This document shows positions 1 through 64,000 of a DNA stretch of 64,000 nucleotides, one piece after another. Source of the DNA: an uncultured Dysgonomonas sp. (GTDB lineage: Bacteria > Bacteroidota > Bacteroidia > Bacteroidales > Dysgonomonadaceae); NCBI RefSeq assembly GCF_934668725.1, contig NZ_CAKUOF010000017.1, positions 3,336 through 67,335 of the forward strand, read 5' to 3'. The translations under genes and the position numbers were made by a program. Every line of letters begins with the position of its first letter. Positions within the stretch are counted from its first letter, which is position 1. The notes below the pieces were generated by a model, which saw only the letters and a list, made by a program, of their open reading frames with translations, searched no databases and was not told the DNA's origin.

Positions 1-384
1 AAAGAAGTCTCTGAAAAAGTTATTTCGGCTCACACATCCTCGAACTTAAATTGGAGGTATGCCGAAAATGTAAATTATTTAAAAAAGATCATTGAAATAG
101 GGAAAAAGAAGAATGCCAAAACTATTTTTGTTACAATACCTGCACATATATCATTTGTAAAGCTGCTTAACCAAAAGCAATTGAAGATATTACACTCAAC
201 AGCAGATGAGTTAGCCGATAACAAAGATGTGTTTTACTATGATTGCTTAAACGATTTTAATAACAGTACCAGCAACAAAAATTTTAAGCTATTCTTTGAT
301 TCGGATCATTTAAGCTATCTTGGTGCCGAAGTATTTAGCCATAAGTTAGATTCAATAATTAAGGTTTTAGACAAAAGAAATTAA
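1..384 (+). CDS. 3' end of a CDS that begins upstream of the window; possible SGNH/GDSL-like hydrolase C-terminus
   Basis: Frame 1 is open from nt 1 to the stop at 382-384, so only the C-terminal ~127 aa are visible. The D-x-x-H motif near the C-terminus (FFDSDHLSYLG) is typical of the SGNH catalytic dyad. The functional call is weak. Confidence 0.35.
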   Translation, partial: KEVSEKVISAHTSSNLNWRYAENVNYLKKIIEIGKKKNAKTIFVTIPAHISFVKLLNQKQLKILHSTADELADNKDVFYYDCLNDFNNSTSNKNFKLFFDSDHLSYLGAEVFSHKLDSIIKVLDKRN

Positions 385-1070
385 ATTTTTGATTTTGTCG
401 CTCTTAACATTTCCCTTTTTCCCGGAGGACCAGGTAAACGCTCTACATTATATCCAGCCTGTAATAACATACGCCTCACAACTCCTTTCGCACAATAAGT
501 CGTAAGAATACCGTCTTCACTTGTTAAAGTATATAAGGTATCAAATATTTCTTGTGACCACATCTCCGGCTGCTTCTCCGGTGCAAAAGCATCAAAGTAG
601 ACTATATCAAAAGTGATATCAGAAAGGAAAGAAGAATCTAGTTTACTAAAATCAGTTCGAATCTTTGTAAGATAAAAATGGGGGGTGATCTCATTCTTTA
701 TGTCCCAATCACAAGCGTGCAGTTGTATATAGTATTCTTTTATTTCGGGCTTATCACTTTCCACATAATTTAATTGTCTGATTATCTCCATTGGTAATGG
801 GTAAAGTTCTAGACTTGTGTAATCTATTCTTTTGTTTGTATCTTGTGCTACACACAAAGAGAGATAGGCATTAAGCCCTGTTCCAAAACCAATTTCAAGA
901 ATTTTTATATCATCCTTTGACGAATGTAATAAACCTGCTTTTATAAATATATGATCGGATTCTTGTTTTGCTCCATTTACCGAATGATAATGCTCATTAA
1001 GAGTGGGAACAAAAAGTGTATGAGAACCATCTTTTGTTAATTCTATTTTTACTTCCTGTTCCATTATCAA
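381..1070 (-). CDS. mnmD: tRNA (mnm5s2U34) methyltransferase MnmD-like (SAM-dependent, DUF752 family)
   Basis: 229 aa. Motifs IGFGTGLN and YFDAFAPEKQPEMWS match the MnmC methyltransferase domain / MnmD family. Its stop overlaps the stop of the convergent ORF at 1-384 by 4 nt. Confidence 0.65.
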   Translation of the reverse strand: MIMEQEVKIELTKDGSHTLFVPTLNEHYHSVNGAKQESDHIFIKAGLLHSSKDDIKILEIGFGTGLNAYLSLCVAQDTNKRIDYTSLELYPLPMEIIRQLNYVESDKPEIKEYYIQLHACDWDIKNEITPHFYLTKIRTDFSKLDSSFLSDITFDIVYFDAFAPEKQPEMWSQEIFDTLYTLTSEDGILTTYCAKGVVRRMLLQAGYNVERLPGPPGKREMLRATKSKI

Positions 1071-1087
1071 TTCAACTTATACGAGTA

Positions 1088-1567
1088 TTATATTTTTTCA
1101 ATTAATGCCACAGCATAGGATGAAAAGCCCTCTTCTCGACCAACAAATCCCATTTTCTCTGAAGTTGTCGCTTTGATCGATATATCGTCTATATCTATCT
1201 CTAAAATATCAGCCATTACTTGTTGCATTTGAGGTATATGAGGATTTATTTTAGGTTGTTCGGCACAGATCGTTGCATCTATATTTCCTATTCTATATCC
1301 CTTTTCAGTAAGTACTTCCAATGTTTTTTTTAGTAGTAATTTGCTATCTACATCTTTATATTCTTTAGCTGTATCCGGAAAATGAAACCCTATATCTCTG
1401 AGGTTAGCTGCACCCAATAAAGCATCGCAAATAGCATGAATAAGTACATCTGCATCAGAATGTCCCATTAATCCTTTTTCAAAATCAATTTTCACTCCAC
1501 CCAGCCATAAGTCACGACCTTCTACCAAACGATGGACATCATATCCAAACCCTACACGTATCTTCAT
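1088..1567 (-). CDS. ispF: 2-C-methyl-D-erythritol 2,4-cyclodiphosphate synthase
   Basis: MKIRVGFGYDVHRL...GHSDADVLIHAI is the canonical IspF N-terminus with a Zn-binding D-x-H. The ORF track starts at 1621 via an upstream in-frame start, but the ATG at 1567 (MKIRVG) matches IspF family length (~159 aa). Confidence 0.85.
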   Translation of the reverse strand: MKIRVGFGYDVHRLVEGRDLWLGGVKIDFEKGLMGHSDADVLIHAICDALLGAANLRDIGFHFPDTAKEYKDVDSKLLLKKTLEVLTEKGYRIGNIDATICAEQPKINPHIPQMQQVMADILEIDIDDISIKATTSEKMGFVGREEGFSSYAVALIEKI

Positions 1568-1682
1568 TATAATTCTTCGATAAATATTGTAAAAGTAATT
1601 CTTCACTAATAAAGTTAGCAATTACCTTATTAAATACACTAATTTAAAACTTACACTAAGATAATATGATTAATATTTTCAA

Positions 1683-2867
1683 TTATTTAAATAGATTTCT
1701 CAAACCATCCATGTCAAATCCCAGCGAAAAGCGGATTGTCTGATCTAAAGGATTAGATTCTGCTGTTGAAATTAAGTATGCTGCATCAAGTTGAAATACA
1801 TTCATTTTGAAACCTGCTCCAAATGAAAAATATTTTCGATTACCTTGTCTTTCACTTTCATGAAAGTACCCACCTCTAACCATAAACTGATTATTGTATG
1901 CATATTCCATACCTGCAGACCATGCTATTTCTTCCAGCTCCCCTCTAAATCCATAAGGGGAATCGGTAAAAGACTTAAATATACCTCTAATAGGTGATGT
2001 ATCAGCCACTTCTCTTTGTCGTGCTTGAAAAGCATCATCACTTTCCGTCTCTCCTTGTACAGGGCGAGACGGAACTAAAAGTTTATTCAAATCCATACTA
2101 AATGCCAAGGTATTATATTCATCCAAAGGATATGTAAGAGATGCTCCCAATCTCATATTTGTTGGAAGAAAATAACTGTTAGCCCCTCCATCCATTGATA
2201 TTTTTGAGCCAATGTTTGATATATTGAAACCTAGCCCTAACAAACTCTCTGCGGAACCAATCATTACATACGATTCATTATACCCGGATATGTCGGCTGC
2301 AAAAGCATTACCGGGCGTTGTACCATCATCAACCGATGTAGTATAATCTGTACGAATATACCGCATGGCAACACCACCTGAAAATGTTTGTGTTAGTTTA
2401 CGCGAGTAGGCTACATCAAAAGCCATTTCATAAGGAGATACCACTGATCCGAATTGTCCATTTAAGTCAACTTCGGGTATATCACCAACCGAGAAATAAC
2501 GGATTGAAGCACTTATTGCCTGATTATCCTCATTCCCGAATTTATAAAAGCCTGAAGCATATACCAAAGCTATATCCTTTACAATTTTACGTAACCAAGG
2601 AGTGTACGACATTGATATTCCAGCTTTAGTTTCGAGAAACGCATATTTTGCAGGGTTCCAATGTTGTGAATAAAGATCGGGTAAAGTAGCTGCTCCAACA
2701 TCTCCCAAACCTCCTCCTCTTGCATCAGGTGCAATCGTTAACGATGGAACCGCTGTTATAGGAGGATTAGCTAACTTTTGTGCATATCCTGTAAATGCAA
2801 TAAACAGGAAAAGAGGTGCAAATAAATATTTCTTACTAATTTTTATCATAAGTTTAAGCATTATCAT
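1683..2867 (-). CDS. porV: T9SS outer-membrane shuttle protein PorV (LptO), FadL-like beta-barrel
   Basis: 394 aa with an N-terminal signal peptide (…FIAFTGYAQ) and beta-barrel-like alternating hydrophobicity. It lies directly downstream of porU on the same strand, matching the porU-porV pairing of P. gingivalis PG0026-PG0027 and Fjoh_1556-1555. Size matches PorV (~390 aa). Confidence 0.65.
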   Translation of the reverse strand: MIMLKLMIKISKKYLFAPLFLFIAFTGYAQKLANPPITAVPSLTIAPDARGGGLGDVGAATLPDLYSQHWNPAKYAFLETKAGISMSYTPWLRKIVKDIALVYASGFYKFGNEDNQAISASIRYFSVGDIPEVDLNGQFGSVVSPYEMAFDVAYSRKLTQTFSGGVAMRYIRTDYTTSVDDGTTPGNAFAADISGYNESYVMIGSAESLLGLGFNISNIGSKISMDGGANSYFLPTNMRLGASLTYPLDEYNTLAFSMDLNKLLVPSRPVQGETESDDAFQARQREVADTSPIRGIFKSFTDSPYGFRGELEEIAWSAGMEYAYNNQFMVRGGYFHESERQGNRKYFSFGAGFKMNVFQLDAAYLISTAESNPLDQTIRFSLGFDMDGLRNLFK

Positions 2868-2923
2868 TATTCTATCAAGACCTTAGATCGTTTTGTATTT
2901 TGGATAAAAAAGAAAATTCAGAT

Positions 2924-5900
2924 TTAGTGAGTAACTATTAATTTTTGAGACTTAATGGACGAAAGTTTTCCATTGAGACTTACTTGTGCCGTACAAATAT
3001 AAACACCCGGGCTTAAACGTGAACCACCGGAGTCATTCAAATTCCAATTATAAGAATATCGTTCCATATAATCTGCATTTTTCTCTTCATGTACCCACAT
3101 AAGAGCTCCTGTTAACGAATAAACCGATATCTTCACATCGATATTTGTGCCAGGGGTATTTGTGTTCAGCACAAAATTGGTTTCATCTCTTGCCGGATTA
3201 CCCCATATTTCGAAATTATATACTGCCGGTTTGAAGTCGTTACTAATAATAAAATCAATAGTCTGACTTGCGGAGTTGTTCCAAACATCCCAAACTCTTA
3301 GTTCCAAAGTATGGTATCCTTCATCTAGCTCAGGAAATTGATACTTTATACTTCCTTTTTTTGTTGAATTATCAGCATTTTCAAAATAAGGGGTCATATC
3401 AATCTCTGTCCGATTATTAAGAATAAGTACCATATTATGTCCTATACCACTTGATAAATTTATTCCTGTATCATCCGATATATCAGCAAAGAAGAGAGGT
3501 GTAGAGTTTACATGATCTCCGTTTTTAAATTGTGGAGAATTCAAAAACATGTTTGAAATAACAGGAGGATTGGTTTCTTCGGGCAGATTTGTATTTGTTC
3601 CTCCTACTGTATAGTTATAAAAAGAACCTTGGGCTTTTTTATCCCCTGGCTCATTATGGGCATAAAAACTCATTTTGCCCTTCCCGCCGGTATATAAAAT
3701 ATCTTTAGGAGCAACAAAGTTTATTTCAAATGCACCTTCTTTAATTTCAACACTACCCGAAAATAAAGTATTCGTATAATCTTTATAGCTCATGGCAACC
3801 TCTTCACTTAAACCCTCAGGAGTATTACCTCTAGTTCTTAGGGTTTGTTCCGAATCAAATATGACCGATTCTAATTTACCATTAAAATCTGTCACTATCC
3901 CTCCATTCTGATTGACAATATTTCCTTTGATAATTATATTATCTAAGGCCCGTATATTAAGGTCTTTTTCATCAGCAGCCAGCCCATTCATTTCTGTAAC
4001 TTCAACGCGGTAAGTCTCATCCGGATAATTTAATTTCAATGCAGGATCTCCTAATAATTGAAACTTAAGCTTATTCATGTCCTTCAACATGTCTTTTTCC
4101 AATTTCGCATTACGAATTATATCTCCCATACGGGCTGCTTTTCCATCTTTAGGTTTCAACAAGTGCTTCGTTATATTATTATTCATAAGAGTGTTATCAA
4201 CAATAAATACAACTCTTACCGTAGAAAATAGAGCGATAGCACCTCCATTAGGATTCAACAAAGCAACTCCTCCCCCTGAAGTATCATCTGCATCAAAACG
4301 ACTAAAATCACAAGTTGCAGTTATCCATAGAGGTAATCTGTTATTATTCATTGAAGTTATATCCGAAAGTTTTAATAAGAACTCATGAGTCCAAGAATCT
4401 GTAGCACCATGGCCTATAAAATTCAATGCCAAAGTTCCTCTGCTGATACGATCAAGCACGGCTTGCGTAGCATCAGGATAACGAGCCCCATTGGCTCCTA
4501 CTATTCTTTCATACGAATCTTCATAAATACGGTTTAATATAAAGTCAGGATGGTTGGCTGCTGTATAAGTAGCAAACCTTTCGGCATCGAGCATATGCCC
4601 TCTCTCCGATGCGATTGAATGATTGGGGGCAATTGCATCATCTGCAATAAAAGTTATATTATTTTGCCATATTCCCCTATTTGAATTCTCTATATATGCG
4701 GCTATTTTATTTACAGCTATTTGAGCTTCGTTTTCAGTTCTCACAGGCAAACGTCCTATAGAAATATCGAGTTTGTCTAAAGCTAAATCACGTCCTTCAT
4801 TGTCATCCAAAAAGCCTAAATAATCATCAGTCACATAAGAAGCTGTCTCCTGTAAAGACTCTTCCGTTTGATAAGTCAAAAGCATTGACTTTTTATTTTC
4901 AGCAGTCCAATTAGATTGAATAAAGCGATTATCAAATGTACCTCCTCCAAAAAGGAAAAGATATTTAGGCCTATCTTCTTCAGAGGTACTTCTGTCATAG
5001 AACATTTTTACAAACCGACGATATGCAGTTATATCGGGGTTTCCAGATGAAAACTCATTATAAATATCATCCGGACTAACAATTAACGATCTTAAACCTT
5101 CCTTCTCATGCAATCTGGCAACTTGTTCTGCATAAGATTTCAAAAATGGTTGAACTATAATTATCATATCAGGACTTGTACTTGCATGCAAGTTCTGATT
5201 CGTCACTTTACCCACAAGAGTCGGGGAAGGAATTGTTTGAGAAATATCGACTAAAGCATATTCATGTATATCGGTATTAGATGCACCGAAACTTAATGTT
5301 GTACCCGACAACGACGCATCAATTTTTCTAACTGTCGTATTGTCCGTAACATCCCAGACCAACATAGAGTTACTGGCTTCGGAAATATTGAACTGAATAT
5401 CTCCCCTATTTGTTTTATTACGAAACAAAGTTACAGTTCCATACGGTTTCAATACTCGCTGATAATTTACTGTAATATAATTAAGATAAAGATTCTGATC
5501 GTTTGTCCATCCTTTTTTATAAGTAAGATTCAATATTGACTTGTTTCGCAAATTTGATCTGACTATTGTATCATTTATTGTAGTCGCCTTGGTATAATAT
5601 TCGTTAGTTACTTCTGTCTTATGACTTTTTACCAGTCCACCATCTACAGACACGCTCAGCATGCCTACAGGTACTGTGACTCTCGATATAAAATCATATC
5701 TTATAGTAGCAGGTGCAGAAGTTACCCCTTCGAGAGGTAGTGTAAAATCCTGAGAAGTTTTAGTTTTAAAGCTTTCTCCAAAAAATTTGCGACCGGTTTC
5801 GGCTATATTTACAAGCTCTTTCTCATGTAAATAATAGTCATCAAAAGTGTTAACAGAACTCGACGCGGAAGAAGATGCCTGAGTAGTCATTAGTTTAGGC

Positions 5901-6394
5901 TGATCCGGGGACTCTGTAACAAAATAGTAAGCAACCTCATCTGCTTTAGTATCACTATTCTTAGAATACGGATTTTGTTCATGGACAAATTCTTTCAGTT
6001 TTTCATCATATATCCATTTAATACCACCACGGGCATAAAACAATATATAATCTCCTTTTCCAAAATTAGCTTGGTCTTTACTCATCCAGATAGAAACCTG
6101 AGGAAGATCATCTATGTAAGATTTTGTAAAATCTTCATCCAGAATCCAACCTCCGTAACCATATATCTTTACATTTTGGGGATTGGATAACCCTATTTTT
6201 GCTAATTCCTCATACGTTAGTTTATACACACCGGTAGCCGGTACTTTTATTTTATACCAGTTTCCTTGTGATAATACAGAATTAGCAGCATATCTACTAC
6301 CATCATTATCAACTGCAAAGAGTCTTATGAAGGAACAGATACTGAAAAAAAGTAGTGTATAGAAATATCTTTGCAACAGTTTTTGTCTTAACAT
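2924..6394 (-). CDS. porU: T9SS C-terminal signal peptidase PorU (gingipain-like C25-type cysteine peptidase)
   Basis: ~1156 aa from the ATG at 6394 (MLRQKLLQRYFYTLLFFSICSFIRLFA signal peptide). The ORF track extends to a GTG at 6418. His (FIGHGATDSW) and Cys (WITATCDFSRFD) motifs match a C25/gingipain-type catalytic dyad. Size equals P. gingivalis PorU (1158 aa). The FAH gene upstream and porV downstream match the PG0025-0027 order. Confidence 0.75.
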   Translation of the reverse strand: MLRQKLLQRYFYTLLFFSICSFIRLFAVDNDGSRYAANSVLSQGNWYKIKVPATGVYKLTYEELAKIGLSNPQNVKIYGYGGWILDEDFTKSYIDDLPQVSIWMSKDQANFGKGDYILFYARGGIKWIYDEKLKEFVHEQNPYSKNSDTKADEVAYYFVTESPDQPKLMTTQASSSASSSVNTFDDYYLHEKELVNIAETGRKFFGESFKTKTSQDFTLPLEGVTSAPATIRYDFISRVTVPVGMLSVSVDGGLVKSHKTEVTNEYYTKATTINDTIVRSNLRNKSILNLTYKKGWTNDQNLYLNYITVNYQRVLKPYGTVTLFRNKTNRGDIQFNISEASNSMLVWDVTDNTTVRKIDASLSGTTLSFGASNTDIHEYALVDISQTIPSPTLVGKVTNQNLHASTSPDMIIIVQPFLKSYAEQVARLHEKEGLRSLIVSPDDIYNEFSSGNPDITAYRRFVKMFYDRSTSEEDRPKYLFLFGGGTFDNRFIQSNWTAENKKSMLLTYQTEESLQETASYVTDDYLGFLDDNEGRDLALDKLDISIGRLPVRTENEAQIAVNKIAAYIENSNRGIWQNNITFIADDAIAPNHSIASERGHMLDAERFATYTAANHPDFILNRIYEDSYERIVGANGARYPDATQAVLDRISRGTLALNFIGHGATDSWTHEFLLKLSDITSMNNNRLPLWITATCDFSRFDADDTSGGGVALLNPNGGAIALFSTVRVVFIVDNTLMNNNITKHLLKPKDGKAARMGDIIRNAKLEKDMLKDMNKLKFQLLGDPALKLNYPDETYRVEVTEMNGLAADEKDLNIRALDNIIIKGNIVNQNGGIVTDFNGKLESVIFDSEQTLRTRGNTPEGLSEEVAMSYKDYTNTLFSGSVEIKEGAFEINFVAPKDILYTGGKGKMSFYAHNEPGDKKAQGSFYNYTVGGTNTNLPEETNPPVISNMFLNSPQFKNGDHVNSTPLFFADISDDTGINLSSGIGHNMVLILNNRTEIDMTPYFENADNSTKKGSIKYQFPELDEGYHTLELRVWDVWNNSASQTIDFIISNDFKPAVYNFEIWGNPARDETNFVLNTNTPGTNIDVKISVYSLTGALMWVHEEKNADYMERYSYNWNLNDSGGSRLSPGVYICTAQVSLNGKLSSIKSQKLIVTH

Positions 6395-6440
6395 ATAAAT
6401 TAAGGTCTCAGACCTCACTATTACTTATAATATATTCATG

Positions 6441-7064
6441 TTAGCGTACATAAAAATCAAACAGTTTCTTGTCGTCCAAAAAACCCTCCAAGTGATCGTC
6501 AATATCGACACGTCCCACTCCAGCCGGAGTCCCAGTAAATATAATATCGCCGATCTTCAATGTAAAGAAACGGCTCACGTAAGCTATTATTTTATCAACT
6601 GAGTGAATCATATCAGAGGAATTTCCTATTTGAACCTGATTACTATTCTTAAGTAACTCAAATTTCAAATTATCCATAGAACTGGAAAGGTCCTCTTTGG
6701 AAACAAACTCTCCTATTACAGCTGAGTTATCAAAACCTTTAGAAAGCTCCCAAGGAAGTCCTTTCAATTTTAACTCTGACTGCAAATCTCTTGCTGTAAA
6801 ATCTATTCCCACAGTCAGCTCGTCATAATAACGATGAGCAAACCTTTCTGCAATATTCTTACCTAATCTGTTTATGCGTATTACAATTTCGACTTCATGA
6901 TGAATATCATTCGAAAAATCCGGTATAAAAAAAGGTTTATTATCTTTCAATAAAGCAGAATCGGGTTTTATGAAAATAACCGGGTTATCGGTAGTAGCAG
7001 AATCAGCCCTCCCCATCTCATGATTATGCTTCTGATAATTAAGACCTACGCAAATAATCTTCAT
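6441..7064 (-). CDS. fumarylacetoacetate hydrolase (FAH) family protein
   Basis: 207 aa. MKIICVGLNYQKH... with a conserved FAH-fold C-terminus (TGTPAGVG). Occupies the same position as PG0025 upstream of porU. Confidence 0.75.
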   Translation of the reverse strand: MKIICVGLNYQKHNHEMGRADSATTDNPVIFIKPDSALLKDNKPFFIPDFSNDIHHEVEIVIRINRLGKNIAERFAHRYYDELTVGIDFTARDLQSELKLKGLPWELSKGFDNSAVIGEFVSKEDLSSSMDNLKFELLKNSNQVQIGNSSDMIHSVDKIIAYVSRFFTLKIGDIIFTGTPAGVGRVDIDDHLEGFLDDKKLFDFYVR

Positions 7065-7274
7065 CCTTAATGTGTCAAATTAGAATACAATATACAGAAT
7101 TTGCAAAGATAAAAATATTTTCCTACTAAAATGACGATATTAATGGATACAACACTTATTATTATACATAAAACCCTAAAGAATCAAAAAAATAGATACA
7201 ATTGTATAACTCATATCTACCATTATATCTATATTTGTACTGCAATTTGTTATATTTATTTTATCCCACAGACT

Positions 7275-7904
7275 ATGAATACCTTGGAAAAAATGACAGC
7301 AGAAAAGCTGCTTAGGATTAAGGCTATAAAGCTTCAACCATCAAATCCGTTTACATGGGCGTCCGGATGGAAGTCTCCCATATATTGCGATAATAGGAAA
7401 CTTTTCTCTTATCCAGCAATCCGCAATTTCGTAAAAATCGAGCTTAGTCGTTTGGCTATGGAAAAATACCCTGATGCCGATGCTGTAGCAGGTGTAGCAA
7501 CGGGAGCTATCACTCCGGGAGCATTAGTTGCCGATGCACTAGGTTTACCTTTTGTATATGTACGTGCGACACCCAAAGATCACGGATTGGAAAACCTTAT
7601 TGAAGGCGAATTGAAACCCAACAGCAAAGTATTGGTCATAGAAGATCTGATCTCAACCGGAGGAAGCAGCCTTAAAGCCGTGGAGGCTATTAAGAGAGAT
7701 GGTTCTGAAGTAATCGGTATGATTGCCATATTTAACTATGGTTTACCAATTTCAAAAGAAAATTTCACGAAATCAGGTGTAGAGCTTACCACGCTTACCA
7801 ATTACGATGCAGTATTAGGTGAAGCGTTAAGAATCGATTATATAGACGAATCGGAGCTTGAAACACTTCAGGAATGGAAAAAAGATCCTGCAAACTGGAA
7901 ATAA
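7275..7904 (+). CDS. pyrE: orotate phosphoribosyltransferase
   Basis: PRPP-binding motif VLVIEDLISTGGS with a type I PRTase fold. The ORF track begins at 7131, but the ATG at 7275 (MNTLEKMTAEKLL) gives the canonical ~210 aa. Nt 7131-7274 are AT-rich leader with low-complexity translation. Confidence 0.85.
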   Translation: MNTLEKMTAEKLLRIKAIKLQPSNPFTWASGWKSPIYCDNRKLFSYPAIRNFVKIELSRLAMEKYPDADAVAGVATGAITPGALVADALGLPFVYVRATPKDHGLENLIEGELKPNSKVLVIEDLISTGGSSLKAVEAIKRDGSEVIGMIAIFNYGLPISKENFTKSGVELTTLTNYDAVLGEALRIDYIDESELETLQEWKKDPANWK

Positions 7905-7986
7905 GGTTACAAACCTTTTTTCCTCCTTTTGCAAGGACTATAGTTAGAATCTTTGATAGTACTTTTATTTACTTAATATCGTAAAA

Positions 7987-8415
7987 ATGGCAGAATATAT
8001 CAGCGATATAAAAACAATACCTTATTCGGATCAGGATGTTTTTTCGGTTTTATCAGACCTGAGAAAATTAGACTTGATTAAAGACAAAATACCTCAGGAC
8101 AAAATCAAAGATTTTTCATATGATCAAGATTCTTGTACCGTAACAGTAGACCCAATTGGCAAAGTTCGATTTGTTATTGTGGAACGTGAACCTAATTCTA
8201 CCATTAAATTTGAAGCAGAACAACTTCCTTTCAAATTGAATTTATGGATTCAATTGAAACAATCTACTACAGAAGAAACAAAAATGAAGCTGACCGTAAA
8301 AGCTGACATAAATGCTTTCTTAAAACCCATGATATCTAAACCATTGCAAAATGGGCTTGATAAAATGGCTGAGACATTGGCCACTATACCTTATGGTGAT
8401 TTAGCCGGAAAGTAA
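7987..8415 (+). CDS. SRPBCC (START/Bet v1-like) family protein
   Basis: 142 aa. Conserved small protein found between pyrE and argH in Bacteroides-type genomes. The call rests on recalled family similarity only. Confidence 0.45.
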   Translation: MAEYISDIKTIPYSDQDVFSVLSDLRKLDLIKDKIPQDKIKDFSYDQDSCTVTVDPIGKVRFVIVEREPNSTIKFEAEQLPFKLNLWIQLKQSTTEETKMKLTVKADINAFLKPMISKPLQNGLDKMAETLATIPYGDLAGK

Positions 8416-8491
8416 GGGTCGATGACCCTTTTGTTGTTTTGGGAATACTGAATAAATAATTGAAATTGCTTAATTAAGGAAAAGTTGACGA

Positions 8492-9832
8492 ATGAAACTT
8501 TGGCAAAAAAATACACTGGTTAATAAAGATATAGAAGAGTATACGGTTGGTCACGATAGAGAAATGGATTTATATCTGGCAAAACATGATGTAATGGGCT
8601 CTATGGCTCACATAACCATGCTCGAATCAATCGGATTACTTGCAAAAGAGGAATTACATATCCTACTTAAAGAGCTCAAATCAATATATAATACAATAGA
8701 AGAAGGTCATTTTACCATAGAAAATGATGTAGAAGACGTTCACTCACAAATAGAATTAATACTTACCCGTAAATTGGGCGATGTGGGGAAAAAGATTCAC
8801 AGCGGCCGTTCGAGAAACGATCAGGTACTGGTCGATCTAAAACTTTTCACCAGAGAGCAAATTAAAACTGTAGTAGAATCGGTATCAGATCTTATCGAGA
8901 TACTTTTACAACAAAGCGAAAAGTATAAAAATGTCCTCATACCCGGTTATACTCACTTACAAATAGCAATGCCATCGTCATTCGGATTGTGGTTTGGCGC
9001 TTATGCAGAGAGCCTTGTTGATGATTTACAGTTACTTCTGGCTGCATTTAAAATTTGTAACCGAAACCCTTTAGGCTCTGCTGCCGGATATGGTTCTTCA
9101 TTCCCATTAAACAGGCAATTAACAACAGATTTGTTAGGATTCGATTCTATGAATTACAATGTTGTATATGCTCAGATGGGAAGAGGTAAGATGGAACGTA
9201 CCGTAGGCTTTGCCATCGCTGGCATAGCGGCAACCCTATCTAAACTATCTTTTGATGCATGTATGTATAATAGTCAGAACTTTGGATTTATAAAATTACC
9301 CGACGAATATACTACAGGATCGAGTATTATGCCTCACAAAAAAAATCCTGATGTATTTGAACTTTCGCGTGCAAAATGTAACAAGCTGCAAGCATTACCA
9401 ACAGAAATCACTTTGATAACCAATAACCTTCCTTCAGGCTACTTTAGAGACATGCAGCTTATCAAAGAAATCTTCTTGCCTTCTTTTGATGAGCTAAATA
9501 ACTGCATTTCTATGATTGGTCGTATGATAAGCGAGATTAGAGTAAATGAAGAGGCTATCAATGATGACAAATACATCTATATATTTAGTGTAGAAGAGGT
9601 CAACCGCTTAGTATTAGAAGGCATGCCTTTCAGGGATGCTTATAAGAAAGTAGGTTTGGATATAGAAAGCGGTAAATTCTCACACAACCGACAAGTGAAT
9701 CATACCCACGAAGGCAGTATAGGTAATTTATGCAATGAAAAAATAGAATTATTAAGACAAAATATAGTAGATCAGTTTGATTTCTCCTCAATAGAGGCTG
9801 CCGAATCAAAATTATTAAACTCTGCCAATTAA
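8492..9832 (+). CDS. argH: argininosuccinate lyase
   Basis: 446 aa with a fumarase/aspartase-family signature region (GSSIMPHKKNPDVFE). Confidence 0.9.
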   Translation: MKLWQKNTLVNKDIEEYTVGHDREMDLYLAKHDVMGSMAHITMLESIGLLAKEELHILLKELKSIYNTIEEGHFTIENDVEDVHSQIELILTRKLGDVGKKIHSGRSRNDQVLVDLKLFTREQIKTVVESVSDLIEILLQQSEKYKNVLIPGYTHLQIAMPSSFGLWFGAYAESLVDDLQLLLAAFKICNRNPLGSAAGYGSSFPLNRQLTTDLLGFDSMNYNVVYAQMGRGKMERTVGFAIAGIAATLSKLSFDACMYNSQNFGFIKLPDEYTTGSSIMPHKKNPDVFELSRAKCNKLQALPTEITLITNNLPSGYFRDMQLIKEIFLPSFDELNNCISMIGRMISEIRVNEEAINDDKYIYIFSVEEVNRLVLEGMPFRDAYKKVGLDIESGKFSHNRQVNHTHEGSIGNLCNEKIELLRQNIVDQFDFSSIEAAESKLLNSAN

Positions 9833-9930
9833 GGTCAAAGAGACTTTATTATTGCTTCGGTAAGTATAATAACTAGAGCTAGTTCTCTATATAAACGTAG
9901 TATTAAATTTACACTACTTAAAATTTAAGA

Positions 9931-11154
9931 ATGGAGGATACTGAAATTATTTTAGTACGCATATCGGGACAAGACCGTCCGGGTGTGACCACTGCTTTAA
10001 CAGCAATATTAGGACATTACAATGCCACTATACTTGATCTCGGACAGGCAAATATACATCATTCGCTTTCGTTAGCAATAATGTTTGAGTCTCAAACCGA
10101 AAAATCAGGATATATTCTTAAAGATCTATTATTTAAGGCTGACGAACTAGGTGTTAATGTCAGATTCTCTCACTTGAGTAAAGAAGCTTATTCTACTTGG
10201 GTAAATCTTCAAGGAAAAAATCGTTATACTGTTACTATTTTAGGACGTGAGCTAAATGCCACACATATATCCATAGTAACACAAGTATTATTGGATAATA
10301 AACTTAACATTGAGAAGATCACACGTCTGACTTCTCGCATTCCATTGAATAAGAAAGATAGAATCGGTCGGTCTTGTATCGAATTATCGGTTCGTGGAAC
10401 TATAGAACATTTTAAGGAACTGCAAAAAACATTCCTTACTCTTTCTGCAAAATATCAAATTGATATTGCTTTCCAAGAAGAGAGTATGTATCGCCGAATG
10501 CGCCGTTTAATATGCTTCGATATGGATTCAACTCTTATCCAAACAGAGGTTATAGATGAACTTGCCGATCGTGCAGGTGTAGGAGAGGAAGTAAGAGCTA
10601 TTACCGAGTCGGCCATGAGAGGAGAAATAGACTTTTCGGAAAGCTTCAAAAGAAGAGTCAGTCTTTTGAAAGGGTTAGATGAATCAGTCATGAAAGAAAT
10701 TGCCGAAAATCTACCTATAACAGAAGGAATGACCCGATTAGTACGTATTTTGAAAAAGAGTGGATACAAGATAGCTATCCTTTCGGGTGGATTTACTTAT
10801 TTTGGTAATCACTTAAAAGAAAAATACGGGTTTGACTATGTATATGCCAACGAATTGGAAATTGAAGACGGCAAACTTACAGGAAAACATGTTGGGGATA
10901 TTGTAGATGGTAAACGTAAAGCCGAACTGTTACGTTTAATTGCTCAAGTCGAAAAAGTAGATTTAAAACAAACAGTAGCCGTAGGCGATGGAGCAAATGA
11001 TTTACAAATGTTGGCCACTGCCGGATTAGGAATTGCTTTCCATGCAAAACCTAAAGTTAAAGAGAATGCGCAACAATCTTTATCTACTGTAGGACTCGAT
11101 GGTATATTGTATTTCTTGGGATACAGAGATTCAATGCTTGAAGGAGATTATTAA
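9931..11154 (+). CDS. serB: phosphoserine phosphatase with N-terminal ACT domains
   Basis: HAD motif I (FDMDSTLIQTEVIDELA) and motif IV (VGDGANDLQML). N-terminal ~180 aa are ACT-like. Confidence 0.85.
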   Translation: MEDTEIILVRISGQDRPGVTTALTAILGHYNATILDLGQANIHHSLSLAIMFESQTEKSGYILKDLLFKADELGVNVRFSHLSKEAYSTWVNLQGKNRYTVTILGRELNATHISIVTQVLLDNKLNIEKITRLTSRIPLNKKDRIGRSCIELSVRGTIEHFKELQKTFLTLSAKYQIDIAFQEESMYRRMRRLICFDMDSTLIQTEVIDELADRAGVGEEVRAITESAMRGEIDFSESFKRRVSLLKGLDESVMKEIAENLPITEGMTRLVRILKKSGYKIAILSGGFTYFGNHLKEKYGFDYVYANELEIEDGKLTGKHVGDIVDGKRKAELLRLIAQVEKVDLKQTVAVGDGANDLQMLATAGLGIAFHAKPKVKENAQQSLSTVGLDGILYFLGYRDSMLEGDY

Positions 11155-11170
11155 AAAGTAATCAAATATA

Positions 11171-11208
11171 AAAACAAAGTCCCGAAGATTTCCGGGACTT
11201 TGTTTTTG
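11171..11208. terminator. bidirectional rho-independent terminator between convergent serB and the PL8 lyase gene
   Basis: Stem caaagtcccg (11175-11184) pairs with cgggactttg (11193-11202). It is flanked by AAAA upstream and TTTTT downstream. Confidence 0.7.
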
Positions 11209-11218
11209 GATATAGACT

Positions 11219-14200
11219 TTATTTGACCATTAATTTTATACTTTCATTTAATTCAGGATTCATATTATCCTTGATTGATAATATAAATACTCCTGATGGT
11301 AACCTGGAAGAATTAATAGAATGGTCTTTCGTTATAACTTGCGTACGACCTGACATATCTATAATTCTAATCTCAGCAGTATTGGTTTGTATCGGAAAAT
11401 CTATAAATAATATATCTCCTCGTAATACAGGATTAGGATATATCACAGTATTTGTTTTTATTTCACTAATAGTTTCAATTGATCTGAGTGTAGATGCTAA
11501 TGTCTTAAACCTGACCAATAATTTAGGATGTTTATTTACATCGGATGATTCTTTCGAATAGAATTGTGCATCCGTTTTTCCATCACTTCCTTTAGTTGTT
11601 GATGAAACATGTAATGAAATGACTCTGTTACCTTTCTTATATTCAGACTTAAGATATTCCGTAATATCAAAAAGCACATCATTCCCTGCAGGTAAACCAT
11701 TAGCAGAAGAAATAACTGCTCCTAAAGCAGATGGCCTGTTTGTCCACGTTAAGGTTGACTCTGTCCATATATTTGCTACCGGTATAATTTGCCAACTGGT
11801 GCTTTGGATAGAAGTATTAGCGTACGATACAGACAATTTTAAGGAGACATTATCTATTTCATCAAAACTGGTATTTTCGAGATTAAATTTAAAATAAACT
11901 TCCCGATTATAACCGTCGCCATCTTTTTTAATTGTCAAAGTATTTGTCGCCCCATAATTTGTATTTGCAAAAGTACCATCTCTTACCCAGGCATCTTCGA
12001 CAGCAGTAAATTCGGACGATTCCATATTACTTTCTCCTTTTTCCTGTAACATTAATTGTGGAGCCTTAAGAGGATCACTTCCTTCTTTGGAATAGAATTG
12101 TGCATCCGTTTTTCCATCAGTTCCTCTGGTTATAGATGAAATATGTAAACTTAAGGTTTTACTATTATTCTTAATTTCACTCAATACAGCCTGAGTTATA
12201 TCCACCATAATATTCGATCCGGCAGTAACCGTCGGAACTGTCGTTATTATATTAGCAGTGGCAGGTCTATTATTCCATGTTATACTTTTCTCGCTCCATG
12301 TATTATCAGCGACATATCCTATATTCCACTGAGTATCATGAATTGATGTATTAGAGTTTGCTACATACAGTGCTAAAAATATATTTTGATATTTATTTAT
12401 ATCGATATTCTGTAAATCGAATTTAATATAAGCTTCGCGATTATAGCCATCTCCATCTTTTTTCACAACTAAAGTATTGGTTGTTCCATAATTCGTATTT
12501 GCATAATCTCCATCTCTTACCCAAGAGTCTTCTATTGCATAAATATATTTATACTTAACTGAAATATATTCCGGAGTTTCTTCATTTACAACATATCTGT
12601 AAGTAGATCCGGCATAAGGATCAGGATACTTAGGTAATGTACACTTCAACTCTTTAGTTCCTTCTACAATGGGAAATTGGGTTCGTAAAGTAATGTTAGA
12701 CTGCACTCTCGATGGATCTGAAATATGAAGTTCAACCTCAGATGTTCCTATATTTTTAACTATTAAGGCACATCCCCTGTCTGCATAAATTGAAATATCG
12801 CCTTCTGTAAATGTGGCAGCCTTATAAAAAATCAAACTTAAAATATTCAACCCTTTATGTCTTACGACCTGGACCGAATCTGTATTTGCCAATATCTCAA
12901 TATCAGCATTAGAATAGGCATTCATTTCTGCTGATGTAGTTTTATTAGGAACAACGATATATGCATAACTCCCCCCACTTGGTTTTAGTCCATGATTAAA
13001 CCACATTTTAAATACCTCTTTTGTAATCATCTCATCAGAAGAAGGGGTATTAATCGATTTCCATGTTCCAGTCTGGTTTTGATTAGTGATAGAAATATTT
13101 CCCCCTTGAGGAAAAATATAACCTACCCCATTGTGTAAGACCCATGACAGACCTTCATAATTATGTGAACCTTTAGATAAAATAGTTTCAGCTCCATTTG
13201 TATTGGCAATCACACTTCCTTGAAGCAGACTTTGATTAAGTGTTGTATTTATTGCCTGTGATGCCGTTGATGTTATACCTGCTCCAAGGCAAACAACCTC
13301 ATTGTCAAAAAAGAACCATGATTTTTTAGCTGTTGTATTAATATTGTAATTGTTATCATTCAACCAATAAGTACTTGCACCATATTTTCCATCGGAAACC
13401 CCTCCGGCAAAAACACTTGTACCCAGCTGCCCCCATTGTGCCGGTTTGGGTATAGAGGTTAAAGATGGCGCTGTTACACCGGGTATTTTCGCCCAATCCC
13501 ATACAGGAAAAATATCTACATATTCATCACCATTAATAGCAATATCAGTTGCTCCGTCTGTAAGGAAGTATCCTTTAAGGTTTTCTTCATTGCCATTCTC
13601 ATTCCTACATGTATATTTCGATGCAGTTCGTACATCGAAGGTATAACCTGAACGTTGATGCAATGTATAATCAGACCGCCAAAAATGAGTATTCGATGGC
13701 TTCAGTCCATATCCGGGGGACTCTGTTCCTCTTAAGCGCTTTACTGCTGCATCATATTCCTCTGTATTCGCAGGATCAAGTGCAATCATCCGATTCACAA
13801 CTGTTGCAAAACCTGATTGACTAAGACCGTTTTTACGGCTCACTCCACGTCCCAGTACATTATAAAGAAAATATTTTCCTCTCAAGATCGGTAAATAAAT
13901 ATTTCTCATGAATTTACTTAGTAGCTCCAATTTCTCTCCAGACAGAGCATAAGGCGTATTTACCATATATTCGGCAATACTTGATATACCATTCACAAAT
14001 ACATGGCCGTAACCTCCCACATATAACTGATTACCATGCTGCTGATACGAGAAGTCATGTTGAAGTCCCTCTCCTGTTGTCAAAAATATAGGAAAATATA
14101 CTTGATCTGCCCCAAAAGATAATACAGCGGTATCTTTGGTCAAACACCCCCTATATATCCAATGTGTAGCAATATCCAGTTTATTAGCTCCGGTTCCTTG

Positions 14201-14785
14201 TGAACCGGGCTCATCAGGTTTTCCCCCTTCACTTTTCATACGATTTATCAGTTTATTTTCCAGGTCTGCCGGTAATGACTGCGCTCCTGAACGCATAAGA
14301 ATCAACATAACACCCATTCGCTGAGGACAAGCAATCTTTTGCTGATACCAATTGGTACTTAAAGGATGTTTATCATACCAAAAACCGAGCATCTTTACAA
14401 TCGTATTATAAACGGTCGTATCCCCCCAGTATTTGCTATTAGTCATTGTGTAAGCAAGTACCATGCTCTTCATCCTGTCTAAGTGCCCAATCGGTTTCCA
14501 ATCAGTCTGGGCATTATCTGCATAATCAATATCCGGAAAAGAACCATCTTCCTGTATAACGGACAAATAATAAGTAGTATTATTTTCCATAGTCGCCACA
14601 TTAACACTTTTATGAGCAGATTGAATGCGACCCATAATTACATCAAATACATCAGCCGTTATACCATCTGATGCTTGATTCTGGGATGCATAAAGCCCAT
14701 CAAAAGATGTTAATCCAATAAGTAGAATAAAAAAATTCAGCCAATTCCTATTCACATAGAAATGCTTTTTAATAATGTTTTTCAT
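11219..14785 (-). CDS. secreted PL8-family polysaccharide lyase (hyaluronate/chondroitin AC lyase-like) with two tandem ~180-aa accessory domains and a T9SS C-terminal sorting domain
   Basis: Start taken at the ATG at 14785 (MKNIIKKHF...LLIGLTSFDGLYASQ signal peptide). QQHGNQLYVGGYG has the His-x8-Tyr spacing of the PL8 catalytic pair (compare hyaluronate lyase IDHTNVAYTGAYG). Two repeats follow (SWVRDGDYANTNYGTTNTLVVKKDGDGYNREAYIKFDL and AWVRDGTFANTNYGATNTLTIKKDGDGYNREVYFKFNL). The last ~80 aa (IYPNPVLRGDILFIDF...FILSIKD...IKLMVK) form a T9SS CTD. Confidence 0.65.
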   Translation of the reverse strand: MKNIIKKHFYVNRNWLNFFILLIGLTSFDGLYASQNQASDGITADVFDVIMGRIQSAHKSVNVATMENNTTYYLSVIQEDGSFPDIDYADNAQTDWKPIGHLDRMKSMVLAYTMTNSKYWGDTTVYNTIVKMLGFWYDKHPLSTNWYQQKIACPQRMGVMLILMRSGAQSLPADLENKLINRMKSEGGKPDEPGSQGTGANKLDIATHWIYRGCLTKDTAVLSFGADQVYFPIFLTTGEGLQHDFSYQQHGNQLYVGGYGHVFVNGISSIAEYMVNTPYALSGEKLELLSKFMRNIYLPILRGKYFLYNVLGRGVSRKNGLSQSGFATVVNRMIALDPANTEEYDAAVKRLRGTESPGYGLKPSNTHFWRSDYTLHQRSGYTFDVRTASKYTCRNENGNEENLKGYFLTDGATDIAINGDEYVDIFPVWDWAKIPGVTAPSLTSIPKPAQWGQLGTSVFAGGVSDGKYGASTYWLNDNNYNINTTAKKSWFFFDNEVVCLGAGITSTASQAINTTLNQSLLQGSVIANTNGAETILSKGSHNYEGLSWVLHNGVGYIFPQGGNISITNQNQTGTWKSINTPSSDEMITKEVFKMWFNHGLKPSGGSYAYIVVPNKTTSAEMNAYSNADIEILANTDSVQVVRHKGLNILSLIFYKAATFTEGDISIYADRGCALIVKNIGTSEVELHISDPSRVQSNITLRTQFPIVEGTKELKCTLPKYPDPYAGSTYRYVVNEETPEYISVKYKYIYAIEDSWVRDGDYANTNYGTTNTLVVKKDGDGYNREAYIKFDLQNIDINKYQNIFLALYVANSNTSIHDTQWNIGYVADNTWSEKSITWNNRPATANIITTVPTVTAGSNIMVDITQAVLSEIKNNSKTLSLHISSITRGTDGKTDAQFYSKEGSDPLKAPQLMLQEKGESNMESSEFTAVEDAWVRDGTFANTNYGATNTLTIKKDGDGYNREVYFKFNLENTSFDEIDNVSLKLSVSYANTSIQSTSWQIIPVANIWTESTLTWTNRPSALGAVISSANGLPAGNDVLFDITEYLKSEYKKGNRVISLHVSSTTKGSDGKTDAQFYSKESSDVNKHPKLLVRFKTLASTLRSIETISEIKTNTVIYPNPVLRGDILFIDFPIQTNTAEIRIIDMSGRTQVITKDHSINSSRLPSGVFILSIKDNMNPELNESIKLMVK
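11560..12620. repeat. intragenic tandem duplication (~530 bp x 2) inside the PL8 lyase gene
   Basis: DNA-level similarity is visible: 11557-11620 gaatagaattgtgcatccgtttttccatcacttcc... versus 12089-12150 gaatagaattgtgcatccgtttttccatcagttcc.... Likewise 11880-12000 versus 12420-12540 (ttataaccgtcgccatcttttttaattgtcaaagtatt versus ttatagccatctccatcttttttcacaactaaagtatt). The two units encode the two WVRDG...ANTNYG...DGDGYNRE domains. Confidence 0.8.
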
Positions 14786-14910
14786 GTTCCTAAATTTAAA
14801 GTTTGTAATTCTGTGTACAGTTAAGCTCTGTAATACGTTCAAAATATAGTATATTATACCCATACCGCAATGCTTATTCTTTAATTTAACACTTACATCA
14901 ATTACGAATA

Positions 14911-14952
14911 CATAAAAAAACTAGCCCTACTTCCTTTCAGAAGCAGGGCTAG
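14911..14952 (-). terminator. rho-independent terminator of nrdJ
   Basis: Stem ctagccct (14921-14928) pairs with agggctag (14945-14952), with an inner cttc/gaag pair. The A7 run at 14914-14920 gives a U-tract on the minus-strand transcript. Confidence 0.7.
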
Positions 14953-14990
14953 AGACAATATGTTAAATTAATATCTGGATCAATTCAAAA

Positions 14991-17528
14991 TTAACCGCAT
15001 TTAGATGCACCACAATTACTACATTTCAGGCATCCCTCCTGATAAACTAAGGTCTCTTGTTCACAAACAGGACATTTTTGACCTTTCAATTCAGCACCAT
15101 TAGGAAGATACTTTTTCAAAGCTCTCTCAACCCCATTCTTCCATGTATTAATTGTTTCACTATCCAACTCTAAACCTTGTACCAGTTTAATAACCTGATC
15201 GATTGGCATACCATATCGTAATACGCCCGAAATCAATTTAGCATAATTCCAATACTCAGGATTAAATTTACTATTCAAACCTTCAATTGTAGTTTTATAG
15301 CCTCTCTTGTTCTTAAATTGGAAGTCATAACTGCGCTCTCCTTCATCATCAGTACTTTTAATGATAGCACCCTTACTTACTTGCTTGGGTAGCATAATCC
15401 CCTCATCTTCATCATTAAGACCTGTAAATATCTCATAAGGACGCCCATCTAAAAGCCCTATAAATGCAATCCATTTTTCTTTATTATTTTGGAATCGGAT
15501 TACATCTGCCTCTAGTTCCTTCGGACGAGAAGTCACCAAGATCGGACGTTCGTAACATTCTTCCTCTTTGGCTTTTTTATCATCTGCGGCCAATAATACA
15601 CCAGCACGAGAGCCGTCTCTGTAAACAGTACAACCTTTACATCCACTCTTCCAAGCCTCTATATATAGTGTATTTACCAATTCTTCTGAAACATCCGATG
15701 GTAAATTTATAGTTACACTAATCGAGTGGTCAACCCACTTTTGAATACGACCTTGCATTTTCACTTTTTGTAACCAATCTACATCATTAGATGTTGCTTT
15801 ATAATAAGGAGACTGAGCCACTAATTGATCTAACTCTTCTGATGTATATTTTTTAGTTACAGAGTGTCCTTTCGCCTCCATCCAGGTAACAAATTTGTGG
15901 TGGAATACAATATATTCCTCCCATGAATCACCATTCTCATCAACAAAGTCAACTTTTACTTGTACATCATTGGGATTCACTTTACGACGACGTTTATATA
16001 CAGGCAGGAATACAGGCTCAATACCCGACGACGATTGTGTCATCAAGCTGGTTGTTCCTGTTGGAGCTACTGTAAGACAGGCAATATTACGACGACCATA
16101 CTTTTCCATTTCAGTATAAAGAGTCGGATCTTCTGCACACAATCTATTAATAAACGGATTATTTTTTTCTCTTTCAATATCAAAGATTTCAAAAGCGCCA
16201 CGTTCTTTAGCCAAATTAACTGATGCACGATAAGCAGCAATAGCTAAAGTACGATGTACTTCTTCTGCAAAAGCTGTAGCTTCTTCTGTTCCATAACGAA
16301 GATTCATTGCTGCAATCATATCACCTTCAGCAGTTATACCTACACCGGTTCTGCGGCCTTGCAATGTTTTTTTGCGGATTTTCTCCCACAAGTGTCTTTC
16401 TGTTTGTTTTACTTCGTCAACTTCAGGATCTTCATCTATTTTCGATAGAATGTTATCAATTTTTTCTGTTTCAAGATCAATAATATCATCCATAATGCGT
16501 TGAGCCAATGCTACATGTTTTTTGAATAATTCAAAATCAAAATAAGCATCGTCAGTAAATGGATTAACGACATATGAGTATAAGTTAATCGCCAGCAAAC
16601 GACAGCTATCATAAGGACAAAGAGGTATCTCACCACATGGATTAGTAGATACTGTGCGGAAACCTAAATCAGCATAACAATCCGGCACAGATTCTCTGAT
16701 AATTGTATCCCAGAATAAAACTCCCGGCTCTGCCGATCTCCAAGCATTGTGTACTATTTTTTCCCACAATCGCGAAGCATCTATCTCTTTTGTTGTAGTA
16801 GGATCGTTTGATATAACAGGGTATTGTTGAGTATAAGTTGTTCCATCAACAACAGCCTGCATAAAATCATCATCAATTTTAACGGAAACATTTGCACCTG
16901 TAACTTTTCCTTCTACCATTTTTGCATCGATGAAAGATTCGGCATCAGGATGCTTAATAGAAACACTTAGCATTAAAGCTCCACGACGACCATCTTGTGC
17001 AACTTCGCGGGTAGAATTTGAATACCTCTCCATGAATGGAACCAAACCGGTTGAAGTTAATGCTGAATTCTTAACAGGAGAGCCTTTGGGACGAATATGA
17101 GAAAGGTCATGTCCTACCCCTCCTCTACGCTTCATTAATTGAACCTGTTCTTGATCGATATGCATAATTGCACCATATGAATCAGCAGAACCATCAATCC
17201 CTATCACAAAACAGTTAGAAAGAGAAGCTATTTGAAAATCGTTGCCAATACCTGTCATCGGACTACCTTGAGGTACAATATACTTAAACTGATCAAATAA
17301 GTCATATAGTTCCTGGCTTGTAAGTCCGTTTTCATATTTCTTCTCGATACGAGCGATTTCATTGGCTAACCGCCAATGCATATCTTCCGGCGAATGCTCA
17401 TAAATATTACCTGCAGCATCTTTTAATGCATACTTATTGACCCAAACCTTAGCAGCCAGTTCATCTCCTTTAAAGTAAGCCAGCGCTGCTTCACAAGCTT
17501 CATCAAAAGTGTAGATTTTTTGTTCCAT
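14991..17528 (-). CDS. nrdJ: adenosylcobalamin-dependent ribonucleoside-triphosphate/diphosphate reductase (class II RNR)
   Basis: 845 aa. The N-terminus (MEQKIYTFDEACEAALAYF) and the active-site cysteine regions (NPCGEIPL) are class II RNR-like. A C-terminal Cys4 zinc ribbon (CPVCEQETLVYQEGCLKCSNC) is present. Confidence 0.85.
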   Translation of the reverse strand: MEQKIYTFDEACEAALAYFKGDELAAKVWVNKYALKDAAGNIYEHSPEDMHWRLANEIARIEKKYENGLTSQELYDLFDQFKYIVPQGSPMTGIGNDFQIASLSNCFVIGIDGSADSYGAIMHIDQEQVQLMKRRGGVGHDLSHIRPKGSPVKNSALTSTGLVPFMERYSNSTREVAQDGRRGALMLSVSIKHPDAESFIDAKMVEGKVTGANVSVKIDDDFMQAVVDGTTYTQQYPVISNDPTTTKEIDASRLWEKIVHNAWRSAEPGVLFWDTIIRESVPDCYADLGFRTVSTNPCGEIPLCPYDSCRLLAINLYSYVVNPFTDDAYFDFELFKKHVALAQRIMDDIIDLETEKIDNILSKIDEDPEVDEVKQTERHLWEKIRKKTLQGRRTGVGITAEGDMIAAMNLRYGTEEATAFAEEVHRTLAIAAYRASVNLAKERGAFEIFDIEREKNNPFINRLCAEDPTLYTEMEKYGRRNIACLTVAPTGTTSLMTQSSSGIEPVFLPVYKRRRKVNPNDVQVKVDFVDENGDSWEEYIVFHHKFVTWMEAKGHSVTKKYTSEELDQLVAQSPYYKATSNDVDWLQKVKMQGRIQKWVDHSISVTINLPSDVSEELVNTLYIEAWKSGCKGCTVYRDGSRAGVLLAADDKKAKEEECYERPILVTSRPKELEADVIRFQNNKEKWIAFIGLLDGRPYEIFTGLNDEDEGIMLPKQVSKGAIIKSTDDEGERSYDFQFKNKRGYKTTIEGLNSKFNPEYWNYAKLISGVLRYGMPIDQVIKLVQGLELDSETINTWKNGVERALKKYLPNGAELKGQKCPVCEQETLVYQEGCLKCSNCGASKCG

Positions 17529-17839
17529 TTTGAGGATATTCTTTAATTTGAAATTCTATTCTAATCTTCTTTATTTTTCAGCAACACAAAACTACCGAGT
17601 AATAACGAATGTTACAAATTTTAAAACAATTTGTTTTCAACAAAGTTCAATATTTCCCAAAATAAAAAATAAACAACTGAAATATAGTAATTTAAAAAAT
17701 ACTATCTGTTAAAAAGTTTTCCAAAATAAAATTACAATAAATTTGGTTCTGTTATATTTTTTAATACTAGACCATTCTATCAGCATAATAAAATTATTGG
17801 ATTTGAGATAATATTTTTTATTTTTCTTATAAAAAACAA

Positions 17840-17876
17840 ATAAAAAAAACCCTGTCTAAAATGAATCGGACAGGGC
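17840..17876 (-). terminator. rho-independent terminator of the CoA-transferase gene
   Basis: Stem ccctgtc (17850-17856) pairs with gacaggg (17869-17875). The A8 run at 17842-17849 gives a U-tract on the minus strand. Confidence 0.7.
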
Positions 17877-17933
17877 TATATTATTTTAATAAAACTAATT
17901 ATATCAAGACATATAATCTAAATTATATCAATT

Positions 17934-19421
17934 TTATTTCTTTTCCCATTTTGTGTTACGCATATCTCCTGTTTCTGTAAAAGCTTTGTGAAAAGCAAAA
18001 CAGTTATACATATCAAAAGGAGTCTGCCCTTTAGGTGCATTTGCAATATATTCACGCAACAAAGGTCTGTAATCCGGATGGGCACATTTCTCTATAATTT
18101 CATGAGCGCGCTCTAATGGAGATTTTCCACGTAAATCAGCAACACCATATTCTGAAATAATAATTTTCACAGAGTGTTCACTATGGTCTTCATGGGATAC
18201 CAAAGGAACAAAAGCACTGATTTTACCATCTTTTGCAGTAGAAGGTGTTACAAATACCGAAACATAAGCACCTCTTGTAAAGTCGCCCGATCCACCGATA
18301 CCGTTCATCATTTTAGTCCCCATAACATGAGTTGAGTTGATATTTCCAAAAATATCAGCTTCCAACGCTGTATTTATGGCAATGATACCTAAACGACGAA
18401 CTATTTCTTGATTATTTGAAATTTCAGAAGGACGAAGAACAGTTCTTTCTTTAAAGAAGTCCAAATTTTTATATATTTTCTCAATACAAGGATTACTTAC
18501 AGTTAAAGAGCATCCACTTGCAAATTTAATACGACCTGATTCCATCAAATCGATAACCGCATCCTGAATCACCTCAGTGTAAACCTCAAAATCAGGAATT
18601 TCTTTACTCTCTCCCATTGCTGCTAATACAGCATTTGCAATATTACCTACACCAGACTGAATCGGAAGGAATGATTTAGGCATACGTCCCTCGGCCATCT
18701 CTTTAATAAAGAAGTTGGCTACATTATTACCAATCTGAGTAGTCACTTCATCAACAGGAGCAAATCCTCCACCTTCGTTAGGTGTATTAGATTTTACTAC
18801 AATAATCTTGCTTGGATCTACTTTTATATGATCTTTACCGATTCTATCACGCACCGAATAAATAGGAATCTCTCCACGGTGAGGAGGGTCTTGTAATTCT
18901 ACAATATCATGCATACCGCGCATCTCTTTCGGATTCCATGTATTCAACTCCACAATAACCATTTTTGCCAGACGGGCTACTGTAGGAGAAATACCAACTC
19001 CACAGGTTGGAACTATTTCACCATCCTCTGTCACATCACAAGCTTCAATTATCGCGACATCAACCCCACCCAAAAATCCATAACGTATTTCTTGTGCTAA
19101 TGAAGAAAGGTGCATATCAAAATAAGGAACTTCTCCCGAATTGATTGCATTTCTTAAATCTTTATTTGTCTGATAAGGTGTACGGAATTTGATTGCATGT
19201 GCCCTTGCCAAAGCTCCATCAAGCATATCGCCAGTAGAGGCACCTGTAAACATTCCAATCTTAAACGGATTACCCTTTGCATGCTCTTCTTCTGCAAATT
19301 TAGCTAAAGCTGTAGGTACAATTTTGGGACATCCGGCATGTGTAAAACCACTAAAGCCGACATTGTCATCATTTTTGACAAGGCGTACCGCCTCATCTGC
19401 ACTCATAAATTTTAATGCCAT
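17934..19421 (-). CDS. acetyl-CoA hydrolase/transferase family protein (succinate/propionate CoA-transferase, ScpC/Cat1-like)
   Basis: 495 aa. Length and motifs (GIGGSGDF, conserved catalytic Glu region) match the AcetylCoA_hydro/transf family. Confidence 0.8.
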   Translation of the reverse strand: MALKFMSADEAVRLVKNDDNVGFSGFTHAGCPKIVPTALAKFAEEEHAKGNPFKIGMFTGASTGDMLDGALARAHAIKFRTPYQTNKDLRNAINSGEVPYFDMHLSSLAQEIRYGFLGGVDVAIIEACDVTEDGEIVPTCGVGISPTVARLAKMVIVELNTWNPKEMRGMHDIVELQDPPHRGEIPIYSVRDRIGKDHIKVDPSKIIVVKSNTPNEGGGFAPVDEVTTQIGNNVANFFIKEMAEGRMPKSFLPIQSGVGNIANAVLAAMGESKEIPDFEVYTEVIQDAVIDLMESGRIKFASGCSLTVSNPCIEKIYKNLDFFKERTVLRPSEISNNQEIVRRLGIIAINTALEADIFGNINSTHVMGTKMMNGIGGSGDFTRGAYVSVFVTPSTAKDGKISAFVPLVSHEDHSEHSVKIIISEYGVADLRGKSPLERAHEIIEKCAHPDYRPLLREYIANAPKGQTPFDMYNCFAFHKAFTETGDMRNTKWEKK

Positions 19422-19457
19422 TTCTTTATATAATTGATTATAATTTGTTCCAAGTGA

Positions 19458-19874
19458 TTAGTATTTTCTCTCGAAGATAAGTGTGTGGATAAAAGCTCTT
19501 TTATAATCCTCTGTTGTATTCAACTTTAAATCAAACGATTCCTCAACAACATTTTCGTCTTTCTTAAAGTGCTCATCATCTGTAAAATTCACTTTAGACT
19601 GAAGATCAATATGCTGCTGAACAGCCGAAACCCCTTCTTCTACAAAAACATATCCAATAGATTGTGATGAATATGTATTCAGATATTCGGAATTACTTGT
19701 ACTTTCAACTACTTGTTGGGGTTTTGAGAAAAGCGCAGGCACTGAAGAGATAATCGGACGTACCGGTTGAGAAAGAGTCCTTTCTTTATTTTTTTTAGCT
19801 TCTTTTTGATAAGTTCGTACAATATTTACAATTACAATAACTGCAACTATTACATATACGATTACATTTTCCAT
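19458..19874 (-). CDS. hypothetical single-pass membrane protein
   Basis: Start taken at the ATG at 19874 (MENVIVYVIVAVIVIVNIV TM helix); the ORF track begins at 19883 via TTG. The product is a hydrophilic acidic tail. Not recognised as any known family. It lies 36 nt from the upstream gene on the same strand. Confidence 0.3.
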   Translation of the reverse strand: MENVIVYVIVAVIVIVNIVRTYQKEAKKNKERTLSQPVRPIISSVPALFSKPQQVVESTSNSEYLNTYSSQSIGYVFVEEGVSAVQQHIDLQSKVNFTDDEHFKKDENVVEESFDLKLNTTEDYKRAFIHTLIFERKY

Positions 19875-20234
19875 ACAAATCAATCTATATTCTGTTGAGT
19901 ATTTTGCACCTCACAAAGGTACGAATTATGTATTTGAATTTACAACTTTTTGTCAAAAACATTTTCATGGTCAATAATCCTTTATATCTACTTATTATCA
20001 GCAAAAAATGAAGAGATTAGTCGTTCTTTGAATGAACAAAGAAAAACCTTTACTCCTATATAGCATCTTCCATTTATCTCAAGTAAATTCACATTATCTC
20101 AGCTATTAAATCCATATAAATAAACTACCTTTACAAAATGAGCATGTATATTTGCATACATTAGAATATAAATTAGAATCATTTTCGTATATTAAACACA
20201 TCATTCTCATAAACCAACTATAAGAATAAATAAA

Positions 20235-21302
20235 ATGAAATTTAAAATCTTACTTTTATTCATCTCTGTACTACCTCTCTTTTCCTCATGTATAAAGGAT
20301 GAACCTCTAAATAAAGAAGCTGATATAGAATCCTTTTCTTTACCTGATAGTATTCTGGTAAATTCAGTAATAAGCAATAACAAAGTTACTCTTATAATAA
20401 AAAATACCAATTTCAATAAAAAATTGGCACCCCAGATTACAGTTACCCCCGGAGCTACTATTACTCCGGCATCAGGTGACACTGTTGACTTCACAAACGA
20501 TGTTACTTATACAGTTGTTTCCGAAGATAAGCAATATACCAAAGTGTATACTGTGAGTGTGACTTCGTCTCTCAGTCTGAAATTTGACTTTGAAGATTGG
20601 TTTATGGAAGGTGGATTATGGAAATACCCTGCCTTAACAGATGATATGTGGAGTTCGGCCAATCAGGGAATCATGACTGCAAAACTAGGTAAAGTAGACC
20701 TTTATCCAACCAGATCCACAACCGACTGCTTTAGCGGAAAATATGCAGCCCTACTCGAAACTCAAAGAGGAGGAACTTTTTTGGTGGCAGGTTATGTTCC
20801 CATATTTTCAGGATCATTATTCAGAGGAGACTTTAAACTTAATATGGCAAGCCCTCCCCAATCTGCTCTTTTCGGACAAATACATCCAAAAGAGAGTGGC
20901 AAACCTATAAAGATGACCGGATATTATAAATATACGCCGGGAGATACATTAATCAACCGAGAAGGGATTGTGCCAAACAAAACAGATGAGTTTTCTATAT
21001 ATGCAGTAGTATATAAAGTCACAAAAGGAAATGAAGGTCTTTCTGAATATTTGAATGGAGAAAATATCCTTACATCTGATAAGGTTATATCAAAGGCAAT
21101 ACTGGAAGACAGATCTCCTAAAGCTCAATTCACGAAATTTGAATTACCTTTTGTATATACTGAAGATATGAACTACGATTTATACAACTACAAACTCGCA
21201 ATTGTTTTTGCTTCAAGCAAAAATGGAGATTTCTATGAAGGTGCAGTAGGAAGTACTCTTATAGTAGATGATGTAGAAGTCGTATGCAACTTAAAAAATT
21301 AA
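20235..21302 (+). CDS. lipoprotein, possibly PCMD (putative carbohydrate metabolism domain) family
   Basis: Signal peptide with a lipobox (LPLFSSC). 355 aa. Bacteroidota-type surface lipoprotein architecture. The family assignment comes from recalled similarity only. Confidence 0.5.
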   Translation: MKFKILLLFISVLPLFSSCIKDEPLNKEADIESFSLPDSILVNSVISNNKVTLIIKNTNFNKKLAPQITVTPGATITPASGDTVDFTNDVTYTVVSEDKQYTKVYTVSVTSSLSLKFDFEDWFMEGGLWKYPALTDDMWSSANQGIMTAKLGKVDLYPTRSTTDCFSGKYAALLETQRGGTFLVAGYVPIFSGSLFRGDFKLNMASPPQSALFGQIHPKESGKPIKMTGYYKYTPGDTLINREGIVPNKTDEFSIYAVVYKVTKGNEGLSEYLNGENILTSDKVISKAILEDRSPKAQFTKFELPFVYTEDMNYDLYNYKLAIVFASSKNGDFYEGAVGSTLIVDDVEVVCNLKN

Positions 21303-21323
21303 AGATACAATAATATATACTTC

Positions 21324-22076
21324 ATGAAATCACTAAAATACAAACTAATACTCCTGCTATTATTTTTCTCAGGATTTAGCATATTCAGTCAAGAAAGAAC
21401 TGAAAATCGATTCGAACATAAAATTATTGCCGGTTTCAATATTGGAGCAACCACCCCTACCTCTATCCCTGCTGAAATACGCTCTATAGATGCATGGTGG
21501 CCACAGTTTACGCCGCAGTTGGGCTATAATATCACGTATAATCTTAATCAAAAATGGGGATTAGGCAGTGGAATTTCTCTTGATTATAAAGGGATGGGGA
21601 CAAGGGTAACCGTTAAATACATCTATACAAGTATCGTAATTGAAGATGGAAGTAATGATGCCCTTGAAGGCTACTTTGTCGGAAAAAATGAAACTGTTGT
21701 AAAACTGGCATATGCAACCATCCCCCTGTATGCAACATTTAATATCGACCAGAGTTGGCAATTACGGGCAGGAGGTTATGTTTCGTATTTGTTTAGTGGC
21801 AAGTTTTCGGGGACAGCCTCTGATGGTTATATCCGTGTAAATGAACCTACAGGTGAGAAGGTAGAGATTACAAAAGCCAGTTTTGATTTCAACGACAAAC
21901 TTCGAAACTTTGATTTTGGACTTATATTAGGAGCCGAGAAAAAAGTCAACGACAGATTTGGAATCTACAGCAATCTAAATTGGGGACTAACATCCATATT
22001 CCCCTCTGACTTTAGAGCCATCGATTTTAATATGTACAACATATACCTCACTATAGGGCTAACCTATAAACTATAA
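21324..22076 (+). CDS. outer-membrane beta-barrel (porin-family) protein
   Basis: Signal peptide, alternating beta-strand pattern, 250 aa. The C-terminus (TIGLTYKL) is OMP-like. It lies 21 nt after the lipoprotein gene, suggesting a co-transcribed pair. Confidence 0.55.
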   Translation: MKSLKYKLILLLLFFSGFSIFSQERTENRFEHKIIAGFNIGATTPTSIPAEIRSIDAWWPQFTPQLGYNITYNLNQKWGLGSGISLDYKGMGTRVTVKYIYTSIVIEDGSNDALEGYFVGKNETVVKLAYATIPLYATFNIDQSWQLRAGGYVSYLFSGKFSGTASDGYIRVNEPTGEKVEITKASFDFNDKLRNFDFGLILGAEKKVNDRFGIYSNLNWGLTSIFPSDFRAIDFNMYNIYLTIGLTYKL

Positions 22077-22102
22077 AGAAAAAATAAATTGACTAGATTA
22101 TA

Positions 22103-22135
22103 AAAACGTTCCACTCATTTGGAACGTTTTTTATT
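22103..22135 (+). terminator. rho-independent terminator after the lipoprotein/OMP pair
   Basis: Stem aaacgttcc (22104-22112) pairs with ggaacgttt (22120-22128), followed by a T run (22126-22132). Confidence 0.7.
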
Positions 22136-22302
22136 TGAACATTGCCGGTCTACTACTACCGTAATTACCATATTGTTGCAAAACATTTTCGATTAACACT
22201 ATCTGTATCTGTAAATGTATTCTGCCTATTTTTATATCGATTTGTCTAAGGATATCATATAAATAAACTATTTTTGCTACATATTTATAACATTAATAGA
22301 TT

Positions 22303-23667
22303 ATGAGCAACGAATTAGGACTGGACTTTAAATCCACGACTGACAAAAAATTGTTCATCGAGACGTATGGTTGTCAGATGAACGTAGCAGACAGCGAAGT
22401 GGTAGCATCGGTAATGGAAATGGACGGCTACAGAATGACTGAAAAAATAGAAGAAGCGGATGCAATATTTGTAAACACTTGTTCTATACGCGACAACGCC
22501 GAACAAAAAGTTATTCAACGCCTTGACCAACTGAATGCCATAAAGCGTAAGAAGAATAAAAATCTCATCATTGGGGTGTTGGGTTGTATGGCTGAGCGAG
22601 CCAAAGAAGAACTATTAGACAAACATCATGCTGATATTGTAGTAGGACCTGACGCTTATCTGGATTTACCTAATCTGATAGGTGCTGCCGAAAATGGAGA
22701 AAAAGCAATCAATGTACAGCTTTCCAAAACCGAAACCTATAAAGATGTAATACCTTTAAAGATTGGAGGAAATCATCTTTCGGGATTCATTTCCATTATG
22801 CGTGGATGTGACAAAATATGTACTTATTGCATTGTTCCATACACCAGAGGTCGCGAACGAAGCAGAGATCCTCAAAGTATCGTTAATGAGTTAAATGATC
22901 TAAAGGCTAAAGGTTTTAAAGAGGCCACTTTATTAGGTCAGAATGTAAATTCGTATAAATTTACTCAAGAAGATGGTACAATCGTTGACTTTCCAGCACT
23001 TCTTGAACTTGTTGCTAAAGAAGCTCCTAATATGCGTATACGTTTCACAACATCCTATCCTACTGATATGACAGATGAAACACTTGAGGTCATCGCTAAG
23101 TATGACAATTTATGCAAGTTTATCCATCTGCCTGTACAATCAGGAAGTACAAAAATTCTGGGTGTAATGAAAAGAAAATATGACAGAGAATGGTACTTGA
23201 ACAGAATAGAAGCAATTAAAAGAATTATACCGGGATGTGGACTTTCTACCGATATAATGTGCGGGTATCATTCTGAGACAGAAGAAGATCATCAAGAAAC
23301 TCTATCCTTGATGAAAGAAGTAGGTTTCGATTCGGCATTTATGTTTAAATATTCGGAGCGCCCGGGAACATATGCTGCAAAAAAATTAGAGGATAATGTA
23401 CCAGAAGAAGTAAAGACAAGACGTCTACAGGAAATCATTAACCTCCAAGTCGAGCTTTCACGTATTAGTAACATCAACGATATTGGCAAGGTATTTGAAG
23501 TTTTAATAGAAGGATTTTCAAAAAGATCGAAAGAACAGCTTTTTGGAAGAACATCACAAAACAAAGTCGTTATTTTTGATAAAAACAATCACCGTATTGG
23601 AGAGTTTGTAAAGGTCAAAATAACAGGAAGCACTTCGGCTACACTTTTTGGTGATGTCATAGAGTGA
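22303..23667 (+). CDS. miaB: tRNA-2-methylthio-N6-dimethylallyladenosine synthase (radical SAM methylthiotransferase)
   Basis: Contains the UPF0004 domain (ETYGCQMNVADSE), a radical-SAM CxxxCxxC motif (CDKICTYC) and a C-terminal TRAM domain. Confidence 0.85.
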   Translation: MSNELGLDFKSTTDKKLFIETYGCQMNVADSEVVASVMEMDGYRMTEKIEEADAIFVNTCSIRDNAEQKVIQRLDQLNAIKRKKNKNLIIGVLGCMAERAKEELLDKHHADIVVGPDAYLDLPNLIGAAENGEKAINVQLSKTETYKDVIPLKIGGNHLSGFISIMRGCDKICTYCIVPYTRGRERSRDPQSIVNELNDLKAKGFKEATLLGQNVNSYKFTQEDGTIVDFPALLELVAKEAPNMRIRFTTSYPTDMTDETLEVIAKYDNLCKFIHLPVQSGSTKILGVMKRKYDREWYLNRIEAIKRIIPGCGLSTDIMCGYHSETEEDHQETLSLMKEVGFDSAFMFKYSERPGTYAAKKLEDNVPEEVKTRRLQEIINLQVELSRISNINDIGKVFEVLIEGFSKRSKEQLFGRTSQNKVVIFDKNNHRIGEFVKVKITGSTSATLFGDVIE

Positions 23668-23815
23668 TTAACAAAAGTTAATTACAGTCTATGAATTCAA
23701 TTCTTTAATCAAAATAGTATTACTTTAGATTATCAATCTAAACAATAAGAGATATTTCTTGTTAATTATATAACAATACAAATAAAAAGTTACTAATAAA
23801 ATAAATATTACAACT

Positions 23816-24019
23816 ATGGGAAAATCAAATTCAAACTTATTGTTTTTAGCTATTGGTGCTGCCATTGGTGCTGCAGCAGGTTATGTTGCCGCATCAGATA
23901 AAAAAGAAGAATGGATGCACGAAATCAACAAATTAGTTGATAAAGTTAAAAACAATGTGAAAGGTTCATGCTCTAAAGTTGAAGATGAATTGGAAGAGCT
24001 TATAGAGGATGAAGAATAA
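23816..24019 (+). CDS. YtxH-like small protein (DUF948)
   Basis: 67 aa with a Gly/Ala-rich amphipathic N-terminus (LAIGAAIGAAAGYVAA) and an acidic tail. It is the first gene of a conserved three-gene cluster. Confidence 0.5.
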   Translation: MGKSNSNLLFLAIGAAIGAAAGYVAASDKKEEWMHEINKLVDKVKNNVKGSCSKVEDELEELIEDEE

Positions 24020-24386
24020 CAACGAAGAATATCAAAACTTTAGTGAACTTATAGATGAGTCAAAAGCAGACTTATCAAGCTATATAGAAAAGCGTCTTAC
24101 ACTTATTAAACTCAAAGCTTTTGAGAAAATTGCAAGTGCATCGTCCTTTATTATATATGGCCTGATGATGAGTGTTTTTGCACTCATCTTGTTCATTCTC
24201 ATCCTCGTTGGATTAGGATTTGTTATTGGTGAATTGCTGAATAACTATGCGGCTGGTTTTGGAGTTCTGATACTTATTACATTAGTTGCTTTATTGGGTT
24301 TAATACTTAATGCCAAAAGAATCCGAAGAGCTTTTGTGAACATAACTTTACGTACAATCAAGAAAATAGAAGTGGATGAAGACTAA
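24009..24386 (+). CDS. holin-like two-TM small membrane protein ('phage holin family' superfamily III-like)
   Basis: 125 aa with two adjacent hydrophobic helices (FIIYGLMMSVFALILFILILVGLGFVIG and FGVLILITLVALLGLIL). Overlaps the upstream gene by 11 nt. Confidence 0.45.
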   Translation: MKNNNEEYQNFSELIDESKADLSSYIEKRLTLIKLKAFEKIASASSFIIYGLMMSVFALILFILILVGLGFVIGELLNNYAAGFGVLILITLVALLGLILNAKRIRRAFVNITLRTIKKIEVDED

Positions 24387-24783
24387 ATTATCACCTTTAC
24401 AAGAACTTCGATTAGAAAGAAGCCAACTAAAGAATGAGTGTACTGAGTACGAACAAAAATTACAAGGTAATTGGCAATATGCCAAAGGGCATTTCGGTCG
24501 ATTAGCTGTAGGCACAGTTCTATCTTCAGCAAAAAGTGGTATTGGTGACTTATTTTCCCTTGTATCTGGGAAGAAACAAAACTCCGAGGAAGAAGAGGAA
24601 GAAGATAAGTCGTCTTCAGTAGTCACTCAAATGCTTCTTGGTGCAGCTCCCTTTATTTGGGAGATGGTGCAACCCATGATTGTAGGAATGATTATGAAAA
24701 AAGTAAAGTCTCTCTTTGGAGGAAGCGAGAAAAAAAAGAAAAAAATAAAGAAAGTAAAGAAAAAAGCCTCAGATTTGGATTAA
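24376..24783 (+). CDS. hypothetical protein with poly-Glu and poly-Lys tracts
   Basis: 135 aa containing EEEEEEDK and a C-terminal KKKKKIKKVKKK. Overlaps the upstream gene by 11 nt. Third member of the trio. Confidence 0.4.
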   Translation: MKTKLSPLQELRLERSQLKNECTEYEQKLQGNWQYAKGHFGRLAVGTVLSSAKSGIGDLFSLVSGKKQNSEEEEEEDKSSSVVTQMLLGAAPFIWEMVQPMIVGMIMKKVKSLFGGSEKKKKKIKKVKKKASDLD

Positions 24784-24856
24784 CCAATTTCTGAAGCTTT
24801 CTTTTTATAATTAGTTTGCCGTCCTAATCTTCCTTCAAGGCTACTATACTACAAGC

Positions 24857-26185
24857 TTATATACTTTTATTCTGCCACTTACCTCTAGTTAAATATAAAT
24901 AGGATAATACCATAAGAGTTCCCCAATACACATACTCTACAGTCCAACATACTGCAACCGATGACTTATTGTGAATAACTATCACATACATAACTCCAAC
25001 ATAGAGAACAATTGTAATCATCTCGAAGATTAGTGCCCAGCGAGTATTACCCGTTCCGGATATCGAATTAAACAAAACTGTACCAAGACTACATATCGGT
25101 AAAGCACAAACCAATACGATCAATGGCATAATGGTTTCTTGTACCAAAGACATATCTTTATTAGAAGCAATTAGTCCGATCCAGAAATCAGCCTTTACTA
25201 AAGTAAATAATCCCATAAGTATTACAATACTTAGATTTAACAAACAAATTCGTTTAATTAAAGGCCATACTTCATGGTACTTACTTGTACCCATTGTATT
25301 ACTAACCAATGTATTTGCCGTAGTAGACAATGCATTCATCGGAATAAAGTAGATCATATAGAAAGTTCGGATAATATTAGTAATTGCCAAATCTCTTTCT
25401 CCGTGATTCTCTATCGCTAAAAAGAAGATAAACCAAGTAGACATAGAAATTGCATACTGTGCCATTGTAAATACAGAAATATTAAGAATACGTTTGATGA
25501 CAGAAAAGCGAAATTTCATTTTATGGAAGCCATATTTTCCTAAATCTACAGTCTTAAAAGTATATATTATAAAAAATATAATTGAGGAAATCTCTGCAAT
25601 AACCGATGCCATACCAGCTCCAGCTATACCCAATTGAGGAAATCCAAAATTTCCAAAAATAAGAACATAATCAAATATTATATTTACAACAGTCATCACT
25701 GCTGCATTCAGAGTAAGAACCGAGGTTCGTGCAATCCCTACATAAAAAGCTCGAAACATTATATTTACTGATGCAAAAAAGAAACCAAATGTTCTCCAAT
25801 GTAAATATTCGGAAGCAGCTTCATAAACATGATGAGACTTAATCAGTGTTGGCAGTAACGTTTTTGAAAAAATATTAGAAAGTCCATACAACAAAGCTGC
25901 AAAAACCAAAAGAAACATCATTCCCTGAAGAACTATAGTTCCTATTTGATCATAGTTTTTCTCCCCATTCCGACGCCCTATCATTATCTGAGCACCTATA
26001 CTGAACCCAAACCCCAGCATAAAAAATGCTATATAATATATACCTGCCAGTCCGGCAGCTCCAAACTCAACCTCCCCTACTCTACCCAGAAATATTGTAT
26101 TGGTAATTTGCATAACATTCTGTGTCAGCAAACCTAGCATTATGGGAAGACTTACCTTCCAAATATCTTTATACGAATATGCCAT
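24857..26185 (-). CDS. MATE family efflux transporter
   Basis: 442 aa with 12 predicted TM helices and a MatE N-terminus (IWKVSLPIMLGLLTQNVMQITNTIFLGRVG). Confidence 0.8.
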   Translation of the reverse strand: MAYSYKDIWKVSLPIMLGLLTQNVMQITNTIFLGRVGEVEFGAAGLAGIYYIAFFMLGFGFSIGAQIMIGRRNGEKNYDQIGTIVLQGMMFLLVFAALLYGLSNIFSKTLLPTLIKSHHVYEAASEYLHWRTFGFFFASVNIMFRAFYVGIARTSVLTLNAAVMTVVNIIFDYVLIFGNFGFPQLGIAGAGMASVIAEISSIIFFIIYTFKTVDLGKYGFHKMKFRFSVIKRILNISVFTMAQYAISMSTWFIFFLAIENHGERDLAITNIIRTFYMIYFIPMNALSTTANTLVSNTMGTSKYHEVWPLIKRICLLNLSIVILMGLFTLVKADFWIGLIASNKDMSLVQETIMPLIVLVCALPICSLGTVLFNSISGTGNTRWALIFEMITIVLYVGVMYVIVIHNKSSVAVCWTVEYVYWGTLMVLSYLYLTRGKWQNKSI

Positions 26186-26265
26186 AACTTCAATTCGGCT
26201 AATCTAAAATAAAAAGGGATGACTAAAATACATCACCCCAATTCTTATATTAAATTATTACTTTT

Positions 26266-26619
26266 TTAATCTATTAATTTATTTGTTTTCGTATCGGGAA
26301 ATATGATCCAAGGCTTGAACGTTTTCGCTTCTTCAAAATCCAGAATGGCATATGATATAATAATTATAATATCGCCCGGCTGTACACGCCTGGCTGCTGC
26401 ACCATTCAGACAGATTGTACCTGTTCCACGCTCTCCTTTAATGATATAAGTCTCGAAACGTTCCCCGTTATTATTATTTACAATAGATACCTTTTCCCCT
26501 GCTATCATATTAGCAGCATCCATTAAATCTTCATCAATAGTAATACTTCCGATATAATTTAAGCTGGCATCGGTTACAGTAACTCTATGAATTTTTGATT
26601 TTAAAACTTCTATTTTCAT
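26266..26619 (-). CDS. panD: aspartate 1-decarboxylase
   Basis: [29 protein letters not shown] has the Gly-Ser self-cleavage site (GSIT). Start taken at the ATG at 26619; the ORF track extends to a TTG at 26628. Confidence 0.85.
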
Positions 26620-26683
26620 TCTTTTCAATTAAGGCTCCTGACCTTTTTATTGTTTCTGCAAATATTAATTTATACAGATATTG

Positions 26684-27529
26684 TTAAGAGTAATATATAA
26701 TATTATCAATTAAACGAACTTCACCACAAAAAACAGTAATGCAGCCTACTGCATATTGGGTATCTTTCCAATCAGATATTTGCTGTAAAGTATTTCCATC
26801 TACAATTTCGAAGTATTCAACCTCTAAAGAAGCAATTTTGTTAATATTTTCTATAACCCAAAATCGAAGTTCTTCTACTGTTTTATTATTATATAAGGTC
26901 TTACTCTCCGATAAAACTCTATATATATTGACGGCATCTTTCTTTTGATCTTCGGTCAATCGTTGATTACGGCTACTCATAGCCAAACCACTATCTTCAC
27001 GCCTTATAGGCATCGGTACTATTTCGACCGGAATATTTAATTGGCGAACCATTTGTCTGATAATTGCCAATTGCTGAAAATCTTTTTCACCGAAATATGC
27101 TTTATCCGGTTTCACAATATCGAATAAACGACTTACAACTTGAGCAACACCATTAAAATGTCCGGGACGGAACTTACCTTCCATCACTTTATCTAATTGT
27201 CCGAAATCGAATTGGCGATTATCCGGCTCAGGGTATATTTCCTGTACAGAAGGCACAAAAACGATATCGACACCGGCATAATTTAGAAGTTTAATGTCTT
27301 CATCAATCGTTCGGGGATATTTCTCCAGGTCTGTCTGATTATTGAACTGTGTCGGGTTTACAAAGATGCTAACTATACAAACATCGTTTTGCTCACGGCA
27401 TTTTTTCACTAGAGAAATATGTCCTTCATGTAAAGCTCCCATAGTAGGAACAAAACCGATTGTTTTTCTCTCATTTTTACTTATCGACACTGCATTTTGC
27501 AGATCATTAATAGTGTATAGAGTTATCAT
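26684..27529 (-). CDS. panC: pantoate--beta-alanine ligase
   Basis: 281 aa with [13 protein letters not shown] (HIGH-type motif). Confidence 0.85.
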
Positions 27530-27729
27530 AAACCTTTACCTCAACTGGCCTTTAAAAAGATTGTGCAAAGCAACTAAATTTTTATGAGAAATAAAATTTT
27601 AGAAAGACTTCATTTTCGGAAAATTCATCTTTAACTAAACCTCTACAAATTTTCATTCTGAGAAAATTGCTCAAAACCAATTTTTTTTTTATTATCTTTG
27701 TACTTTCATATAATTGAAGACAGTATACA

Positions 27730-28542
27730 ATGAGCATAAAAAGAGTTTTATTTATTACACAAGAAATCACCCCTTATCTTCCTGAATCTTTACTAGCAAA
27801 TACTTGCAGATACCTACCTCAAGCAATACAAGAAAAAGGCAAAGAAATCAGGACTTTCATGCCTAAATTTGGAAATATAAACGAACGTCGTAATCAACTG
27901 CATGAGGTTATACGCCTATCTGGGATGAACCTTATAATAGATGATACAGACCATCCGCTTATTATAAAAGTAGCATCAATACAGGCAGCGCGCATGCAAG
28001 TATATTTCATTGATAATGATGATTTTTTCAGTAGAAAAAATACTATTATGGATGATGATAGGCAAGAATTTCCGGATAATGACGAACGTAGTATATTTTA
28101 CGTAAGAGGTGTGCTTGAAACAATAAAAAAACTTCGCTGGATTCCGGATGTAATACATTGCCACGGATGGATGACAGCTTTGACTCCTTTGTATATTAAA
28201 ACAGCATTTGCTGATGACCCCTGCTTCAAAGATGCTAAAGTTGTTTATTCATTATATAATGACGATTTTAAACAATCATTCTCCGATAAATTCGCTTCTA
28301 AACTTAAATTAGCCGGAATTACGGATAAATATACTAAAGATCTTACCACCGGTGAAGATATTAATTATATTAAGTTGACCAACTTTGCCATGAAATACGC
28401 AGATGGTGTTATTCAAACTGCAGAAACGGTTAACCCCGCTTTATTAGAGTATATTAATAATAACAAAATCAAATTTCTTCCCTATCAGGGAGATGTAGAC
28501 GAATCGGCAGATGCAATCAATAGCTTTTATGACACTTTGTAA
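27730..28542 (+). CDS. short glycogen/starch-synthase-like protein (GT5 N-terminal domain only)
   Basis: 270 aa. The N-terminus (KRVLFITQEITPYLPESLLA) resembles the GlgA catalytic N-domain. The same ~270-aa protein lies next to panC and a DUF4270 gene in many Bacteroidota (recalled synteny). Confidence 0.55.
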   Translation: MSIKRVLFITQEITPYLPESLLANTCRYLPQAIQEKGKEIRTFMPKFGNINERRNQLHEVIRLSGMNLIIDDTDHPLIIKVASIQAARMQVYFIDNDDFFSRKNTIMDDDRQEFPDNDERSIFYVRGVLETIKKLRWIPDVIHCHGWMTALTPLYIKTAFADDPCFKDAKVVYSLYNDDFKQSFSDKFASKLKLAGITDKYTKDLTTGEDINYIKLTNFAMKYADGVIQTAETVNPALLEYINNNKIKFLPYQGDVDESADAINSFYDTL

Positions 28543-28641
28543 TTATACAAATTCATAAAAATATTGAAAATTGTTTTTTTGTTTTTGCAGCTACGTATTT
28601 TTTCTGATCTTTGGGCAACCAAAATGTAATTTAAAAGCAGA

Positions 28642-29988
28642 ATGAAAGTAAAGTCCGTATTCGCGATAGTTTCTTGTTTTATAGCATTAGCTTTTGCATC
28701 CTGTGATGATGATTTGAACTCAATTGGAGGAACAATTCAACCACCCGCAGATAGTATATCTATATTAACCGATACATTAGCAATAAAAGCAAGAACCATA
28801 TCAATGAAGGATTCGGTATATGCCCGAACCATAAATGGAGTATTAGGACAATATGAAGATAATTTGTTCGGAACCATAAAATCAGATTACTTATGTCAAT
28901 TTTATTTCCCTGAAGGGGGTAAATTCCAAGATAATTTAATAAAGATTGATTCCGTACAGTTTGCTATTGATTTTAATAGTTATAGTGGAGACACACTTGC
29001 TCCAATGGGGTTATCAGTATATGAAGCTACTAAGACAATTCCCGAAAACTTCTATACCAACGCCGATCCAACAAAGTATATTGGAGACAAGCCAACTCTT
29101 TTAGCTAGCGAAGCTTATACTATAAGTGGAGCAAAAATTGTATCAAAAACCACAAACCAGCGTGAAATTATAGCTGATCTAGGTATTGAATTTGGAAAAA
29201 GAATATACAATGGCTGGAAAGATAAAAAATTTACAGATAATACTTCCTTTAATAATTTCTTCAAAGGTACATATGTCACAACAAACTTTGGGTCGGGCAG
29301 TTTGATTAGAGTACTTTTCACATCTATTGATATCTATTATAAATACAATGATGTATTAGGCAACCACGATAATACAGCCGACACTATAAGAAATGCGACA
29401 TTTTCATTGACAGTAACGCCTGAAGTTATGCAACTAAATCATATCAAGAATAAAAATCCGGATGAATTATTTGTTGAAGGAACAGGTGCTACATATTTAA
29501 AAACTCCGGCAGGAGTCTATACTGAAGTAACTTTTCCGATCAATCAGATTAGGGAAAATATGGCTAAGAAAAGTTTCAAAACAATAAATACAGCACTATT
29601 CACACTGAAAGGTTATACTGAAAAAGAATCTACAGCTAAATATGAATTGGGTCGTCCTACGACATTATTACTTATTAATAAAGATTCTATTGATTCATTT
29701 TTCAGCCAAAGAAAATTATACGATGGAAAAACAACAGTTATAGGCACAAGAGAAAGCAACAATATCTATAACTTTGCAAATATATCTACTCTGATCAATA
29801 CATATAAAGATATGAATTTGACTAAAGATCCTGTATTTGCAGTCATTCCTGTAGAAGTAGCTTACAAAACAGATGCAAACGGAACAAGTTATCTGACCGG
29901 TGTATTTAATTATATGCAACCTGCAACCAGTATAATCAGAAGCGATGAAAAAAATATGAGACTTAGCCTTATATACAGTAAGTTCTAG
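28642..29988 (+). CDS. DUF4270-family lipoprotein
   Basis: Signal peptide with a lipobox (LAFASC). 448 aa. Conserved partner of the short glycogen-synthase-like gene. Confidence 0.5.
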   Translation: MKVKSVFAIVSCFIALAFASCDDDLNSIGGTIQPPADSISILTDTLAIKARTISMKDSVYARTINGVLGQYEDNLFGTIKSDYLCQFYFPEGGKFQDNLIKIDSVQFAIDFNSYSGDTLAPMGLSVYEATKTIPENFYTNADPTKYIGDKPTLLASEAYTISGAKIVSKTTNQREIIADLGIEFGKRIYNGWKDKKFTDNTSFNNFFKGTYVTTNFGSGSLIRVLFTSIDIYYKYNDVLGNHDNTADTIRNATFSLTVTPEVMQLNHIKNKNPDELFVEGTGATYLKTPAGVYTEVTFPINQIRENMAKKSFKTINTALFTLKGYTEKESTAKYELGRPTTLLLINKDSIDSFFSQRKLYDGKTTVIGTRESNNIYNFANISTLINTYKDMNLTKDPVFAVIPVEVAYKTDANGTSYLTGVFNYMQPATSIIRSDEKNMRLSLIYSKF

Positions 29989-30056
29989 AATCATAAGAAA
30001 TATTCCCCAAAACAGCTACCTGACAAATTTCAGGATAGCATAACGAAAGTTATCAG

Positions 30057-30434
30057 ATGCTGTTAAGAAATAAGAGAAAACATGCAACGTACCTATTATT
30101 CCTAATTTATTTGGGGTACTTTGCTGTTGTCTCTTTATTTGTTCATATGCACGTGTATGAAGGAGTTATATACGTACATTCACATCCATACCGAAAATCA
30201 CAAGATATACCAAACAACTCTAACAAATTACCATTAGAGACTCATCAACACACTGCAGCTTCATTCTTTACAGCAAATCAATTATCTAATATAACATCCG
30301 GTGAGGCAAAGTCGTTTATTTCTACAGATATTATACTGACTTCTAAAAAGATATTCTACTATGAATATGATGTCAGCCCTGTAATAATTACTCCACAAAG
30401 GCAATTTAGTTTACGAGCTCCGCCATTAGTTTAA
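30057..30434 (+). CDS. hypothetical small membrane protein, His-rich
   Basis: 125 aa with an N-terminal TM (YLLFLIYLGYFAVVSLFV) followed by HMHVYEGVIYVHSHPY. No recognised family. Sits immediately upstream of a TonB-dependent receptor. Confidence 0.25.
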   Translation: MLLRNKRKHATYLLFLIYLGYFAVVSLFVHMHVYEGVIYVHSHPYRKSQDIPNNSNKLPLETHQHTAASFFTANQLSNITSGEAKSFISTDIILTSKKIFYYEYDVSPVIITPQRQFSLRAPPLV

Positions 30435-30689
30435 TACTTCATTATAAACAAACATCTTTATAGACAGAAAGGCTCTATTCTTTCTGTAAAATTTTATGTG
30501 CTATTAATCTAAATAACACATAAAAGACATCCACATATTTAATAAAATTCAATCTGATACTCTATTACAGGGTTTGGATAATAACCTCATTATATTAATA
30601 AGGTTACCTATAGAAAGCTGCTTTTCGAGTAGCCCGGAAGTTGCTATTCTCCACATTATAAAATGGCTATTATTTCTATAGATTAAAAG

Positions 30690-32993
30690 ATGAAAATTAT
30701 GAAATTACAATATATACTCGCCATACTACTTCTTTCAATATCATTAATGCACATATATGCAGGTCCCGAACACATAGTACATATTTCCGGACAAGTAATA
30801 GATGCTAAAACAAAGGAGCCAATAGTTGATGCCACAATTTCTTTGGAAGGAACACGCTCTCAGGCTCTATCAGATGATGATGGAAATTTCCTGATAAAAA
30901 ATATTCATTCCGGAAAATATATAATACAAGTACAAGCATTAGGCTATGCTATAGAAAGGCAAGAAATAAACCTAGCCCCTTATAGCACAAAAAAAATAGT
31001 AATAGAGCTCAACTTCGAAAATTACGAATTAGCAGAAGTTGCTGTAACAGCTTCCATTTCCAAGCTAAAAAGAGATATTTCTCCCATTGTTGTTTCACAA
31101 CTTACGCCAAAAACATTCGAGGCAACTCAATCTCTAACCCTTTCTCAAGGGTTAAACTTTAGTCCTGGAGTACGGGTTGAAACGACTTGCCAGAATTGTG
31201 GTTCGCAAGAGGTAAGGATTAATGGACTAGAAGGTCATTACTCTGAAATACTAATTAATAGCCAACCTGTAGTCGGAGCATTGACCAAAACTTATGGCTT
31301 AGATCAAATTCCTCTTAATATGGTAGATGAAATAAATATCATACGAGGTGGAAACTCCGCTCTGTATGGATCACATGCTATAGGAGGAGTTATAGATATT
31401 ATTACAAAAGAACCGGAGAATAATTATTATGAAATCAAGTATAATCTTTCTCTTATCGAGGGAAAATCTGCTGACAATATGCTATTATTCAACACATCGC
31501 TCATTGATAAGAGTAAGACGTCAGGCATTAGTGTATTTGGTAATATGAGAAGTCGGAACCCTTGGGATGCTAATGATGATGGATTTTCTGAAATTGGTAA
31601 AAACAGAGCATCTTCTTTAGGTTTCAGTTCATTCTTAAAACCTAGTAAGGACAGTAAAATTGCAGCAGAATATCGATACACCTCGGAAGAACGAAGAGGA
31701 GGGGACAGCTTTAATAAACCTCCACACGAAGCAAATATAGCAGAATACAGCCACTTTAAGATACATTCGGGCTCTGTAGACTATTCTCAGCATCTTAAAG
31801 GCAATAAGCACCGTTTAAATATACACCTATCTATCCAAGATGCTTATCGTGATAGTTATTTCGGAGCAGAGCACGAACCAAATGGATATGGGAAAACCAC
31901 AGAATTAACTTTAATTGGAAATGTTAAGTACGAGATGAATATAAATAACCTTTTATTTATGCCTGCCAAATTTGTAAGTGGATACACTCAAAGCCACGAC
32001 ATGCTGCGAAATGAAATTCCGGGATATAATTACAAACAAAATCAAAATATCAATATTGGAACTTTATATTTTCAAAATGAATGGCAAAACGAAAGATTAT
32101 CCATAGCTATTGGAGCACGATTAGAAAAGCATTCTCTTGTTGATAATCTAAATATTATGCCAAGAGTGAATGCACGATATAAAATAGTTAGAGATGTCAA
32201 TTTACGAGGAGGATATACTGTCGGATATAGAGCACCGGAAATTACAGGAGGAGACTTAGATATACCAATACAAGGAGGAAAAGCAACCTTATTAAGTTTT
32301 TCCGACAATATAAAACCTGAACGATCTCGAAGTTTCTCCGGAGGGCTTGATACTAAATTTTACAACGAAGATTTTTATTCATACTTTCTAATAGAAGGAT
32401 TCTTCACCCGCATAGATAATGCATTCATAGATCGATTTATTGGCGAAAATGAAACAGGAAATACACTGGTACAAAGAGAAAACGCCAACAGAGCCACCAT
32501 ATCAGGAATCAATTTTGAAACATCGATACAACCATACGGATGGCTTCAAATAGATGGTGGATATACTATTCAAAAAGGTCGATACAAATCACCTGAAAGA
32601 TGGTCAGACGACGAAACCATAGAACCTACTAGAAATATACTAAGATCACCGGAACAATATGGTTTTATATCAGCAACAGCTAGCCCACGATCACCATTCT
32701 CTATTGCTTTTTCAGGAACCTATACAGGATCTATGTATGTACCACATCTCGCCGGATATATCGAAAATGATGAGTTAAAGAAAACACCTCAGTTTTTTGA
32801 TATGACAACAAAAATTACTTATTCTTTTAAGCTGAATACATACAATAAAGCAGAAATAAGCTGTGGAATACAAAATATTTTTAACAGTAGACAACATGAT
32901 TTTGATAAAGGAATCAATCGAGATGCAGACTATATATACGGTCCATCTTTACCCCGAACTTACTTTATAGGATTGAAATTAAGCTCTTTCTAA
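30690..32993 (+). CDS. TonB-dependent receptor with N-terminal carboxypeptidase-regulatory-like domain (non-SusC type; no SusD partner)
   Basis: Signal peptide, a CarbopepD_reg-like domain (ISGQVIDAKTKEPIVDATISLEG), a plug region (NIIRGGNSALYGSHAIGGVIDI) and a C-terminal barrel ending LKLSSF. Confidence 0.8.
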   Translation: MKIMKLQYILAILLLSISLMHIYAGPEHIVHISGQVIDAKTKEPIVDATISLEGTRSQALSDDDGNFLIKNIHSGKYIIQVQALGYAIERQEINLAPYSTKKIVIELNFENYELAEVAVTASISKLKRDISPIVVSQLTPKTFEATQSLTLSQGLNFSPGVRVETTCQNCGSQEVRINGLEGHYSEILINSQPVVGALTKTYGLDQIPLNMVDEINIIRGGNSALYGSHAIGGVIDIITKEPENNYYEIKYNLSLIEGKSADNMLLFNTSLIDKSKTSGISVFGNMRSRNPWDANDDGFSEIGKNRASSLGFSSFLKPSKDSKIAAEYRYTSEERRGGDSFNKPPHEANIAEYSHFKIHSGSVDYSQHLKGNKHRLNIHLSIQDAYRDSYFGAEHEPNGYGKTTELTLIGNVKYEMNINNLLFMPAKFVSGYTQSHDMLRNEIPGYNYKQNQNINIGTLYFQNEWQNERLSIAIGARLEKHSLVDNLNIMPRVNARYKIVRDVNLRGGYTVGYRAPEITGGDLDIPIQGGKATLLSFSDNIKPERSRSFSGGLDTKFYNEDFYSYFLIEGFFTRIDNAFIDRFIGENETGNTLVQRENANRATISGINFETSIQPYGWLQIDGGYTIQKGRYKSPERWSDDETIEPTRNILRSPEQYGFISATASPRSPFSIAFSGTYTGSMYVPHLAGYIENDELKKTPQFFDMTTKITYSFKLNTYNKAEISCGIQNIFNSRQHDFDKGINRDADYIYGPSLPRTYFIGLKLSSF

Positions 32994-33155
32994 AAAAAGA
33001 AAAAATTGCATCTCGTTCACATATTATCTAAAACTAACAGAAGAATATAAATATTACGCTGTTAATATAGACTAATGAGATGCAATTTTTATTGGGTTCT
33101 ATAAATTTGATGTTATCTTTGTTATATAGAATAATACTTTATTCTGTTAATAGAA

Positions 33156-33791
33156 ATGCTTGATACTATACTAAAAGGAATATTCATAGGACTATTAGTC
33201 TCAGCACCTATGGGTCCCATAGGCGTCTTATGCATACAAAGAACTTTGAACGAAGGTCGGCTTCACGGATTTATATCGGGATTAGGAGCCTCTTTATCAG
33301 ACATTGTATATGCCATAATATCAGGATTGGGAATTAGTTTTGTTATGGATTTTGTAGAAGAAAATCATTATCCGCTACAAATAGCTGGTAGTTTTCTTCT
33401 TCTTATTGCTGGCTACTATATTTATCGATCTAATCCGGCAAAAAAATTATTTAGACAAGATGAAAAGACATCTCCTTATTGGAAAAACCTGGTTTCTTCA
33501 TTTTTCATAAATCTGACAAACATAGGCATCTTATTTTTCTTCATAGCTATGTTTGCACGCTTCAATTTTATAGATGCTAACAACTCATCAAAAAATATAG
33601 TTGGAATTTTATCTATTGGCTTAGGTACAGTTATCTGGTGGCTACTCGTATCTACCGTTGTTGATAAAGTTCGATCAAAATTTAATCCAAGAGGGCTCAA
33701 GATATTTAATAATATTCTAGGGATAATATTGTTTACAATAGGTGTTGTGGGATTAATAACTGCAGCCTACACTTTATTTGAAAGGGTATAG
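33156..33791 (+). CDS. LysE/RhtB-family amino-acid exporter
   Basis: 211 aa with 6 TM helices. The N-terminus (ILKGIFIGLLVSAPMGPIGVLCIQRTL) is LysE-like. Confidence 0.7.
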   Translation: MLDTILKGIFIGLLVSAPMGPIGVLCIQRTLNEGRLHGFISGLGASLSDIVYAIISGLGISFVMDFVEENHYPLQIAGSFLLLIAGYYIYRSNPAKKLFRQDEKTSPYWKNLVSSFFINLTNIGILFFFIAMFARFNFIDANNSSKNIVGILSIGLGTVIWWLLVSTVVDKVRSKFNPRGLKIFNNILGIILFTIGVVGLITAAYTLFERV

Positions 33792-33820
33792 TCCAAGGAT
33801 TATTTAAAATCCTACTCAAA

Positions 33821-33860
33821 ATAAAAGAGTGAATACAAATTGTATTCACTCTTTTTTCTT
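33821..33860. terminator. bidirectional rho-independent terminator between LysE gene (+) and nuoN (-)
   Basis: Stem aagagtgaataca (33825-33837) pairs with tgtattcactctt (33841-33853), followed by a T run; an A-rich stretch lies on the other side. Confidence 0.75.
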
Positions 33861-33895
33861 AAACAATATATCTTCTAAAATTATTATATTCAGGG

Positions 33896-35293
33896 TTATA
33901 ATGATAAATTCATTATAATAGAAGGATAAATACCTAAAATCAGATTAAGTATTATAGCTATAGTAGCTACGAGAACGTATCTAACAGGTACTTTTAATGC
34001 TCCTTCACTTGATGGCTCTTGAGTGAACATCACATTAGCCGTACCAAAGTAATAGAAGATAGCGATAATCGAATTAATTATACCAAATATTACAAGAATT
34101 AAATATCCGGCATCTACCATCTGGGTAAACATAAACAGTTTAGCAAAGAAGCCAGCAAATACGGGTATACCTCCTAAAGAAACCAAAGCACAGGTTAGGA
34201 TTCCAGCCATTAAAGGATTCCGTCTGGCTAATCCATAAAGATTCTCTATATTTTCGTGGCCTTTACCCTCGCTTACAGCCATAATTACAGCAAAAGCTGC
34301 AATACCGGCCAATGAGTAAGCAGCTGCATAATACAATAAACTATTTGTTGCATTACTACTGTTAGAAAGTAAATCCATCATCATAAATCCGGCATGAGAT
34401 ATCCCGGAGTACGCCATCATTCGCTTTAAGCTTTTTTGGTTTAAAGCAGTAATATTTCCAACTGTGAGAGATAGTATAGAGAATACAACAATTGATATTT
34501 GTACAGCAGGAGTCATTGCAACTCCGAATATGACTACAGATTTATATAGAGCTGCAATTGCAGCAACCTTTACTAAGGTACTCATCAGCGTTGTAACCAA
34601 TGTAGGCGAACCTTCGTACACATCGGGTGCCCAAAAATGAAAAGGAACTACCGAAGCTTTAAATAAAAGACCAACGAGAATCATTACAAATCCCAAATTA
34701 AACCATATAGGCAATGAATCACCACTTTTTATAACAGATAGTATGGTTATAGTTTCTATATCAAAAGAGCCTATTGCTCCATAAACCAAAGCTATACCAA
34801 ATAGTATAAAACTCGAGGCAAAAGCTCCCATTATAAAATACTTCATTCCTGCTTCATTACTACTCACTCTTGCCGGACTACTCGATGCCAATACATAAGC
34901 TGAGATAGATAATACTTCGATACCAATAAAAAACATCGAAAGATTACCGAATGAAACCATAGCTATTGCTCCTGCTAAAAGGAAAATTTTAAGAGATACA
35001 TAATCTGCAATCTTCTCTATTTTGTCCTTGTAAAATTCAGGACTCATTGCAATAATTAAAGTTGCAAGAGTAATAAACAATATAGAAAAACCTCGAGAGT
35101 AACTGGTACTTACAATCATATTATAACTATCGGCATAGAAAAATGATTCACCCGAATAAAATTCAGCAACAGTCATTCCCAATATACCCAATAACACTAA
35201 TAGGGTTAAAGGGACAAGTATTTTTCTCAAATTTAAAATCTCTAATAAAAGACAAACAATGCCCAATCCAGAGACAGCTATCAATGTACTCAT
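33896..35293 (-). CDS. nuoN: NADH-quinone oxidoreductase subunit N
   Basis: 465 aa polytopic antiporter-like subunit; last gene of the nuoA-N operon. Confidence 0.85.
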   Translation of the reverse strand: MSTLIAVSGLGIVCLLLEILNLRKILVPLTLLVLLGILGMTVAEFYSGESFFYADSYNMIVSTSYSRGFSILFITLATLIIAMSPEFYKDKIEKIADYVSLKIFLLAGAIAMVSFGNLSMFFIGIEVLSISAYVLASSSPARVSSNEAGMKYFIMGAFASSFILFGIALVYGAIGSFDIETITILSVIKSGDSLPIWFNLGFVMILVGLLFKASVVPFHFWAPDVYEGSPTLVTTLMSTLVKVAAIAALYKSVVIFGVAMTPAVQISIVVFSILSLTVGNITALNQKSLKRMMAYSGISHAGFMMMDLLSNSSNATNSLLYYAAAYSLAGIAAFAVIMAVSEGKGHENIENLYGLARRNPLMAGILTCALVSLGGIPVFAGFFAKLFMFTQMVDAGYLILVIFGIINSIIAIFYYFGTANVMFTQEPSSEGALKVPVRYVLVATIAIILNLILGIYPSIIMNLSL

Positions 35294-35323
35294 TATATAT
35301 TTTAGCTAAACAGTTATCTATTT

Positions 35324-35351
35324 AAGGATTCAAACCTTTTTATTTCTTTAG
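35324..35351 (-). repeat. intercistronic hairpin element upstream of nuoN (aaggattcaaacctt + tttatttctttag)
   Basis: The 17 nt cctttttatttctttag are identical to 36860-36876 upstream of nuoM; a short stem aagg/cctt precedes it. See findings. Confidence 0.6.
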
Positions 35352-35399
35352 TTACGTAATTAATCAACCGATGATAATTTGGAAACTATATCTTTGAAC

Positions 35400-36833
35400 T
35401 TATCTATTAACATACATCAATATCTCTTGAAGACTGGGCGATACCAAATCGACAATAGGCTTAGAGTACAAACCGAAAAACAATAAAACAGCGGCCAAAA
35501 CAATAAAAACAAGGCCCTCATTTACAGTTAAATCAGCAAATACTTTATTGCGTGATTCTCCAAGCATTACATGTTGATACATGTGCAACATAAAGAATGC
35601 ACCTAAAAACATAGATGTACCTATAAAAATAGTATACCAAATACTTACTTGATATAAGCCGTACATAATTGTCAATTCACCTACAAAGTTAAAAGACAAG
35701 GGTATAGCTATAGAAGCCATTATCATAAGGAAAAATGCTATTGTAAACTTAGGTGCCAAGCCTTTAATTCCCCCCATTTGACTGATCAAAGGAGTATTGA
35801 ATCGTCTGTATATAACTTCAGATCCAAAGAAAAGTCCCACAACTCCAAAACCATGAGCTACCATTAGCAATACTGCTCCTTGAATACCATCCATCGTTAA
35901 TGCATATATTCCGGCCGCAATAAATCCAACGTGAGCTAAAGATGCATAAGCAAAAAATCGCTTTAGGTTATCCTGCTTAAGAGCTACAATAGAACCATAA
36001 ATTACACCGATTATCGACAAGGTCAAGACAATCGTCTGCATACTATGAGCAGCATGAGGAGCAATAGGTAACTGCCAACGAATAGCGCTATACAATGCCA
36101 TTTTAGACATCAAAGCTCCTAAAAGCAATGTACCTACTAGAGGAGCTTTCTGATATACATTTGCCTGCCAAGTATGAAATGGGAAAATTGGAATTTTAAT
36201 CGCATATGCAAAAAAGAAAGCTAAGAAAATCCATAATTGTTCAGTCTCACTCAAGTTAGCATTGTATAAATCGTGCAATTGGAAACTTCCTGTTTTCGTA
36301 TACAAGTATATAATGGCTCCCAACATAAAAAGAGAACCTGCAAATGTATAAATGAAAAATGTCATTGCTGATCTTCTCCGTTTTGATTTCGAACCATTTC
36401 CCCATAATACTACAATAAAATAAATTGGTATTAGAGATAATTCCCAAAACACGTAGTATAATAAAGCATCACTGCTTAAAAATACTCCAGTCATAGCAAA
36501 CGCCATAAACAGAATTAAGCTATAGAGTAATTTTTCGAACGGAACTGTATGTGATACAGCTGTAAGTAAAATAATCGGTAACAATATAGAAGTTAGCAAT
36601 ACCATCACTAGGGATAAACCGTCAGCTTTAAGCGAAAACATCACCGATGGGCTATTGATCCACTGAACACTAAAATTTGCTCCTGTATCGTGATATTCTA
36701 ATAATAAAGCAATAGAAAATATTGCAGTTATTACAGCAAACAACATAGCCACTTTAGGAGCCCATTTATTTCCTGAAAGATAAGTAAGAATTGCACCTAC
36801 TAATAGAATGATTAATATAATAGCGATATTCAT
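35400..36833 (-). CDS. nuoM: NADH-quinone oxidoreductase subunit M
   Basis: 477 aa antiporter-like subunit. Confidence 0.85.
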   Translation of the reverse strand: MNIAIILIILLVGAILTYLSGNKWAPKVAMLFAVITAIFSIALLLEYHDTGANFSVQWINSPSVMFSLKADGLSLVMVLLTSILLPIILLTAVSHTVPFEKLLYSLILFMAFAMTGVFLSSDALLYYVFWELSLIPIYFIVVLWGNGSKSKRRRSAMTFFIYTFAGSLFMLGAIIYLYTKTGSFQLHDLYNANLSETEQLWIFLAFFFAYAIKIPIFPFHTWQANVYQKAPLVGTLLLGALMSKMALYSAIRWQLPIAPHAAHSMQTIVLTLSIIGVIYGSIVALKQDNLKRFFAYASLAHVGFIAAGIYALTMDGIQGAVLLMVAHGFGVVGLFFGSEVIYRRFNTPLISQMGGIKGLAPKFTIAFFLMIMASIAIPLSFNFVGELTIMYGLYQVSIWYTIFIGTSMFLGAFFMLHMYQHVMLGESRNKVFADLTVNEGLVFIVLAAVLLFFGLYSKPIVDLVSPSLQEILMYVNR

Positions 36834-36850
36834 GTCTCTTTTTTAATTTT

Positions 36851-36876
36851 AGGTCTCAGACCTTTTTATTTCTTTA
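36851..36876 (-). repeat. intercistronic palindrome aggtctcagacct + tttatttctttag upstream of nuoM
   Basis: Perfect 6-bp inverted repeat aggtct/agacct, 18-30 nt upstream of the nuoM start. The same core recurs at 6403-6415, 46205-46217, 26632-26644 and 39681-39693. Confidence 0.6.
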
Positions 36877-36940
36877 GAAATTATGACAAATTATAGTTGT
36901 TATAATTTTGAATATATCATTAACTAGCTGAAATTATTAC

Positions 36941-38833
36941 TTAAGTCAGAAATAAATAGATTACCAGCGCGCAAAATCCTACAACAAAGAATGACAGGTA
37001 AAAACCGACACTTCCGTTCTGTAAAGCTTTTGCCGGAGCAGATAACCCTTTAGCTACTAAAGCAAAGCCAAATACAACTCCTGTTATTATACTTTCCACA
37101 ACATTTTTAAAGAAGCTAGCCATAGCATATATGGGCTTTATAAATATTGAGTTATATATTTCGTCGATATAATATTTATTGTAAAGTACCTTAGCAAATC
37201 CTCTAATTTTATCATCTTCTTCGGGAACAGCCGATTTAGTCATATACTTATAATAAGCGAGACTCAAACCAATAAGAGCGATTAGTGTAGAAACACCCAT
37301 GAAGACCAACTGCTCTGTTGAGAATCCATGTGCTTCGACAGTACCTCCTTCACCTGAGAATATAGGAGACAGATAATGATTCAACCAACTATATCCAAAT
37401 GGTAAACTTATAAGACCACCCACTGTAGCCAACACAGCTAACACAATAAGTGGGATAGTCATTGTTGACGGAGACTCATGTAAATGCTTCTTTTGTTCGG
37501 CAGTACCTCTAAATTCTTTGAAGAATGTTAGATACAACACTCGGAACATATAGAACGCAGTTAGCAATGATGCCAACATTGCAACCACCCAAAGTATAGG
37601 ACTATTTTGGAAGGCAACCAACATTATTTCGTCTTTCGAGAAGAAACCTGCAAATGGGGGGATTCCCGAAATTGATAATGTAGAAATAAGGAATGTAATA
37701 TAAGTAATTGACATAACTCCTTTTAATCCACCCATCTTTCTCATATCCTGCTCACCTCCCATTGCATGGATAACTGAACCTGATCCCAAGAATAAACAAG
37801 CTTTAAAGAAAGCATGCGTAATTACATGGAATACCGCCACCTCATAAGCACCAAGTCCTAAAGCCAAAAACATAAGGCCTAATTGGGATACAGTAGAGTA
37901 TGCCAGTACTTTTTTAATATCTGTCTGCATAATACCTATCGAAGCTGCAAACAATGCAGTTATTGCACCAATAACAGCTATAAAATATTGTATATCAGGT
38001 GTTAAATCAAACAGGAAATTTAATCGTGTAATCATAAATATACCTGCTGTTACCATCGTTGCGGCATGTATTAATGCAGAAACAGGTGTTGGACCAGCCA
38101 TTGCATCAGGTAACCAAGTATATAGAGGTATTTGAGCACTTTTACCCATAGCTCCAACAAATAAACAGAAAGCAGCTACGCCCAATAAAGCGGAAACTTC
38201 TGGACTGGTAGTTGTAGACAATGCAAGTTTTAATGTTGCGAAATCTACAGTATTAAATAAATACGCTAATGTAAAGACTCCGGTTAAGAAACCTAAATCC
38301 CCTATCCTATTCATTATAAATGCCTTTTTAGCAGCATCATTAAATTCTTGATTCTTATACCAAAATCCAATCAATAAGTATGAACACAATCCAACGCCTT
38401 CCCATCCGATAAACATTACCAGAAGATTATTGGCTGTTACCAGCACAATCATAAAGAAGATAAACAGATTGAGGTATGAGAAAAAGCGATCTACATTCTC
38501 ATCATCATGCATATATCCTATCGAATAGATATGTATCAAAGCCCCGATACCTGTCACAACTAATAACCATAGCAAAGAAAGCTGATCGAGAACAAAAGCT
38601 AGGTTCACAGAGAATTTACCGAAAGCCACCCATTCACAAAGGTGAACTTCTATAGCCTGTCCGGTTGAAAGAATCTGTATAAAATAAAAGAGAGAGATTG
38701 CAAAACTACCAGTTACCGCTAGTGTAGCAATTATACCAGGTAACGAACGTCCAATCTTTTTACCTACACTCAGATTGATTAAGAAACCAACCAGAGGAAA
38801 AATTAAAAGTAATAATACTAACCCTGTTTCCAT
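36941..38833 (-). CDS. nuoL: NADH-quinone oxidoreductase subunit L
   Basis: 630 aa antiporter-like subunit with a long C-terminal extension. Confidence 0.85.
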   Translation of the reverse strand: METGLVLLLLIFPLVGFLINLSVGKKIGRSLPGIIATLAVTGSFAISLFYFIQILSTGQAIEVHLCEWVAFGKFSVNLAFVLDQLSLLWLLVVTGIGALIHIYSIGYMHDDENVDRFFSYLNLFIFFMIVLVTANNLLVMFIGWEGVGLCSYLLIGFWYKNQEFNDAAKKAFIMNRIGDLGFLTGVFTLAYLFNTVDFATLKLALSTTTSPEVSALLGVAAFCLFVGAMGKSAQIPLYTWLPDAMAGPTPVSALIHAATMVTAGIFMITRLNFLFDLTPDIQYFIAVIGAITALFAASIGIMQTDIKKVLAYSTVSQLGLMFLALGLGAYEVAVFHVITHAFFKACLFLGSGSVIHAMGGEQDMRKMGGLKGVMSITYITFLISTLSISGIPPFAGFFSKDEIMLVAFQNSPILWVVAMLASLLTAFYMFRVLYLTFFKEFRGTAEQKKHLHESPSTMTIPLIVLAVLATVGGLISLPFGYSWLNHYLSPIFSGEGGTVEAHGFSTEQLVFMGVSTLIALIGLSLAYYKYMTKSAVPEEDDKIRGFAKVLYNKYYIDEIYNSIFIKPIYAMASFFKNVVESIITGVVFGFALVAKGLSAPAKALQNGSVGFYLSFFVVGFCALVIYLFLT

Positions 38834-38839
38834 TCAAAA

Positions 38840-39160
38840 TTACCCTTTCAAGTTTTTTAATTTATCGATATCAATAGAACCGATATTTCTATAGATTGAG
38901 ACTAATATAGCCAACCCTACTGCAACTTCTGCTGCTGCAACTGCCATCGCAAAGATGACAAAAACCTGCCCGCTTGCATCCTGATGATAAACCGAAAATA
39001 CGGCTAACAACAAATTTGCTGCTGCGAGCATTAATTCTACCGACATCAGCATTACTATTGTACTGCGTCGATACAGAATACCAAGTACACCTACACAAAA
39101 CAATAGTGTCGACAGATAGATGTAATTATTAATACCAACTTGTTCTAATATATCCAGCAT
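38840..39160 (-). CDS. nuoK: NADH-quinone oxidoreductase subunit K
   Basis: 106 aa, 3 TM helices. Confidence 0.8.
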   Translation of the reverse strand: MLDILEQVGINNYIYLSTLLFCVGVLGILYRRSTIVMLMSVELMLAAANLLLAVFSVYHQDASGQVFVIFAMAVAAAEVAVGLAILVSIYRNIGSIDIDKLKNLKG

Positions 39161-39163
39161 ATC

Positions 39164-39667
39164 TTAAGCTTTTTTCTCTCTTTTTGAAATCAATACAGCC
39201 CCAATCATCGCAGTAATAAGCAAGATGGATGCAAATTCGAATGGCACTAAATATTCGTCAAGTAGTACTTGTCCTATAACTTCAACCGACTGAAAGTCTA
39301 TATTGGCAGTTTTATAAGATTCTATTGTAATATTTGCTTTCAGAAACACAGCCAATATTACAATTGCGGTTAAACATCCCGCTACTACAGCAGCAATACG
39401 GCTAGCTATTTTTTTCTTCGGTTCATGCTGATCACTCAAATTCATAAGCATCAATGTAAATAGCAATAATATCATAATAGCACCTGTATATACGATAATA
39501 TGTACTACGGATAAAAATTGTGCATTAAGCATTAGAAAATGACCTGCAATTGAAAAAAAGCAGATAACCATATAAATAGCACTATGTATAGGATTTTTTG
39601 CAAGAACTGTCAAAATACCAGTACCTAGAGTAATTGTTGCCAGAATATAAAAAATTATCGTTATCAT
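39164..39667 (-). CDS. nuoJ: NADH-quinone oxidoreductase subunit J
   Basis: 167 aa membrane subunit. Confidence 0.8.
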   Translation of the reverse strand: MITIIFYILATITLGTGILTVLAKNPIHSAIYMVICFFSIAGHFLMLNAQFLSVVHIIVYTGAIMILLLFTLMLMNLSDQHEPKKKIASRIAAVVAGCLTAIVILAVFLKANITIESYKTANIDFQSVEVIGQVLLDEYLVPFEFASILLITAMIGAVLISKREKKA

Positions 39668-39704
39668 TTTATATATGTTAAGATCACAGACCTAATTTAA
39701 CTCG

Positions 39705-40259
39705 TTATTCTTTTATTGGTTTAAGCCCTTCAAACTTTCCAGACTTTCCATCTTCTACTGAAATTACCAATTTATCTTTTCCGTAGATAAAGTTTTGTCT
39801 CGTTATATCCGGTTTTACATGCTTTTGAGACTTAGTCAAATAGATTGCATCTTTTGGACAGGCTTCTTCACACAATCCGCAAAAAATACAACGCAACATA
39901 TTAATTTCATAAATAGCTGCATATTTTTCTTCACGATACAAGTGCATTTCATCCTTGGTGCGTTCAGCCGCTTTCATCGTAATAGCTTCTGCGGGACATG
40001 ACAGAGCACATAGCCCACAAGCAGTACAACGTTCGCGCCCCTCTTCATCTCTCATCAATACATGTTGTCCTCTGTAAACAGGACTGTATTCTCGTTTTTG
40101 TTCTGGATATTGTACAGTCACTTTTTTTGAAAAAAAATGCTTGATAGTAATCATCATTCCTTTAAATATCGCAATAAGATAAAGACGTTCCCAAAAAGTC
40201 ATTTCTTTATTTGAGGCAACAGCCTTTCTTCCCGATAATGATATATTTTCTATTGCCAT
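39705..40259 (-). CDS. nuoI: NADH-quinone oxidoreductase subunit I (2x[4Fe-4S] ferredoxin)
   Basis: Two CxxCxxCxxxCP motifs (CTACGLCALSCP and CIFCGLCEEACP). Confidence 0.85.
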   Translation of the reverse strand: MAIENISLSGRKAVASNKEMTFWERLYLIAIFKGMMITIKHFFSKKVTVQYPEQKREYSPVYRGQHVLMRDEEGRERCTACGLCALSCPAEAITMKAAERTKDEMHLYREEKYAAIYEINMLRCIFCGLCEEACPKDAIYLTKSQKHVKPDITRQNFIYGKDKLVISVEDGKSGKFEGLKPIKE

Positions 40260-40268
40260 AGCGAGTAA

Positions 40269-41300
40269 TTATTTAAAAATCAAAACCAATACGCCCACCA
40301 ACAAAATATTGAATAATGCTAATGGAAACAATATTTTCCAGCCCAATCTCATTAACTGATCGTATCTGAAACGAGGAATAGTCCATCGTATCCACATATA
40401 AAAGAATATGAAAAATGATATTTTAACTAACAAAGATAAAAGAGCTAAGACATTTGCCATATTTACTCCCCAATTATCAGCAACCCACTCCATTCCAGGA
40501 TAATTATATCCTCCAAAAAATAGGATTGAAATCAGTGCTGATGAGAAGAACATACTTACATATTCGGAGAACATATAAAATCCCATCTTCATGGAAGAAA
40601 ATTCTGTATGGTGTCCGTTAACCAACTCCGACTCACATTCAGCCAAATCGAAAGGTGTACGGTTACACTCAGCAAAGGAACAAATCAAGAATATAAGTAA
40701 TGTTAGAGGTTGATAAAATGCATTCCAACCAAAACCGGCCTGTTGTTCAGTTATTTCACGAAGACTTAATGTTCCTGTCATCATTACCAACGCTATCAAT
40801 GACAAGCCCATTGCAACTTCATATGAAATCATCTGAGCTCCTGCACGTATACCACCTAGTAACGAGAACTTATTATTAGATGCCCATGCACCTATTACTA
40901 TACCATAGATAGCAGTAGACATAACAGCTACAACATAAAGAAGTGCAATGTTTACATCTGCTACCTGAGGAATATATTCTACACCTGCAATTACAAATTT
41001 ATTTGCCCAAGGAATAATAGCACTACCAAGAAGAGATACTATCATGGCGACAGCGGGTCCAACAGTAAATAAGATTTTATTAGGTGTATCGGGCATAAAC
41101 TCCTCTTTCGAGAAAAGCTTGGCTCCATCAGCCAATGGTTGTAAGATTCCAAATATCCCAGCACGGTTAGGACCATATCGGTCTTGTATAAAGCCTGCAA
41201 TTTTACGCTCAGCCAAAGTCGAATACAATGCAAAAAACATTGTAACGGCAAAGACTATTACAATAAGAATAAGCTTTTCTAATATAAATGAAATTTCCAT
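40269..41300 (-). CDS. nuoH: NADH-quinone oxidoreductase subunit H
   Basis: 343 aa, ND1-like. Confidence 0.85.
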   Translation of the reverse strand: MEISFILEKLILIVIVFAVTMFFALYSTLAERKIAGFIQDRYGPNRAGIFGILQPLADGAKLFSKEEFMPDTPNKILFTVGPAVAMIVSLLGSAIIPWANKFVIAGVEYIPQVADVNIALLYVVAVMSTAIYGIVIGAWASNNKFSLLGGIRAGAQMISYEVAMGLSLIALVMMTGTLSLREITEQQAGFGWNAFYQPLTLLIFLICSFAECNRTPFDLAECESELVNGHHTEFSSMKMGFYMFSEYVSMFFSSALISILFFGGYNYPGMEWVADNWGVNMANVLALLSLLVKISFFIFFYMWIRWTIPRFRYDQLMRLGWKILFPLALFNILLVGVLVLIFK

Positions 41301-41378
41301 ATTACTCTAAGTCGTTTCAACTATTTATTATCAGTTTTAAACTAGCTATAACCTTTATTGGCTATCCATAGTTTAACC

Positions 41379-42425
41379 TTATTGTTCTTTTACTTCTTTT
41401 ATTGCTTCTAATTCAACAGCATCATAAGGTATAGCAGGCATACTTATTTTCTTTTCGTCCTGCTCACGACCTTCTAAAATAAGTTCATCAGCATCTATAT
41501 GCACCTTTTTCAAGGGACGTGTATAATTATTTATATTAAGTACAGATGGTTTCTCAAATTTACGGGGACCTTCAATCACCCAGTCTTCTGCATTTTTATG
41601 GTGGAAACGGCAATCGTTACAAATAAACTCATCTACTTCATGATATACATCTTTACGACCTGTAACCCGCTGTACTTTATCTCCAAACATCCAAAGGGTT
41701 ACTTTCCCCGAACATTTAGGGCAATCACGATGTGCATTGTAGGGCTTATTAAACCATACGCGAGATTCAAAACGGAAAGTTTTATCAGTTAACGCTCCTA
41801 CAGGGCAAACATCAATCATATTTCCAGAGAAATCATTATCGATAGCTTTAGATATATAAGTTGATATCTGAGCATGGTCACCACGTCCTACAACACCATG
41901 TACACGTTCTGGTGTAAGTTGATCCGCCAATTTTACGCAGCGGTAACAAAGCACACAACGATTCATGTGTAGTTGTATGTATGGACCAATATCCTCTGGC
42001 TCAAATGTTCTTCTTGGCTCTTTATAGCGGGTTTTGAAGTTCTTGTTTCCATAAGCTAGATTTTGCAAATCACATTCACCTGCCTGATCACACACTGGAC
42101 AATCTAGAGGATGATTAATCAACAAAAATTCGCTTACAGCTCTACGAGCTTCTAAAGCTTTAGGAGATGTAGCACTTTTCACTTCCATTCCATCCTGAAC
42201 TGCTGTGACACATGATGGTTGTAATTTAGGCATAGGGCGAGGATCTTTTTCGCTCCCCTTACTTATCTCTACTAAACAACAACGACATTTGCCACCACAA
42301 TCTTTCAGTTTAGAATAGTAACACATGGTAGGAGGAACACTAGGTCCACCAATAGCACGTGCTGCTTCCAACACAGTAGTACCGGCTTCTACCTCTATTG
42401 TATGTCCATCTATTGTAATTTTCAT
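41379..42425 (-). CDS. nuoG: NADH-quinone oxidoreductase subunit G, short form (2Fe-2S + 4Fe-4S N-terminal module only)
   Basis: 348 aa. N-terminal 2Fe-2S ferredoxin fold (CYYSKLKDCGGKCRCCLVE) and His/Cys cluster motifs (HPLDCPVCDQAGECDLQ, CVLCYRCV). It lacks the molybdopterin-like C-terminal domain of long NuoG. Confidence 0.75.
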   Translation of the reverse strand: MKITIDGHTIEVEAGTTVLEAARAIGGPSVPPTMCYYSKLKDCGGKCRCCLVEISKGSEKDPRPMPKLQPSCVTAVQDGMEVKSATSPKALEARRAVSEFLLINHPLDCPVCDQAGECDLQNLAYGNKNFKTRYKEPRRTFEPEDIGPYIQLHMNRCVLCYRCVKLADQLTPERVHGVVGRGDHAQISTYISKAIDNDFSGNMIDVCPVGALTDKTFRFESRVWFNKPYNAHRDCPKCSGKVTLWMFGDKVQRVTGRKDVYHEVDEFICNDCRFHHKNAEDWVIEGPRKFEKPSVLNINNYTRPLKKVHIDADELILEGREQDEKKISMPAIPYDAVELEAIKEVKEQ

Positions 42426-42431
42426 AGGTAC

Positions 42432-43790
42432 TTATAATGAGAGTAAATGTCTAACCTTTTCCATAGGTTCATTTACAAAGTGATTTCTATTTTTTACTTT
42501 CTCAGGGAAACGTACATGATATTCAAATTCTTCACGGAAGTGGCGAATTGCAGCAGCTACAGGCCATGCAGCAGCATCACCCAACGGACAAATCGTATTT
42601 CCTTCTATTTTGCTCTGAATATCCCACAGAAGATCAATATCCTCTTGGCGTCCATGACCATTTTCAATACGTTCAAGAATTTTTTCCATCCATCCAGTAC
42701 CTTCACGACATGGTGAACATTGTCCGCAACTTTCGTGATGATAAAAGCGTGAAAAATTCCAAGTATTACGTACTATACATGCTGAATCATTATAGACAAT
42801 AAACCCTCCTGATCCCATAGATGATCCAGTGGTAAAACCACCGTCAGCTAAAGACTCATAAGTCATTAAGCGGTCTTCTCCGTTTGCAGTCTTAAATATA
42901 TAATTAGCAGGAAGAATAGGTACTGACGAACCTCCGGGAATGAATGCTTTTAAAGGGCGGTCATCAATCATACCACCTAAGTATTCATCAGAATTCATAA
43001 ATTCGTCTACAGTCATACCCATTTCGATCTCATATACTCCCGGATTTTTGATGTGTCCCGAAGCCGAAATCAATTTAGTTCCTGTCGATTTCCCTAAACC
43101 TATCTTTGCGTATTCATCTCCTCCATTGTTCACAATCCACGATACTGCAGAAATAGACTCTACATTATTTACAACAGTAGGCTCTGCCCATAATCCACTT
43201 ACGGCGGGGAATGGAGGTTTGATACGAGGGTTACCTCTTTTTCCTTCTAATGATTCAATCAGAGCAGTTTCTTCTCCGCAAATATATGCCCCTGCACCAC
43301 AGTGTACATATAGATCAAGATTGTAACCTGTTCCCAATATATTTTTACCTAACCAACCATTGGCATAGGCTTCTTTTATAGCTTTTTCTAGAATCTTGAA
43401 TACCCACATATATTCACCACGAATGTAGATATATGACAGATTAGCTTCCAATGCAAAACTTGATATAATAGCTCCCTCAATCAATAAGTGAGGGATGTAC
43501 TCCATCAAGAAACGATCTTTAAAAGTTCCGGGTTCCGACTCATCGGCATTTACGACCAAGTGGCGTGGTTTACCGGATCTCTTATCTATAAAACTCCACT
43601 TAAGCCCCATAGGAAATCCTGCTCCACCACGTCCTCTGATACCCGAAGTTTTAACATGTTCTACGATTTCATCAGGAGTCATTGTTTTAATAGCCTTTTC
43701 TACAGCTCTGTATCCTCCGTTTTTGCGATAAACTTCGTAATCCTTTATTCCGGGAATATCTATGTTCTCAAATAATATCTTTCTAGCCAT
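42432..43790 (-). CDS. nuoF: NADH-quinone oxidoreductase subunit F (NADH/FMN-binding, 4Fe-4S)
   Basis: 452 aa with a GRGGAGFPMGLKW FMN/NADH motif and a C-terminal CGQCSPCREG cluster. Confidence 0.85.
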   Translation of the reverse strand: MARKILFENIDIPGIKDYEVYRKNGGYRAVEKAIKTMTPDEIVEHVKTSGIRGRGGAGFPMGLKWSFIDKRSGKPRHLVVNADESEPGTFKDRFLMEYIPHLLIEGAIISSFALEANLSYIYIRGEYMWVFKILEKAIKEAYANGWLGKNILGTGYNLDLYVHCGAGAYICGEETALIESLEGKRGNPRIKPPFPAVSGLWAEPTVVNNVESISAVSWIVNNGGDEYAKIGLGKSTGTKLISASGHIKNPGVYEIEMGMTVDEFMNSDEYLGGMIDDRPLKAFIPGGSSVPILPANYIFKTANGEDRLMTYESLADGGFTTGSSMGSGGFIVYNDSACIVRNTWNFSRFYHHESCGQCSPCREGTGWMEKILERIENGHGRQEDIDLLWDIQSKIEGNTICPLGDAAAWPVAAAIRHFREEFEYHVRFPEKVKNRNHFVNEPMEKVRHLLSL

Positions 43791-43796
43791 CGCAAA

Positions 43797-44321
43797 TCAA
43801 TCTAGTTTTATTTTACCTTGTTTACAGTCTTCAACTAACGCATCGAACTTTTCTTCGGTTAGATGCTCGTGATAAAAATCACCTAATTGAAGCATAGGCC
43901 CATAACCACAGGCCCCTAAACACTCTACACCTACAACGCTAAACATACCATCATCGGTGGTTTCCCCCTCTTTAATACCTAACTTATTGCAGGCATAATC
44001 CAGCATATCTTCGCCTCCACGTATACTACAGCAGGATGTACGGCAAAATTCAAATGTATATTTACCTCTTGGATGCTGATTAAACATCGTATAGAATGTT
44101 ACCACTTCATATACTTCAATCGGTGTTACCTCCAGTATTTCAGCAACCTTATTCATCAAAGGAACACTTAACCAGTTCTCATGAGCATCTTGCACAGCAT
44201 GGAGTACAGGCAGCATAGCTGATTTTTTCTTATCAGCCGGATAGTGACTGATTAACTCATTGATTCGAGTCATCAGCTCCTCTGTCATATTTATTTTTTG
44301 ATTGTATTCTCTTTTTTCCAT
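43797..44321 (-). CDS. nuoE: NADH-quinone oxidoreductase subunit E (2Fe-2S)
   Basis: 174 aa with a thioredoxin-like 2Fe-2S motif (CRTSCC...CLGACGYGP). Its start overlaps the nuoD stop. Confidence 0.8.
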   Translation of the reverse strand: MEKREYNQKINMTEELMTRINELISHYPADKKKSAMLPVLHAVQDAHENWLSVPLMNKVAEILEVTPIEVYEVVTFYTMFNQHPRGKYTFEFCRTSCCSIRGGEDMLDYACNKLGIKEGETTDDGMFSVVGVECLGACGYGPMLQLGDFYHEHLTEEKFDALVEDCKQGKIKLD

Positions 44322-45556
44322 TACGCGTCTAATTCTCCGGCAATAACATTTATACTTGACAATGTAGCCACTGCATCCGAAAGCATTCCTCCTTTAATCA
44401 TCTCAGGGAATGCCTGATAATATATAAAACAAGGTCTGCGGAAATGCAAACGATATGGAGTACGCGAACCATCTGTAATTAAATACATACCCAATTCGCC
44501 ATTGGCCCCCTCTACTGCGTGATACACTTCTGCTACCGGAACCGGAATTTCTCCCATTACAATTTTAAAGTGATTTATTAGAGCTTCCATACTTGTATAC
44601 ACTTCATCCTTAGGAGGAAGGTAATAATCAGGAACATCTGCATGATAATCTCCTTCGGGTAGGTTGTCTTTTGCTTGACGAATTATTTTCAAGCTTTCTT
44701 TGACCTCTGCACAACGTACACAGAAACGATCATAAGTATCACCCGATTGGCCAACCGGTACTATAAAATCGAAATCTTCATACGAACTATATGGTTTTGC
44801 TACACGCACATCATAATCAATACCGGTTGCCCTCAGATTTGGACCTGTAAAACCATAATTCATTGCCTTCTCAGCAGAGATAGACCCTACATTTACTGTA
44901 CGATCCATAAATATACGGTTTCTCAGATAAGCTCTTTCGAGTTCGTCCCAAGCTTTAGGAAATCCTTCAAGGAATTCGTCCAGTTTTCGCCATGCAGCTT
45001 CGCTCCAATCTCTTTCAAAACCACCAATGCGTCCCATGTTTGTTGTTAAACGACCTCCACAAATCTCCTCATAGATTTCGTAAACTAACTCACGGTATTT
45101 CATTACGTATAAAAAGGGCGAATATGCACCTAAATCGACTCCCAAAATACCATTACATATCAAGTGATCGGTAATACGTGCCAATTCCATAACTATGACA
45201 CGCATATATTGTGCCCGCTTAGGAACTTCTACCCCCAAAGCTTTCTCGACTGTCATCCACCAGCACATATTATTGATCGGTGCAGAACAGTAGTTCATAC
45301 GGTCTGTCAACGGGGTGATCTGATAGAATGCTCTATTTTCAGCAATTTTCTCAAAAGCTCTGTGTATATAGCCTACAGTAGTATCGGCATCTAAAATACG
45401 CTCGCCATCCATAAGCAGTATATTCTGGAATACACCATGCGTAGAAGGATGCGTAGGTCCGAAATTTAAAACCGATAGCTCGCGTCCATCTTCGGGAGTA
45501 TGCTCTCTCAAGATTTTCGCAAAGCGATGTTCAGGGTGTAATAATAGGTCTGACAT
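44321..45556 (-). CDS. nuoD: NADH-quinone oxidoreductase subunit D
   Basis: 411 aa, NiFe-hydrogenase large-subunit-like (49 kDa). A separate gene, not a nuoCD fusion. Confidence 0.85.
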   Translation of the reverse strand: MSDLLLHPEHRFAKILREHTPEDGRELSVLNFGPTHPSTHGVFQNILLMDGERILDADTTVGYIHRAFEKIAENRAFYQITPLTDRMNYCSAPINNMCWWMTVEKALGVEVPKRAQYMRVIVMELARITDHLICNGILGVDLGAYSPFLYVMKYRELVYEIYEEICGGRLTTNMGRIGGFERDWSEAAWRKLDEFLEGFPKAWDELERAYLRNRIFMDRTVNVGSISAEKAMNYGFTGPNLRATGIDYDVRVAKPYSSYEDFDFIVPVGQSGDTYDRFCVRCAEVKESLKIIRQAKDNLPEGDYHADVPDYYLPPKDEVYTSMEALINHFKIVMGEIPVPVAEVYHAVEGANGELGMYLITDGSRTPYRLHFRRPCFIYYQAFPEMIKGGMLSDAVATLSSINVIAGELDA

Positions 45557-45654
45557 TTTCAGTCTTTTACTTATATTATTTCTATTGCCATATCCGTTAA
45601 CTATAACATTCTTTAGTGTATGGCACTAACCAAAGAAAAGGAAGGTCTAAAACC

Positions 45655-46185
45655 TTATTTGGGTTGATAGTTATTAGTTGTTCTACCAAAAAAACGGTCG
45701 TCCTTGTCACTACGTCCCGAATCCTCCATTGGATATTCTTTACGCATCGGAAACGATGTCATACCATCATCATTCAAAATACGTTTTAGATTGGGATGGC
45801 CGACAAACTTAATACCATAGAAGTCATAAGTCTCTCTTTCCATCCAATTGGCCGCAGCAAAAATATCGGTTATAGTATCAACCTCGACCTTTTCACCATT
45901 CAAAAAAGTTTTCACTCTGACTCGTACGTTATCCATCCAGTTATGCAACAGATATACAACTACAAACTGAGATTCAATACCATTATCCGGATAATGCACA
46001 CCACAAAGATCAGTCAAGAAGTTGAAACGTAAAATTTCGTTCTCTTTCATAAAACGAATTACATCTTTAATTCTAGAGGGAGTGGCTTCGAATGTTAGAA
46101 TATCTTGTTCCATTCTGAAATTCAACACATCTGCTCCAAATCTTTCTATTATTTTATTTTGAATATCGATAGTTTCCAATGACAT
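45655..46185 (-). CDS. nuoC: NADH-quinone oxidoreductase subunit C
   Basis: 176 aa, 30-kDa subunit. Confidence 0.8.
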   Translation of the reverse strand: MSLETIDIQNKIIERFGADVLNFRMEQDILTFEATPSRIKDVIRFMKENEILRFNFLTDLCGVHYPDNGIESQFVVVYLLHNWMDNVRVRVKTFLNGEKVEVDTITDIFAAANWMERETYDFYGIKFVGHPNLKRILNDDGMTSFPMRKEYPMEDSGRSDKDDRFFGRTTNNYQPK

Positions 46186-46216
46186 TATTATCCTATGTTA
46201 TAACAGGTCTCCGACC

Positions 46217-46768
46217 TTATTCAAATTTATATGATTCTAAAAGCTCCTGATATTTTTCAGACCCTCTACGATGTACTGATTCGCTTTTCACAATTTCTTG
46301 TAACTGCATTACACCATCCAATATTTGCTCAGGACGAGGAGGACAACCTGGCACATATACGTCAACAGGTATAATTTTATCAATACCCTGTAAAACTGAA
46401 TATGTGTCAAAGATTCCGCCAGAAGAAGCACATGCTCCTACTGCAATAACCCATTTCGGTTCTGCCATTTGCTCATATACATGACGTAAAATGGGAGCCA
46501 TCTTTTTAGAAATAGTCCCCATCACTAACAACATATCGGCTTGACGTGGAGAGAAGCTGTTACGCTCGGCTCCGAAACGCCCCATATCATAAGTAGATGC
46601 CATAGTTGCCATAAATTCGATACCACAACATGATGTTGCAAACGGCAAAGGCCACATCGAGTTAGCCCGAGCCAAACCAATTACATAATCAAATTTGGTT
46701 GCAAAAAAACCATTCCCGGTATACCCATCCGGTGCAGGTACTATATTTATTTTAGTTGATTCACTCAT
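46217..46768 (-). CDS. nuoB: NADH-quinone oxidoreductase subunit B (4Fe-4S N2)
   Basis: 183 aa with CCGIEFMA...GACASSGG...CPPRPE motifs. Confidence 0.85.
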
Positions 46769-46854
46769 GATTCATATTATTAAGTCAGAATAATAACTTT
46801 TGGATAATCTTACTTTAAGAAGCATTTACTCCAATTAAAGTAATATATCAAATC

Positions 46855-47223
46855 TTATTTTTCCCACTCCAAAGCTTTTCTTTTTACAATATAAAGATAT
46901 CCCACTAAAAGAAGAGCTATAAAGCCTCCCATCTTTAACAAACCAGCAAGACCTATTGTTTTAAAATTAACCGCCCAAGGATACATGAAAATAATTTCGA
47001 TATCGAAAAGGACAAAAAGAATAGCCACTAAGAAATATTTTACAGCAAAAGGTGTACGTGCATCACCTATTGAATCAATTCCACATTCAAAATTTTGATT
47101 CTTTTTAGATGATCGGTGCTTAGGGCCAAGGTAGTTTGACGCAAGTATTGTACCAAATACAAAAATAACAGAAAATGCCACTTGCATCAGGATCGGCACA
47201 AAATCATATAGATTCGATTCCAT
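46855..47223 (-). CDS. nuoA: NADH-quinone oxidoreductase subunit A
   Basis: 122 aa, 3 TM helices, ND3-like. Confidence 0.8.
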   Translation of the reverse strand: MESNLYDFVPILMQVAFSVIFVFGTILASNYLGPKHRSSKKNQNFECGIDSIGDARTPFAVKYFLVAILFVLFDIEIIFMYPWAVNFKTIGLAGLLKMGGFIALLLVGYLYIVKRKALEWEK

Positions 47224-47267
47224 AATTAGTTCTTTAGGATCTTAAAATGACAGATAGATACATTTCT

Positions 47268-47310
47268 CCTACAAATATAAACCTTTTCCTTTCAAATATC
47301 ATCTATTAGC
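47268..47310 (-). promoter_or_regulatory. candidate Bacteroidota-type promoter for the nuo operon (-7 TAnnTTTG and upstream TTTG)
   Basis: On the minus-strand sense, tatatttg (complement of 47272-47279) lies ~49 nt upstream of the nuoA ATG, and a TTTG lies ~20 nt further upstream. Assigned by pattern only. Confidence 0.25.
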
Positions 47311-47536
47311 TCATATATTTTATCAATATAACACACACTGGCACGCACAGAAAACAAAAAAACACCATTTTGATAAGCACACCTTACAAATAATGAAATT
47401 ATGTTTTTAAGAAGATTTATATTTGGATTGTGATAAATAATAAATATTATCTATTCGCTTAAAAAATGCGTATCTGATAAAAAAGTATATCCAAACAGCA
47501 TCTATTACATTAGAAATTATATCAAATTAAATAATA

Positions 47537-47590
47537 AAATATAGAGGTTACCTAATATATTGGTAACCTCTATATTTTATTATTTTCATT
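47537..47590 (-). terminator. rho-independent (symmetric) terminator downstream of the psp/flotillin operon
   Basis: 12-bp stem atagaggttacc (47541-47552) pairs with ggtaacctctat (47562-47573), with T/A-rich flanks on both sides. It lies immediately after the stop of the OMP gene at 47595. Confidence 0.7.
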
Positions 47591-47594
47591 TTTC

Positions 47595-48284
47595 TCAAAA
47601 AAAACGATATCCGATCGTAAAAAAGGCATTACGATTATGAATATCAACAGCTGCCTGAGAAATATTACTCAAGCCATATTCATATCCTAAATTAAATGTG
47701 AATAATTTAAATTCAGCACCAATTCCACCAATTAAACCGACCTCAAAACGCTTCAGTAAATCATCAGAAAAGGTATTATCCCTGTATTGCTCCGAAAAGT
47801 GCTTAAATTCACCTGAAGGTGAATTTAAAAATCCATCAAATCTGCTAGTCGTTTTTCCTCCAATACCATATGATAAATACCCCCCGACAGAAAAATTTAC
47901 CTTAAAGTCATCCGTTACCCCAACCTTATAACCCACCATCAAGGGCAATTGGAGGTATACCATATTCCAAGACGATTTTATAGTTCCATAATCGCCAAAA
48001 ATACCATCTCCATTGATATCTCCTTCTGTTATCAGATCTGATTTAAATCCTTTTGAATTTATTTCTAATCCAGAACGTAAGAAAAAATCTTTTTGAAGAT
48101 CGTATTCGGCAACAATCCCCAATTGATAACCAACTTTAGCATCAGTATCAATATATTCCATATCTACATTAGATAAGTTCATACCAACCTTGCCTCCGAG
48201 TGAAAATTTCGCCTCCTGAGAATACATATTAGCAACTAAAAGTAAACTAGTTACCGTTAGAAAAATCTTTTTGATAATGTTCAT
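47595..48284 (-). CDS. outer-membrane beta-barrel (OmpA/OmpW-like porin family) protein, last gene of the psp/flotillin operon
   Basis: Signal peptide (LLLVANMYSQ), amphipathic beta-strands, and a terminal aromatic residue (GYRFF). Begins 18 nt after the giant ATPase gene. Confidence 0.6.
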   Translation of the reverse strand: MNIIKKIFLTVTSLLLVANMYSQEAKFSLGGKVGMNLSNVDMEYIDTDAKVGYQLGIVAEYDLQKDFFLRSGLEINSKGFKSDLITEGDINGDGIFGDYGTIKSSWNMVYLQLPLMVGYKVGVTDDFKVNFSVGGYLSYGIGGKTTSRFDGFLNSPSGEFKHFSEQYRDNTFSDDLLKRFEVGLIGGIGAEFKLFTFNLGYEYGLSNISQAAVDIHNRNAFFTIGYRFF

Positions 48285-48302
48285 AGTATAACTGTTTAAG
48301 AT

Positions 48303-51300
48303 TTATAATTCAAGATTATTATTACCTGTGTATTTTAATACTTTCTTGATACCATCAAGATTATCATTAAACTGAGCCAGTTGAGCTATAACTTGCCCGA
48401 TTTCATTATCCTTACTTATTCCCGCTAATTTATTATTTTTATTAAACACTTCTTTAATGTGTTTCCATCTTTCGACTTCGGAAAAAGTAAGTTGCCCGGC
48501 AATTTCTTTCAACCTCAACAAATTCGCCTCACTGTCAGAAGTTAAGGTTTGTGCCTCGCTAATGTAATGAGATAGAATAAGCTCTTCAACCTCTTTCTGA
48601 TTCATTAGTGGAACAATTTGGCAAACCATTTTATTCATATTCCGATACGAACCTTGTAATTTAAAAGGAGGTTCTAGACGATAGGCATCTTGTGTGGCTG
48701 CACTTGATATATAATTTTGATTTACTTTCAGTACGATATCCCTTACCGTTAAGCTACTTTTGGCGACTGCGATGAAGTCATCGACATCTTGTTGTGTATA
48801 ATTACCTTCCAGATCGGGCATATCCTCACTCCTACTCTCGATATGTTCAATTAAATTATAAAAATCAGAGAAACTACGTCCGGCTATCTTTTGTAAATAC
48901 GGATTCTCTATCACTGCATTTTCAAGTAAACTTAACTTAAATAAATGATCAGATGTACCTATCACATCTCCTAGATTATATACATCTGCACGATTAGCTA
49001 ACATATCAGGGATCTGAAATTTATCGCCACTCTCGGTATAAGGATTACCCGCCATAATGACACAAAAACGCTTCCCTCTCAAATCATAAGTCTTACTTTC
49101 GCCTTCAAATATACCATCCATCTTACGCTGTCCATCAGCTAAAGATATAAACTTTTGTAAAAATTCTGAGCTGCAATGTTGTATATCGTCTAAATATAAC
49201 ATCACATTATCAGCCATTTCAAAGGCAAGGTTTATTTTCTTCAACTCCTCACGTGCCCCCGAGGTTTTCGCTTCTGCCGGATCAATAGATGTTATAGAAT
49301 GCCCAATGGTTGGTCCATTTATTTTCACAAAATTCAACCCCATCGTTTTAGCTAAATACTCCATAAGGGTAGTTTTTCCGTATCCGGGAGGAGAAACAAG
49401 CAACAACATTCCCATCCGCGAAGTACGCTTATTTTCGCCTGCCCCCCCTAGCTGTTTAGCAAGATTAGAACCGATCAAAGGTAGATATACTTCATTGATT
49501 AATTTATTTCTGACAAAAGAAGTCAAAACCTTAGGATTTAGCTCATGCACCTTTAATGTCTTTTTATAATCAGAGACCAATCTTTCTTTTAGCTCAGAAA
49601 AACGATTGTATGCAGGTACATTATCAAGAGTAAAAGATCTCATTTTTCTAATAAACTCATGATAATCTATCTCGTAATGACCATTCTCCATTATGGGATG
49701 GCTTCCTTTCAACTCATTAACATCTAAGATATCGGATGCAATCGTTAATGAATACGACTGGTTCTTCAACAACAACAGACAAGCTGTTTCCTCTACATAC
49801 TTATTATACAGAGAATAATCATCAGACAATTCGACAAAAGATTTTAGCCAGTTCTGAACTAAATAGAATCTGTCTACAGGATTAAATGATTCATTACGAA
49901 CATCTTCTTCAAAATTATTCGATAATTTATTTTTATCTAAATATTCGACAAAAAATTTCCTCAAATTTTCAGATTGCTCGCTATAGCTTAAGGACATCGA
50001 ATCTGAAAATTCTTCAAATAAATAATTGGCAACTTGCTTTTCGAAGCCGATAGGTACGGTAAAATATATATTCCACGATTTAAACAGACCTATAATCCGA
50101 TCTATCACATATTGATAATTTGTTGAGCCGGGGAACGCCTTCAACACTATGTTAGCCGAAGTTATTAGCTTTGACAGATGTTCTTTCTCCTCCGCTTTCA
50201 TCATATACCAGAAAAGTTGTGCTGCAACCCTCAAGCGGGGAGGGTAAGCCAAAACTCCTAACTGATAATGAACAGATTCCAAACAACGGAAAATATGTAT
50301 AGCATCATAATCGTGTACTCCTTTTAAATACGATTCTGAATAGCTTTGTTCCACTCTTTTAGCTATAAAATCATTCAGATCAAAATCTTTAGATTTCTGC
50401 CTCTCCAGAAATGCCAAATACGCCAAATACTCGGATCTATATACCTTCGAATTTTCGGAAACAATTTCTTGCTCCCACAAATCTTTATGTTTATAGATTT
50501 CGTTATCTTTCAGCTCATAATAGAAGCTGGTTCCGGTCAAATGATAGAAAAGCCTATCCTCTTTACGCACAACTGTCAAATCAAGCGATTGCCTGTTTAC
50601 TGCAAACTTATAACTGCCTAATGATATTATATTTTCGCCATCAACAAACAGCTCGTTTTTGTCTTTTAGTATACGCAGCGAATCTTCTAGGGAGGTCTTT
50701 AGGCTGTTTTCCAGATTTTCAGCCTTTGAGACATCTCCAAGCTCTTTCAATTCTTCAATCAGTTTGTGGATTTTGTCGATCATCAGATCTGTAGAAAAGA
50801 ATGCTTGTATTTCTTCTTTTGTTTTAAAAGATTGCGCTTTATTCTCTACATTCTTTAAAATGCGAAGACCGATTTGCTCCAATGCTGATGTTCGCTTATT
50901 TATCTGCTCAATCAATTGGGCTTTCTTCCCATCAAAAGCTTTTATCAGTTCATTCCTTTTATCTGAAATTTTAATAATAAACTCATCAAAATCGGCAAAC
51001 TTACTTTCCAATTCTTCAACCTGTACGCTTACTTTAGTAAAATATTCGTCACATTTTTCCGGAGAAGTAGCCAAGTCCAGAAAGTTGACAATACTTTGCT
51101 CCAACAAAGTTAATTGGGCACGAAAATCAGCCACCGATTCTTTGTTCTTCAACGAATCGATCTGTCTTTTGAGTTGTGCCCGAACTTCATTCAGTGAAGA
51201 AAATATGACAGATATCTTTTCCACAATACGGGTAGCCTGTGTAGTATCATCAATCTTTAGGCTATTCAGAATATCAATCAGGAGTTCCAGTTCTGACGAA

Positions 51301-53168
51301 ATCGATTTACAATTAGCATCTATTTTATTGGCATCAATAACCTTTGAGACCAACTGAACCTGCTCTTTCTCTGCACGAACTTTTTCCTCATAAGGAAACA
51401 AAGCCTCATCACGAAGAAGAAATTCTACCGTTCTATCCGATAGTCTTCCATTAGTGGCAGCTAATTGCTCTTTAAGATCATTGACATTATTTAAGTCAAT
51501 GTATTTGACATTAGCCAATTCAATAACTTCTCCTTGCAACCTGCGTGTTTGGGCTAATGCTTTAACTAATTTATCTAGTGTATCAAATTTTGCATTCTTG
51601 ATACTAAACAACAAGCTTTCTACTTTCTCTTGAGTAGTAATCAAAACAGTCAACGAATGTCGCTTTTGCTCCTGAACCTTTTCAAATTCATCAATAGCTG
51701 TATTAGCTATTTCTTTTATCTGAACAAGAGGTTCGGCTATCGAATATATCTCCTTGTTGGATGCCCAGAAAAAAGCATCTACAATATCGTTTGACTTCTT
51801 TACAATATCGCTGTACAGTCCTTCATAAGAGTCTTCCTTATTTATAAGATAAATCACCTCCTGACACTCTGCCATTGCTTTCACAATATCCTTATTGCCT
51901 ATTTTATAAAGTAAATTATCGGTCTTCTCGATATTTTCAATTAGCTCTCTCTGATAGGGTGTTTTCCAGATTTGCACCTGATGATGTTTTGTCGCTTCAT
52001 TTTCGGAACGGAAATATATTAACGAACCATCCTTAAAAAAGGTAAATCCATTACATATAATTGGAGTTTCAACTTGCTGCCTAATTATATTATACGACAT
52101 CAAGACATAAATATTCCGTTCGTTTTGATAGAAAATAAACAAATAGTCTTCGCCATTAGGAGATGGTATTTTTCGAATAAATTCAAGATCTGTCAATTCA
52201 CTCTCAAAAACTTTGTATTCTCCATTCTGCAAATAATATCCATTGGGAAATATCACTCCATGATTATCTGGCAATAATACCCCAATATCATTTAATGCTT
52301 TTATATTGTGTACTTCTTTGGTTCGAGTATTAAATACAAAGGCTCTAAAGTCTTCCTGATAGGGTTTTATTCGAATTAGAATCAGGTTACCCAAATCTGT
52401 ATAATAATACTCAGCATCATCCAATTGCTGATCTTTGTTCTCTACAGCTTCCGAATATATACCTTTTCCTGTTTGTGTATTATCCTCTATCTTAAAAGTA
52501 ATATCACCGCCCATGGCTTCAATAAAGACTTTATCCTTAATAGAAATATGTGGATAAACCCCTAAACGACGATCTTCCAGCGTGGTCTTAATCCATTTGA
52601 ATTCATGCTGAGGAGCTTTAGTCACTTCATGAATACTCCTGTCATCCTGATATATGAGTTTATTTCCTTTAATCAGCCATTTAAAAGCTTTAGCGTCTGC
52701 TACTGTTTTTCCGGTTTGAAAAATCATATACAGATAATTCTCCGTTCTTCTGTATCTGGAGAAAATAGAATCGCGATAGTATTTATAGAGATTATTGTAA
52801 TCGTTAATAAAATCAGGATCGGCAATTAGATCCAAGGGCTGCGGTATAAACTGATTGTTTTCAAATAAATATATACTAAAAACATCACTCAACTGAATAT
52901 CGGAGCGCAATCCGAAATGAACGTTATAGCCGAAAATACATAGATTATCAAGAGCCATAATACCTCTTGATACACAATTATTATCGGTACTGATACGCTG
53001 ATTGGCAATCAAAGAAAAATCAGTTGTATTAAATACTTCCTTGCGGGCTTCGTTTAGCTGATTCAGGCGCTTTTGAAGTTCTTCGCGCTGAGTAAGTAAA
53101 CGTTTTCTTATTATCTCATATGTTCCTGCATCAAGTGTCTCAGCAGATCTATCCTCTGTGTCTTGCAT
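48303..53168 (-). CDS. giant (1621 aa) coiled-coil protein with C-terminal classic-type AAA+ ATPase domain; function unknown
   Basis: The N-terminal ~420 aa are a globular domain of unknown fold. Residues ~430-1000 are heptad-rich E/K/L coiled coil. Walker A is LLLVSPPGYGKTTLMEYLAK, Walker B is VMLYLDDIQH, and VIMAGNPY...IPDMLANRADVYNL is a second-region-of-homology-like segment (residues ~1280-1440). There is no signal peptide and no TM segment. Confidence 0.7.
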   Translation of the reverse strand: MQDTEDRSAETLDAGTYEIIRKRLLTQREELQKRLNQLNEARKEVFNTTDFSLIANQRISTDNNCVSRGIMALDNLCIFGYNVHFGLRSDIQLSDVFSIYLFENNQFIPQPLDLIADPDFINDYNNLYKYYRDSIFSRYRRTENYLYMIFQTGKTVADAKAFKWLIKGNKLIYQDDRSIHEVTKAPQHEFKWIKTTLEDRRLGVYPHISIKDKVFIEAMGGDITFKIEDNTQTGKGIYSEAVENKDQQLDDAEYYYTDLGNLILIRIKPYQEDFRAFVFNTRTKEVHNIKALNDIGVLLPDNHGVIFPNGYYLQNGEYKVFESELTDLEFIRKIPSPNGEDYLFIFYQNERNIYVLMSYNIIRQQVETPIICNGFTFFKDGSLIYFRSENEATKHHQVQIWKTPYQRELIENIEKTDNLLYKIGNKDIVKAMAECQEVIYLINKEDSYEGLYSDIVKKSNDIVDAFFWASNKEIYSIAEPLVQIKEIANTAIDEFEKVQEQKRHSLTVLITTQEKVESLLFSIKNAKFDTLDKLVKALAQTRRLQGEVIELANVKYIDLNNVNDLKEQLAATNGRLSDRTVEFLLRDEALFPYEEKVRAEKEQVQLVSKVIDANKIDANCKSISSELELLIDILNSLKIDDTTQATRIVEKISVIFSSLNEVRAQLKRQIDSLKNKESVADFRAQLTLLEQSIVNFLDLATSPEKCDEYFTKVSVQVEELESKFADFDEFIIKISDKRNELIKAFDGKKAQLIEQINKRTSALEQIGLRILKNVENKAQSFKTKEEIQAFFSTDLMIDKIHKLIEELKELGDVSKAENLENSLKTSLEDSLRILKDKNELFVDGENIISLGSYKFAVNRQSLDLTVVRKEDRLFYHLTGTSFYYELKDNEIYKHKDLWEQEIVSENSKVYRSEYLAYLAFLERQKSKDFDLNDFIAKRVEQSYSESYLKGVHDYDAIHIFRCLESVHYQLGVLAYPPRLRVAAQLFWYMMKAEEKEHLSKLITSANIVLKAFPGSTNYQYVIDRIIGLFKSWNIYFTVPIGFEKQVANYLFEEFSDSMSLSYSEQSENLRKFFVEYLDKNKLSNNFEEDVRNESFNPVDRFYLVQNWLKSFVELSDDYSLYNKYVEETACLLLLKNQSYSLTIASDILDVNELKGSHPIMENGHYEIDYHEFIRKMRSFTLDNVPAYNRFSELKERLVSDYKKTLKVHELNPKVLTSFVRNKLINEVYLPLIGSNLAKQLGGAGENKRTSRMGMLLLVSPPGYGKTTLMEYLAKTMGLNFVKINGPTIGHSITSIDPAEAKTSGAREELKKINLAFEMADNVMLYLDDIQHCSSEFLQKFISLADGQRKMDGIFEGESKTYDLRGKRFCVIMAGNPYTESGDKFQIPDMLANRADVYNLGDVIGTSDHLFKLSLLENAVIENPYLQKIAGRSFSDFYNLIEHIESRSEDMPDLEGNYTQQDVDDFIAVAKSSLTVRDIVLKVNQNYISSAATQDAYRLEPPFKLQGSYRNMNKMVCQIVPLMNQKEVEELILSHYISEAQTLTSDSEANLLRLKEIAGQLTFSEVERWKHIKEVFNKNNKLAGISKDNEIGQVIAQLAQFNDNLDGIKKVLKYTGNNNLEL

Positions 53169-53260
53169 ATACTGTTTTTCAAATGAAAATTATCTCATCG
53201 GATTAATTAAGCAGAGACACGATCTATTATCGCATCCCTGCAAGAAAAAAACAAAGTCAT

Positions 53261-55447
53261 TTATGATAACTTCTTATTGGATATTCCTAATGATTTTGAC
53301 ATATTTAGCAGACTGCTCAAAAATCCTTTGTCTTCACTCTCGGTGCTTTGACTTTGCATTTTTAAGATAAGACCTGCAATACTCAGATTCTTAATATCGT
53401 CTGTTGATATATTGAATTTATTCACATAATATCTGATCCTGTCAAACAATTCCCCTTCGGAGCCATTTCCAATTAATGCTTTCTTTATTTGCTGGATATT
53501 TTCACTCTTATTCACCAAATTATCAAATCCTTTAGCATTAGAAACTTGTTTTACAATATTTTCGAAGAACATGGTCTCTCCACCAACAATATCGATATCA
53601 GCAGATTTTAATGCTTCAGACAACACTTGAGCTTGCGCATCAGCAATATCTTTCTGGATACTGATTTGTGCCATTTCAACATCTTTCTCTTTCTGTAGTT
53701 GTAATTTGAATTCTTCATGCTCTTTCCCTGCACCATCCAGTTTTTTCATTGCTGTAGCTTTTTCGTCTATACCTGTAGCTTCGGCTAGAGCTTTTTCTTT
53801 CGAAACTTCAGCTTCCATCAAACCTTCTTTACGTTTAGCTTCTGCTTTCGCTTCTATTCCTGCAGCTTCAGCTATCGATGTTTTCTCTATAATGCTGGCT
53901 TGTCCGGTAGCAGAAGCAAATGCTTTTTCTCTTGTGATTTCAGCATCTACCAATCCATCTTTTCGCTTCGCCTCAGCTCTTGTTTCGATGCTGTAAGCTT
54001 CGGCTTTTGCTTTCTTCTCAATAATAGAAGCTTCTACAATACCTTGTTTCTCTTCTGCATCCGCTTTGGCTTTCATGATTTCTGCTTCCGCTAAACCATA
54101 AGTAGCATCTTCTTTTGCTTGAGCTTCGGCTAAAATTTTCCTTGCTTCGGCTTGTTTTGTTGACGCTTCTTTCTTAGCATCTGCATCTATCAACAATTGT
54201 TTAGCCCTTTCTTCTGCCGCTTTTTTATCAGCCTCAGCTCCTTTTACGGTTTTAATCAACTTCTCTTCAGCTTCCTGAGCAGCCATAGTTATACCTACTT
54301 GCTTCTGACGGTCTACCTCCCTAAAAGCTTCAATATCTTTGATATTTTGTTTTTCCTCAACTACACCTTTTTCGAGCTGGACACGCTCACGAATGACATC
54401 CTGAATATTTTTCTTCTCAACTTCCAGAACACGCTCTTTTTCAATTTGAGCCAAAGTCACTATTCGTTCTCTTTCCGTTTGTTCTAATGCACGGTCTTTT
54501 TCTACACGCTCCTTTTCGATTGCCTCTGTTCTTTCTTTATTTTTCTCAGCTATAATTATCTGGCGACGTTTATTTTCTTCCTGTATAGCTAAACTCTCAT
54601 CCGTAGATATTCTTACAGTTTCAGATTTCAATCGCTCTTCTTCTCTTACTTTCTGAATCTCGGCTTCTTCACGAGATTTCACATTATCTATCTCTCTCTT
54701 TTGTTTCTCTTCTTTTTCAGCTAATTGTCTTTCCAGTTCGAGAATAGCTTCACGTGCTTCAACATTTTGCTTTTTTATAACTTTTTCCTCTTCCCTGCGA
54801 ATCAAATTCGCATTGATATTCTGAGCAGCGGTCAACTCGGTAATCTTGCGGATACCTTCCGAATCGAGAATATTCTCAGCACTCATATATTTCATTTCTG
54901 TTTGCTCCAGATAATCTATTGCACAGTCATCCAAAATATAGCCATTCAAATCGGTACCTATAATATTTATGATTTCGTCTCTAAACTCTCTACGGGCTTC
55001 GTATAGTTCTATAAAATCGAACTTTTTACCTACTGTCTTTAAGGCTTCCGAAAACTTAGCTTCAAATATATTTTTAAGCGTTTCTGAATCACTGGCACGC
55101 TCACAACCCAATGTTTGAGCGACATTGATGACATCATTTACTGATTTATTGACTCTAACAAAGAAGGCAACTTTAATATCGGCACGAATATTGTCTTTAC
55201 AAATTAACCCGTCATGCTGCATTCTTTCTATTTGAAGTTTTTTGACTGAAATATCCATTATTTCCATTTTATGGAAAATAGGAACTACATACATTCCTTT
55301 ATTAAAGGCAACATTAGTTCCACCGACACCGGTACGAACGATAGCCTTACCTTGAGGTATTTTTTTATAAAATGACGCTAAAATGCCTAAAAGCACAAGC
55401 AGAATAAAAAGGACAGAGCCTACAAGAATGATAATAATGTGTTCCAT
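53261..55447 (-). CDS. flotillin (SPFH/Band-7) family protein, YqiK/FloT-like
   Basis: N-terminal TM (IIIILVGSVLFILLVLLGILA) and an SPFH domain (KAIVRTGVGG...DIKVAFFVRV). Long C-terminal EA-rich coiled coil with an internal tandem repeat (EAKAEAKRKEGL.. appears twice). Confidence 0.8.
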   Translation of the reverse strand: MEHIIIILVGSVLFILLVLLGILASFYKKIPQGKAIVRTGVGGTNVAFNKGMYVVPIFHKMEIMDISVKKLQIERMQHDGLICKDNIRADIKVAFFVRVNKSVNDVINVAQTLGCERASDSETLKNIFEAKFSEALKTVGKKFDFIELYEARREFRDEIINIIGTDLNGYILDDCAIDYLEQTEMKYMSAENILDSEGIRKITELTAAQNINANLIRREEEKVIKKQNVEAREAILELERQLAEKEEKQKREIDNVKSREEAEIQKVREEERLKSETVRISTDESLAIQEENKRRQIIIAEKNKERTEAIEKERVEKDRALEQTERERIVTLAQIEKERVLEVEKKNIQDVIRERVQLEKGVVEEKQNIKDIEAFREVDRQKQVGITMAAQEAEEKLIKTVKGAEADKKAAEERAKQLLIDADAKKEASTKQAEARKILAEAQAKEDATYGLAEAEIMKAKADAEEKQGIVEASIIEKKAKAEAYSIETRAEAKRKDGLVDAEITREKAFASATGQASIIEKTSIAEAAGIEAKAEAKRKEGLMEAEVSKEKALAEATGIDEKATAMKKLDGAGKEHEEFKLQLQKEKDVEMAQISIQKDIADAQAQVLSEALKSADIDIVGGETMFFENIVKQVSNAKGFDNLVNKSENIQQIKKALIGNGSEGELFDRIRYYVNKFNISTDDIKNLSIAGLILKMQSQSTESEDKGFLSSLLNMSKSLGISNKKLS

Positions 55448-55512
55448 AAAGGTTTTTTATTTATTTAGTTAGAATTATTCATGTGTTGCTGATTACAAAT
55501 AGGTTTGTAATC

Positions 55513-56211
55513 TTAATAAGTATCTTTAATTACATAGTATATGTGTTTATCAGATACTTCTTCGGTGATTATTACCGTTTCTCCATATTTAATAGATTCT
55601 CCATTAAGACTGATAATATTTAATTTAATCGGGTTTCTATTTATCAGAAATTCAGCAGTGCCCACTTTCTGACCCTCTATATTAGAAAGCATTTTACCTG
55701 AGCATCCAAAAAAGTCTGTAGCTTCTTCTCCCTGATAATTTATCTCTTTAAAAAGTTTTGCCATAGGAGTGGTTGCTACCTTTGTCAAGAAAAATCCTAT
55801 AATAACTAAAGGTAGTAATACAAAAACAGACTTCCGCCCCAAATGATCAACATGAAAGAAATGTGTTGTAATGAGTGACCCGATCCATAATAGAAAAATA
55901 AAAGTGGATAATACCAGCATAAAAGGCACTTGTCCTACATTTATAAATGACAAACATTTTAACAGTATTCCCTGAGGAACTTTCTCTACTGCAATATGAC
56001 TATCGGTATCCACATCCGCTACATCAATTTCTATATCAGGAACTTCAACATCCACATCTACTTCCGGAGAAAAATCAATATTCAAATCAATATCATCAAA
56101 ACCAATGCCTCCGATCAGTACAAATAACCAATAAATAGCTATCACTAACATCAACACGGTCATGACCCCGTTAGGAAGTGGATGAAATAAAGTATGTAAA
56201 AAGTCTGTCAT
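55513..56211 (-). CDS. NfeD/YqiJ-like membrane protein (OB-fold C-terminus), flotillin partner
   Basis: 232 aa with 3-4 TM helices and an acidic DVDVEVPDIEIDVADVDTD tract. The C-terminal beta-rich segment (GTAEFLINRNPIKLNIISLNGESIKYGETVIITEE) resembles an NfeD-like OB-fold. The yqiJ-yqiK / nfeD-floT pairing is an established pattern. Confidence 0.55.
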   Translation of the reverse strand: MTDFLHTLFHPLPNGVMTVLMLVIAIYWLFVLIGGIGFDDIDLNIDFSPEVDVDVEVPDIEIDVADVDTDSHIAVEKVPQGILLKCLSFINVGQVPFMLVLSTFIFLLWIGSLITTHFFHVDHLGRKSVFVLLPLVIIGFFLTKVATTPMAKLFKEINYQGEEATDFFGCSGKMLSNIEGQKVGTAEFLINRNPIKLNIISLNGESIKYGETVIITEEVSDKHIYYVIKDTY

Positions 56212-56229
56212 AGTACTATTTTTAGAGTG

Positions 56230-56931
56230 TTATTGCATTCCCAATTTTCGCTTAATCTCATTAAGCTCCAAATCTACATTTTGCTCATTCGCTCCAATCG
56301 CTATATCTATTTCGTCATCAACAGAAATATTACATTTATTCAATGCAGCATAAGCCTGGGCCAATGCGTCCTCTTCCGCAATCTTTTCTTTTATTCGCTC
56401 CAACATATTCAAAGTACTATCACTATCTATTTGAGCCATTTGCCTATTCACTTCTTGAGTAACTTTACTTATACGGATTTTCGCCTTTAGAGTTTTCAGC
56501 TCATTTTCCCACTTGGTAATATTAAACTTAAGTATTTCAATATTTTTCTGAATATCCAATGCTATATTTTCATGCTCAATACGCTGCACATCCAGTTCAT
56601 TTATTTCTGAAATCAATTGCTCTTTGCGAAGCAAAGCTTCCTTTGCCAATCTTTCTGCTTGAGCTATATCAATGTCTCCATTATGAGCTTTTGAAATTAA
56701 GAGAACAGCCTTATTCCCATAGTCCTGAGCTTCTGATCTCTTTTTCTCTTTTTCGTTTTTAGCACGGATGACCATTGCTTTAACCTTCGCTAAAGATTCT
56801 AAAGTTAGAGTCAGATTCTCTTTCATTTCCACAATCCCGGTCTCCGTAATTTGTACAGGATCTTCAACGCCATCTAATACCTCATGTATCTCAGCCTGAC
56901 CAATTCTAAATAGTCTTTTGAATATATTCAT
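56230..56931 (-). CDS. pspA: PspA/IM30/Vipp1 family protein (bacterial ESCRT-III-like)
   Basis: 233 aa, all-helical coiled coil. The N-terminus (MNIFKRLFRIGQAEIHEVLDGVEDPVQ) aligns with E. coli PspA ([27 protein letters not shown]). Confidence 0.8.
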   Translation of the reverse strand: MNIFKRLFRIGQAEIHEVLDGVEDPVQITETGIVEMKENLTLTLESLAKVKAMVIRAKNEKEKKRSEAQDYGNKAVLLISKAHNGDIDIAQAERLAKEALLRKEQLISEINELDVQRIEHENIALDIQKNIEILKFNITKWENELKTLKAKIRISKVTQEVNRQMAQIDSDSTLNMLERIKEKIAEEDALAQAYAALNKCNISVDDEIDIAIGANEQNVDLELNEIKRKLGMQ

Positions 56932-56935
56932 AATC

Positions 56936-57334
56936 TTATTTTTTAGCGAACTCTATAATTTGCTCGTAATACTCACTCAGCAATAACCCCAAAGAATTTA
57001 AGGCTCCTTCAAACTCATTTATACCCATATTTTCTATTTGCATGGTGTATCTGAATATGACCTTCGTTCCATCTTCATTCAAAACAAATCCTCCATGTAT
57101 AATGTCCCTATTCTTAATTAATAAAGATTTCAGAATTTCTTTATCATCATTCTGCAATGTGAAAATAAATTGCTCTATAATAAGAATAGGAGAAGCCACT
57201 CCAATAATCAAATTCTTGATTCCATCGGTTTCACTTTCTATACAGAATACGCCTTTAGTTTCATCGTGATACGTAATCGAATAGCCTAGCTTCAAGATAT
57301 ATGTTTCTATTTTTTTTAAATACATATCATTCAT
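56936..57334 (-). CDS. YbjN-domain protein (T3SS-chaperone/CesT-like fold), first gene of the operon
   Basis: 132 aa, acidic, alpha/beta. Family membership comes from recalled similarity to YbjN-like 'putative sensory transduction regulator' proteins. Its stop lies 4 nt from the pspA start. Confidence 0.45.
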   Translation of the reverse strand: MNDMYLKKIETYILKLGYSITYHDETKGVFCIESETDGIKNLIIGVASPILIIEQFIFTLQNDDKEILKSLLIKNRDIIHGGFVLNEDGTKVIFRYTMQIENMGINEFEGALNSLGLLLSEYYEQIIEFAKK

Positions 57335-57480
57335 TATATATAAATAATAAACATAGCTTGTTTCATTAAGAAATTATGAGGGCAAAATTTGTATTCTGCT
57401 AATTAATATCCTATATTTGCTAATATTTTTAGCTAAATTAGATAAATAATTTAACTATACAAACAAAAAATATATTTTTT

Positions 57481-58155
57481 ATGAGTAAAGTTGGAAAAAA
57501 TATAAAAAAAATAAGAAATGTAAAGGCTTTGAGTCAACAGGCATTTGCTGATTTATTTCAACTGACAAGAGGAAATATATCTTCATATGAAGAGTTTAGA
57601 GCCGAACCCAAAATAGAAATCATCGTGAACATTGCTAAATATTTTGGCATCCCGTTAAATGACTTTATTTTGAAAGAATTATCGGTCAACGAGCTCCTGC
57701 ATTACAATACGGAACTGGTATTAGAAACCGAGAAACTAAAGAAAACCCACCACTTTATAGAGGTTCCTTATGTATCTTCGTTAGATATTGTTGATTATGA
57801 AGCACATTACAATGATGAGAACTTCATACACAATCTTCCCCATATTAGTATTCCGAGCAGTGCCAAGTCTAAATTGATAGCTATTGAGATACAAGATTCG
57901 GAATCGCTGCCTTTAGGTTTTAACTTTAAGAATGGAGATATTCTAATTTATGAGCAAGTAATAAGAGAAAATATTCATAGAATAGAAAACAAACTCGGAT
58001 TAATGGTCGATACTGATGGTATAAAATCAGGTGTATATAAAGAACATGAAGGCAAAATATTTTTATCGCTTAATGAATGGGTAAAGTATCCTTTTGAAAT
58101 AGACTCACCTGCTCATTATTGGCTGCTCAGGGCATTATTTACTCAAATTATATAA
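57481..58155 (+). CDS. XRE-family HTH transcriptional regulator with C-terminal LexA/S24-peptidase-like beta domain
   Basis: N-terminal HTH_XRE (IKKIRNVKALSQQAFADLFQLTRGNISSYE). The C-terminal region (LIAIEIQDSESLPLGFNFKNGDILIYEQV) resembles an S24 fold. Transcribed divergently from the ybjN-pspA operon with a 146-bp shared AT-rich spacer; TATATTTG at 57412-57419 fits a -7 box. Confidence 0.55.
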   Translation: MSKVGKNIKKIRNVKALSQQAFADLFQLTRGNISSYEEFRAEPKIEIIVNIAKYFGIPLNDFILKELSVNELLHYNTELVLETEKLKKTHHFIEVPYVSSLDIVDYEAHYNDENFIHNLPHISIPSSAKSKLIAIEIQDSESLPLGFNFKNGDILIYEQVIRENIHRIENKLGLMVDTDGIKSGVYKEHEGKIFLSLNEWVKYPFEIDSPAHYWLLRALFTQII

Positions 58156-58240
58156 TAGAAAAGAACAATCCAAATGGATTGTTCTTTTGTTATAATCAAT
58201 TATAAATCGATGTTTACTAAAGGAACAGAAAACTCAAATA

Positions 58241-59446
58241 TCAATCTTCGTGATCGATATATTTAGCCAATCCCCCATGCGAAGTTTCTTTATATAAACT
58301 TGGCAGATCATGTCCTGTCTCTTTCATTGTACGAACTACTTTATCAAAGCTCACCATATGTTTTCCATCTGATAACATGGCATATGAACAAGAGTCCAAA
58401 GCCCGTACCGCAGCAAAAGCATTTCGCTCAATACAAGGAACCTGCACTAATCCGCAAATAGGATCACAAGTCAAACCTAAGTGATGCTCAAGTCCCATTT
58501 CAGCTGCATATTCAATTTGAGCAGTAGACCCGCCGAATAATTGAGCTCCCGCAGCAGCAGCCATGGCACAAGCTACTCCTATTTCACCCTGACAGCCAAC
58601 TTCTGCTCCCGATACCGATGCATTATTTTTAACAAGAGTCCCTATTAAACCGGCAGTTATCAGAGCTCGTATAATTTTTTTATCACTAAAATCATGATGA
58701 CTTGTGTGCAAATGGTATAAAACAGCAGGTAATACACCACATGAGCCACAAGTAGGGGCAGTGACTACCTCCCCACCCGATGCATTGGTTTCTGACATAG
58801 CTAAAGCATAAGCAAATAGTTGTGCTCTGCTTTTCATCGATCCTTGATATCCTCTTGATTTCACATAATACATAGAAGCTTTTCGCTGTAAGCCTAAGCC
58901 TCCGGGAAGTACTCCTTCTTCATCCAACCCTTTTAATACCGCCGCCTTCATTACTTCCCACACATGGCTCATATAATCAAAAATTTCGGGACCTTCGACA
59001 TCCAACACATATTCCCAAAAAGTTTTTCCCGTTTTTTGACACCAACTTAAAATTTGTGTCATTGTAGTCATATCATATAATGATTCTCTGGTGGTTTTAG
59101 TATTTTCATCTGCCAGATCGCCTCCTCCAATACTATAAATAGTCCAACTATCTGTTATTCTCTTCTCAGCAGATAATGCATGAAGGATCATTCCATTAGG
59201 ATGAAAAGGCAGCTCCGTCTCGGGTTTCCATATAATCTCTACATTCTTAGGAGCAAACATAGCTTCAATAGCTACATCTGTCATATGTCCTTTACCTGTA
59301 GCAGCCAGACTTCCATATAATTCAACCTGAAAAGATGTAGCATTTGGATTCTTTTCGTTAAAAATCTTAGCTGCATTACCAGGTCCCATTGTATGACTAC
59401 TCGATGGACCAAACCCTATTTTGAAAATACTTTTTACAGACTCCAT
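58241..59446 (-). CDS. sdaA: L-serine ammonia-lyase, iron-sulfur-dependent, single-chain
   Basis: 401 aa with beta-domain motifs (FKIGFGPSSSHTMGP) and an alpha-domain Cys cluster (CGSCGV). Confidence 0.85.
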   Translation of the reverse strand: MESVKSIFKIGFGPSSSHTMGPGNAAKIFNEKNPNATSFQVELYGSLAATGKGHMTDVAIEAMFAPKNVEIIWKPETELPFHPNGMILHALSAEKRITDSWTIYSIGGGDLADENTKTTRESLYDMTTMTQILSWCQKTGKTFWEYVLDVEGPEIFDYMSHVWEVMKAAVLKGLDEEGVLPGGLGLQRKASMYYVKSRGYQGSMKSRAQLFAYALAMSETNASGGEVVTAPTCGSCGVLPAVLYHLHTSHHDFSDKKIIRALITAGLIGTLVKNNASVSGAEVGCQGEIGVACAMAAAAGAQLFGGSTAQIEYAAEMGLEHHLGLTCDPICGLVQVPCIERNAFAAVRALDSCSYAMLSDGKHMVSFDKVVRTMKETGHDLPSLYKETSHGGLAKYIDHED

Positions 59447-59601
59447 AAACCTTCTATTTTGTTAGCAAAATTAATCATAAGATTATCACTTTGCAAGATG
59501 AATCGGATGTTATATAGTATACAACAGACTTTTTATTTACAAAAAGAAAGGATAGCTTAAAGCTATCCTTTCCGATATGTATATATTCTATAGATGAAAT
59601 A

Positions 59602-61182
59602 TTATTGTTCAGGTAAACTCTTCCACTTTCTTAAGATCACTTGAATGAAAAACCACATAGAAACAAAAGTCAAACATATATTAGCCCAGATAAACTCTAT
59701 TATATGCTCATCCATGAAAAGGTAAGTTTCATATAACCTATTATTATCATAGGTATAATCATTATAAGAATATTGGTTATGCCCTATAATATAGATAGCC
59801 ATAAAAATAAGTGCAGGTACAGCGGGCACAAACCAGATAAGATGATTGATGTATATATCAGATCTGCTTTTAGCTTTTTTACTCATATTTTTTCTTAATA
59901 CAGATATCAATTCTAAAGAAAAAATTATCAGTAAAACGAAAATATAAAATAGAAGCCCAACTATATCCATACGAAACGGACTTGATATTGCAAAAGATAA
60001 TATACCATTAATAAACAAAATCAGACCTATTGATATTAATGCTATAAGCCATGACTTGCCGGTAGTGGATCTAAAAGAAAATACCAGTAAAGAAATAGAT
60101 AGAGCCATCGTTATACTGATTATAAAAAATGCCAGACTTCCATCTTTATCAACATAGGCATCCATTATTTTACTATAAGAGCGTTCTAGTTCGTCATAAG
60201 AAACATAGTAACCATTAGGAGTATTATCTCTTGAACTATAGTAATAACTATATTCATTTTTAGCCTCTTCATCTTCGTAATTATAGGATGTGATTAAATT
60301 GAAGTCTCCTACCGGATATTTAGATGGATTATACACCAACTGTAACCACTGATCTTTAGTTAAATTGGTTTTTAAATTATGCTTATTTTGTAGTGCAAAG
60401 AAACTATCTATCAATCGACTTATTTCCTCTTTATTTTGTTGTCTTAACCATTTTTTGACGGTATCTGCATCACGTATTGTAAAATCAGATTTCGAAGAAA
60501 TATAAAACTGATTCAGAGACCCATAATTCAGCAAAGACAATTGAGCAAAATCGGGATAATCGGGATAGTGAACATTATTCGATTCCGCATATTCTACGGG
60601 ATCAACGTATTCTGCTACAGAGGCTGAGCTATCTAAATTTCCAGAGTGTTTATCAGGTGCAGATTTCATATAATAATCCGATGGTAAATCTGTAGGATAT
60701 TCCTGATAATAACTAGTTTTATCTGTAGGAATTAATATTCTAATCAGATTAAGAGTTTCAACAGCTTTAATCATTTCTTGCTTACTTACGTAGGATCTAA
60801 CTTTTGAAGCAGAACCTTGATAATAAGAGAAGGGGAATAATATGAATCCACAAATAATTACGAATGACAAAACCCACTCTAAATACAATCCTCCGCTACT
60901 TTTAGGGTAAAACGATTTGAATGCGTTATTTTTAGAATAAAAGACTAACCATATAATAAATAATAAAATAGCAGTCAGGACTGCTCCCATATAGATCAGT
61001 GCTGCTCCGGGAAAAGAGCTGCTGTAACTATATCGATCTGAAAAATCTATTTTTGTTAGAAAATATCCTGCAAGAAAAAATAAAATATTAATTACAACCG
61101 CTCCCAAAAAGGCTGGAACGATCTTTATATTCCATAAAAGAGGATAATTTAAGAGGAGATATTGTTGGATTTTCTTTAACAT
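59602..61182 (-). CDS. polytopic membrane protein with large Tyr/Asp/Asn-rich extracytoplasmic loop; probable permease partner of the adjacent ABC ATPase
   Basis: 526 aa. N-terminal TM bundle (4-5 helices), a ~200-aa hydrophilic loop (YYQEYPTDLPSDYYMKSAPDKHSG...) and C-terminal TM helices. No recognised family. Confidence 0.45.
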   Translation of the reverse strand: MLKKIQQYLLLNYPLLWNIKIVPAFLGAVVINILFFLAGYFLTKIDFSDRYSYSSSFPGAALIYMGAVLTAILLFIIWLVFYSKNNAFKSFYPKSSGGLYLEWVLSFVIICGFILFPFSYYQGSASKVRSYVSKQEMIKAVETLNLIRILIPTDKTSYYQEYPTDLPSDYYMKSAPDKHSGNLDSSASVAEYVDPVEYAESNNVHYPDYPDFAQLSLLNYGSLNQFYISSKSDFTIRDADTVKKWLRQQNKEEISRLIDSFFALQNKHNLKTNLTKDQWLQLVYNPSKYPVGDFNLITSYNYEDEEAKNEYSYYYSSRDNTPNGYYVSYDELERSYSKIMDAYVDKDGSLAFFIISITMALSISLLVFSFRSTTGKSWLIALISIGLILFINGILSFAISSPFRMDIVGLLFYIFVLLIIFSLELISVLRKNMSKKAKSRSDIYINHLIWFVPAVPALIFMAIYIIGHNQYSYNDYTYDNNRLYETYLFMDEHIIEFIWANICLTFVSMWFFIQVILRKWKSLPEQ

Positions 61183-61242
61183 TGTCTAAGTATTTAAGTA
61201 CTGTAATAATAAATAATAAGAATATAAAACCTGATTTCTTCT

Positions 61243-62403
61243 TTATGACAGGAAGAATCGACGTGTAGAGTTAGATATATTTCTGAAATAATTCAATGGA
61301 ATATGATTATCTACAATAACTTGGAGAAACCGTTCTTGTGAAATATTTGCAGGGAAAATAGCAATATAGGTCCCCCCTTTTATTTGTAAAGTTTCCAGTT
61401 CCAGATTAGAGAATACAGTACGAAGCTCTTCTTGGCTCCAATCACTTTCAAATTCGACAATAAACTTTGCGACCTCTTTAAATTCAGCAACACCTTCTTT
61501 CACATCCGCATTTTGAGGTTGTCCTTTTTTTAAGAAAATAACTCTATCTGATGTTTTCTCAACTTCATACAATTGCTGAGAGCTCAAAACTATTCCTAAT
61601 GGACGGAATGGCGATTTAGCAATATCTCTAAAATCATCTAAGACTACCTGTTGAGCCAAAATATCGAGATTAGCAAGAGGCTCATCAATCAACAAGAGTT
61701 TAGGCTTACGAAGCAACATTCTTGCTAATTCAAACCGCATCTTATAACCAGATGACAAGCTGTTCCAGTTGAGATTACGATACCCTCTCAGTCCCATTCG
61801 TGCTATAACAAGCTGAACCAGATTTTCGTTTTCCTCTCCTAAAATTCCATAGGAAGCTGCAGTAAACTGAAGATTAGATAATAATGTTCCATGCCAATCT
61901 TTAGTTCGTTGCGGTATATATATCAACTGGGAACGAAGATCATAGTCATCTTTATATTGAAAGAGATAATCTATTTTACCATTCGTTGGAGCTAATTCAC
62001 CACACAACGAACGCAATAATGTTGTTTTTCCATTACCATTCTCTCCTACCAATCCAATTATTTCTCCCTCAGAAATATCGAAGCTAATTGGTCCTAAAGC
62101 AAAATAAGATTGAGTATAAGCTTTTATTAAATTCTGAACAACAAGTAGTTTTTCACCCTGTCTACTACCTTTTTTCTGCAGAAAAGTGAAAAGATCATCC
62201 AGTAAAATTTTAAAACGTTGCTGTATTTCGGGAATATTAGTCTGATTCTGCTCAAGCCAATCAAGTAAATACACTGTCTTTTTGTAATAAAACAAATCTT
62301 CAGTGTCTAATGTTAAATCGATTATTTTTTTCAGAAGATTTGGATAGTCCTCATATTCTAACAGTTGGTATATATTTTTATAATGGGTTTCAAATAGAGA
62401 CAT
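61243..62403 (-). CDS. ABC transporter ATP-binding protein with ~90-aa N-terminal extension
   Basis: Walker A GLVGENGNGKTTLL, signature LSSGYKMRFELARML, and Walker B LLLIDEPLANLD. The N-terminal ~90 aa and C-terminal ~110 aa are not ABC-like. Confidence 0.7.
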   Translation of the reverse strand: MSLFETHYKNIYQLLEYEDYPNLLKKIIDLTLDTEDLFYYKKTVYLLDWLEQNQTNIPEIQQRFKILLDDLFTFLQKKGSRQGEKLLVVQNLIKAYTQSYFALGPISFDISEGEIIGLVGENGNGKTTLLRSLCGELAPTNGKIDYLFQYKDDYDLRSQLIYIPQRTKDWHGTLLSNLQFTAASYGILGEENENLVQLVIARMGLRGYRNLNWNSLSSGYKMRFELARMLLRKPKLLLIDEPLANLDILAQQVVLDDFRDIAKSPFRPLGIVLSSQQLYEVEKTSDRVIFLKKGQPQNADVKEGVAEFKEVAKFIVEFESDWSQEELRTVFSNLELETLQIKGGTYIAIFPANISQERFLQVIVDNHIPLNYFRNISNSTRRFFLS

Positions 62404-62528
62404 AGTTGTAGTGTGAATTAAAATATTATCAGCTAAGATATATACTTTCTATAAATAATTAACAGAGAAGTTGCTTTTTTATAGTTTGCAGCTACAACTC
62501 CAGTTCATAAACAATTTACAGAATTGAT

Positions 62529-63320
62529 TTACTCCTGCTCCTCCATTTGTAAATTATAATTATCTAATTTAGACTTTTTTGTGGAGAAATAAAACAATAA
62601 ACGAAAGGTATGATTAAGATTATATACATTACCGGCTGCCGTTTGCTGAAAAATGGGAAAATATCCAAAATCATAAGCTACCCCCTTCCCTAATGAATGA
62701 CGGATTCCGATAAATAAGCGGATTTGATCTAATGGATTATTTACGATCTGCTTACCAAATTGGAGCAGAATTTCATTACTAAACATAAGTTGTGGAACAG
62801 ATGTTTTTTTAGATATTGGTAAACGGAAGGTATATAAATACCGAATACGTTCTGAAAATGTTCTACCTACGGTCTGGTCTCCTTCAACGACCTCCCGCCA
62901 ACGCGATTCTATTCTGAAACGTTGTGTAACTCCCAATTTCCATAAACTTGAAGTTACTATCAATTGTTGATCGAAACGGTATTCGAGCGTAAAATTCTTA
63001 TCTTTAAGAAATGGTCTGTATAACCAAAGATTTCCATACGCAGCTGTTAGAGAAATATTATCATTAAACCAATATCCTCCACCAAGTCGAGCAAAATAAA
63101 AGCCTGGTTCTTTTATAAACTCATCTCTTCGAATAATTAAATCAGCAGTCATTCCCCAATTATCAGAAAAACGATGAGTTGTAAGAATTCCTGTCCAAGT
63201 ATGTATATTATGATTGATTTGTTTAGTAACACTACGTCCCTCTTGTGCATAACTAAACAATGACATCAGAAATAAAATAAATAATATTCTAATCCTCATT
63301 GCAGATAATGTAATTATCAA
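62529..63320 (-). CDS. DUF2490-family outer-membrane protein (putative)
   Basis: 263 aa with a signal peptide (ILFILFLMSLFSYAQ) and beta-rich sequence. Family assignment is from recalled similarity only. Confidence 0.4.
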   Translation of the reverse strand: MIITLSAMRIRILFILFLMSLFSYAQEGRSVTKQINHNIHTWTGILTTHRFSDNWGMTADLIIRRDEFIKEPGFYFARLGGGYWFNDNISLTAAYGNLWLYRPFLKDKNFTLEYRFDQQLIVTSSLWKLGVTQRFRIESRWREVVEGDQTVGRTFSERIRYLYTFRLPISKKTSVPQLMFSNEILLQFGKQIVNNPLDQIRLFIGIRHSLGKGVAYDFGYFPIFQQTAAGNVYNLNHTFRLLFYFSTKKSKLDNYNLQMEEQE

Positions 63321-63598
63321 TATAACATCTCCTTTTATTGAATGTTTTTAAAGCATTACTATTTTTATTACAAAAAATCACTACAAAGTGCTAATATACG
63401 ATGTACTTGGGGTATTACATTCAAAAATAAAACTCATAATTTAGTTTTCTCAGGAGATTTAAAGTAACTAAGAACTTAATATTTCTATAAAAATTAAATG
63501 TATGAGAAAACAATGTAAAAAATCACTTATCTTTGTAGCATAAATATCCTAGCTAATAATGTTCATTCATTTTATAACGGATAATTAATTATATTCAT

Positions 63599-63994
63599 GG
63601 GGCTGACCGGTTTTGACAGCGAGATGAAGTGGTTTGTAAGCATGCAGTGCGTAGTCGGCTAGCACTATAATCTCAGACGGCAAAATTTTAACTGGCGAAA
63701 ATAATTACGCTCTTGCTGCTTAATCGAATCATAGTAGATATAGCTTAATCCTCGCACAGGTGTGAGGACAAGACATCACCCGGAAGCTGTGGCTTCGAAG
63801 CATTCCGATTCGGTGGTGTAGGTAAATCGGAGATAGATTAGAGAAGGCTTCGGTCTCTTTTCGAAACTAAAGAAGCTAAGGTTTGAGTTGGTGGCTTTGG
63901 TCTTGCTCACTCCCGACAATTAAAGCAAAGATAAGCATGTAGAAAGCAAATTAATTCCTTGTTTGGACGAGGGTTCGAATCCCTCCAGCTCCAC
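63599..63994 (+). ncRNA. ssrA: tmRNA (transfer-messenger RNA, SsrA)
   Basis: 5' GGGGCUGA acceptor half, and a 3' T-arm/acceptor GGACGAGGGUUCGAAUCCCUCCAGCUCCAC (CCA not encoded). The internal tag ORF at 63694-63723 is GGC GAA AAT AAT TAC GCT CTT GCT GCT TAA, encoding GENNYALAA plus stop, the Bacteroidota-type proteolysis tag. Confidence 0.9.
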
Positions 63995-64000
63995 TTTTCA

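What the first reader, a model, noticed from the sequence alone, without database searches (positions are those of the whole stretch)
47595..57334. Six-gene operon joining PspA (ESCRT-III-like), flotillin, NfeD/YqiJ, a YbjN/CesT-like protein, a 1621-aa coiled-coil AAA+ ATPase and an OM beta-barrel: candidate uncharacterised envelope-remodelling system
Seen in sequence: six minus-strand ORFs with intergenic gaps of 4, 18, 65, 92 and 18 nt, one strong terminator only after the last gene (47537-47590), and a divergent XRE/S24 regulator upstream. The components span cytoplasm, inner membrane and outer membrane. Established: PspA/Vipp1 are bacterial ESCRT-III homologues, and NfeD-flotillin pairs (yqiJ-yqiK, nfeD-floT) are common. 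Inference: the giant protein carries a classic-clade-like AAA domain, with Walker A SPPGYGKT and an hhhhDD Walker B. In eukaryotes and archaea, ESCRT-III polymers are remodelled by the classic AAA ATPase Vps4. A dedicated AAA+ ATPase fused to ~600 aa of coiled coil and co-transcribed with PspA and flotillin therefore suggests a membrane-repair or vesiculation machine rather than a simple stress sensor. I do not recognise the giant protein as any characterised family.
Basis: partly seen in the sequence, partly recalled or inferred. Interest (0 to 1): 0.85.

Follow-up and report, generated by a model that had tools for sequence, protein, structure and literature searches.

The report
Flotillin–PspA operon with giant ATPase
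This is a Dysgonomonas copy of a widespread bacterial gene cluster, already described in print but never tested experimentally, that pairs a membrane-scaffolding flotillin with a giant ATP-driven protein and, in this bacterial group, a membrane-repair protein; the neighbouring outer-membrane gene is not part of it.

Summary
The sequence observation holds. Six co-directional ORFs (57334-47595, minus strand) have gaps of 4/18/65/92/18 nt, one strong terminator follows, and an XRE-type regulator is transcribed divergently.

- The giant protein belongs to a recognised family: Pfam DUF3686 + DUF7902 + AAA, named "DNA repair ATPase" by NCBI.
- This operon class was published by Ravi et al. (bioRxiv 2020, mSystems 2024). 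No experimental study turned up.
- In 80 genomes, the ATPase follows a YqiJ-like gene and a flotillin gene in 59 of 63 informative loci across six phyla. Three plasmid records add Pseudomonadota, Actinomycetota and Deinococcota.
- The CesT-PspA pair and the XRE regulator accompany it only in Bacteroidota (30/40 versus 0/22). A Pseudomonas megaplasmid joins a different YjfI-PspA module to the triad.
- So flotillin/YqiJ, not PspA, is the ATPase's constant partner.
- The outer-membrane barrel gene has no homologue at any of the 80 loci and is a truncated remnant in a 96%-identical sister strain.
- The AAA+ module has intact catalytic motifs, but it is not demonstrably classic or Vps4-like.

Verdict: a new member of a known but uncharacterised kind, of moderate interest.

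The parts
57481..58155 (+). XRE-family HTH regulator (224 aa), divergently transcribed. Only the N-terminal HTH (aa 1-70) is conserved. The roughly 150-aa C-terminal domain is of uncertain fold.
   Evidence: Pfam HTH_19/HTH_3. A homologue sits in the same divergent position in 31/40 Bacteroidota loci and 0/22 others. Invariant columns lie only within aa 1-55. The LexA S24 match is weak and the catalytic residues are not conserved.
57335..57480 (.). Divergent control region between the regulator and the operon. It contains a Bacteroidota-type -7 promoter motif TATATTTG at 57412-57419 (+ strand, facing the regulator) and three TTAGC repeats.
   Evidence: Sequence; motif scan. TTAGCAA/TTGCAAA 7-mers recur in 19 of 31 equivalent intergenic regions. 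Function is inferred.
56936..57334 (-). CesT/Tir-like small protein (132 aa), probable partner or chaperone of the adjacent PspA
   Evidence: PF22550 CesT_Tir_1, E 2e-47, 160.7 bits. A 4-nt gap to pspA. Present with PspA in 30/40 Bacteroidota loci.
56230..56931 (-). PspA/IM30 family protein (233 aa), ESCRT-III superfamily, with a PspA-like N-terminal helix (MNIFKRLFRIGQAEI)
   Evidence: PF04012, E 6e-34, 118 bits, above the cut-off. Family profile against E. coli PspA 3e-17 and YjfJ 5e-12, full length. No TM segment.
55513..56211 (-). YqiJ/YuaF-like (NfeD-related) inner-membrane protein (232 aa) with three predicted TM segments
   Evidence: Pfam YqiJ_N 1e-3, below cut-off. BLASTP to E. coli YqiJ 0.01. 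Three hydrophobic segments. Homologue immediately upstream of flotillin in 60 of 80 loci, and in Pseudomonas, Streptomyces and Deinococcus records.
53261..55447 (-). YqiK-type flotillin (728 aa): N-terminal TM anchor, SPFH domain, long E/K/A/R-rich coiled coil, flotillin C-terminal region
   Evidence: 31% identity over 449 aa to E. coli YqiK, E 5e-50. One N-terminal TM segment, and aa 200-600 are 46-64% E/K/A/R. Immediately upstream of the ATPase in 67-68 of 80 loci. Pfam models are silent.
48303..53168 (-). Giant soluble AAA+ ATPase (1621 aa) of the DUF3686 family ('DNA repair ATPase' in NCBI)
   Evidence: Pfam DUF3686 8e-167, DUF7902 5e-25, AAA 6e-9. At least 3932 homologues. 690 clusters at 50% identity. 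No TM segment.
51768..53081 (-). N-terminal helix plus all-beta, divergent beta-propeller-like domain (DUF3686, aa 30-467) of the ATPase
51159..51407 (-). DUF7902 segment (aa 588-670) within the long helical stalk (about aa 450-950) of the ATPase
   Evidence: PF25472, 5.5e-25. P+G content is 0-2 per 50 aa across aa 450-950.
48969..49421 (-). Single AAA+ module (aa about 1250-1400): Walker A SPPGYGKTT, Walker B D1327-D1328, sensor-1 N1375, candidate Arg finger R1393
47595..48284 (-). Outer-membrane beta-barrel gene (229 aa): an adjacent, probably co-transcribed neighbour, not a conserved member of the system
   Evidence: PF13568 2e-24. 18-nt gap. No homologue among 7,094 ORFs of 80 loci. In the 96%-identical strain only the last ~58 codons remain, followed by an LtrA gene.
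47529..47585 (-). Intrinsic terminator ending the transcription unit in this strain
   Evidence: 24-bp stem, dG -30.4 kcal/mol, z -8.6, U-rich tail.

Best explanation
This is an inner-membrane maintenance or stress module.

Conserved core (three co-transcribed genes):
- a 3-TM YqiJ/NfeD-like protein;
- a YqiK-type flotillin;
- a soluble ~1,600-aa AAA+ ATPase, built from an N-terminal helix, a divergent beta-propeller, a long helical stalk, an unassigned middle region, one catalytically intact AAA+ module and a helical C-terminus.

Bacteroidota, including this Dysgonomonas, have added a CesT-like chaperone plus PspA pair and a divergently transcribed XRE-type regulator.

Shown here: gene identities, predicted topology, conservation of the catalytic residues, and the gene linkage.

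Inferred mechanism:
1. Flotillin and YqiJ build an SPFH scaffold (cage or microdomain) on the cytoplasmic face of the inner membrane.
2. The ATPase, probably as a ring oligomer, docks through its propeller and stalk. It uses ATP to assemble, open or recycle that scaffold or its client proteins. Other SPFH cages likewise work with AAA+ machines.
3. PspA is kept soluble by the CesT-like partner. It is then recruited to the same membrane patch to seal or reshape damaged bilayer.
4. The XRE regulator sets expression of the operon.

The outer-membrane barrel gene is a strain-variable neighbour.
For: Linkage: YqiJ-like + flotillin lie directly upstream and co-directional in 59/63 loci with enough flank. 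By phylum: Bacteroidota 39/41, Planctomycetota 7/7, Verrucomicrobiota 7/7, Kiritimatiellota 1/1, Clostridia 4/4, Desulfobacterota 1/3. The same triad is found in Pseudomonas, Streptomyces and Deinococcus replicons.

No other family is shared by more than 8 loci.

CesT-PspA-XRE is present in 30/40 Bacteroidota loci. An independent join of YjfI-PspA to the triad occurs on pQBR103.

Identities. Topology: YqiJ 3 TM, flotillin 1 TM, ATPase and PspA none.

Walker A/B, sensor-1 Asn and one Arg are invariant across phyla.

The ATPase is strongly conserved: 63-75% identity across Bacteroidota orders over 1,600 aa.

The family is not mobile or viral: no true homologue in 2.9 M viral contigs; 13 of 72,556 plasmid records, all above 160 kb; no PADLOC defence hit.

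Literature: the same operon and a chaperone/assembly reading are in PMC11237479. The B. subtilis SPFH protein YdjI is required to localise PspA, as cited in PMC10936438. HflK/C cages enclose the AAA+ protease FtsH (PMC13220708 abstract).
Against: - There is no experimental datum for any family member (searches found none).
- Physical contact between the ATPase and flotillin/YqiJ is inferred only from gene order.
- E. coli and many other bacteria run yqiJK without such an ATPase, so flotillin does not need it.
- The flotillin C-terminal ~100 aa are poorly conserved, so no obvious docking tail exists.
- The AAA+ clade is unresolved, so threading versus non-threading action cannot be predicted. 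The pore-loop position reads IGH and has no aromatic residue.
- Models are of moderate confidence (pLDDT 70 and 78).
- Three of 63 informative loci have the ATPase with neither partner nearby, and a fourth has flotillin only.
- Co-transcription is inferred from spacing only.
Confidence: 0.5

Rival explanations
1. The giant ATPase is a bacterial functional analogue of Vps4 whose substrate is the PspA (ESCRT-III-like) polymer. It disassembles or remodels PspA filaments to drive membrane repair or vesiculation, and flotillin/YqiJ only provide the platform.
Against: The ATPase occurs without a nearby pspA in 22/22 non-Bacteroidota loci and in 9/40 Bacteroidota loci, whereas flotillin/YqiJ are nearly always present. 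No MIT or other ESCRT-III-binding domain was detected. It has a single Arg (LANRAD) instead of the classic RPGRFD, and an insert before strand 4. MoxR-type NorQ/CbbQ are the best structural matches. PspA could still be encoded elsewhere in those genomes; this was not testable here.
Confidence: 0.15
2. An anti-phage or other conflict system: a membrane-acting abortive-infection module controlled by an XRE repressor, with a large ATPase as sensor or effector.
For: XRE-type regulators, giant NTPases and membrane effectors are common in defence loci. The regulator hits PADLOC HTH/RmrA-type models through its HTH. Variable small genes sit between flotillin and the ATPase in about 15 loci. One copy is on a Pseudomonas megaplasmid.
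Against: No PADLOC hit for any structural gene beyond a marginal P-loop match. The synteny is stable between housekeeping genes (serine dehydratase and the nuo operon) in sister strains. Sequence conservation across orders is very high. The family is essentially absent from viral contigs and small plasmids. These patterns do not fit fast-evolving defence islands.
Confidence: 0.07
3. The database name is right. The giant protein is an SMC/Rad50-like DNA repair ATPase, and its adjacency to membrane genes is incidental.
For: Pfam describes DUF3686 as 'ATPase involved in DNA repair', and NCBI names the family 'DNA repair ATPase'. It has a long coiled coil. There are weak RuvB P-loop matches.
Against: The RuvB and other matches cover only about 45 residues around Walker A. 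No DNA-binding or nuclease domain was found. The fold is AAA+, not ABC/SMC. Linkage to flotillin/YqiJ holds in 59/63 loci across six phyla. No DNA-metabolism gene is conserved nearby.
Confidence: 0.03
4. A MoxR-like assembly chaperone. The ATPase acts once, to mature or insert the flotillin-YqiJ complex or one of its clients, rather than dynamically remodelling it.
Confidence: 0.15

Closest known systems
Operon class described by Ravi et al. [quoted passage not shown]
   Same: All five components, with the same architectures, are present in the window. The paper also states that abbreviated flotillin-YqiJ(-ATPase) operons are more widespread, which searches confirm and quantify.
   Different: The passages read do not mention the divergent XRE regulator as a fixed partner; here it is present in 31/40 Bacteroidota loci. 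This window has an extra beta-barrel gene as neighbour. The class is known only from comparative genomics.
NfeD-flotillin pairs: E. coli yqiJ-yqiK and B. subtilis yuaF-floT
   Same: Same gene order, with a 3-TM YqiJ-type protein followed by a flotillin that has an N-terminal anchor. The flotillin is 31% identical to YqiK.
   Different: E. coli yqiJK has no ATPase, PspA or CesT gene next to it. The window flotillin is 175 aa longer.
SPFH cage with an AAA+ machine: HflK/HflC-FtsH (and prohibitin with m-AAA protease)
   Same: An SPFH scaffold is functionally coupled to an AAA+ ATPase at the inner membrane (PMC13220708 abstract; own knowledge for the prohibitin case).
   Different: FtsH is a membrane-anchored, classic-clade AAA protease enclosed by the cage. 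The protein here is soluble, has no protease domain, and carries a propeller and a long stalk. This is an analogy, not membership.
ESCRT-III / Vps4
   Same: PspA belongs to the ESCRT-III superfamily (PMC8281802, listed). An AAA+ gene shares its operon here.
   Different: No MIT domain. The AAA+ module is not demonstrably classic clade. The ATPase tracks flotillin rather than PspA. [quoted passage not shown]
B. subtilis pspA-ydjGHI
   Same: PspA is encoded with an SPFH/flotillin-like protein (YdjI) that is needed to bring PspA to the membrane (cited in PMC10936438 and PMC9239133).
   Different: That operon has no AAA+ ATPase, no CesT-like protein, and different accessory proteins.
MoxR-family AAA+ chaperones (NorQ, CbbQ, RavA)
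   Same: Best structural neighbours of the AAA+ module. The sensor-1/Arg-finger motif is similar by eye.
   Different: No VWA partner gene. There is a ~1,250-aa N-terminal extension. The Walker-A half looks classic-clade. RavA gives the weakest hhalign score.

Membership tests
Published CesT/Tir-PspA-flotillin-YqiJ-AAA+ operon class (PMC11237479) | All five gene types co-directional in one cluster | tested here: met
   The same order is found in 30 other Bacteroidota genomes.
DUF3686 'DNA repair ATPase' family (PF12458) | Full-length match to the DUF3686 model, with a C-terminal AAA module | tested here: met
   555.7 bits against a cut-off of 25, aa 30-467 matching model positions 1-448/448; AAA at aa 1255-1376.
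PspA/IM30 (ESCRT-III superfamily) | Pfam PF04012 above the gathering score, full-length helical protein with an N-terminal amphipathic helix | tested here: met
   118 bits against 33.9. Full-length profile match to E. coli PspA at 3e-17, with the N-terminus MNIFKRLF aligning to MGIFSRF. The ESCRT-III fold itself was not modelled.
Flotillin / SPFH (YqiK type) | Sequence homology to a named flotillin across SPFH domain and coiled coil; N-terminal membrane anchor | tested here: met
   BLASTP to E. coli YqiK: 31% over 449 aa, E 5e-50. One TM segment at aa 1-31.
Flotillin / SPFH (YqiK type) | Match to the Pfam Band_7/flotillin models | tested here: not met
   No Pfam hit even at E <= 10. NCBIfam FloT scores only 18 bits. 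This is taken as a gap in model sensitivity, given.
YqiJ/YuaF (NfeD-related 3-TM proteins) | Homology to YqiJ; three TM segments; gene immediately upstream of flotillin | tested here: inconclusive
   Pfam YqiJ_N scores 19.8 bits, below the cut-off of 23. BLASTP to YqiJ gives E 0.01. Three TM segments and the conserved position in 60 loci are met.
CesT/Tir chaperone superfamily | Match to CesT_Tir_1 (PF22550) | tested here: met
   160.7 bits against 27, aa 4-132 matching model positions 3-131/131. No detectable similarity to E. coli YjfI.
Classic-clade AAA (Vps4/p97/FtsH type) | Second region of homology with paired arginines (RPGRFD-like) after sensor 1 | tested here: not met
   The sequence reads GNPYTESGDKFQIPDMLANRADVY, with one invariant Arg, R1393.
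Classic-clade AAA (Vps4/p97/FtsH type) | No insertion between helix 3 and strand 4 (no pre-sensor-1 hairpin) | tested here: inconclusive
   A 22-residue insert is modelled as two strands (fragment 200-213), but at pLDDT below 50. It aligns with the equivalent Lon segment YDLS..VMFVATSN.
Classic-clade AAA (Vps4/p97/FtsH type) | Closest sequence and structure neighbours are classic-clade proteins | tested here: inconclusive
Vps4 | N-terminal MIT domain that binds ESCRT-III tails | tested here: not met
   Pfam finds only DUF3686, DUF7902 and AAA-type domains. The N-terminal 1149 aa have no PDB sequence relative.
MoxR AAA+ family | Conserved VWA-domain partner gene nearby | tested here: not met
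   The only conserved neighbours are YqiJ, flotillin, PspA, CesT and XRE.
MoxR AAA+ family | Sequence or structure closest to MoxR proteins | tested here: inconclusive
LexA/CI-type S24 self-cleaving repressors (for the XRE regulator) | S24 domain with a Ser-Lys catalytic dyad | tested here: not met
   No Pfam S24 hit at E <= 10. The PDB profile search hits only the HTH. hhalign to LexA gives probability 37%. There are no invariant residues beyond aa 55, and the family consensus has E-M where LexA has S-M.
Known anti-phage defence systems (PADLOC) | Significant match of the structural genes to a defence-system model | tested here: not met
   Only a marginal P-loop match (mad8, 3.8e-4) for the ATPase, and HTH matches for the regulator.

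The most novel reading that the evidence does not exclude
The DUF3686 ATPase is a dedicated, protease-free AAA+ remodeller of flotillin (SPFH) cages. It would be an ATP-driven machine that opens, recycles or loads flotillin/NfeD scaffolds, conserved in at least nine bacterial phyla. In Bacteroidota and some Pseudomonas replicons it would hand the exposed membrane patch to a chaperone-held ESCRT-III-like PspA. That would make it the first energy-consuming regulator of bacterial flotillin microdomains, and a bacterial parallel to the SPFH-ESCRT links seen in archaea and eukaryotes.
Probability: 0.3. Interest if true: 0.7.

Novelty: new member of a known kind. Interest (0 to 1): 0.35.

Why it matters
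How bacterial flotillin scaffolds are assembled, turned over and linked to PspA-type membrane repair is unknown. No ATP-dependent regulator of either has been shown outside the PspF transcription factor and the HflK/C-FtsH protease.

This gene triad is conserved across many phyla, and the ATPase is unusually well conserved for its size. A defined genetic system such as Dysgonomonas, Sphingobacterium, Flavobacterium or pQBR103 could therefore make that question directly testable.

The finding is not new as an observation. The operon class is in the literature, so its value lies in a sharper, testable hypothesis (the partner is flotillin/YqiJ rather than PspA), not in discovery.

Tried and rejected
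1. Placing the AAA+ module in a clade by sequence. PDB searches with the single sequence and with a 75-sequence profile matched only about 40 residues at Walker A. A profile of the Walker-B-to-Arg-finger half found nothing. hhalign against five E. coli AAA+ proteins was noisy (the first run was spoiled by a wrong option).
Shallower alignments of Bacteroidota homologues had to be used, which limited model confidence.
4. Pfam and PDB searches for the flotillin gave nothing. A direct BLASTP to YqiK settled it.
5. The S24 identity of the regulator was not supported.
6. I looked for a conserved flotillin C-terminal docking tail and found none.
7. A conserved operator was sought in the divergent intergenic region. 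The recurrent motif is more simply read as the Bacteroidota -7 promoter box.
8. Rejected readings: DNA repair, anti-phage defence, and membership of the outer-membrane barrel gene.
9. Literature searches for DUF3686, PF12458 and 'DNA repair ATPase' + flotillin returned nothing.

Full report
**Observation.** The gaps are 4, 18, 65, 92 and 18 nt. A divergent ORF at 57481-58155 carries an XRE-type HTH. After the last gene, a 24-bp hairpin (about 47529-47585) with a U-rich tail folds at -30.4 kcal/mol, z = -8.6 against shuffles. The consensus scan shows no convincing minus-strand terminator in any gap between the six genes. The window comes from a Dysgonomonas. The giant protein clusters with WP_166117559.1 of Dysgonomonas sp. 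HDW5A, named 'AAA family ATPase / DNA repair ATPase'.

**Gene identities.**
- Gene 1 is a CesT/Tir-like protein (PF22550, 2e-47).
- Gene 2 is a full-length PspA/IM30 protein. It scores 118 bits in Pfam, and its family profile matches E. coli PspA at 3e-17 and YjfJ at 5e-12.
- Gene 3 has three predicted TM segments. Its direct similarity to YqiJ is weak: Pfam 1e-3, below the cut-off, and BLASTP 0.01.
- Gene 4 gets no Pfam or PDB sequence hit. It is nevertheless 31% identical to E. coli flotillin YqiK over 449 residues (E 5e-50). It has one N-terminal anchor and a long charged coiled coil.
- Gene 6 is an OMP_b-brl_2 barrel.
- The regulator's HTH is clear, but the 'S24' label is not supported. 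Pfam and a PDB profile search see only the HTH. hhalign to LexA reaches 37% probability. No residue beyond position 55 is invariant in 32 family members.

**The giant protein.**
- It is not an orphan. It matches Pfam DUF3686 (8e-167, aa 30-467), DUF7902 (aa 588-670) and AAA (aa 1255-1376).
- It has at least 3,932 homologues in the 5.8-billion-protein set, mostly named 'DNA repair ATPase'.
- Its N-terminal domain defines 690 clusters at 50% identity.
- It has no TM segment, and aa 450-950 are almost free of Pro and Gly, which fits a long helical stalk.
- The N-terminal 1,149 residues have no PDB sequence relative.
- Walker A (SPPGYGKTT), Walker B (D1327, D1328), sensor-1 N1375 and R1393 are invariant in relatives down to 28% identity and across 75 genome loci. 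The ATPase is therefore expected to be active.

**AAA+ clade.**
- Sequence searches support this only for about 40 residues around Walker A, where it resembles p97/VAT/Rix7.
- After Walker B the protein reads ...SLADGQRKMDGIFEGESKTYDLRGKRFCVIMAGNPYTESGDKFQIPDMLANRADVY.
- That stretch contains a 22-residue insert before strand 4, modelled as two strands at low confidence.
- It also contains a single arginine, where classic AAA proteins have RPGRFD.
- The segment aligns naturally with the Lon pattern YDLS..VMFVATSN....IPAPLLDRMEVIRL.
- Foldseek mixes Lon, FtsHi, Cdc48, NorQ and Vps4, and NorQ/CbbQ give the best TM-scores.
- No MIT domain is present.
- Conclusion: this is a catalytically intact but divergent AAA+ module that fails at least one defining classic-clade feature. 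Its clade remains open.

**Gene neighbourhood.**
- A pattern scan of one genome per species returned more than 584 loci. I analysed the 80 best, L002-L081, by calling ORFs and searching them with iterated profiles of the window proteins.
- Of 63 loci with at least 3.3 kb upstream, 59 have a YqiJ-like gene and a flotillin gene directly upstream on the same strand.
- By phylum: Bacteroidota 39/41, Planctomycetota 7/7, Verrucomicrobiota 7/7, Kiritimatiellota 1/1, Clostridia 4/4, Desulfobacterota 1/3.
- The CesT-PspA pair with the divergent XRE gene occurs in 30 of 40 Bacteroidota loci and in none of 22 others.
- All-against-all clustering found no other family in more than 8 loci.
- Annotated plasmid and chromid records extend the triad to Streptomyces, Deinococcus and Pseudomonas.
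- On P. fluorescens pQBR103 the triad is fused to a YjfI-PspA-rhomboid-DUF2491-DUF350-DUF1190-glutathionylspermidine synthase block. This is an independent join of a PspA module, with a different chaperone family, to the same triad.
- The family is essentially absent from 2.9 million viral contigs, and the plasmid hits are all on replicons above 160 kb.

**The barrel gene and the operon boundary.**
- None of 7,094 ORFs from the 80 loci resembles the beta-barrel protein.
- In a 96%-identical Dysgonomonas contig the synteny is otherwise identical: serine dehydratase, XRE, CesT, PspA, 234 aa, 728 aa, 1621 aa, then the nuo operon.
- In that contig, however, the DNA after the ATPase stop encodes only the last ~58 codons of the barrel gene, then its own terminator, then an LtrA gene.
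- The barrel gene is therefore a dispensable, strain-variable neighbour, although it is probably co-transcribed here (18-nt gap). The claim that the system spans the outer membrane falls.

**Mechanism.**
- Shown: the identities, topology, conserved catalytic residues and linkage above.
- Inferred: flotillin and YqiJ form an SPFH scaffold on the cytoplasmic face of the inner membrane.
- Inferred: the soluble ATPase, probably oligomerised through its AAA+ module, reaches that scaffold through its propeller and stalk and spends ATP to assemble, open or recycle the scaffold or its clients.
- Inferred: in Bacteroidota, PspA is recruited to the same patch, and the CesT-like protein holds it until then. 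The 4-nt gap between the two genes suggests coupled translation.
- Inferred: the XRE protein controls expression. A Bacteroidota -7 box, TATATTTG, faces the regulator at 57412.
- Precedents: HflK/C cages enclose the AAA+ protease FtsH, and the B. subtilis SPFH protein YdjI is needed to localise PspA.
- The Vps4-like alternative, in which the ATPase acts on PspA polymers, is not excluded. It is weakened by the phyletic pattern and by the missing MIT and classic-clade features.
- The defence and DNA-repair readings have little support.

**What is already known.**
- Ravi et al. (PMC11237479; preprint 2020) describe exactly this cluster. [quoted passage not shown] They also note the more widespread abbreviated operons.
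- Popp et al. (PMC9239133) noted band-7 and HTH genes next to pspA in Bacteroidota.
- Recent reviews still state that no Vps4-like ATPase is known in bacteria.
- I found no experimental work on the family.

**Verdict.** This is a new member of a known, computationally described and experimentally untouched kind. Three points are sharpened here: the numbers showing flotillin/YqiJ rather than PspA as the ATPase's constant partner, the exclusion of the barrel gene, and the evidence against a classic or Vps4-like ATPase. Interest is moderate (0.35). It would rise considerably if the ATPase proves to be an energy-dependent remodeller of flotillin scaffolds.

Noticed in passing
L082:12867-13100 (sister Dysgonomonas contig), compared with window 47595-48284: In the 96%-identical strain only the last ~58 codons of the beta-barrel gene survive directly after the ATPase stop codon. 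Its own hairpin terminator and a 396-aa LtrA gene follow. This is a recent deletion or replacement in the slot between the ATPase gene and nuoA.
   Followed up: partly
L005, L014, L015, L020, L039, L045, L048, L067 (between the flotillin and ATPase genes): About 15 loci carry one to four extra small co-directional ORFs (roughly 80-240 aa) between flotillin and the ATPase. They do not cluster with each other by BLASTP. The window has only a 92-nt gap there. They may be variable accessory subunits or unrelated insertions.
   Followed up: no
window 55448-55512 (minus strand): The 65-nt gap between the YqiJ-like and flotillin genes begins with a perfect 9-bp hairpin (GATTACAAA cct a TTTGTAATC) and no U-tract. 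It could be an RNA processing or stability element, or an attenuator that sets the ratio of the two proteins.
   Followed up: no
window 57335-57480 and the equivalent regions of 30 loci: The 7-mers TTAGCAA and TTGCAAA recur in 19 of 31 XRE-CesT intergenic regions. In the window the motif is the reverse complement of TATATTTGCTAA, which fits the Bacteroidota -7 promoter box TAnnTTTG facing the regulator gene. No perfect -7 box faces the operon.
   Followed up: partly
L092 (P. fluorescens SBW25 plasmid pQBR103, 84437-97641): One ten-gene co-directional block joins the E. coli yjfIJKLMC-type polyamine/PspA cluster (plus a rhomboid protease) to the YqiJ-SPFH-giant ATPase triad on a 425-kb plasmid.
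   Followed up: partly
L029 (Chryseobacterium aahli) and L042 (Bacteroidetes MAG): These are variant layouts. In L029 the XRE gene sits directly upstream of the YqiJ-like gene, with the CesT-PspA pair missing. In L042 a PspA gene lies about 1.1 kb downstream of the ATPase on the opposite strand.
   Followed up: no
window 53261-55447: Pfam Band_7/flotillin models give no hit at all, even at E <= 10, for a protein that is 31% identical to E. coli YqiK. Automated annotation will therefore miss this flotillin subfamily.
   Followed up: yes
window 43797-47223 and L082:14652-20866: The adjacent nuo operon includes NuoE/F/G-type genes (2Fe-2S_thioredx, Complex1_51K, NADH-G_4Fe-4S_3). From memory, Bacteroides NDH-1 operons lack nuoEFG, so this Dysgonomonas may differ. 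This was not checked.
   Followed up: no

Follow-up and report, generated by a model that had tools for sequence, protein, structure and literature searches.

In Pseudomonas aeruginosa, BacE (PA14_16190) belongs to the bacABCDEF 'biofilm-associated cluster'; its gene is co-transcribed with bacA-D and bacF, and the protein was detected with 13 peptides and was up 8.9-fold in a bacA mutant (PMC10948618). By comparative genomics, Ravi et al. (2024) described an operon type with PspA, CesT/Tir, band-7, YqiJ and AAA+ components, and proposed for it a role in membrane dynamics (PMC11237479). In B. subtilis, an SPFH protein links PspA to the membrane (PMC8581546), and a Vps4-like ATPase appears to be absent in bacteria, according to a 2025 review (PMC7619361).

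Bacterial membrane organization and repair rely centrally on flotillin/SPFH domes and PspA/ESCRT-III polymers. Among AAA+ proteins, MoxR-class ATPases are normally partnered by a VWA/MIDAS protein, and RavA has a helical arm that ends in a binding domain, with which it docks onto a protein cage. In our searches of the literature on PA3728/PA14_16190, the BAC system and MoxR proteins with SPFH proteins, we found no functional study of the giant protein that concerns us here, and it goes unmentioned in a survey of P. aeruginosa SPFH proteins.

The operon and its relatives

We analysed a stretch of 64,000 nucleotides from an uncultured Dysgonomonas sp. (contig NZ_CAKUOF010000017.1; hereafter, the window), in which five gene types, assigned from Pfam and NCBIfam matches, TM counts and synteny, form one same-strand cluster. 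The order of the operon is CesT-like, PspA, YqiJ-like, flotillin-like and, last, the giant ATPase, with a divergent regulator beside it:

48303–53168, minus strand: giant ORF, 1621 aa from ATG to stop, about 188 kDa
53261–55447, minus strand: flotillin/SPFH-like protein, 728 aa, with a long E/K/A-rich helical region
55513–56211, minus strand: YqiJ/YuaF-like (NfeD-type) 3-TM protein, 232 aa (weak match to Pfam YqiJ_N, E = 1e-3)
56230–56931, minus strand: PspA/IM30 (bacterial ESCRT-III), 233 aa (Pfam, E = 6e-34)
56936–57334, minus strand: CesT/Tir-like chaperone, 132 aa, opening the operon (Pfam CesT_Tir_1, E = 2e-47)
57481–58155, plus strand: divergent XRE-family HTH regulator, 224 aa (Pfam HTH_19 and HTH_3)

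All five components of the operon class of Ravi et al. are therefore found in the window operon, and the giant gene, which the initial annotation had treated as a stand-alone object, is in fact the last of five genes in a conserved membrane-stress operon. The published RT-PCR primer for PA14_16190 encodes the peptide IKVMDR, which is found in the P. aeruginosa orthologue P0411, indicating that P0411 is BacE. BacE is full-length and colinear with the window protein from end to end (36% identity) and contains the same three Pfam domains (DUF3686, DUF7902 and AAA); the protein is thus a member of the already known DUF3686/DUF7902/AAA family ('DNA repair ATPase', BacE-like). Likewise, the bac operon comprises genes for a CesT/YjfI-like protein, PspA, a small membrane protein, a flotillin-like protein and the giant. 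The two systems differ, however, in several respects. BacE exceeds the Bacteroidota proteins by about 125 aa, chiefly at the C-terminus; the first gene matches CesT_Tir_1 in the window but DUF2170 in Pseudomonas; the window has a divergent XRE HTH gene, whereas a sigma-54 promoter has been proposed in Pseudomonas; and the window operon lacks the downstream rhomboid or PLD gene. A scan for sigma-70 promoters returned 45 sites, with no excess over shuffled sequences (47.8). The intergenic region between the regulator and the operon is AT-rich, and inverted repeats there are uninformative.

We compared gene neighbourhoods across 80 Bacteroidota loci. A flotillin-like gene lies directly upstream of the giant gene in 73 of them, and in the other seven the sequence is cut just upstream of the giant gene; every locus with upstream sequence, including seven out of seven distant loci, has it in this position, as do pQBR103 and a Streptomyces plasmid. 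The YqiJ-like gene occurs in 71/80 loci, PspA in 58/80 and the CesT-like gene in 57/80; the XRE regulator, also in 57/80, co-occurs with the CesT-PspA pair. The Myroides operon lacks PspA, and so do some distant loci, those of Colwellia and Streptomyces among them; the genes downstream of the giant are not conserved. The invariant neighbour of the giant ATPase is flotillin and not PspA, a point that is new with respect to Ravi et al. The giant's family is the only AAA+ ATPase we found that is strictly co-encoded with flotillin, and often with PspA, in at least five phyla.

The flotillin-like protein of the window matched NCBIfam FloT weakly and Pfam Band_7 not at all, and sequence searches of Pfam and the PDB found nothing; its orthologues do match Pfam Band_7 and carry SPFH or flotillin family annotations. 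Its putative SPFH identity is tentatively drawn from the weak FloT match, these orthologues and the published analysis. The protein has a single N-terminal TM segment (residues 1–31) followed by KK, which puts its bulk on the cytoplasmic side, and the YqiJ-like protein has three hydrophobic segments.

Integrity and conservation of the giant gene

The giant ORF initially reported at 48303–53168 is present there as 1621 codons on the minus strand. We retrieved 3932 homologues at E < 1e-5, the best 120 of which are mostly 1590–1630 aa long, and full-length colinear homologues (1600–1900 aa) occur in Bacteroidota, Pseudomonadota, Myxococcota, Acidobacteriota, Actinomycetota and Deinococcus. Frameshifts in close relatives had been named as a sign of an artefact; across 80 related genomes, the frame is intact in all but one wherever the contig allows, spanning 1596–1669 codons from stop to stop, and the sole interrupted orthologue contains one in-frame TAG. 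The giant ORF is a real, widely conserved gene. An assembly error or ORF artefact is ruled out by the homologues and by the uninterrupted frame in related genomes.

The gene evolves like a core gene, with 60–75% identity among Bacteroidota families and fixed synteny, and its base composition is that of the surrounding window. Carriage on plasmids is rare (13 of 72,556 plasmid records, all large replicons), and one copy resides on megaplasmid pQBR103.

The strand opposite the gene contains 11 runs of 60 or more codons without a stop, among them the ORF at 50659–51357, which encodes 232 aa from its start codon and spans 247 codons from stop to stop. This number is ordinary, being equalled in 33% of synonymous-codon shuffles, and the longest run is mildly long (247 codons versus 143 ± 39 in shuffles, matched by 3% of them). 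None of the antisense ORFs matched Pfam, and their position and frame vary even between orthologues that are 90% identical. Antisense genes are ruled out by the lack of Pfam matches, the unconserved frames and a count such as the codon content predicts, in agreement with the initial view of these ORFs as artefacts.

Domain architecture of the giant ATPase

AlphaFold2 (AF2) was run in two segments, residues 1–860 and 841–1621, with pLDDT values of 83.6 and 81.7, respectively. The helical region folds back on itself in the AF2 monomer, which might conceivably be a false picture of a coiled coil formed between chains. The features of the protein, from the N- to the C-terminus, are:

53031–53147, minus strand: long N-terminal helix, residues 8–46 (AF2 DSSP)
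51963–53015, minus strand: predicted beta-propeller, probably seven-bladed, residues 52–402, core of Pfam DUF3686
50649–51914, minus strand: predicted spectrin-like helical rod, residues 419–840
51159–51407, minus strand: Pfam DUF7902 in the rod, residues 588–670 (87.8 bits)
50514–50630, minus strand: small beta unit, residues 847–885 (AF2 DSSP)
49770–50438, minus strand: all-helical domain with no assigned type, residues 911–1133 (AF2 pLDDT mostly above 90)
49449–49754, minus strand: beta strands and a long linker helix into the AAA+ module, residues 1139–1240 (AF2 DSSP)
48975–49415, minus strand: AAA+ alpha/beta core, residues 1252–1398
49368–49394, minus strand: Walker A, SPPGYGKTT, residues 1259–1267
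49176–49205, minus strand: Walker B, VMLYLDDIQH (DD), residues 1322–1331
49035–49058, minus strand: sensor-1 Asn (MAGNPYT)
48984–49010, minus strand: Arg finger (PDMLANRAD)
48324–48974, minus strand: AAA+ lid and C-terminal helical region, residues 1399–1615
48636–48656, minus strand: invariant QGSYRNM, in the AAA+ lid/C-terminal region

As expected for the real multi-domain giant that had been described, the protein has a globular domain at its N-terminus, a long helical stretch in the middle and an AAA+ module at its C-terminus; we found no TM segments in it. Residues 30–467 span the whole 448-position DUF3686 profile (E = 8e-167; 555.7 bits, cut-off 25). The N-domain, globular as initially described, is therefore not 'unknown', since it is catalogued as Pfam DUF3686 and predicted to be a propeller. 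In the AF2 model it contains about 27 strands (pLDDT about 85–92), and Foldseek matched it to WD40 and prolyl-oligopeptidase propellers (E = 1.8e-6 to 1e-3), suggesting that it is probably a beta-propeller of seven blades. Both motifs quoted for this domain were located, GFTFFKDGSLIYFRSENEA at residues 374–392 and VQIWKTPYQ at residues 398–406. The propeller together with the helical region matched the coat/tether subunits IFT-A and Vps18 in Foldseek, these long matches having low TM-scores (0.1–0.17).

In the rod, AF2 predicts about 10 helices of 15–58 residues connected by short loops and arranged in spectrin-like bundles, and a structure search returned matches to spectrin repeats. Residues 478–840 are free of indels in 49 sequences from several phyla, with high sequence conservation, and we regard the rod as a folded module of fixed length, approximately 420 aa. 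The AF2 bundles and the indel-free rod rule out a continuous coiled coil of 600 aa, so that only the long helical middle survives from the earlier description, as helical bundles of about 420 aa. With respect to Ravi et al., it is new that the 'coiled coil' is a predicted spectrin-like rod of fixed length, placed after the propeller and not before it.

The helical region that had been noted before the AAA+ core was recovered, and AF2 adds a small beta unit to this segment (residues 847–1240). The all-helical domain at residues 911–1133 had no Pfam match, and conservation along the protein is lowest in the C-terminal half of this domain; Pfam searches with residues 841–1250 and with the C-terminal region gave nothing beyond noise.

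The claimed C-terminal AAA+ module was confirmed by matches to Pfam AAA (36.8 bits) and AAA_5 (34 bits, cut-off 22), both above their cut-offs, and by the presence of Walker A and Walker B. No variation across phyla was seen in Walker A, in LYLDDIQH of Walker B with its DD, in the sensor-1 Asn motif MAGNPYT, in the Arg-finger motif PDMLANRAD or in QGSYRNM, and conservation over the protein peaks in the AAA+ core (3.3–3.9 bits). As all motifs for nucleotide binding and hydrolysis are kept, the giant ATPase is likely to be catalytically active; its Walker B has Asp-Asp in place of the usual Asp-Glu, and hydrolysis kinetics may be unusual. Each chain contains one AAA+ module (residues 1252–1398 plus the lid).

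The fold search placed the AAA+ module nearest to CbbQ/NorQ (MoxR class), not Vps4, and the closest solved structures are MoxR-class members; midasin and dynein are among the relatives of the MoxR/CbbQ/NorQ class. In the AF2 model there is a hairpin at residues 1349–1362, between alpha3 and beta4 (the predicted pre-sensor-1 beta-hairpin), and the beta2-alpha2 segment (~1285–1302) is a loop with a short helix and no hairpin. Sequence searches of the PDB, with a single sequence and with a profile, hit p97, Rix7 and RuvB, in each case in the Walker A stretch only, and the giant ATPase had no match to Pfam AAA_3. The module belongs to the MoxR/CbbQ/NorQ class, an assignment that is new with respect to Ravi et al. 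and in which it resembles CbbQ, NorQ and RavA by the AAA_5 match above cut-off and perhaps by the predicted hairpin. Those proteins are only 250–500 aa long, whereas the giant has about 1250 extra N-terminal residues; it also differs in the absence of a VWA/MIDAS partner gene, in the DD rather than DE of Walker B and in the missing AAA_3 match. Neither the giant nor the other operon proteins have a VWA domain, in the window or in the distant loci checked. At one distant locus, the opposite strand bears a separate bpMoxR-VWA pair, some 4 kb further downstream.

Candidate functions

The most likely reading, to which we give about even odds, is that the giant is a soluble cytoplasmic protein, the ATPase of a flotillin/PspA membrane-maintenance operon, and that it uses ATP to remodel the flotillin cage encoded beside it, possibly along with PspA polymers, at the inner membrane. 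Gene neighbourhood is the sole basis on which flotillin and PspA are put forward as candidate substrates. The AAA+ modules would form a hexameric ring, as MoxR-class proteins do, resulting in a six-armed particle of about 1.1 MDa with a propeller at the end of each arm. These arms would take hold of flotillin assembled on the cytoplasmic side of the inner membrane, or of PspA polymers drawn to that assembly, and ATP hydrolysis would open, disassemble or recycle the flotillin/PspA scaffold under envelope stress. Possible parallels are the action of Vps4 on ESCRT-III and the binding of LdcI cages by the helical arms of RavA. SPFH cages are coupled to AAA+ machines elsewhere too, as HflK/C is to FtsH. 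The MoxR-class kinship of the AAA+ module would fit a mechanical remodeller; against this model, the VWA/MIDAS partner usual for the class is missing from giant-ATPase operons.

The locus resembles the Vps4/ESCRT-III and FtsH/HflK/C systems in that an AAA+ ATPase is genetically coupled to PspA, an ESCRT-III homologue, and to an SPFH protein. The giant belongs, however, to neither the Vps4 nor the FtsH family, and lacks an MIT domain, a protease domain and a TM anchor. Its AAA+ module is in a different clade from that of Vps4, the classic-clade fold is not its nearest neighbour, and it has no aromatic pore loop 1. A bolder version of the remodeller, which we consider doubtful, is that the giant is a six-armed, ATP-dependent engine of bacterial membrane-scaffold dynamics, built on a MoxR chassis and evolved independently of Vps4. 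Its propeller-tipped, spectrin-like arms would seize flotillin domes, PspA (ESCRT-III) polymers or both, and would open them, take them apart or recycle them. If this were true, bacteria would have a Vps4-like activity that current reviews call absent. Strict co-encoding with flotillin makes the question of scaffold disassembly directly testable, and P. aeruginosa bacE is a tractable model, with biofilm and virulence phenotypes already available for the bac operon.

The giant could instead be a functional bacterial analogue of Vps4, with PspA polymers as its primary substrate and flotillin only as a membrane platform, a comparison also made by Ravi et al. The CesT-like and PspA genes open the operon here and in 58/80 related loci, as well as in Pseudomonas and on pQBR103, and ESCRT-III elsewhere needs an AAA+ disassemblase, none being known in bacteria (PMC7619361). 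We find this unlikely, however, because flotillin is never missing whereas PspA is, in Myroides and in distant loci that include those of Colwellia and Streptomyces, and because the giant has neither an MIT domain (Pfam, AF2) nor an aromatic pore-loop motif between beta2 and alpha2. A mainly structural role, in line with the initial view of a motor or tether rather than an enzyme, as a tether, scaffold or motor in which the rod and propeller head join flotillin domains to another structure and the AAA+ ring is an oligomerization hub or switch, would agree with the fixed length of the spectrin-like rod, with the matches to IFT-A and Vps18 and with the kinship to dynein and midasin. Those long matches have low TM-scores (0.1–0.17), however, the chain has a single AAA+ module and no equivalent of a stalk or microtubule-binding region, the fully kept catalytic motifs speak for turnover rather than a static role, and gene context implicates no second structure, making this role quite improbable. 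A dynein/midasin-type protein, with six concatenated AAA+ modules, is ruled out by the single module.

Large AAA+ proteins with propellers are known from defence systems, the P-loop region weakly matches mad8 in PADLOC (E = 4e-4) and pQBR103 bears a copy of the gene, all of which could point to a part in anti-phage defence or another mobile conflict system. That P-loop match was the only PADLOC match among the five operon proteins, none of which gave a convincing one, and the divergent regulator matched only generic HTH models; the core-gene-like evolution with fixed synteny, the rarity on plasmids and the base composition shared with the window also speak against defence, which we regard as very unlikely. 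A role as a DNA repair ATPase, as NCBI, UniRef and Pfam name it, is a still fainter prospect, since its sole support is nomenclature, PF12458 being called 'ATPase involved in DNA repair' and the homologues being called 'DNA repair ATPase', and a literature search on the family name DUF3686 found no paper. We detected no DNA-binding domain, nuclease or SMC/Rad50-type ABC head (Pfam, NCBIfam, AF2), every conserved neighbour is a membrane or membrane-associated protein, and the likeness to RuvB is limited to the Walker A stretch. An SMC/Rad50-type protein is ruled out by the one contiguous C-terminal AAA+ module, the N-terminal propeller and the lack of SMC, Rad50 or ABC matches. The 'DNA repair ATPase' label is spread over thousands of entries, and its correction would matter for annotation.

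An intact and widespread giant gene

An ORF scan of the window returned 1621 codons, from ATG to stop, at 48303-53168 on the minus strand, and the two motifs quoted in the initial annotation lie at residues 374-392 and 398-406 of the product. The N-terminal domain had been regarded as unknown; it is catalogued as DUF3686, a domain of unknown function (residues 30-467, Pfam E = 8e-167), and Pfam also places DUF7902 at residues 588-670 and AAA/AAA_5 at about residues 1255-1378. Searching 5.8 billion proteins yielded 3932 homologues (E < 1e-5), the best 120 of which are mostly 1590-1630 aa long and 63-100% identical; the top genome matches, at 90% identity, are Dysgonomonas species, which places the window in that genus. 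Among 1.84 billion cluster representatives, the N-domain matched 690 clusters, with full-length members of 1600-2036 aa. Gammaproteobacteria, Myxococcota and Acidobacteriota have members of the family, as do Actinomycetota and Deinococcus. The reading of the gene product as a multi-domain giant holds.

Interruption in relatives had been proposed as a check, and in 80 related genomes the orthologous ORF is unbroken wherever the contig permits (1596-1669 codons, stop to stop), with one exception. The gene is real and highly conserved, and reading it as an artefact is wrong; it adds a further member to a catalogued, computationally described family that is not itself new. The sole broken copy in 80 loci, from Dysgonomonas capnocytophagoides DSM 22835 (locus L016, 10001-14839), carries one in-frame TAG, at codon 500 (...DEFDKV*TQKK...), and elsewhere stays colinear, at 74% identity; read-through, loss of function as a pseudogene or an error in sequencing could account for it.

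The antisense ORFs had been dismissed as artefacts, rightly so: they are by-products of codon content. There are 11 stop-free antisense runs of at least 60 codons over the gene, an ordinary number, since 33% of synonymous-codon shuffles match it. The longest (247 codons, 50614-51354) is only mildly unusual (shuffles 143 ± 39, 3% reaching 247) and is not kept in either 90%-identical relative. Across 77 orthologous genes the longest run (median 143 codons) keeps neither its place nor its frame, and the four antisense ORFs tested had no Pfam match. Far above that median, the orthologue of a termite-gut Tannerella MAG (L019, 9337-14178) has 1319 codons without a stop on its antisense strand, in the codon-aligned frame, and two Bacteroides MAGs (L011 and L012) have 574 and 505; these runs presumably reflect codon usage.

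Domain organization of the giant protein

Two overlapping AlphaFold2 models, one per half of the protein, were each built from an alignment of 49 sequences from several phyla. Their mean pLDDT was 83.6 over residues 1-860 and 81.7 over residues 841-1621, and they established the domain order as modelled:

Residues 8-46, single long helix
Residues 52-402, about 27 beta strands
Residues 419-840, about 10 helices of 15-58 residues each, with short loops between them
Residues 847-885, small beta unit
Residues 911-1133, all-helical domain, confidently modelled
Residues 1139-1240, beta strands and a long linker helix
Residues 1252-1398, alpha/beta core of the AAA+ module; the lid and C-terminal helices come after it

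In Foldseek searches, residues 52-402 matched WD40 and prolyl-oligopeptidase-type propellers, including DCAF1 (E = 1.8e-6), IFT-A subunits, Vps18 and EED, and the model probably represents a seven-bladed propeller. The all-helical domain at residues 911-1133 belongs to no family recognisable in Pfam. The initial annotation had proposed a coiled coil of about 600 aa, which has to be replaced by a helical rod of about 420 aa, an extent with which a crude heptad-periodicity scan agrees. Residues 478-840 contain no indels in 49 sequences of 31-96% identity, and conservation of residues 630-870 equals that of the propeller, at about 3 bits. The segment at residues 419-840 is a precisely folded rod of fixed length, spectrin-like, and no generic coiled-coil spacer. 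No hydrophobic segment was found in the giant protein, indicating that it is soluble or peripheral; its location is cytoplasmic.

A conserved flotillin-giant gene pair

Although proposed as a stand-alone object, the giant gene closes a run of five genes on one strand, listed here with the divergent regulator gene:

57481-58155 (+), XRE-family regulator, divergent from the operon
56936-57334 (-), CesT/Tir-like chaperone
56230-56931 (-), PspA/IM30
55513-56211 (-), YqiJ-like protein with three TM segments
53261-55447 (-), flotillin-like protein, 728 aa, one TM segment
48303-53168 (-), giant ATPase, fifth and last gene

The C-terminal 150 residues of the regulator have neither a Pfam match nor a TM segment, and a terminator-like hairpin (58159-58188) separates its gene from the upstream L-serine dehydratase gene. 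Downstream, an outer-membrane beta-barrel gene (47595-48284, minus strand) starts 18 nt past the giant's stop codon; its place is taken by an LtrA-family gene in a 96%-identical relative (L081). There follows a same-strand ORF run (38840-47223, minus strand), in which Pfam identified nuoA, nuoB and nuoC at 45655-47223; the nuo identity of the other ORFs is deduced from L081, which has a full complex I cluster.

By tblastn, 80 Bacteroidota loci contain genes for the flotillin-like protein (73/80), the YqiJ-like protein (71/80), PspA (58/80), the CesT-like protein (57/80) and the XRE regulator (57/80), the last accompanying the CesT-PspA pair. In the seven loci without the flotillin gene, the sequence breaks off a short way upstream of the giant. 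The downstream outer-membrane protein gene and nuoA, and with it the nuo cluster, are each linked in 1/80 loci, indicating that the giant gene is the end of the operon. Only the YqiJ-like, flotillin-like and giant genes are retained in Myroides and a few further loci. A flotillin orthologue also lies directly upstream of the giant in 7/7 distant loci (Pseudomonas, Colwellia, Myxococcota, Acidobacteriota and three metagenomic contigs), often separated by only a few bases, as well as on plasmid pQBR103 and a Streptomyces linear plasmid, where NCBI labels it an SPFH-domain or flotillin-family protein. The partner is better conserved than the giant, both in the distant loci (39-51% versus 33-40% identity) and in the closest genomes (96% versus 90%). 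The window's flotillin-like protein did not match Pfam Band_7 at E <= 10; its subfamily seems to escape current SPFH models.

What never varies is the flotillin-giant pair, which the YqiJ-like gene usually accompanies; PspA and CesT often join as an additional module, and rhomboid, PLD or polyamine genes are added in Proteobacteria. A Pseudomonas locus (L083) has a 79-aa ORF without Pfam match between the pair (9676-9915), and rhomboid protease and PLD-family genes after the giant. On pQBR103 (L091, NC_009444.1 85112-97641), the pair stands in a same-strand string with PspA and polyamine-type genes (rhomboid, DUF2491, DUF350, DUF1190 and glutathionylspermidine synthase), combining two PspA operon classes of Ravi et al. 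Those authors described the operon class of the giant and its abbreviated flotillin-YqiJ-AAA+ forms (Ravi et al. 2024, PMC11237479). Popp et al. (2022) reported that band-7/FloT, NfeD and HTH regulators accompany PspA in its operons, and reconstructed Psp networks for Acidobacteriota and Bacteroidota.

A candidate remodelling ATPase

Walker A (SPPGYGKTT), Walker B (LYLDDIQH, with Asp-Asp in place of the usual Asp-Glu), sensor-1 (MAGNPYT), the Arg finger (PDMLANRAD) and a QGSYRNM motif are invariant across phyla. The AAA+ module is assigned to the MoxR class, not Vps4, and its catalytic motifs are intact; unlike usual MoxR proteins, it has no VWA partner. The giant gene is often coupled to PspA, and strictly to a flotillin whose bulk is cytoplasmic; this flotillin partnership is sharper than previously stated.

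We put at about one in two the probability that the giant remodels the flotillin assembly, a substrate read from gene neighbourhood. By analogy with CbbQ, NorQ and RavA, the AAA+ modules would form a hexameric ring, giving a particle of ~1.1 MDa whose six arms are spectrin-like rods, each with a propeller at its tip. The arms may attach at the membrane to the flotillin assembly, to PspA polymers or to both, and ATP hydrolysis, with an atypical DD Walker B, could remodel these scaffolds under envelope stress.

That PspA, the bacterial ESCRT-III, is instead the primary substrate, making the giant a Vps4 analogue, is unlikely. According to a 2025 review (PMC7619361), bacteria appear to lack an ATPase of the Vps4 type. 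Somewhat less likely still is a mainly scaffolding or tethering role, which the rod of fixed length would suit but the invariant catalytic motifs speak against. A place in a defence system is very improbable, and DNA repair, the role in the family's database name, marginally more so, the likeness to RuvB being confined to the P-loop and neither domains nor gene context lending support. Our literature search found no paper connecting SPFH proteins or PspA with an ATPase of the MoxR class.

Remodelling of the flotillin assembly is a well-posed question, tractable in P. aeruginosa, where the same system is encoded by the bacABCDEF operon (PMC10948618). IKVMDR, the peptide encoded by the RT-PCR primer published for PA14_16190 (BacE), occurs at residue 1703 of a P. 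aeruginosa family member (P0411) that aligns end to end with the giant at 36% identity, indicating that BacE is the orthologue. A sigma-54 promoter is proposed in Pseudomonas, whereas the window operon has a divergent XRE-family regulator. The bacE gene is co-transcribed with bacA-D and bacF, and BacE was detected by 13 peptides and increased 8.9-fold in a bacA mutant (PMC10948618).
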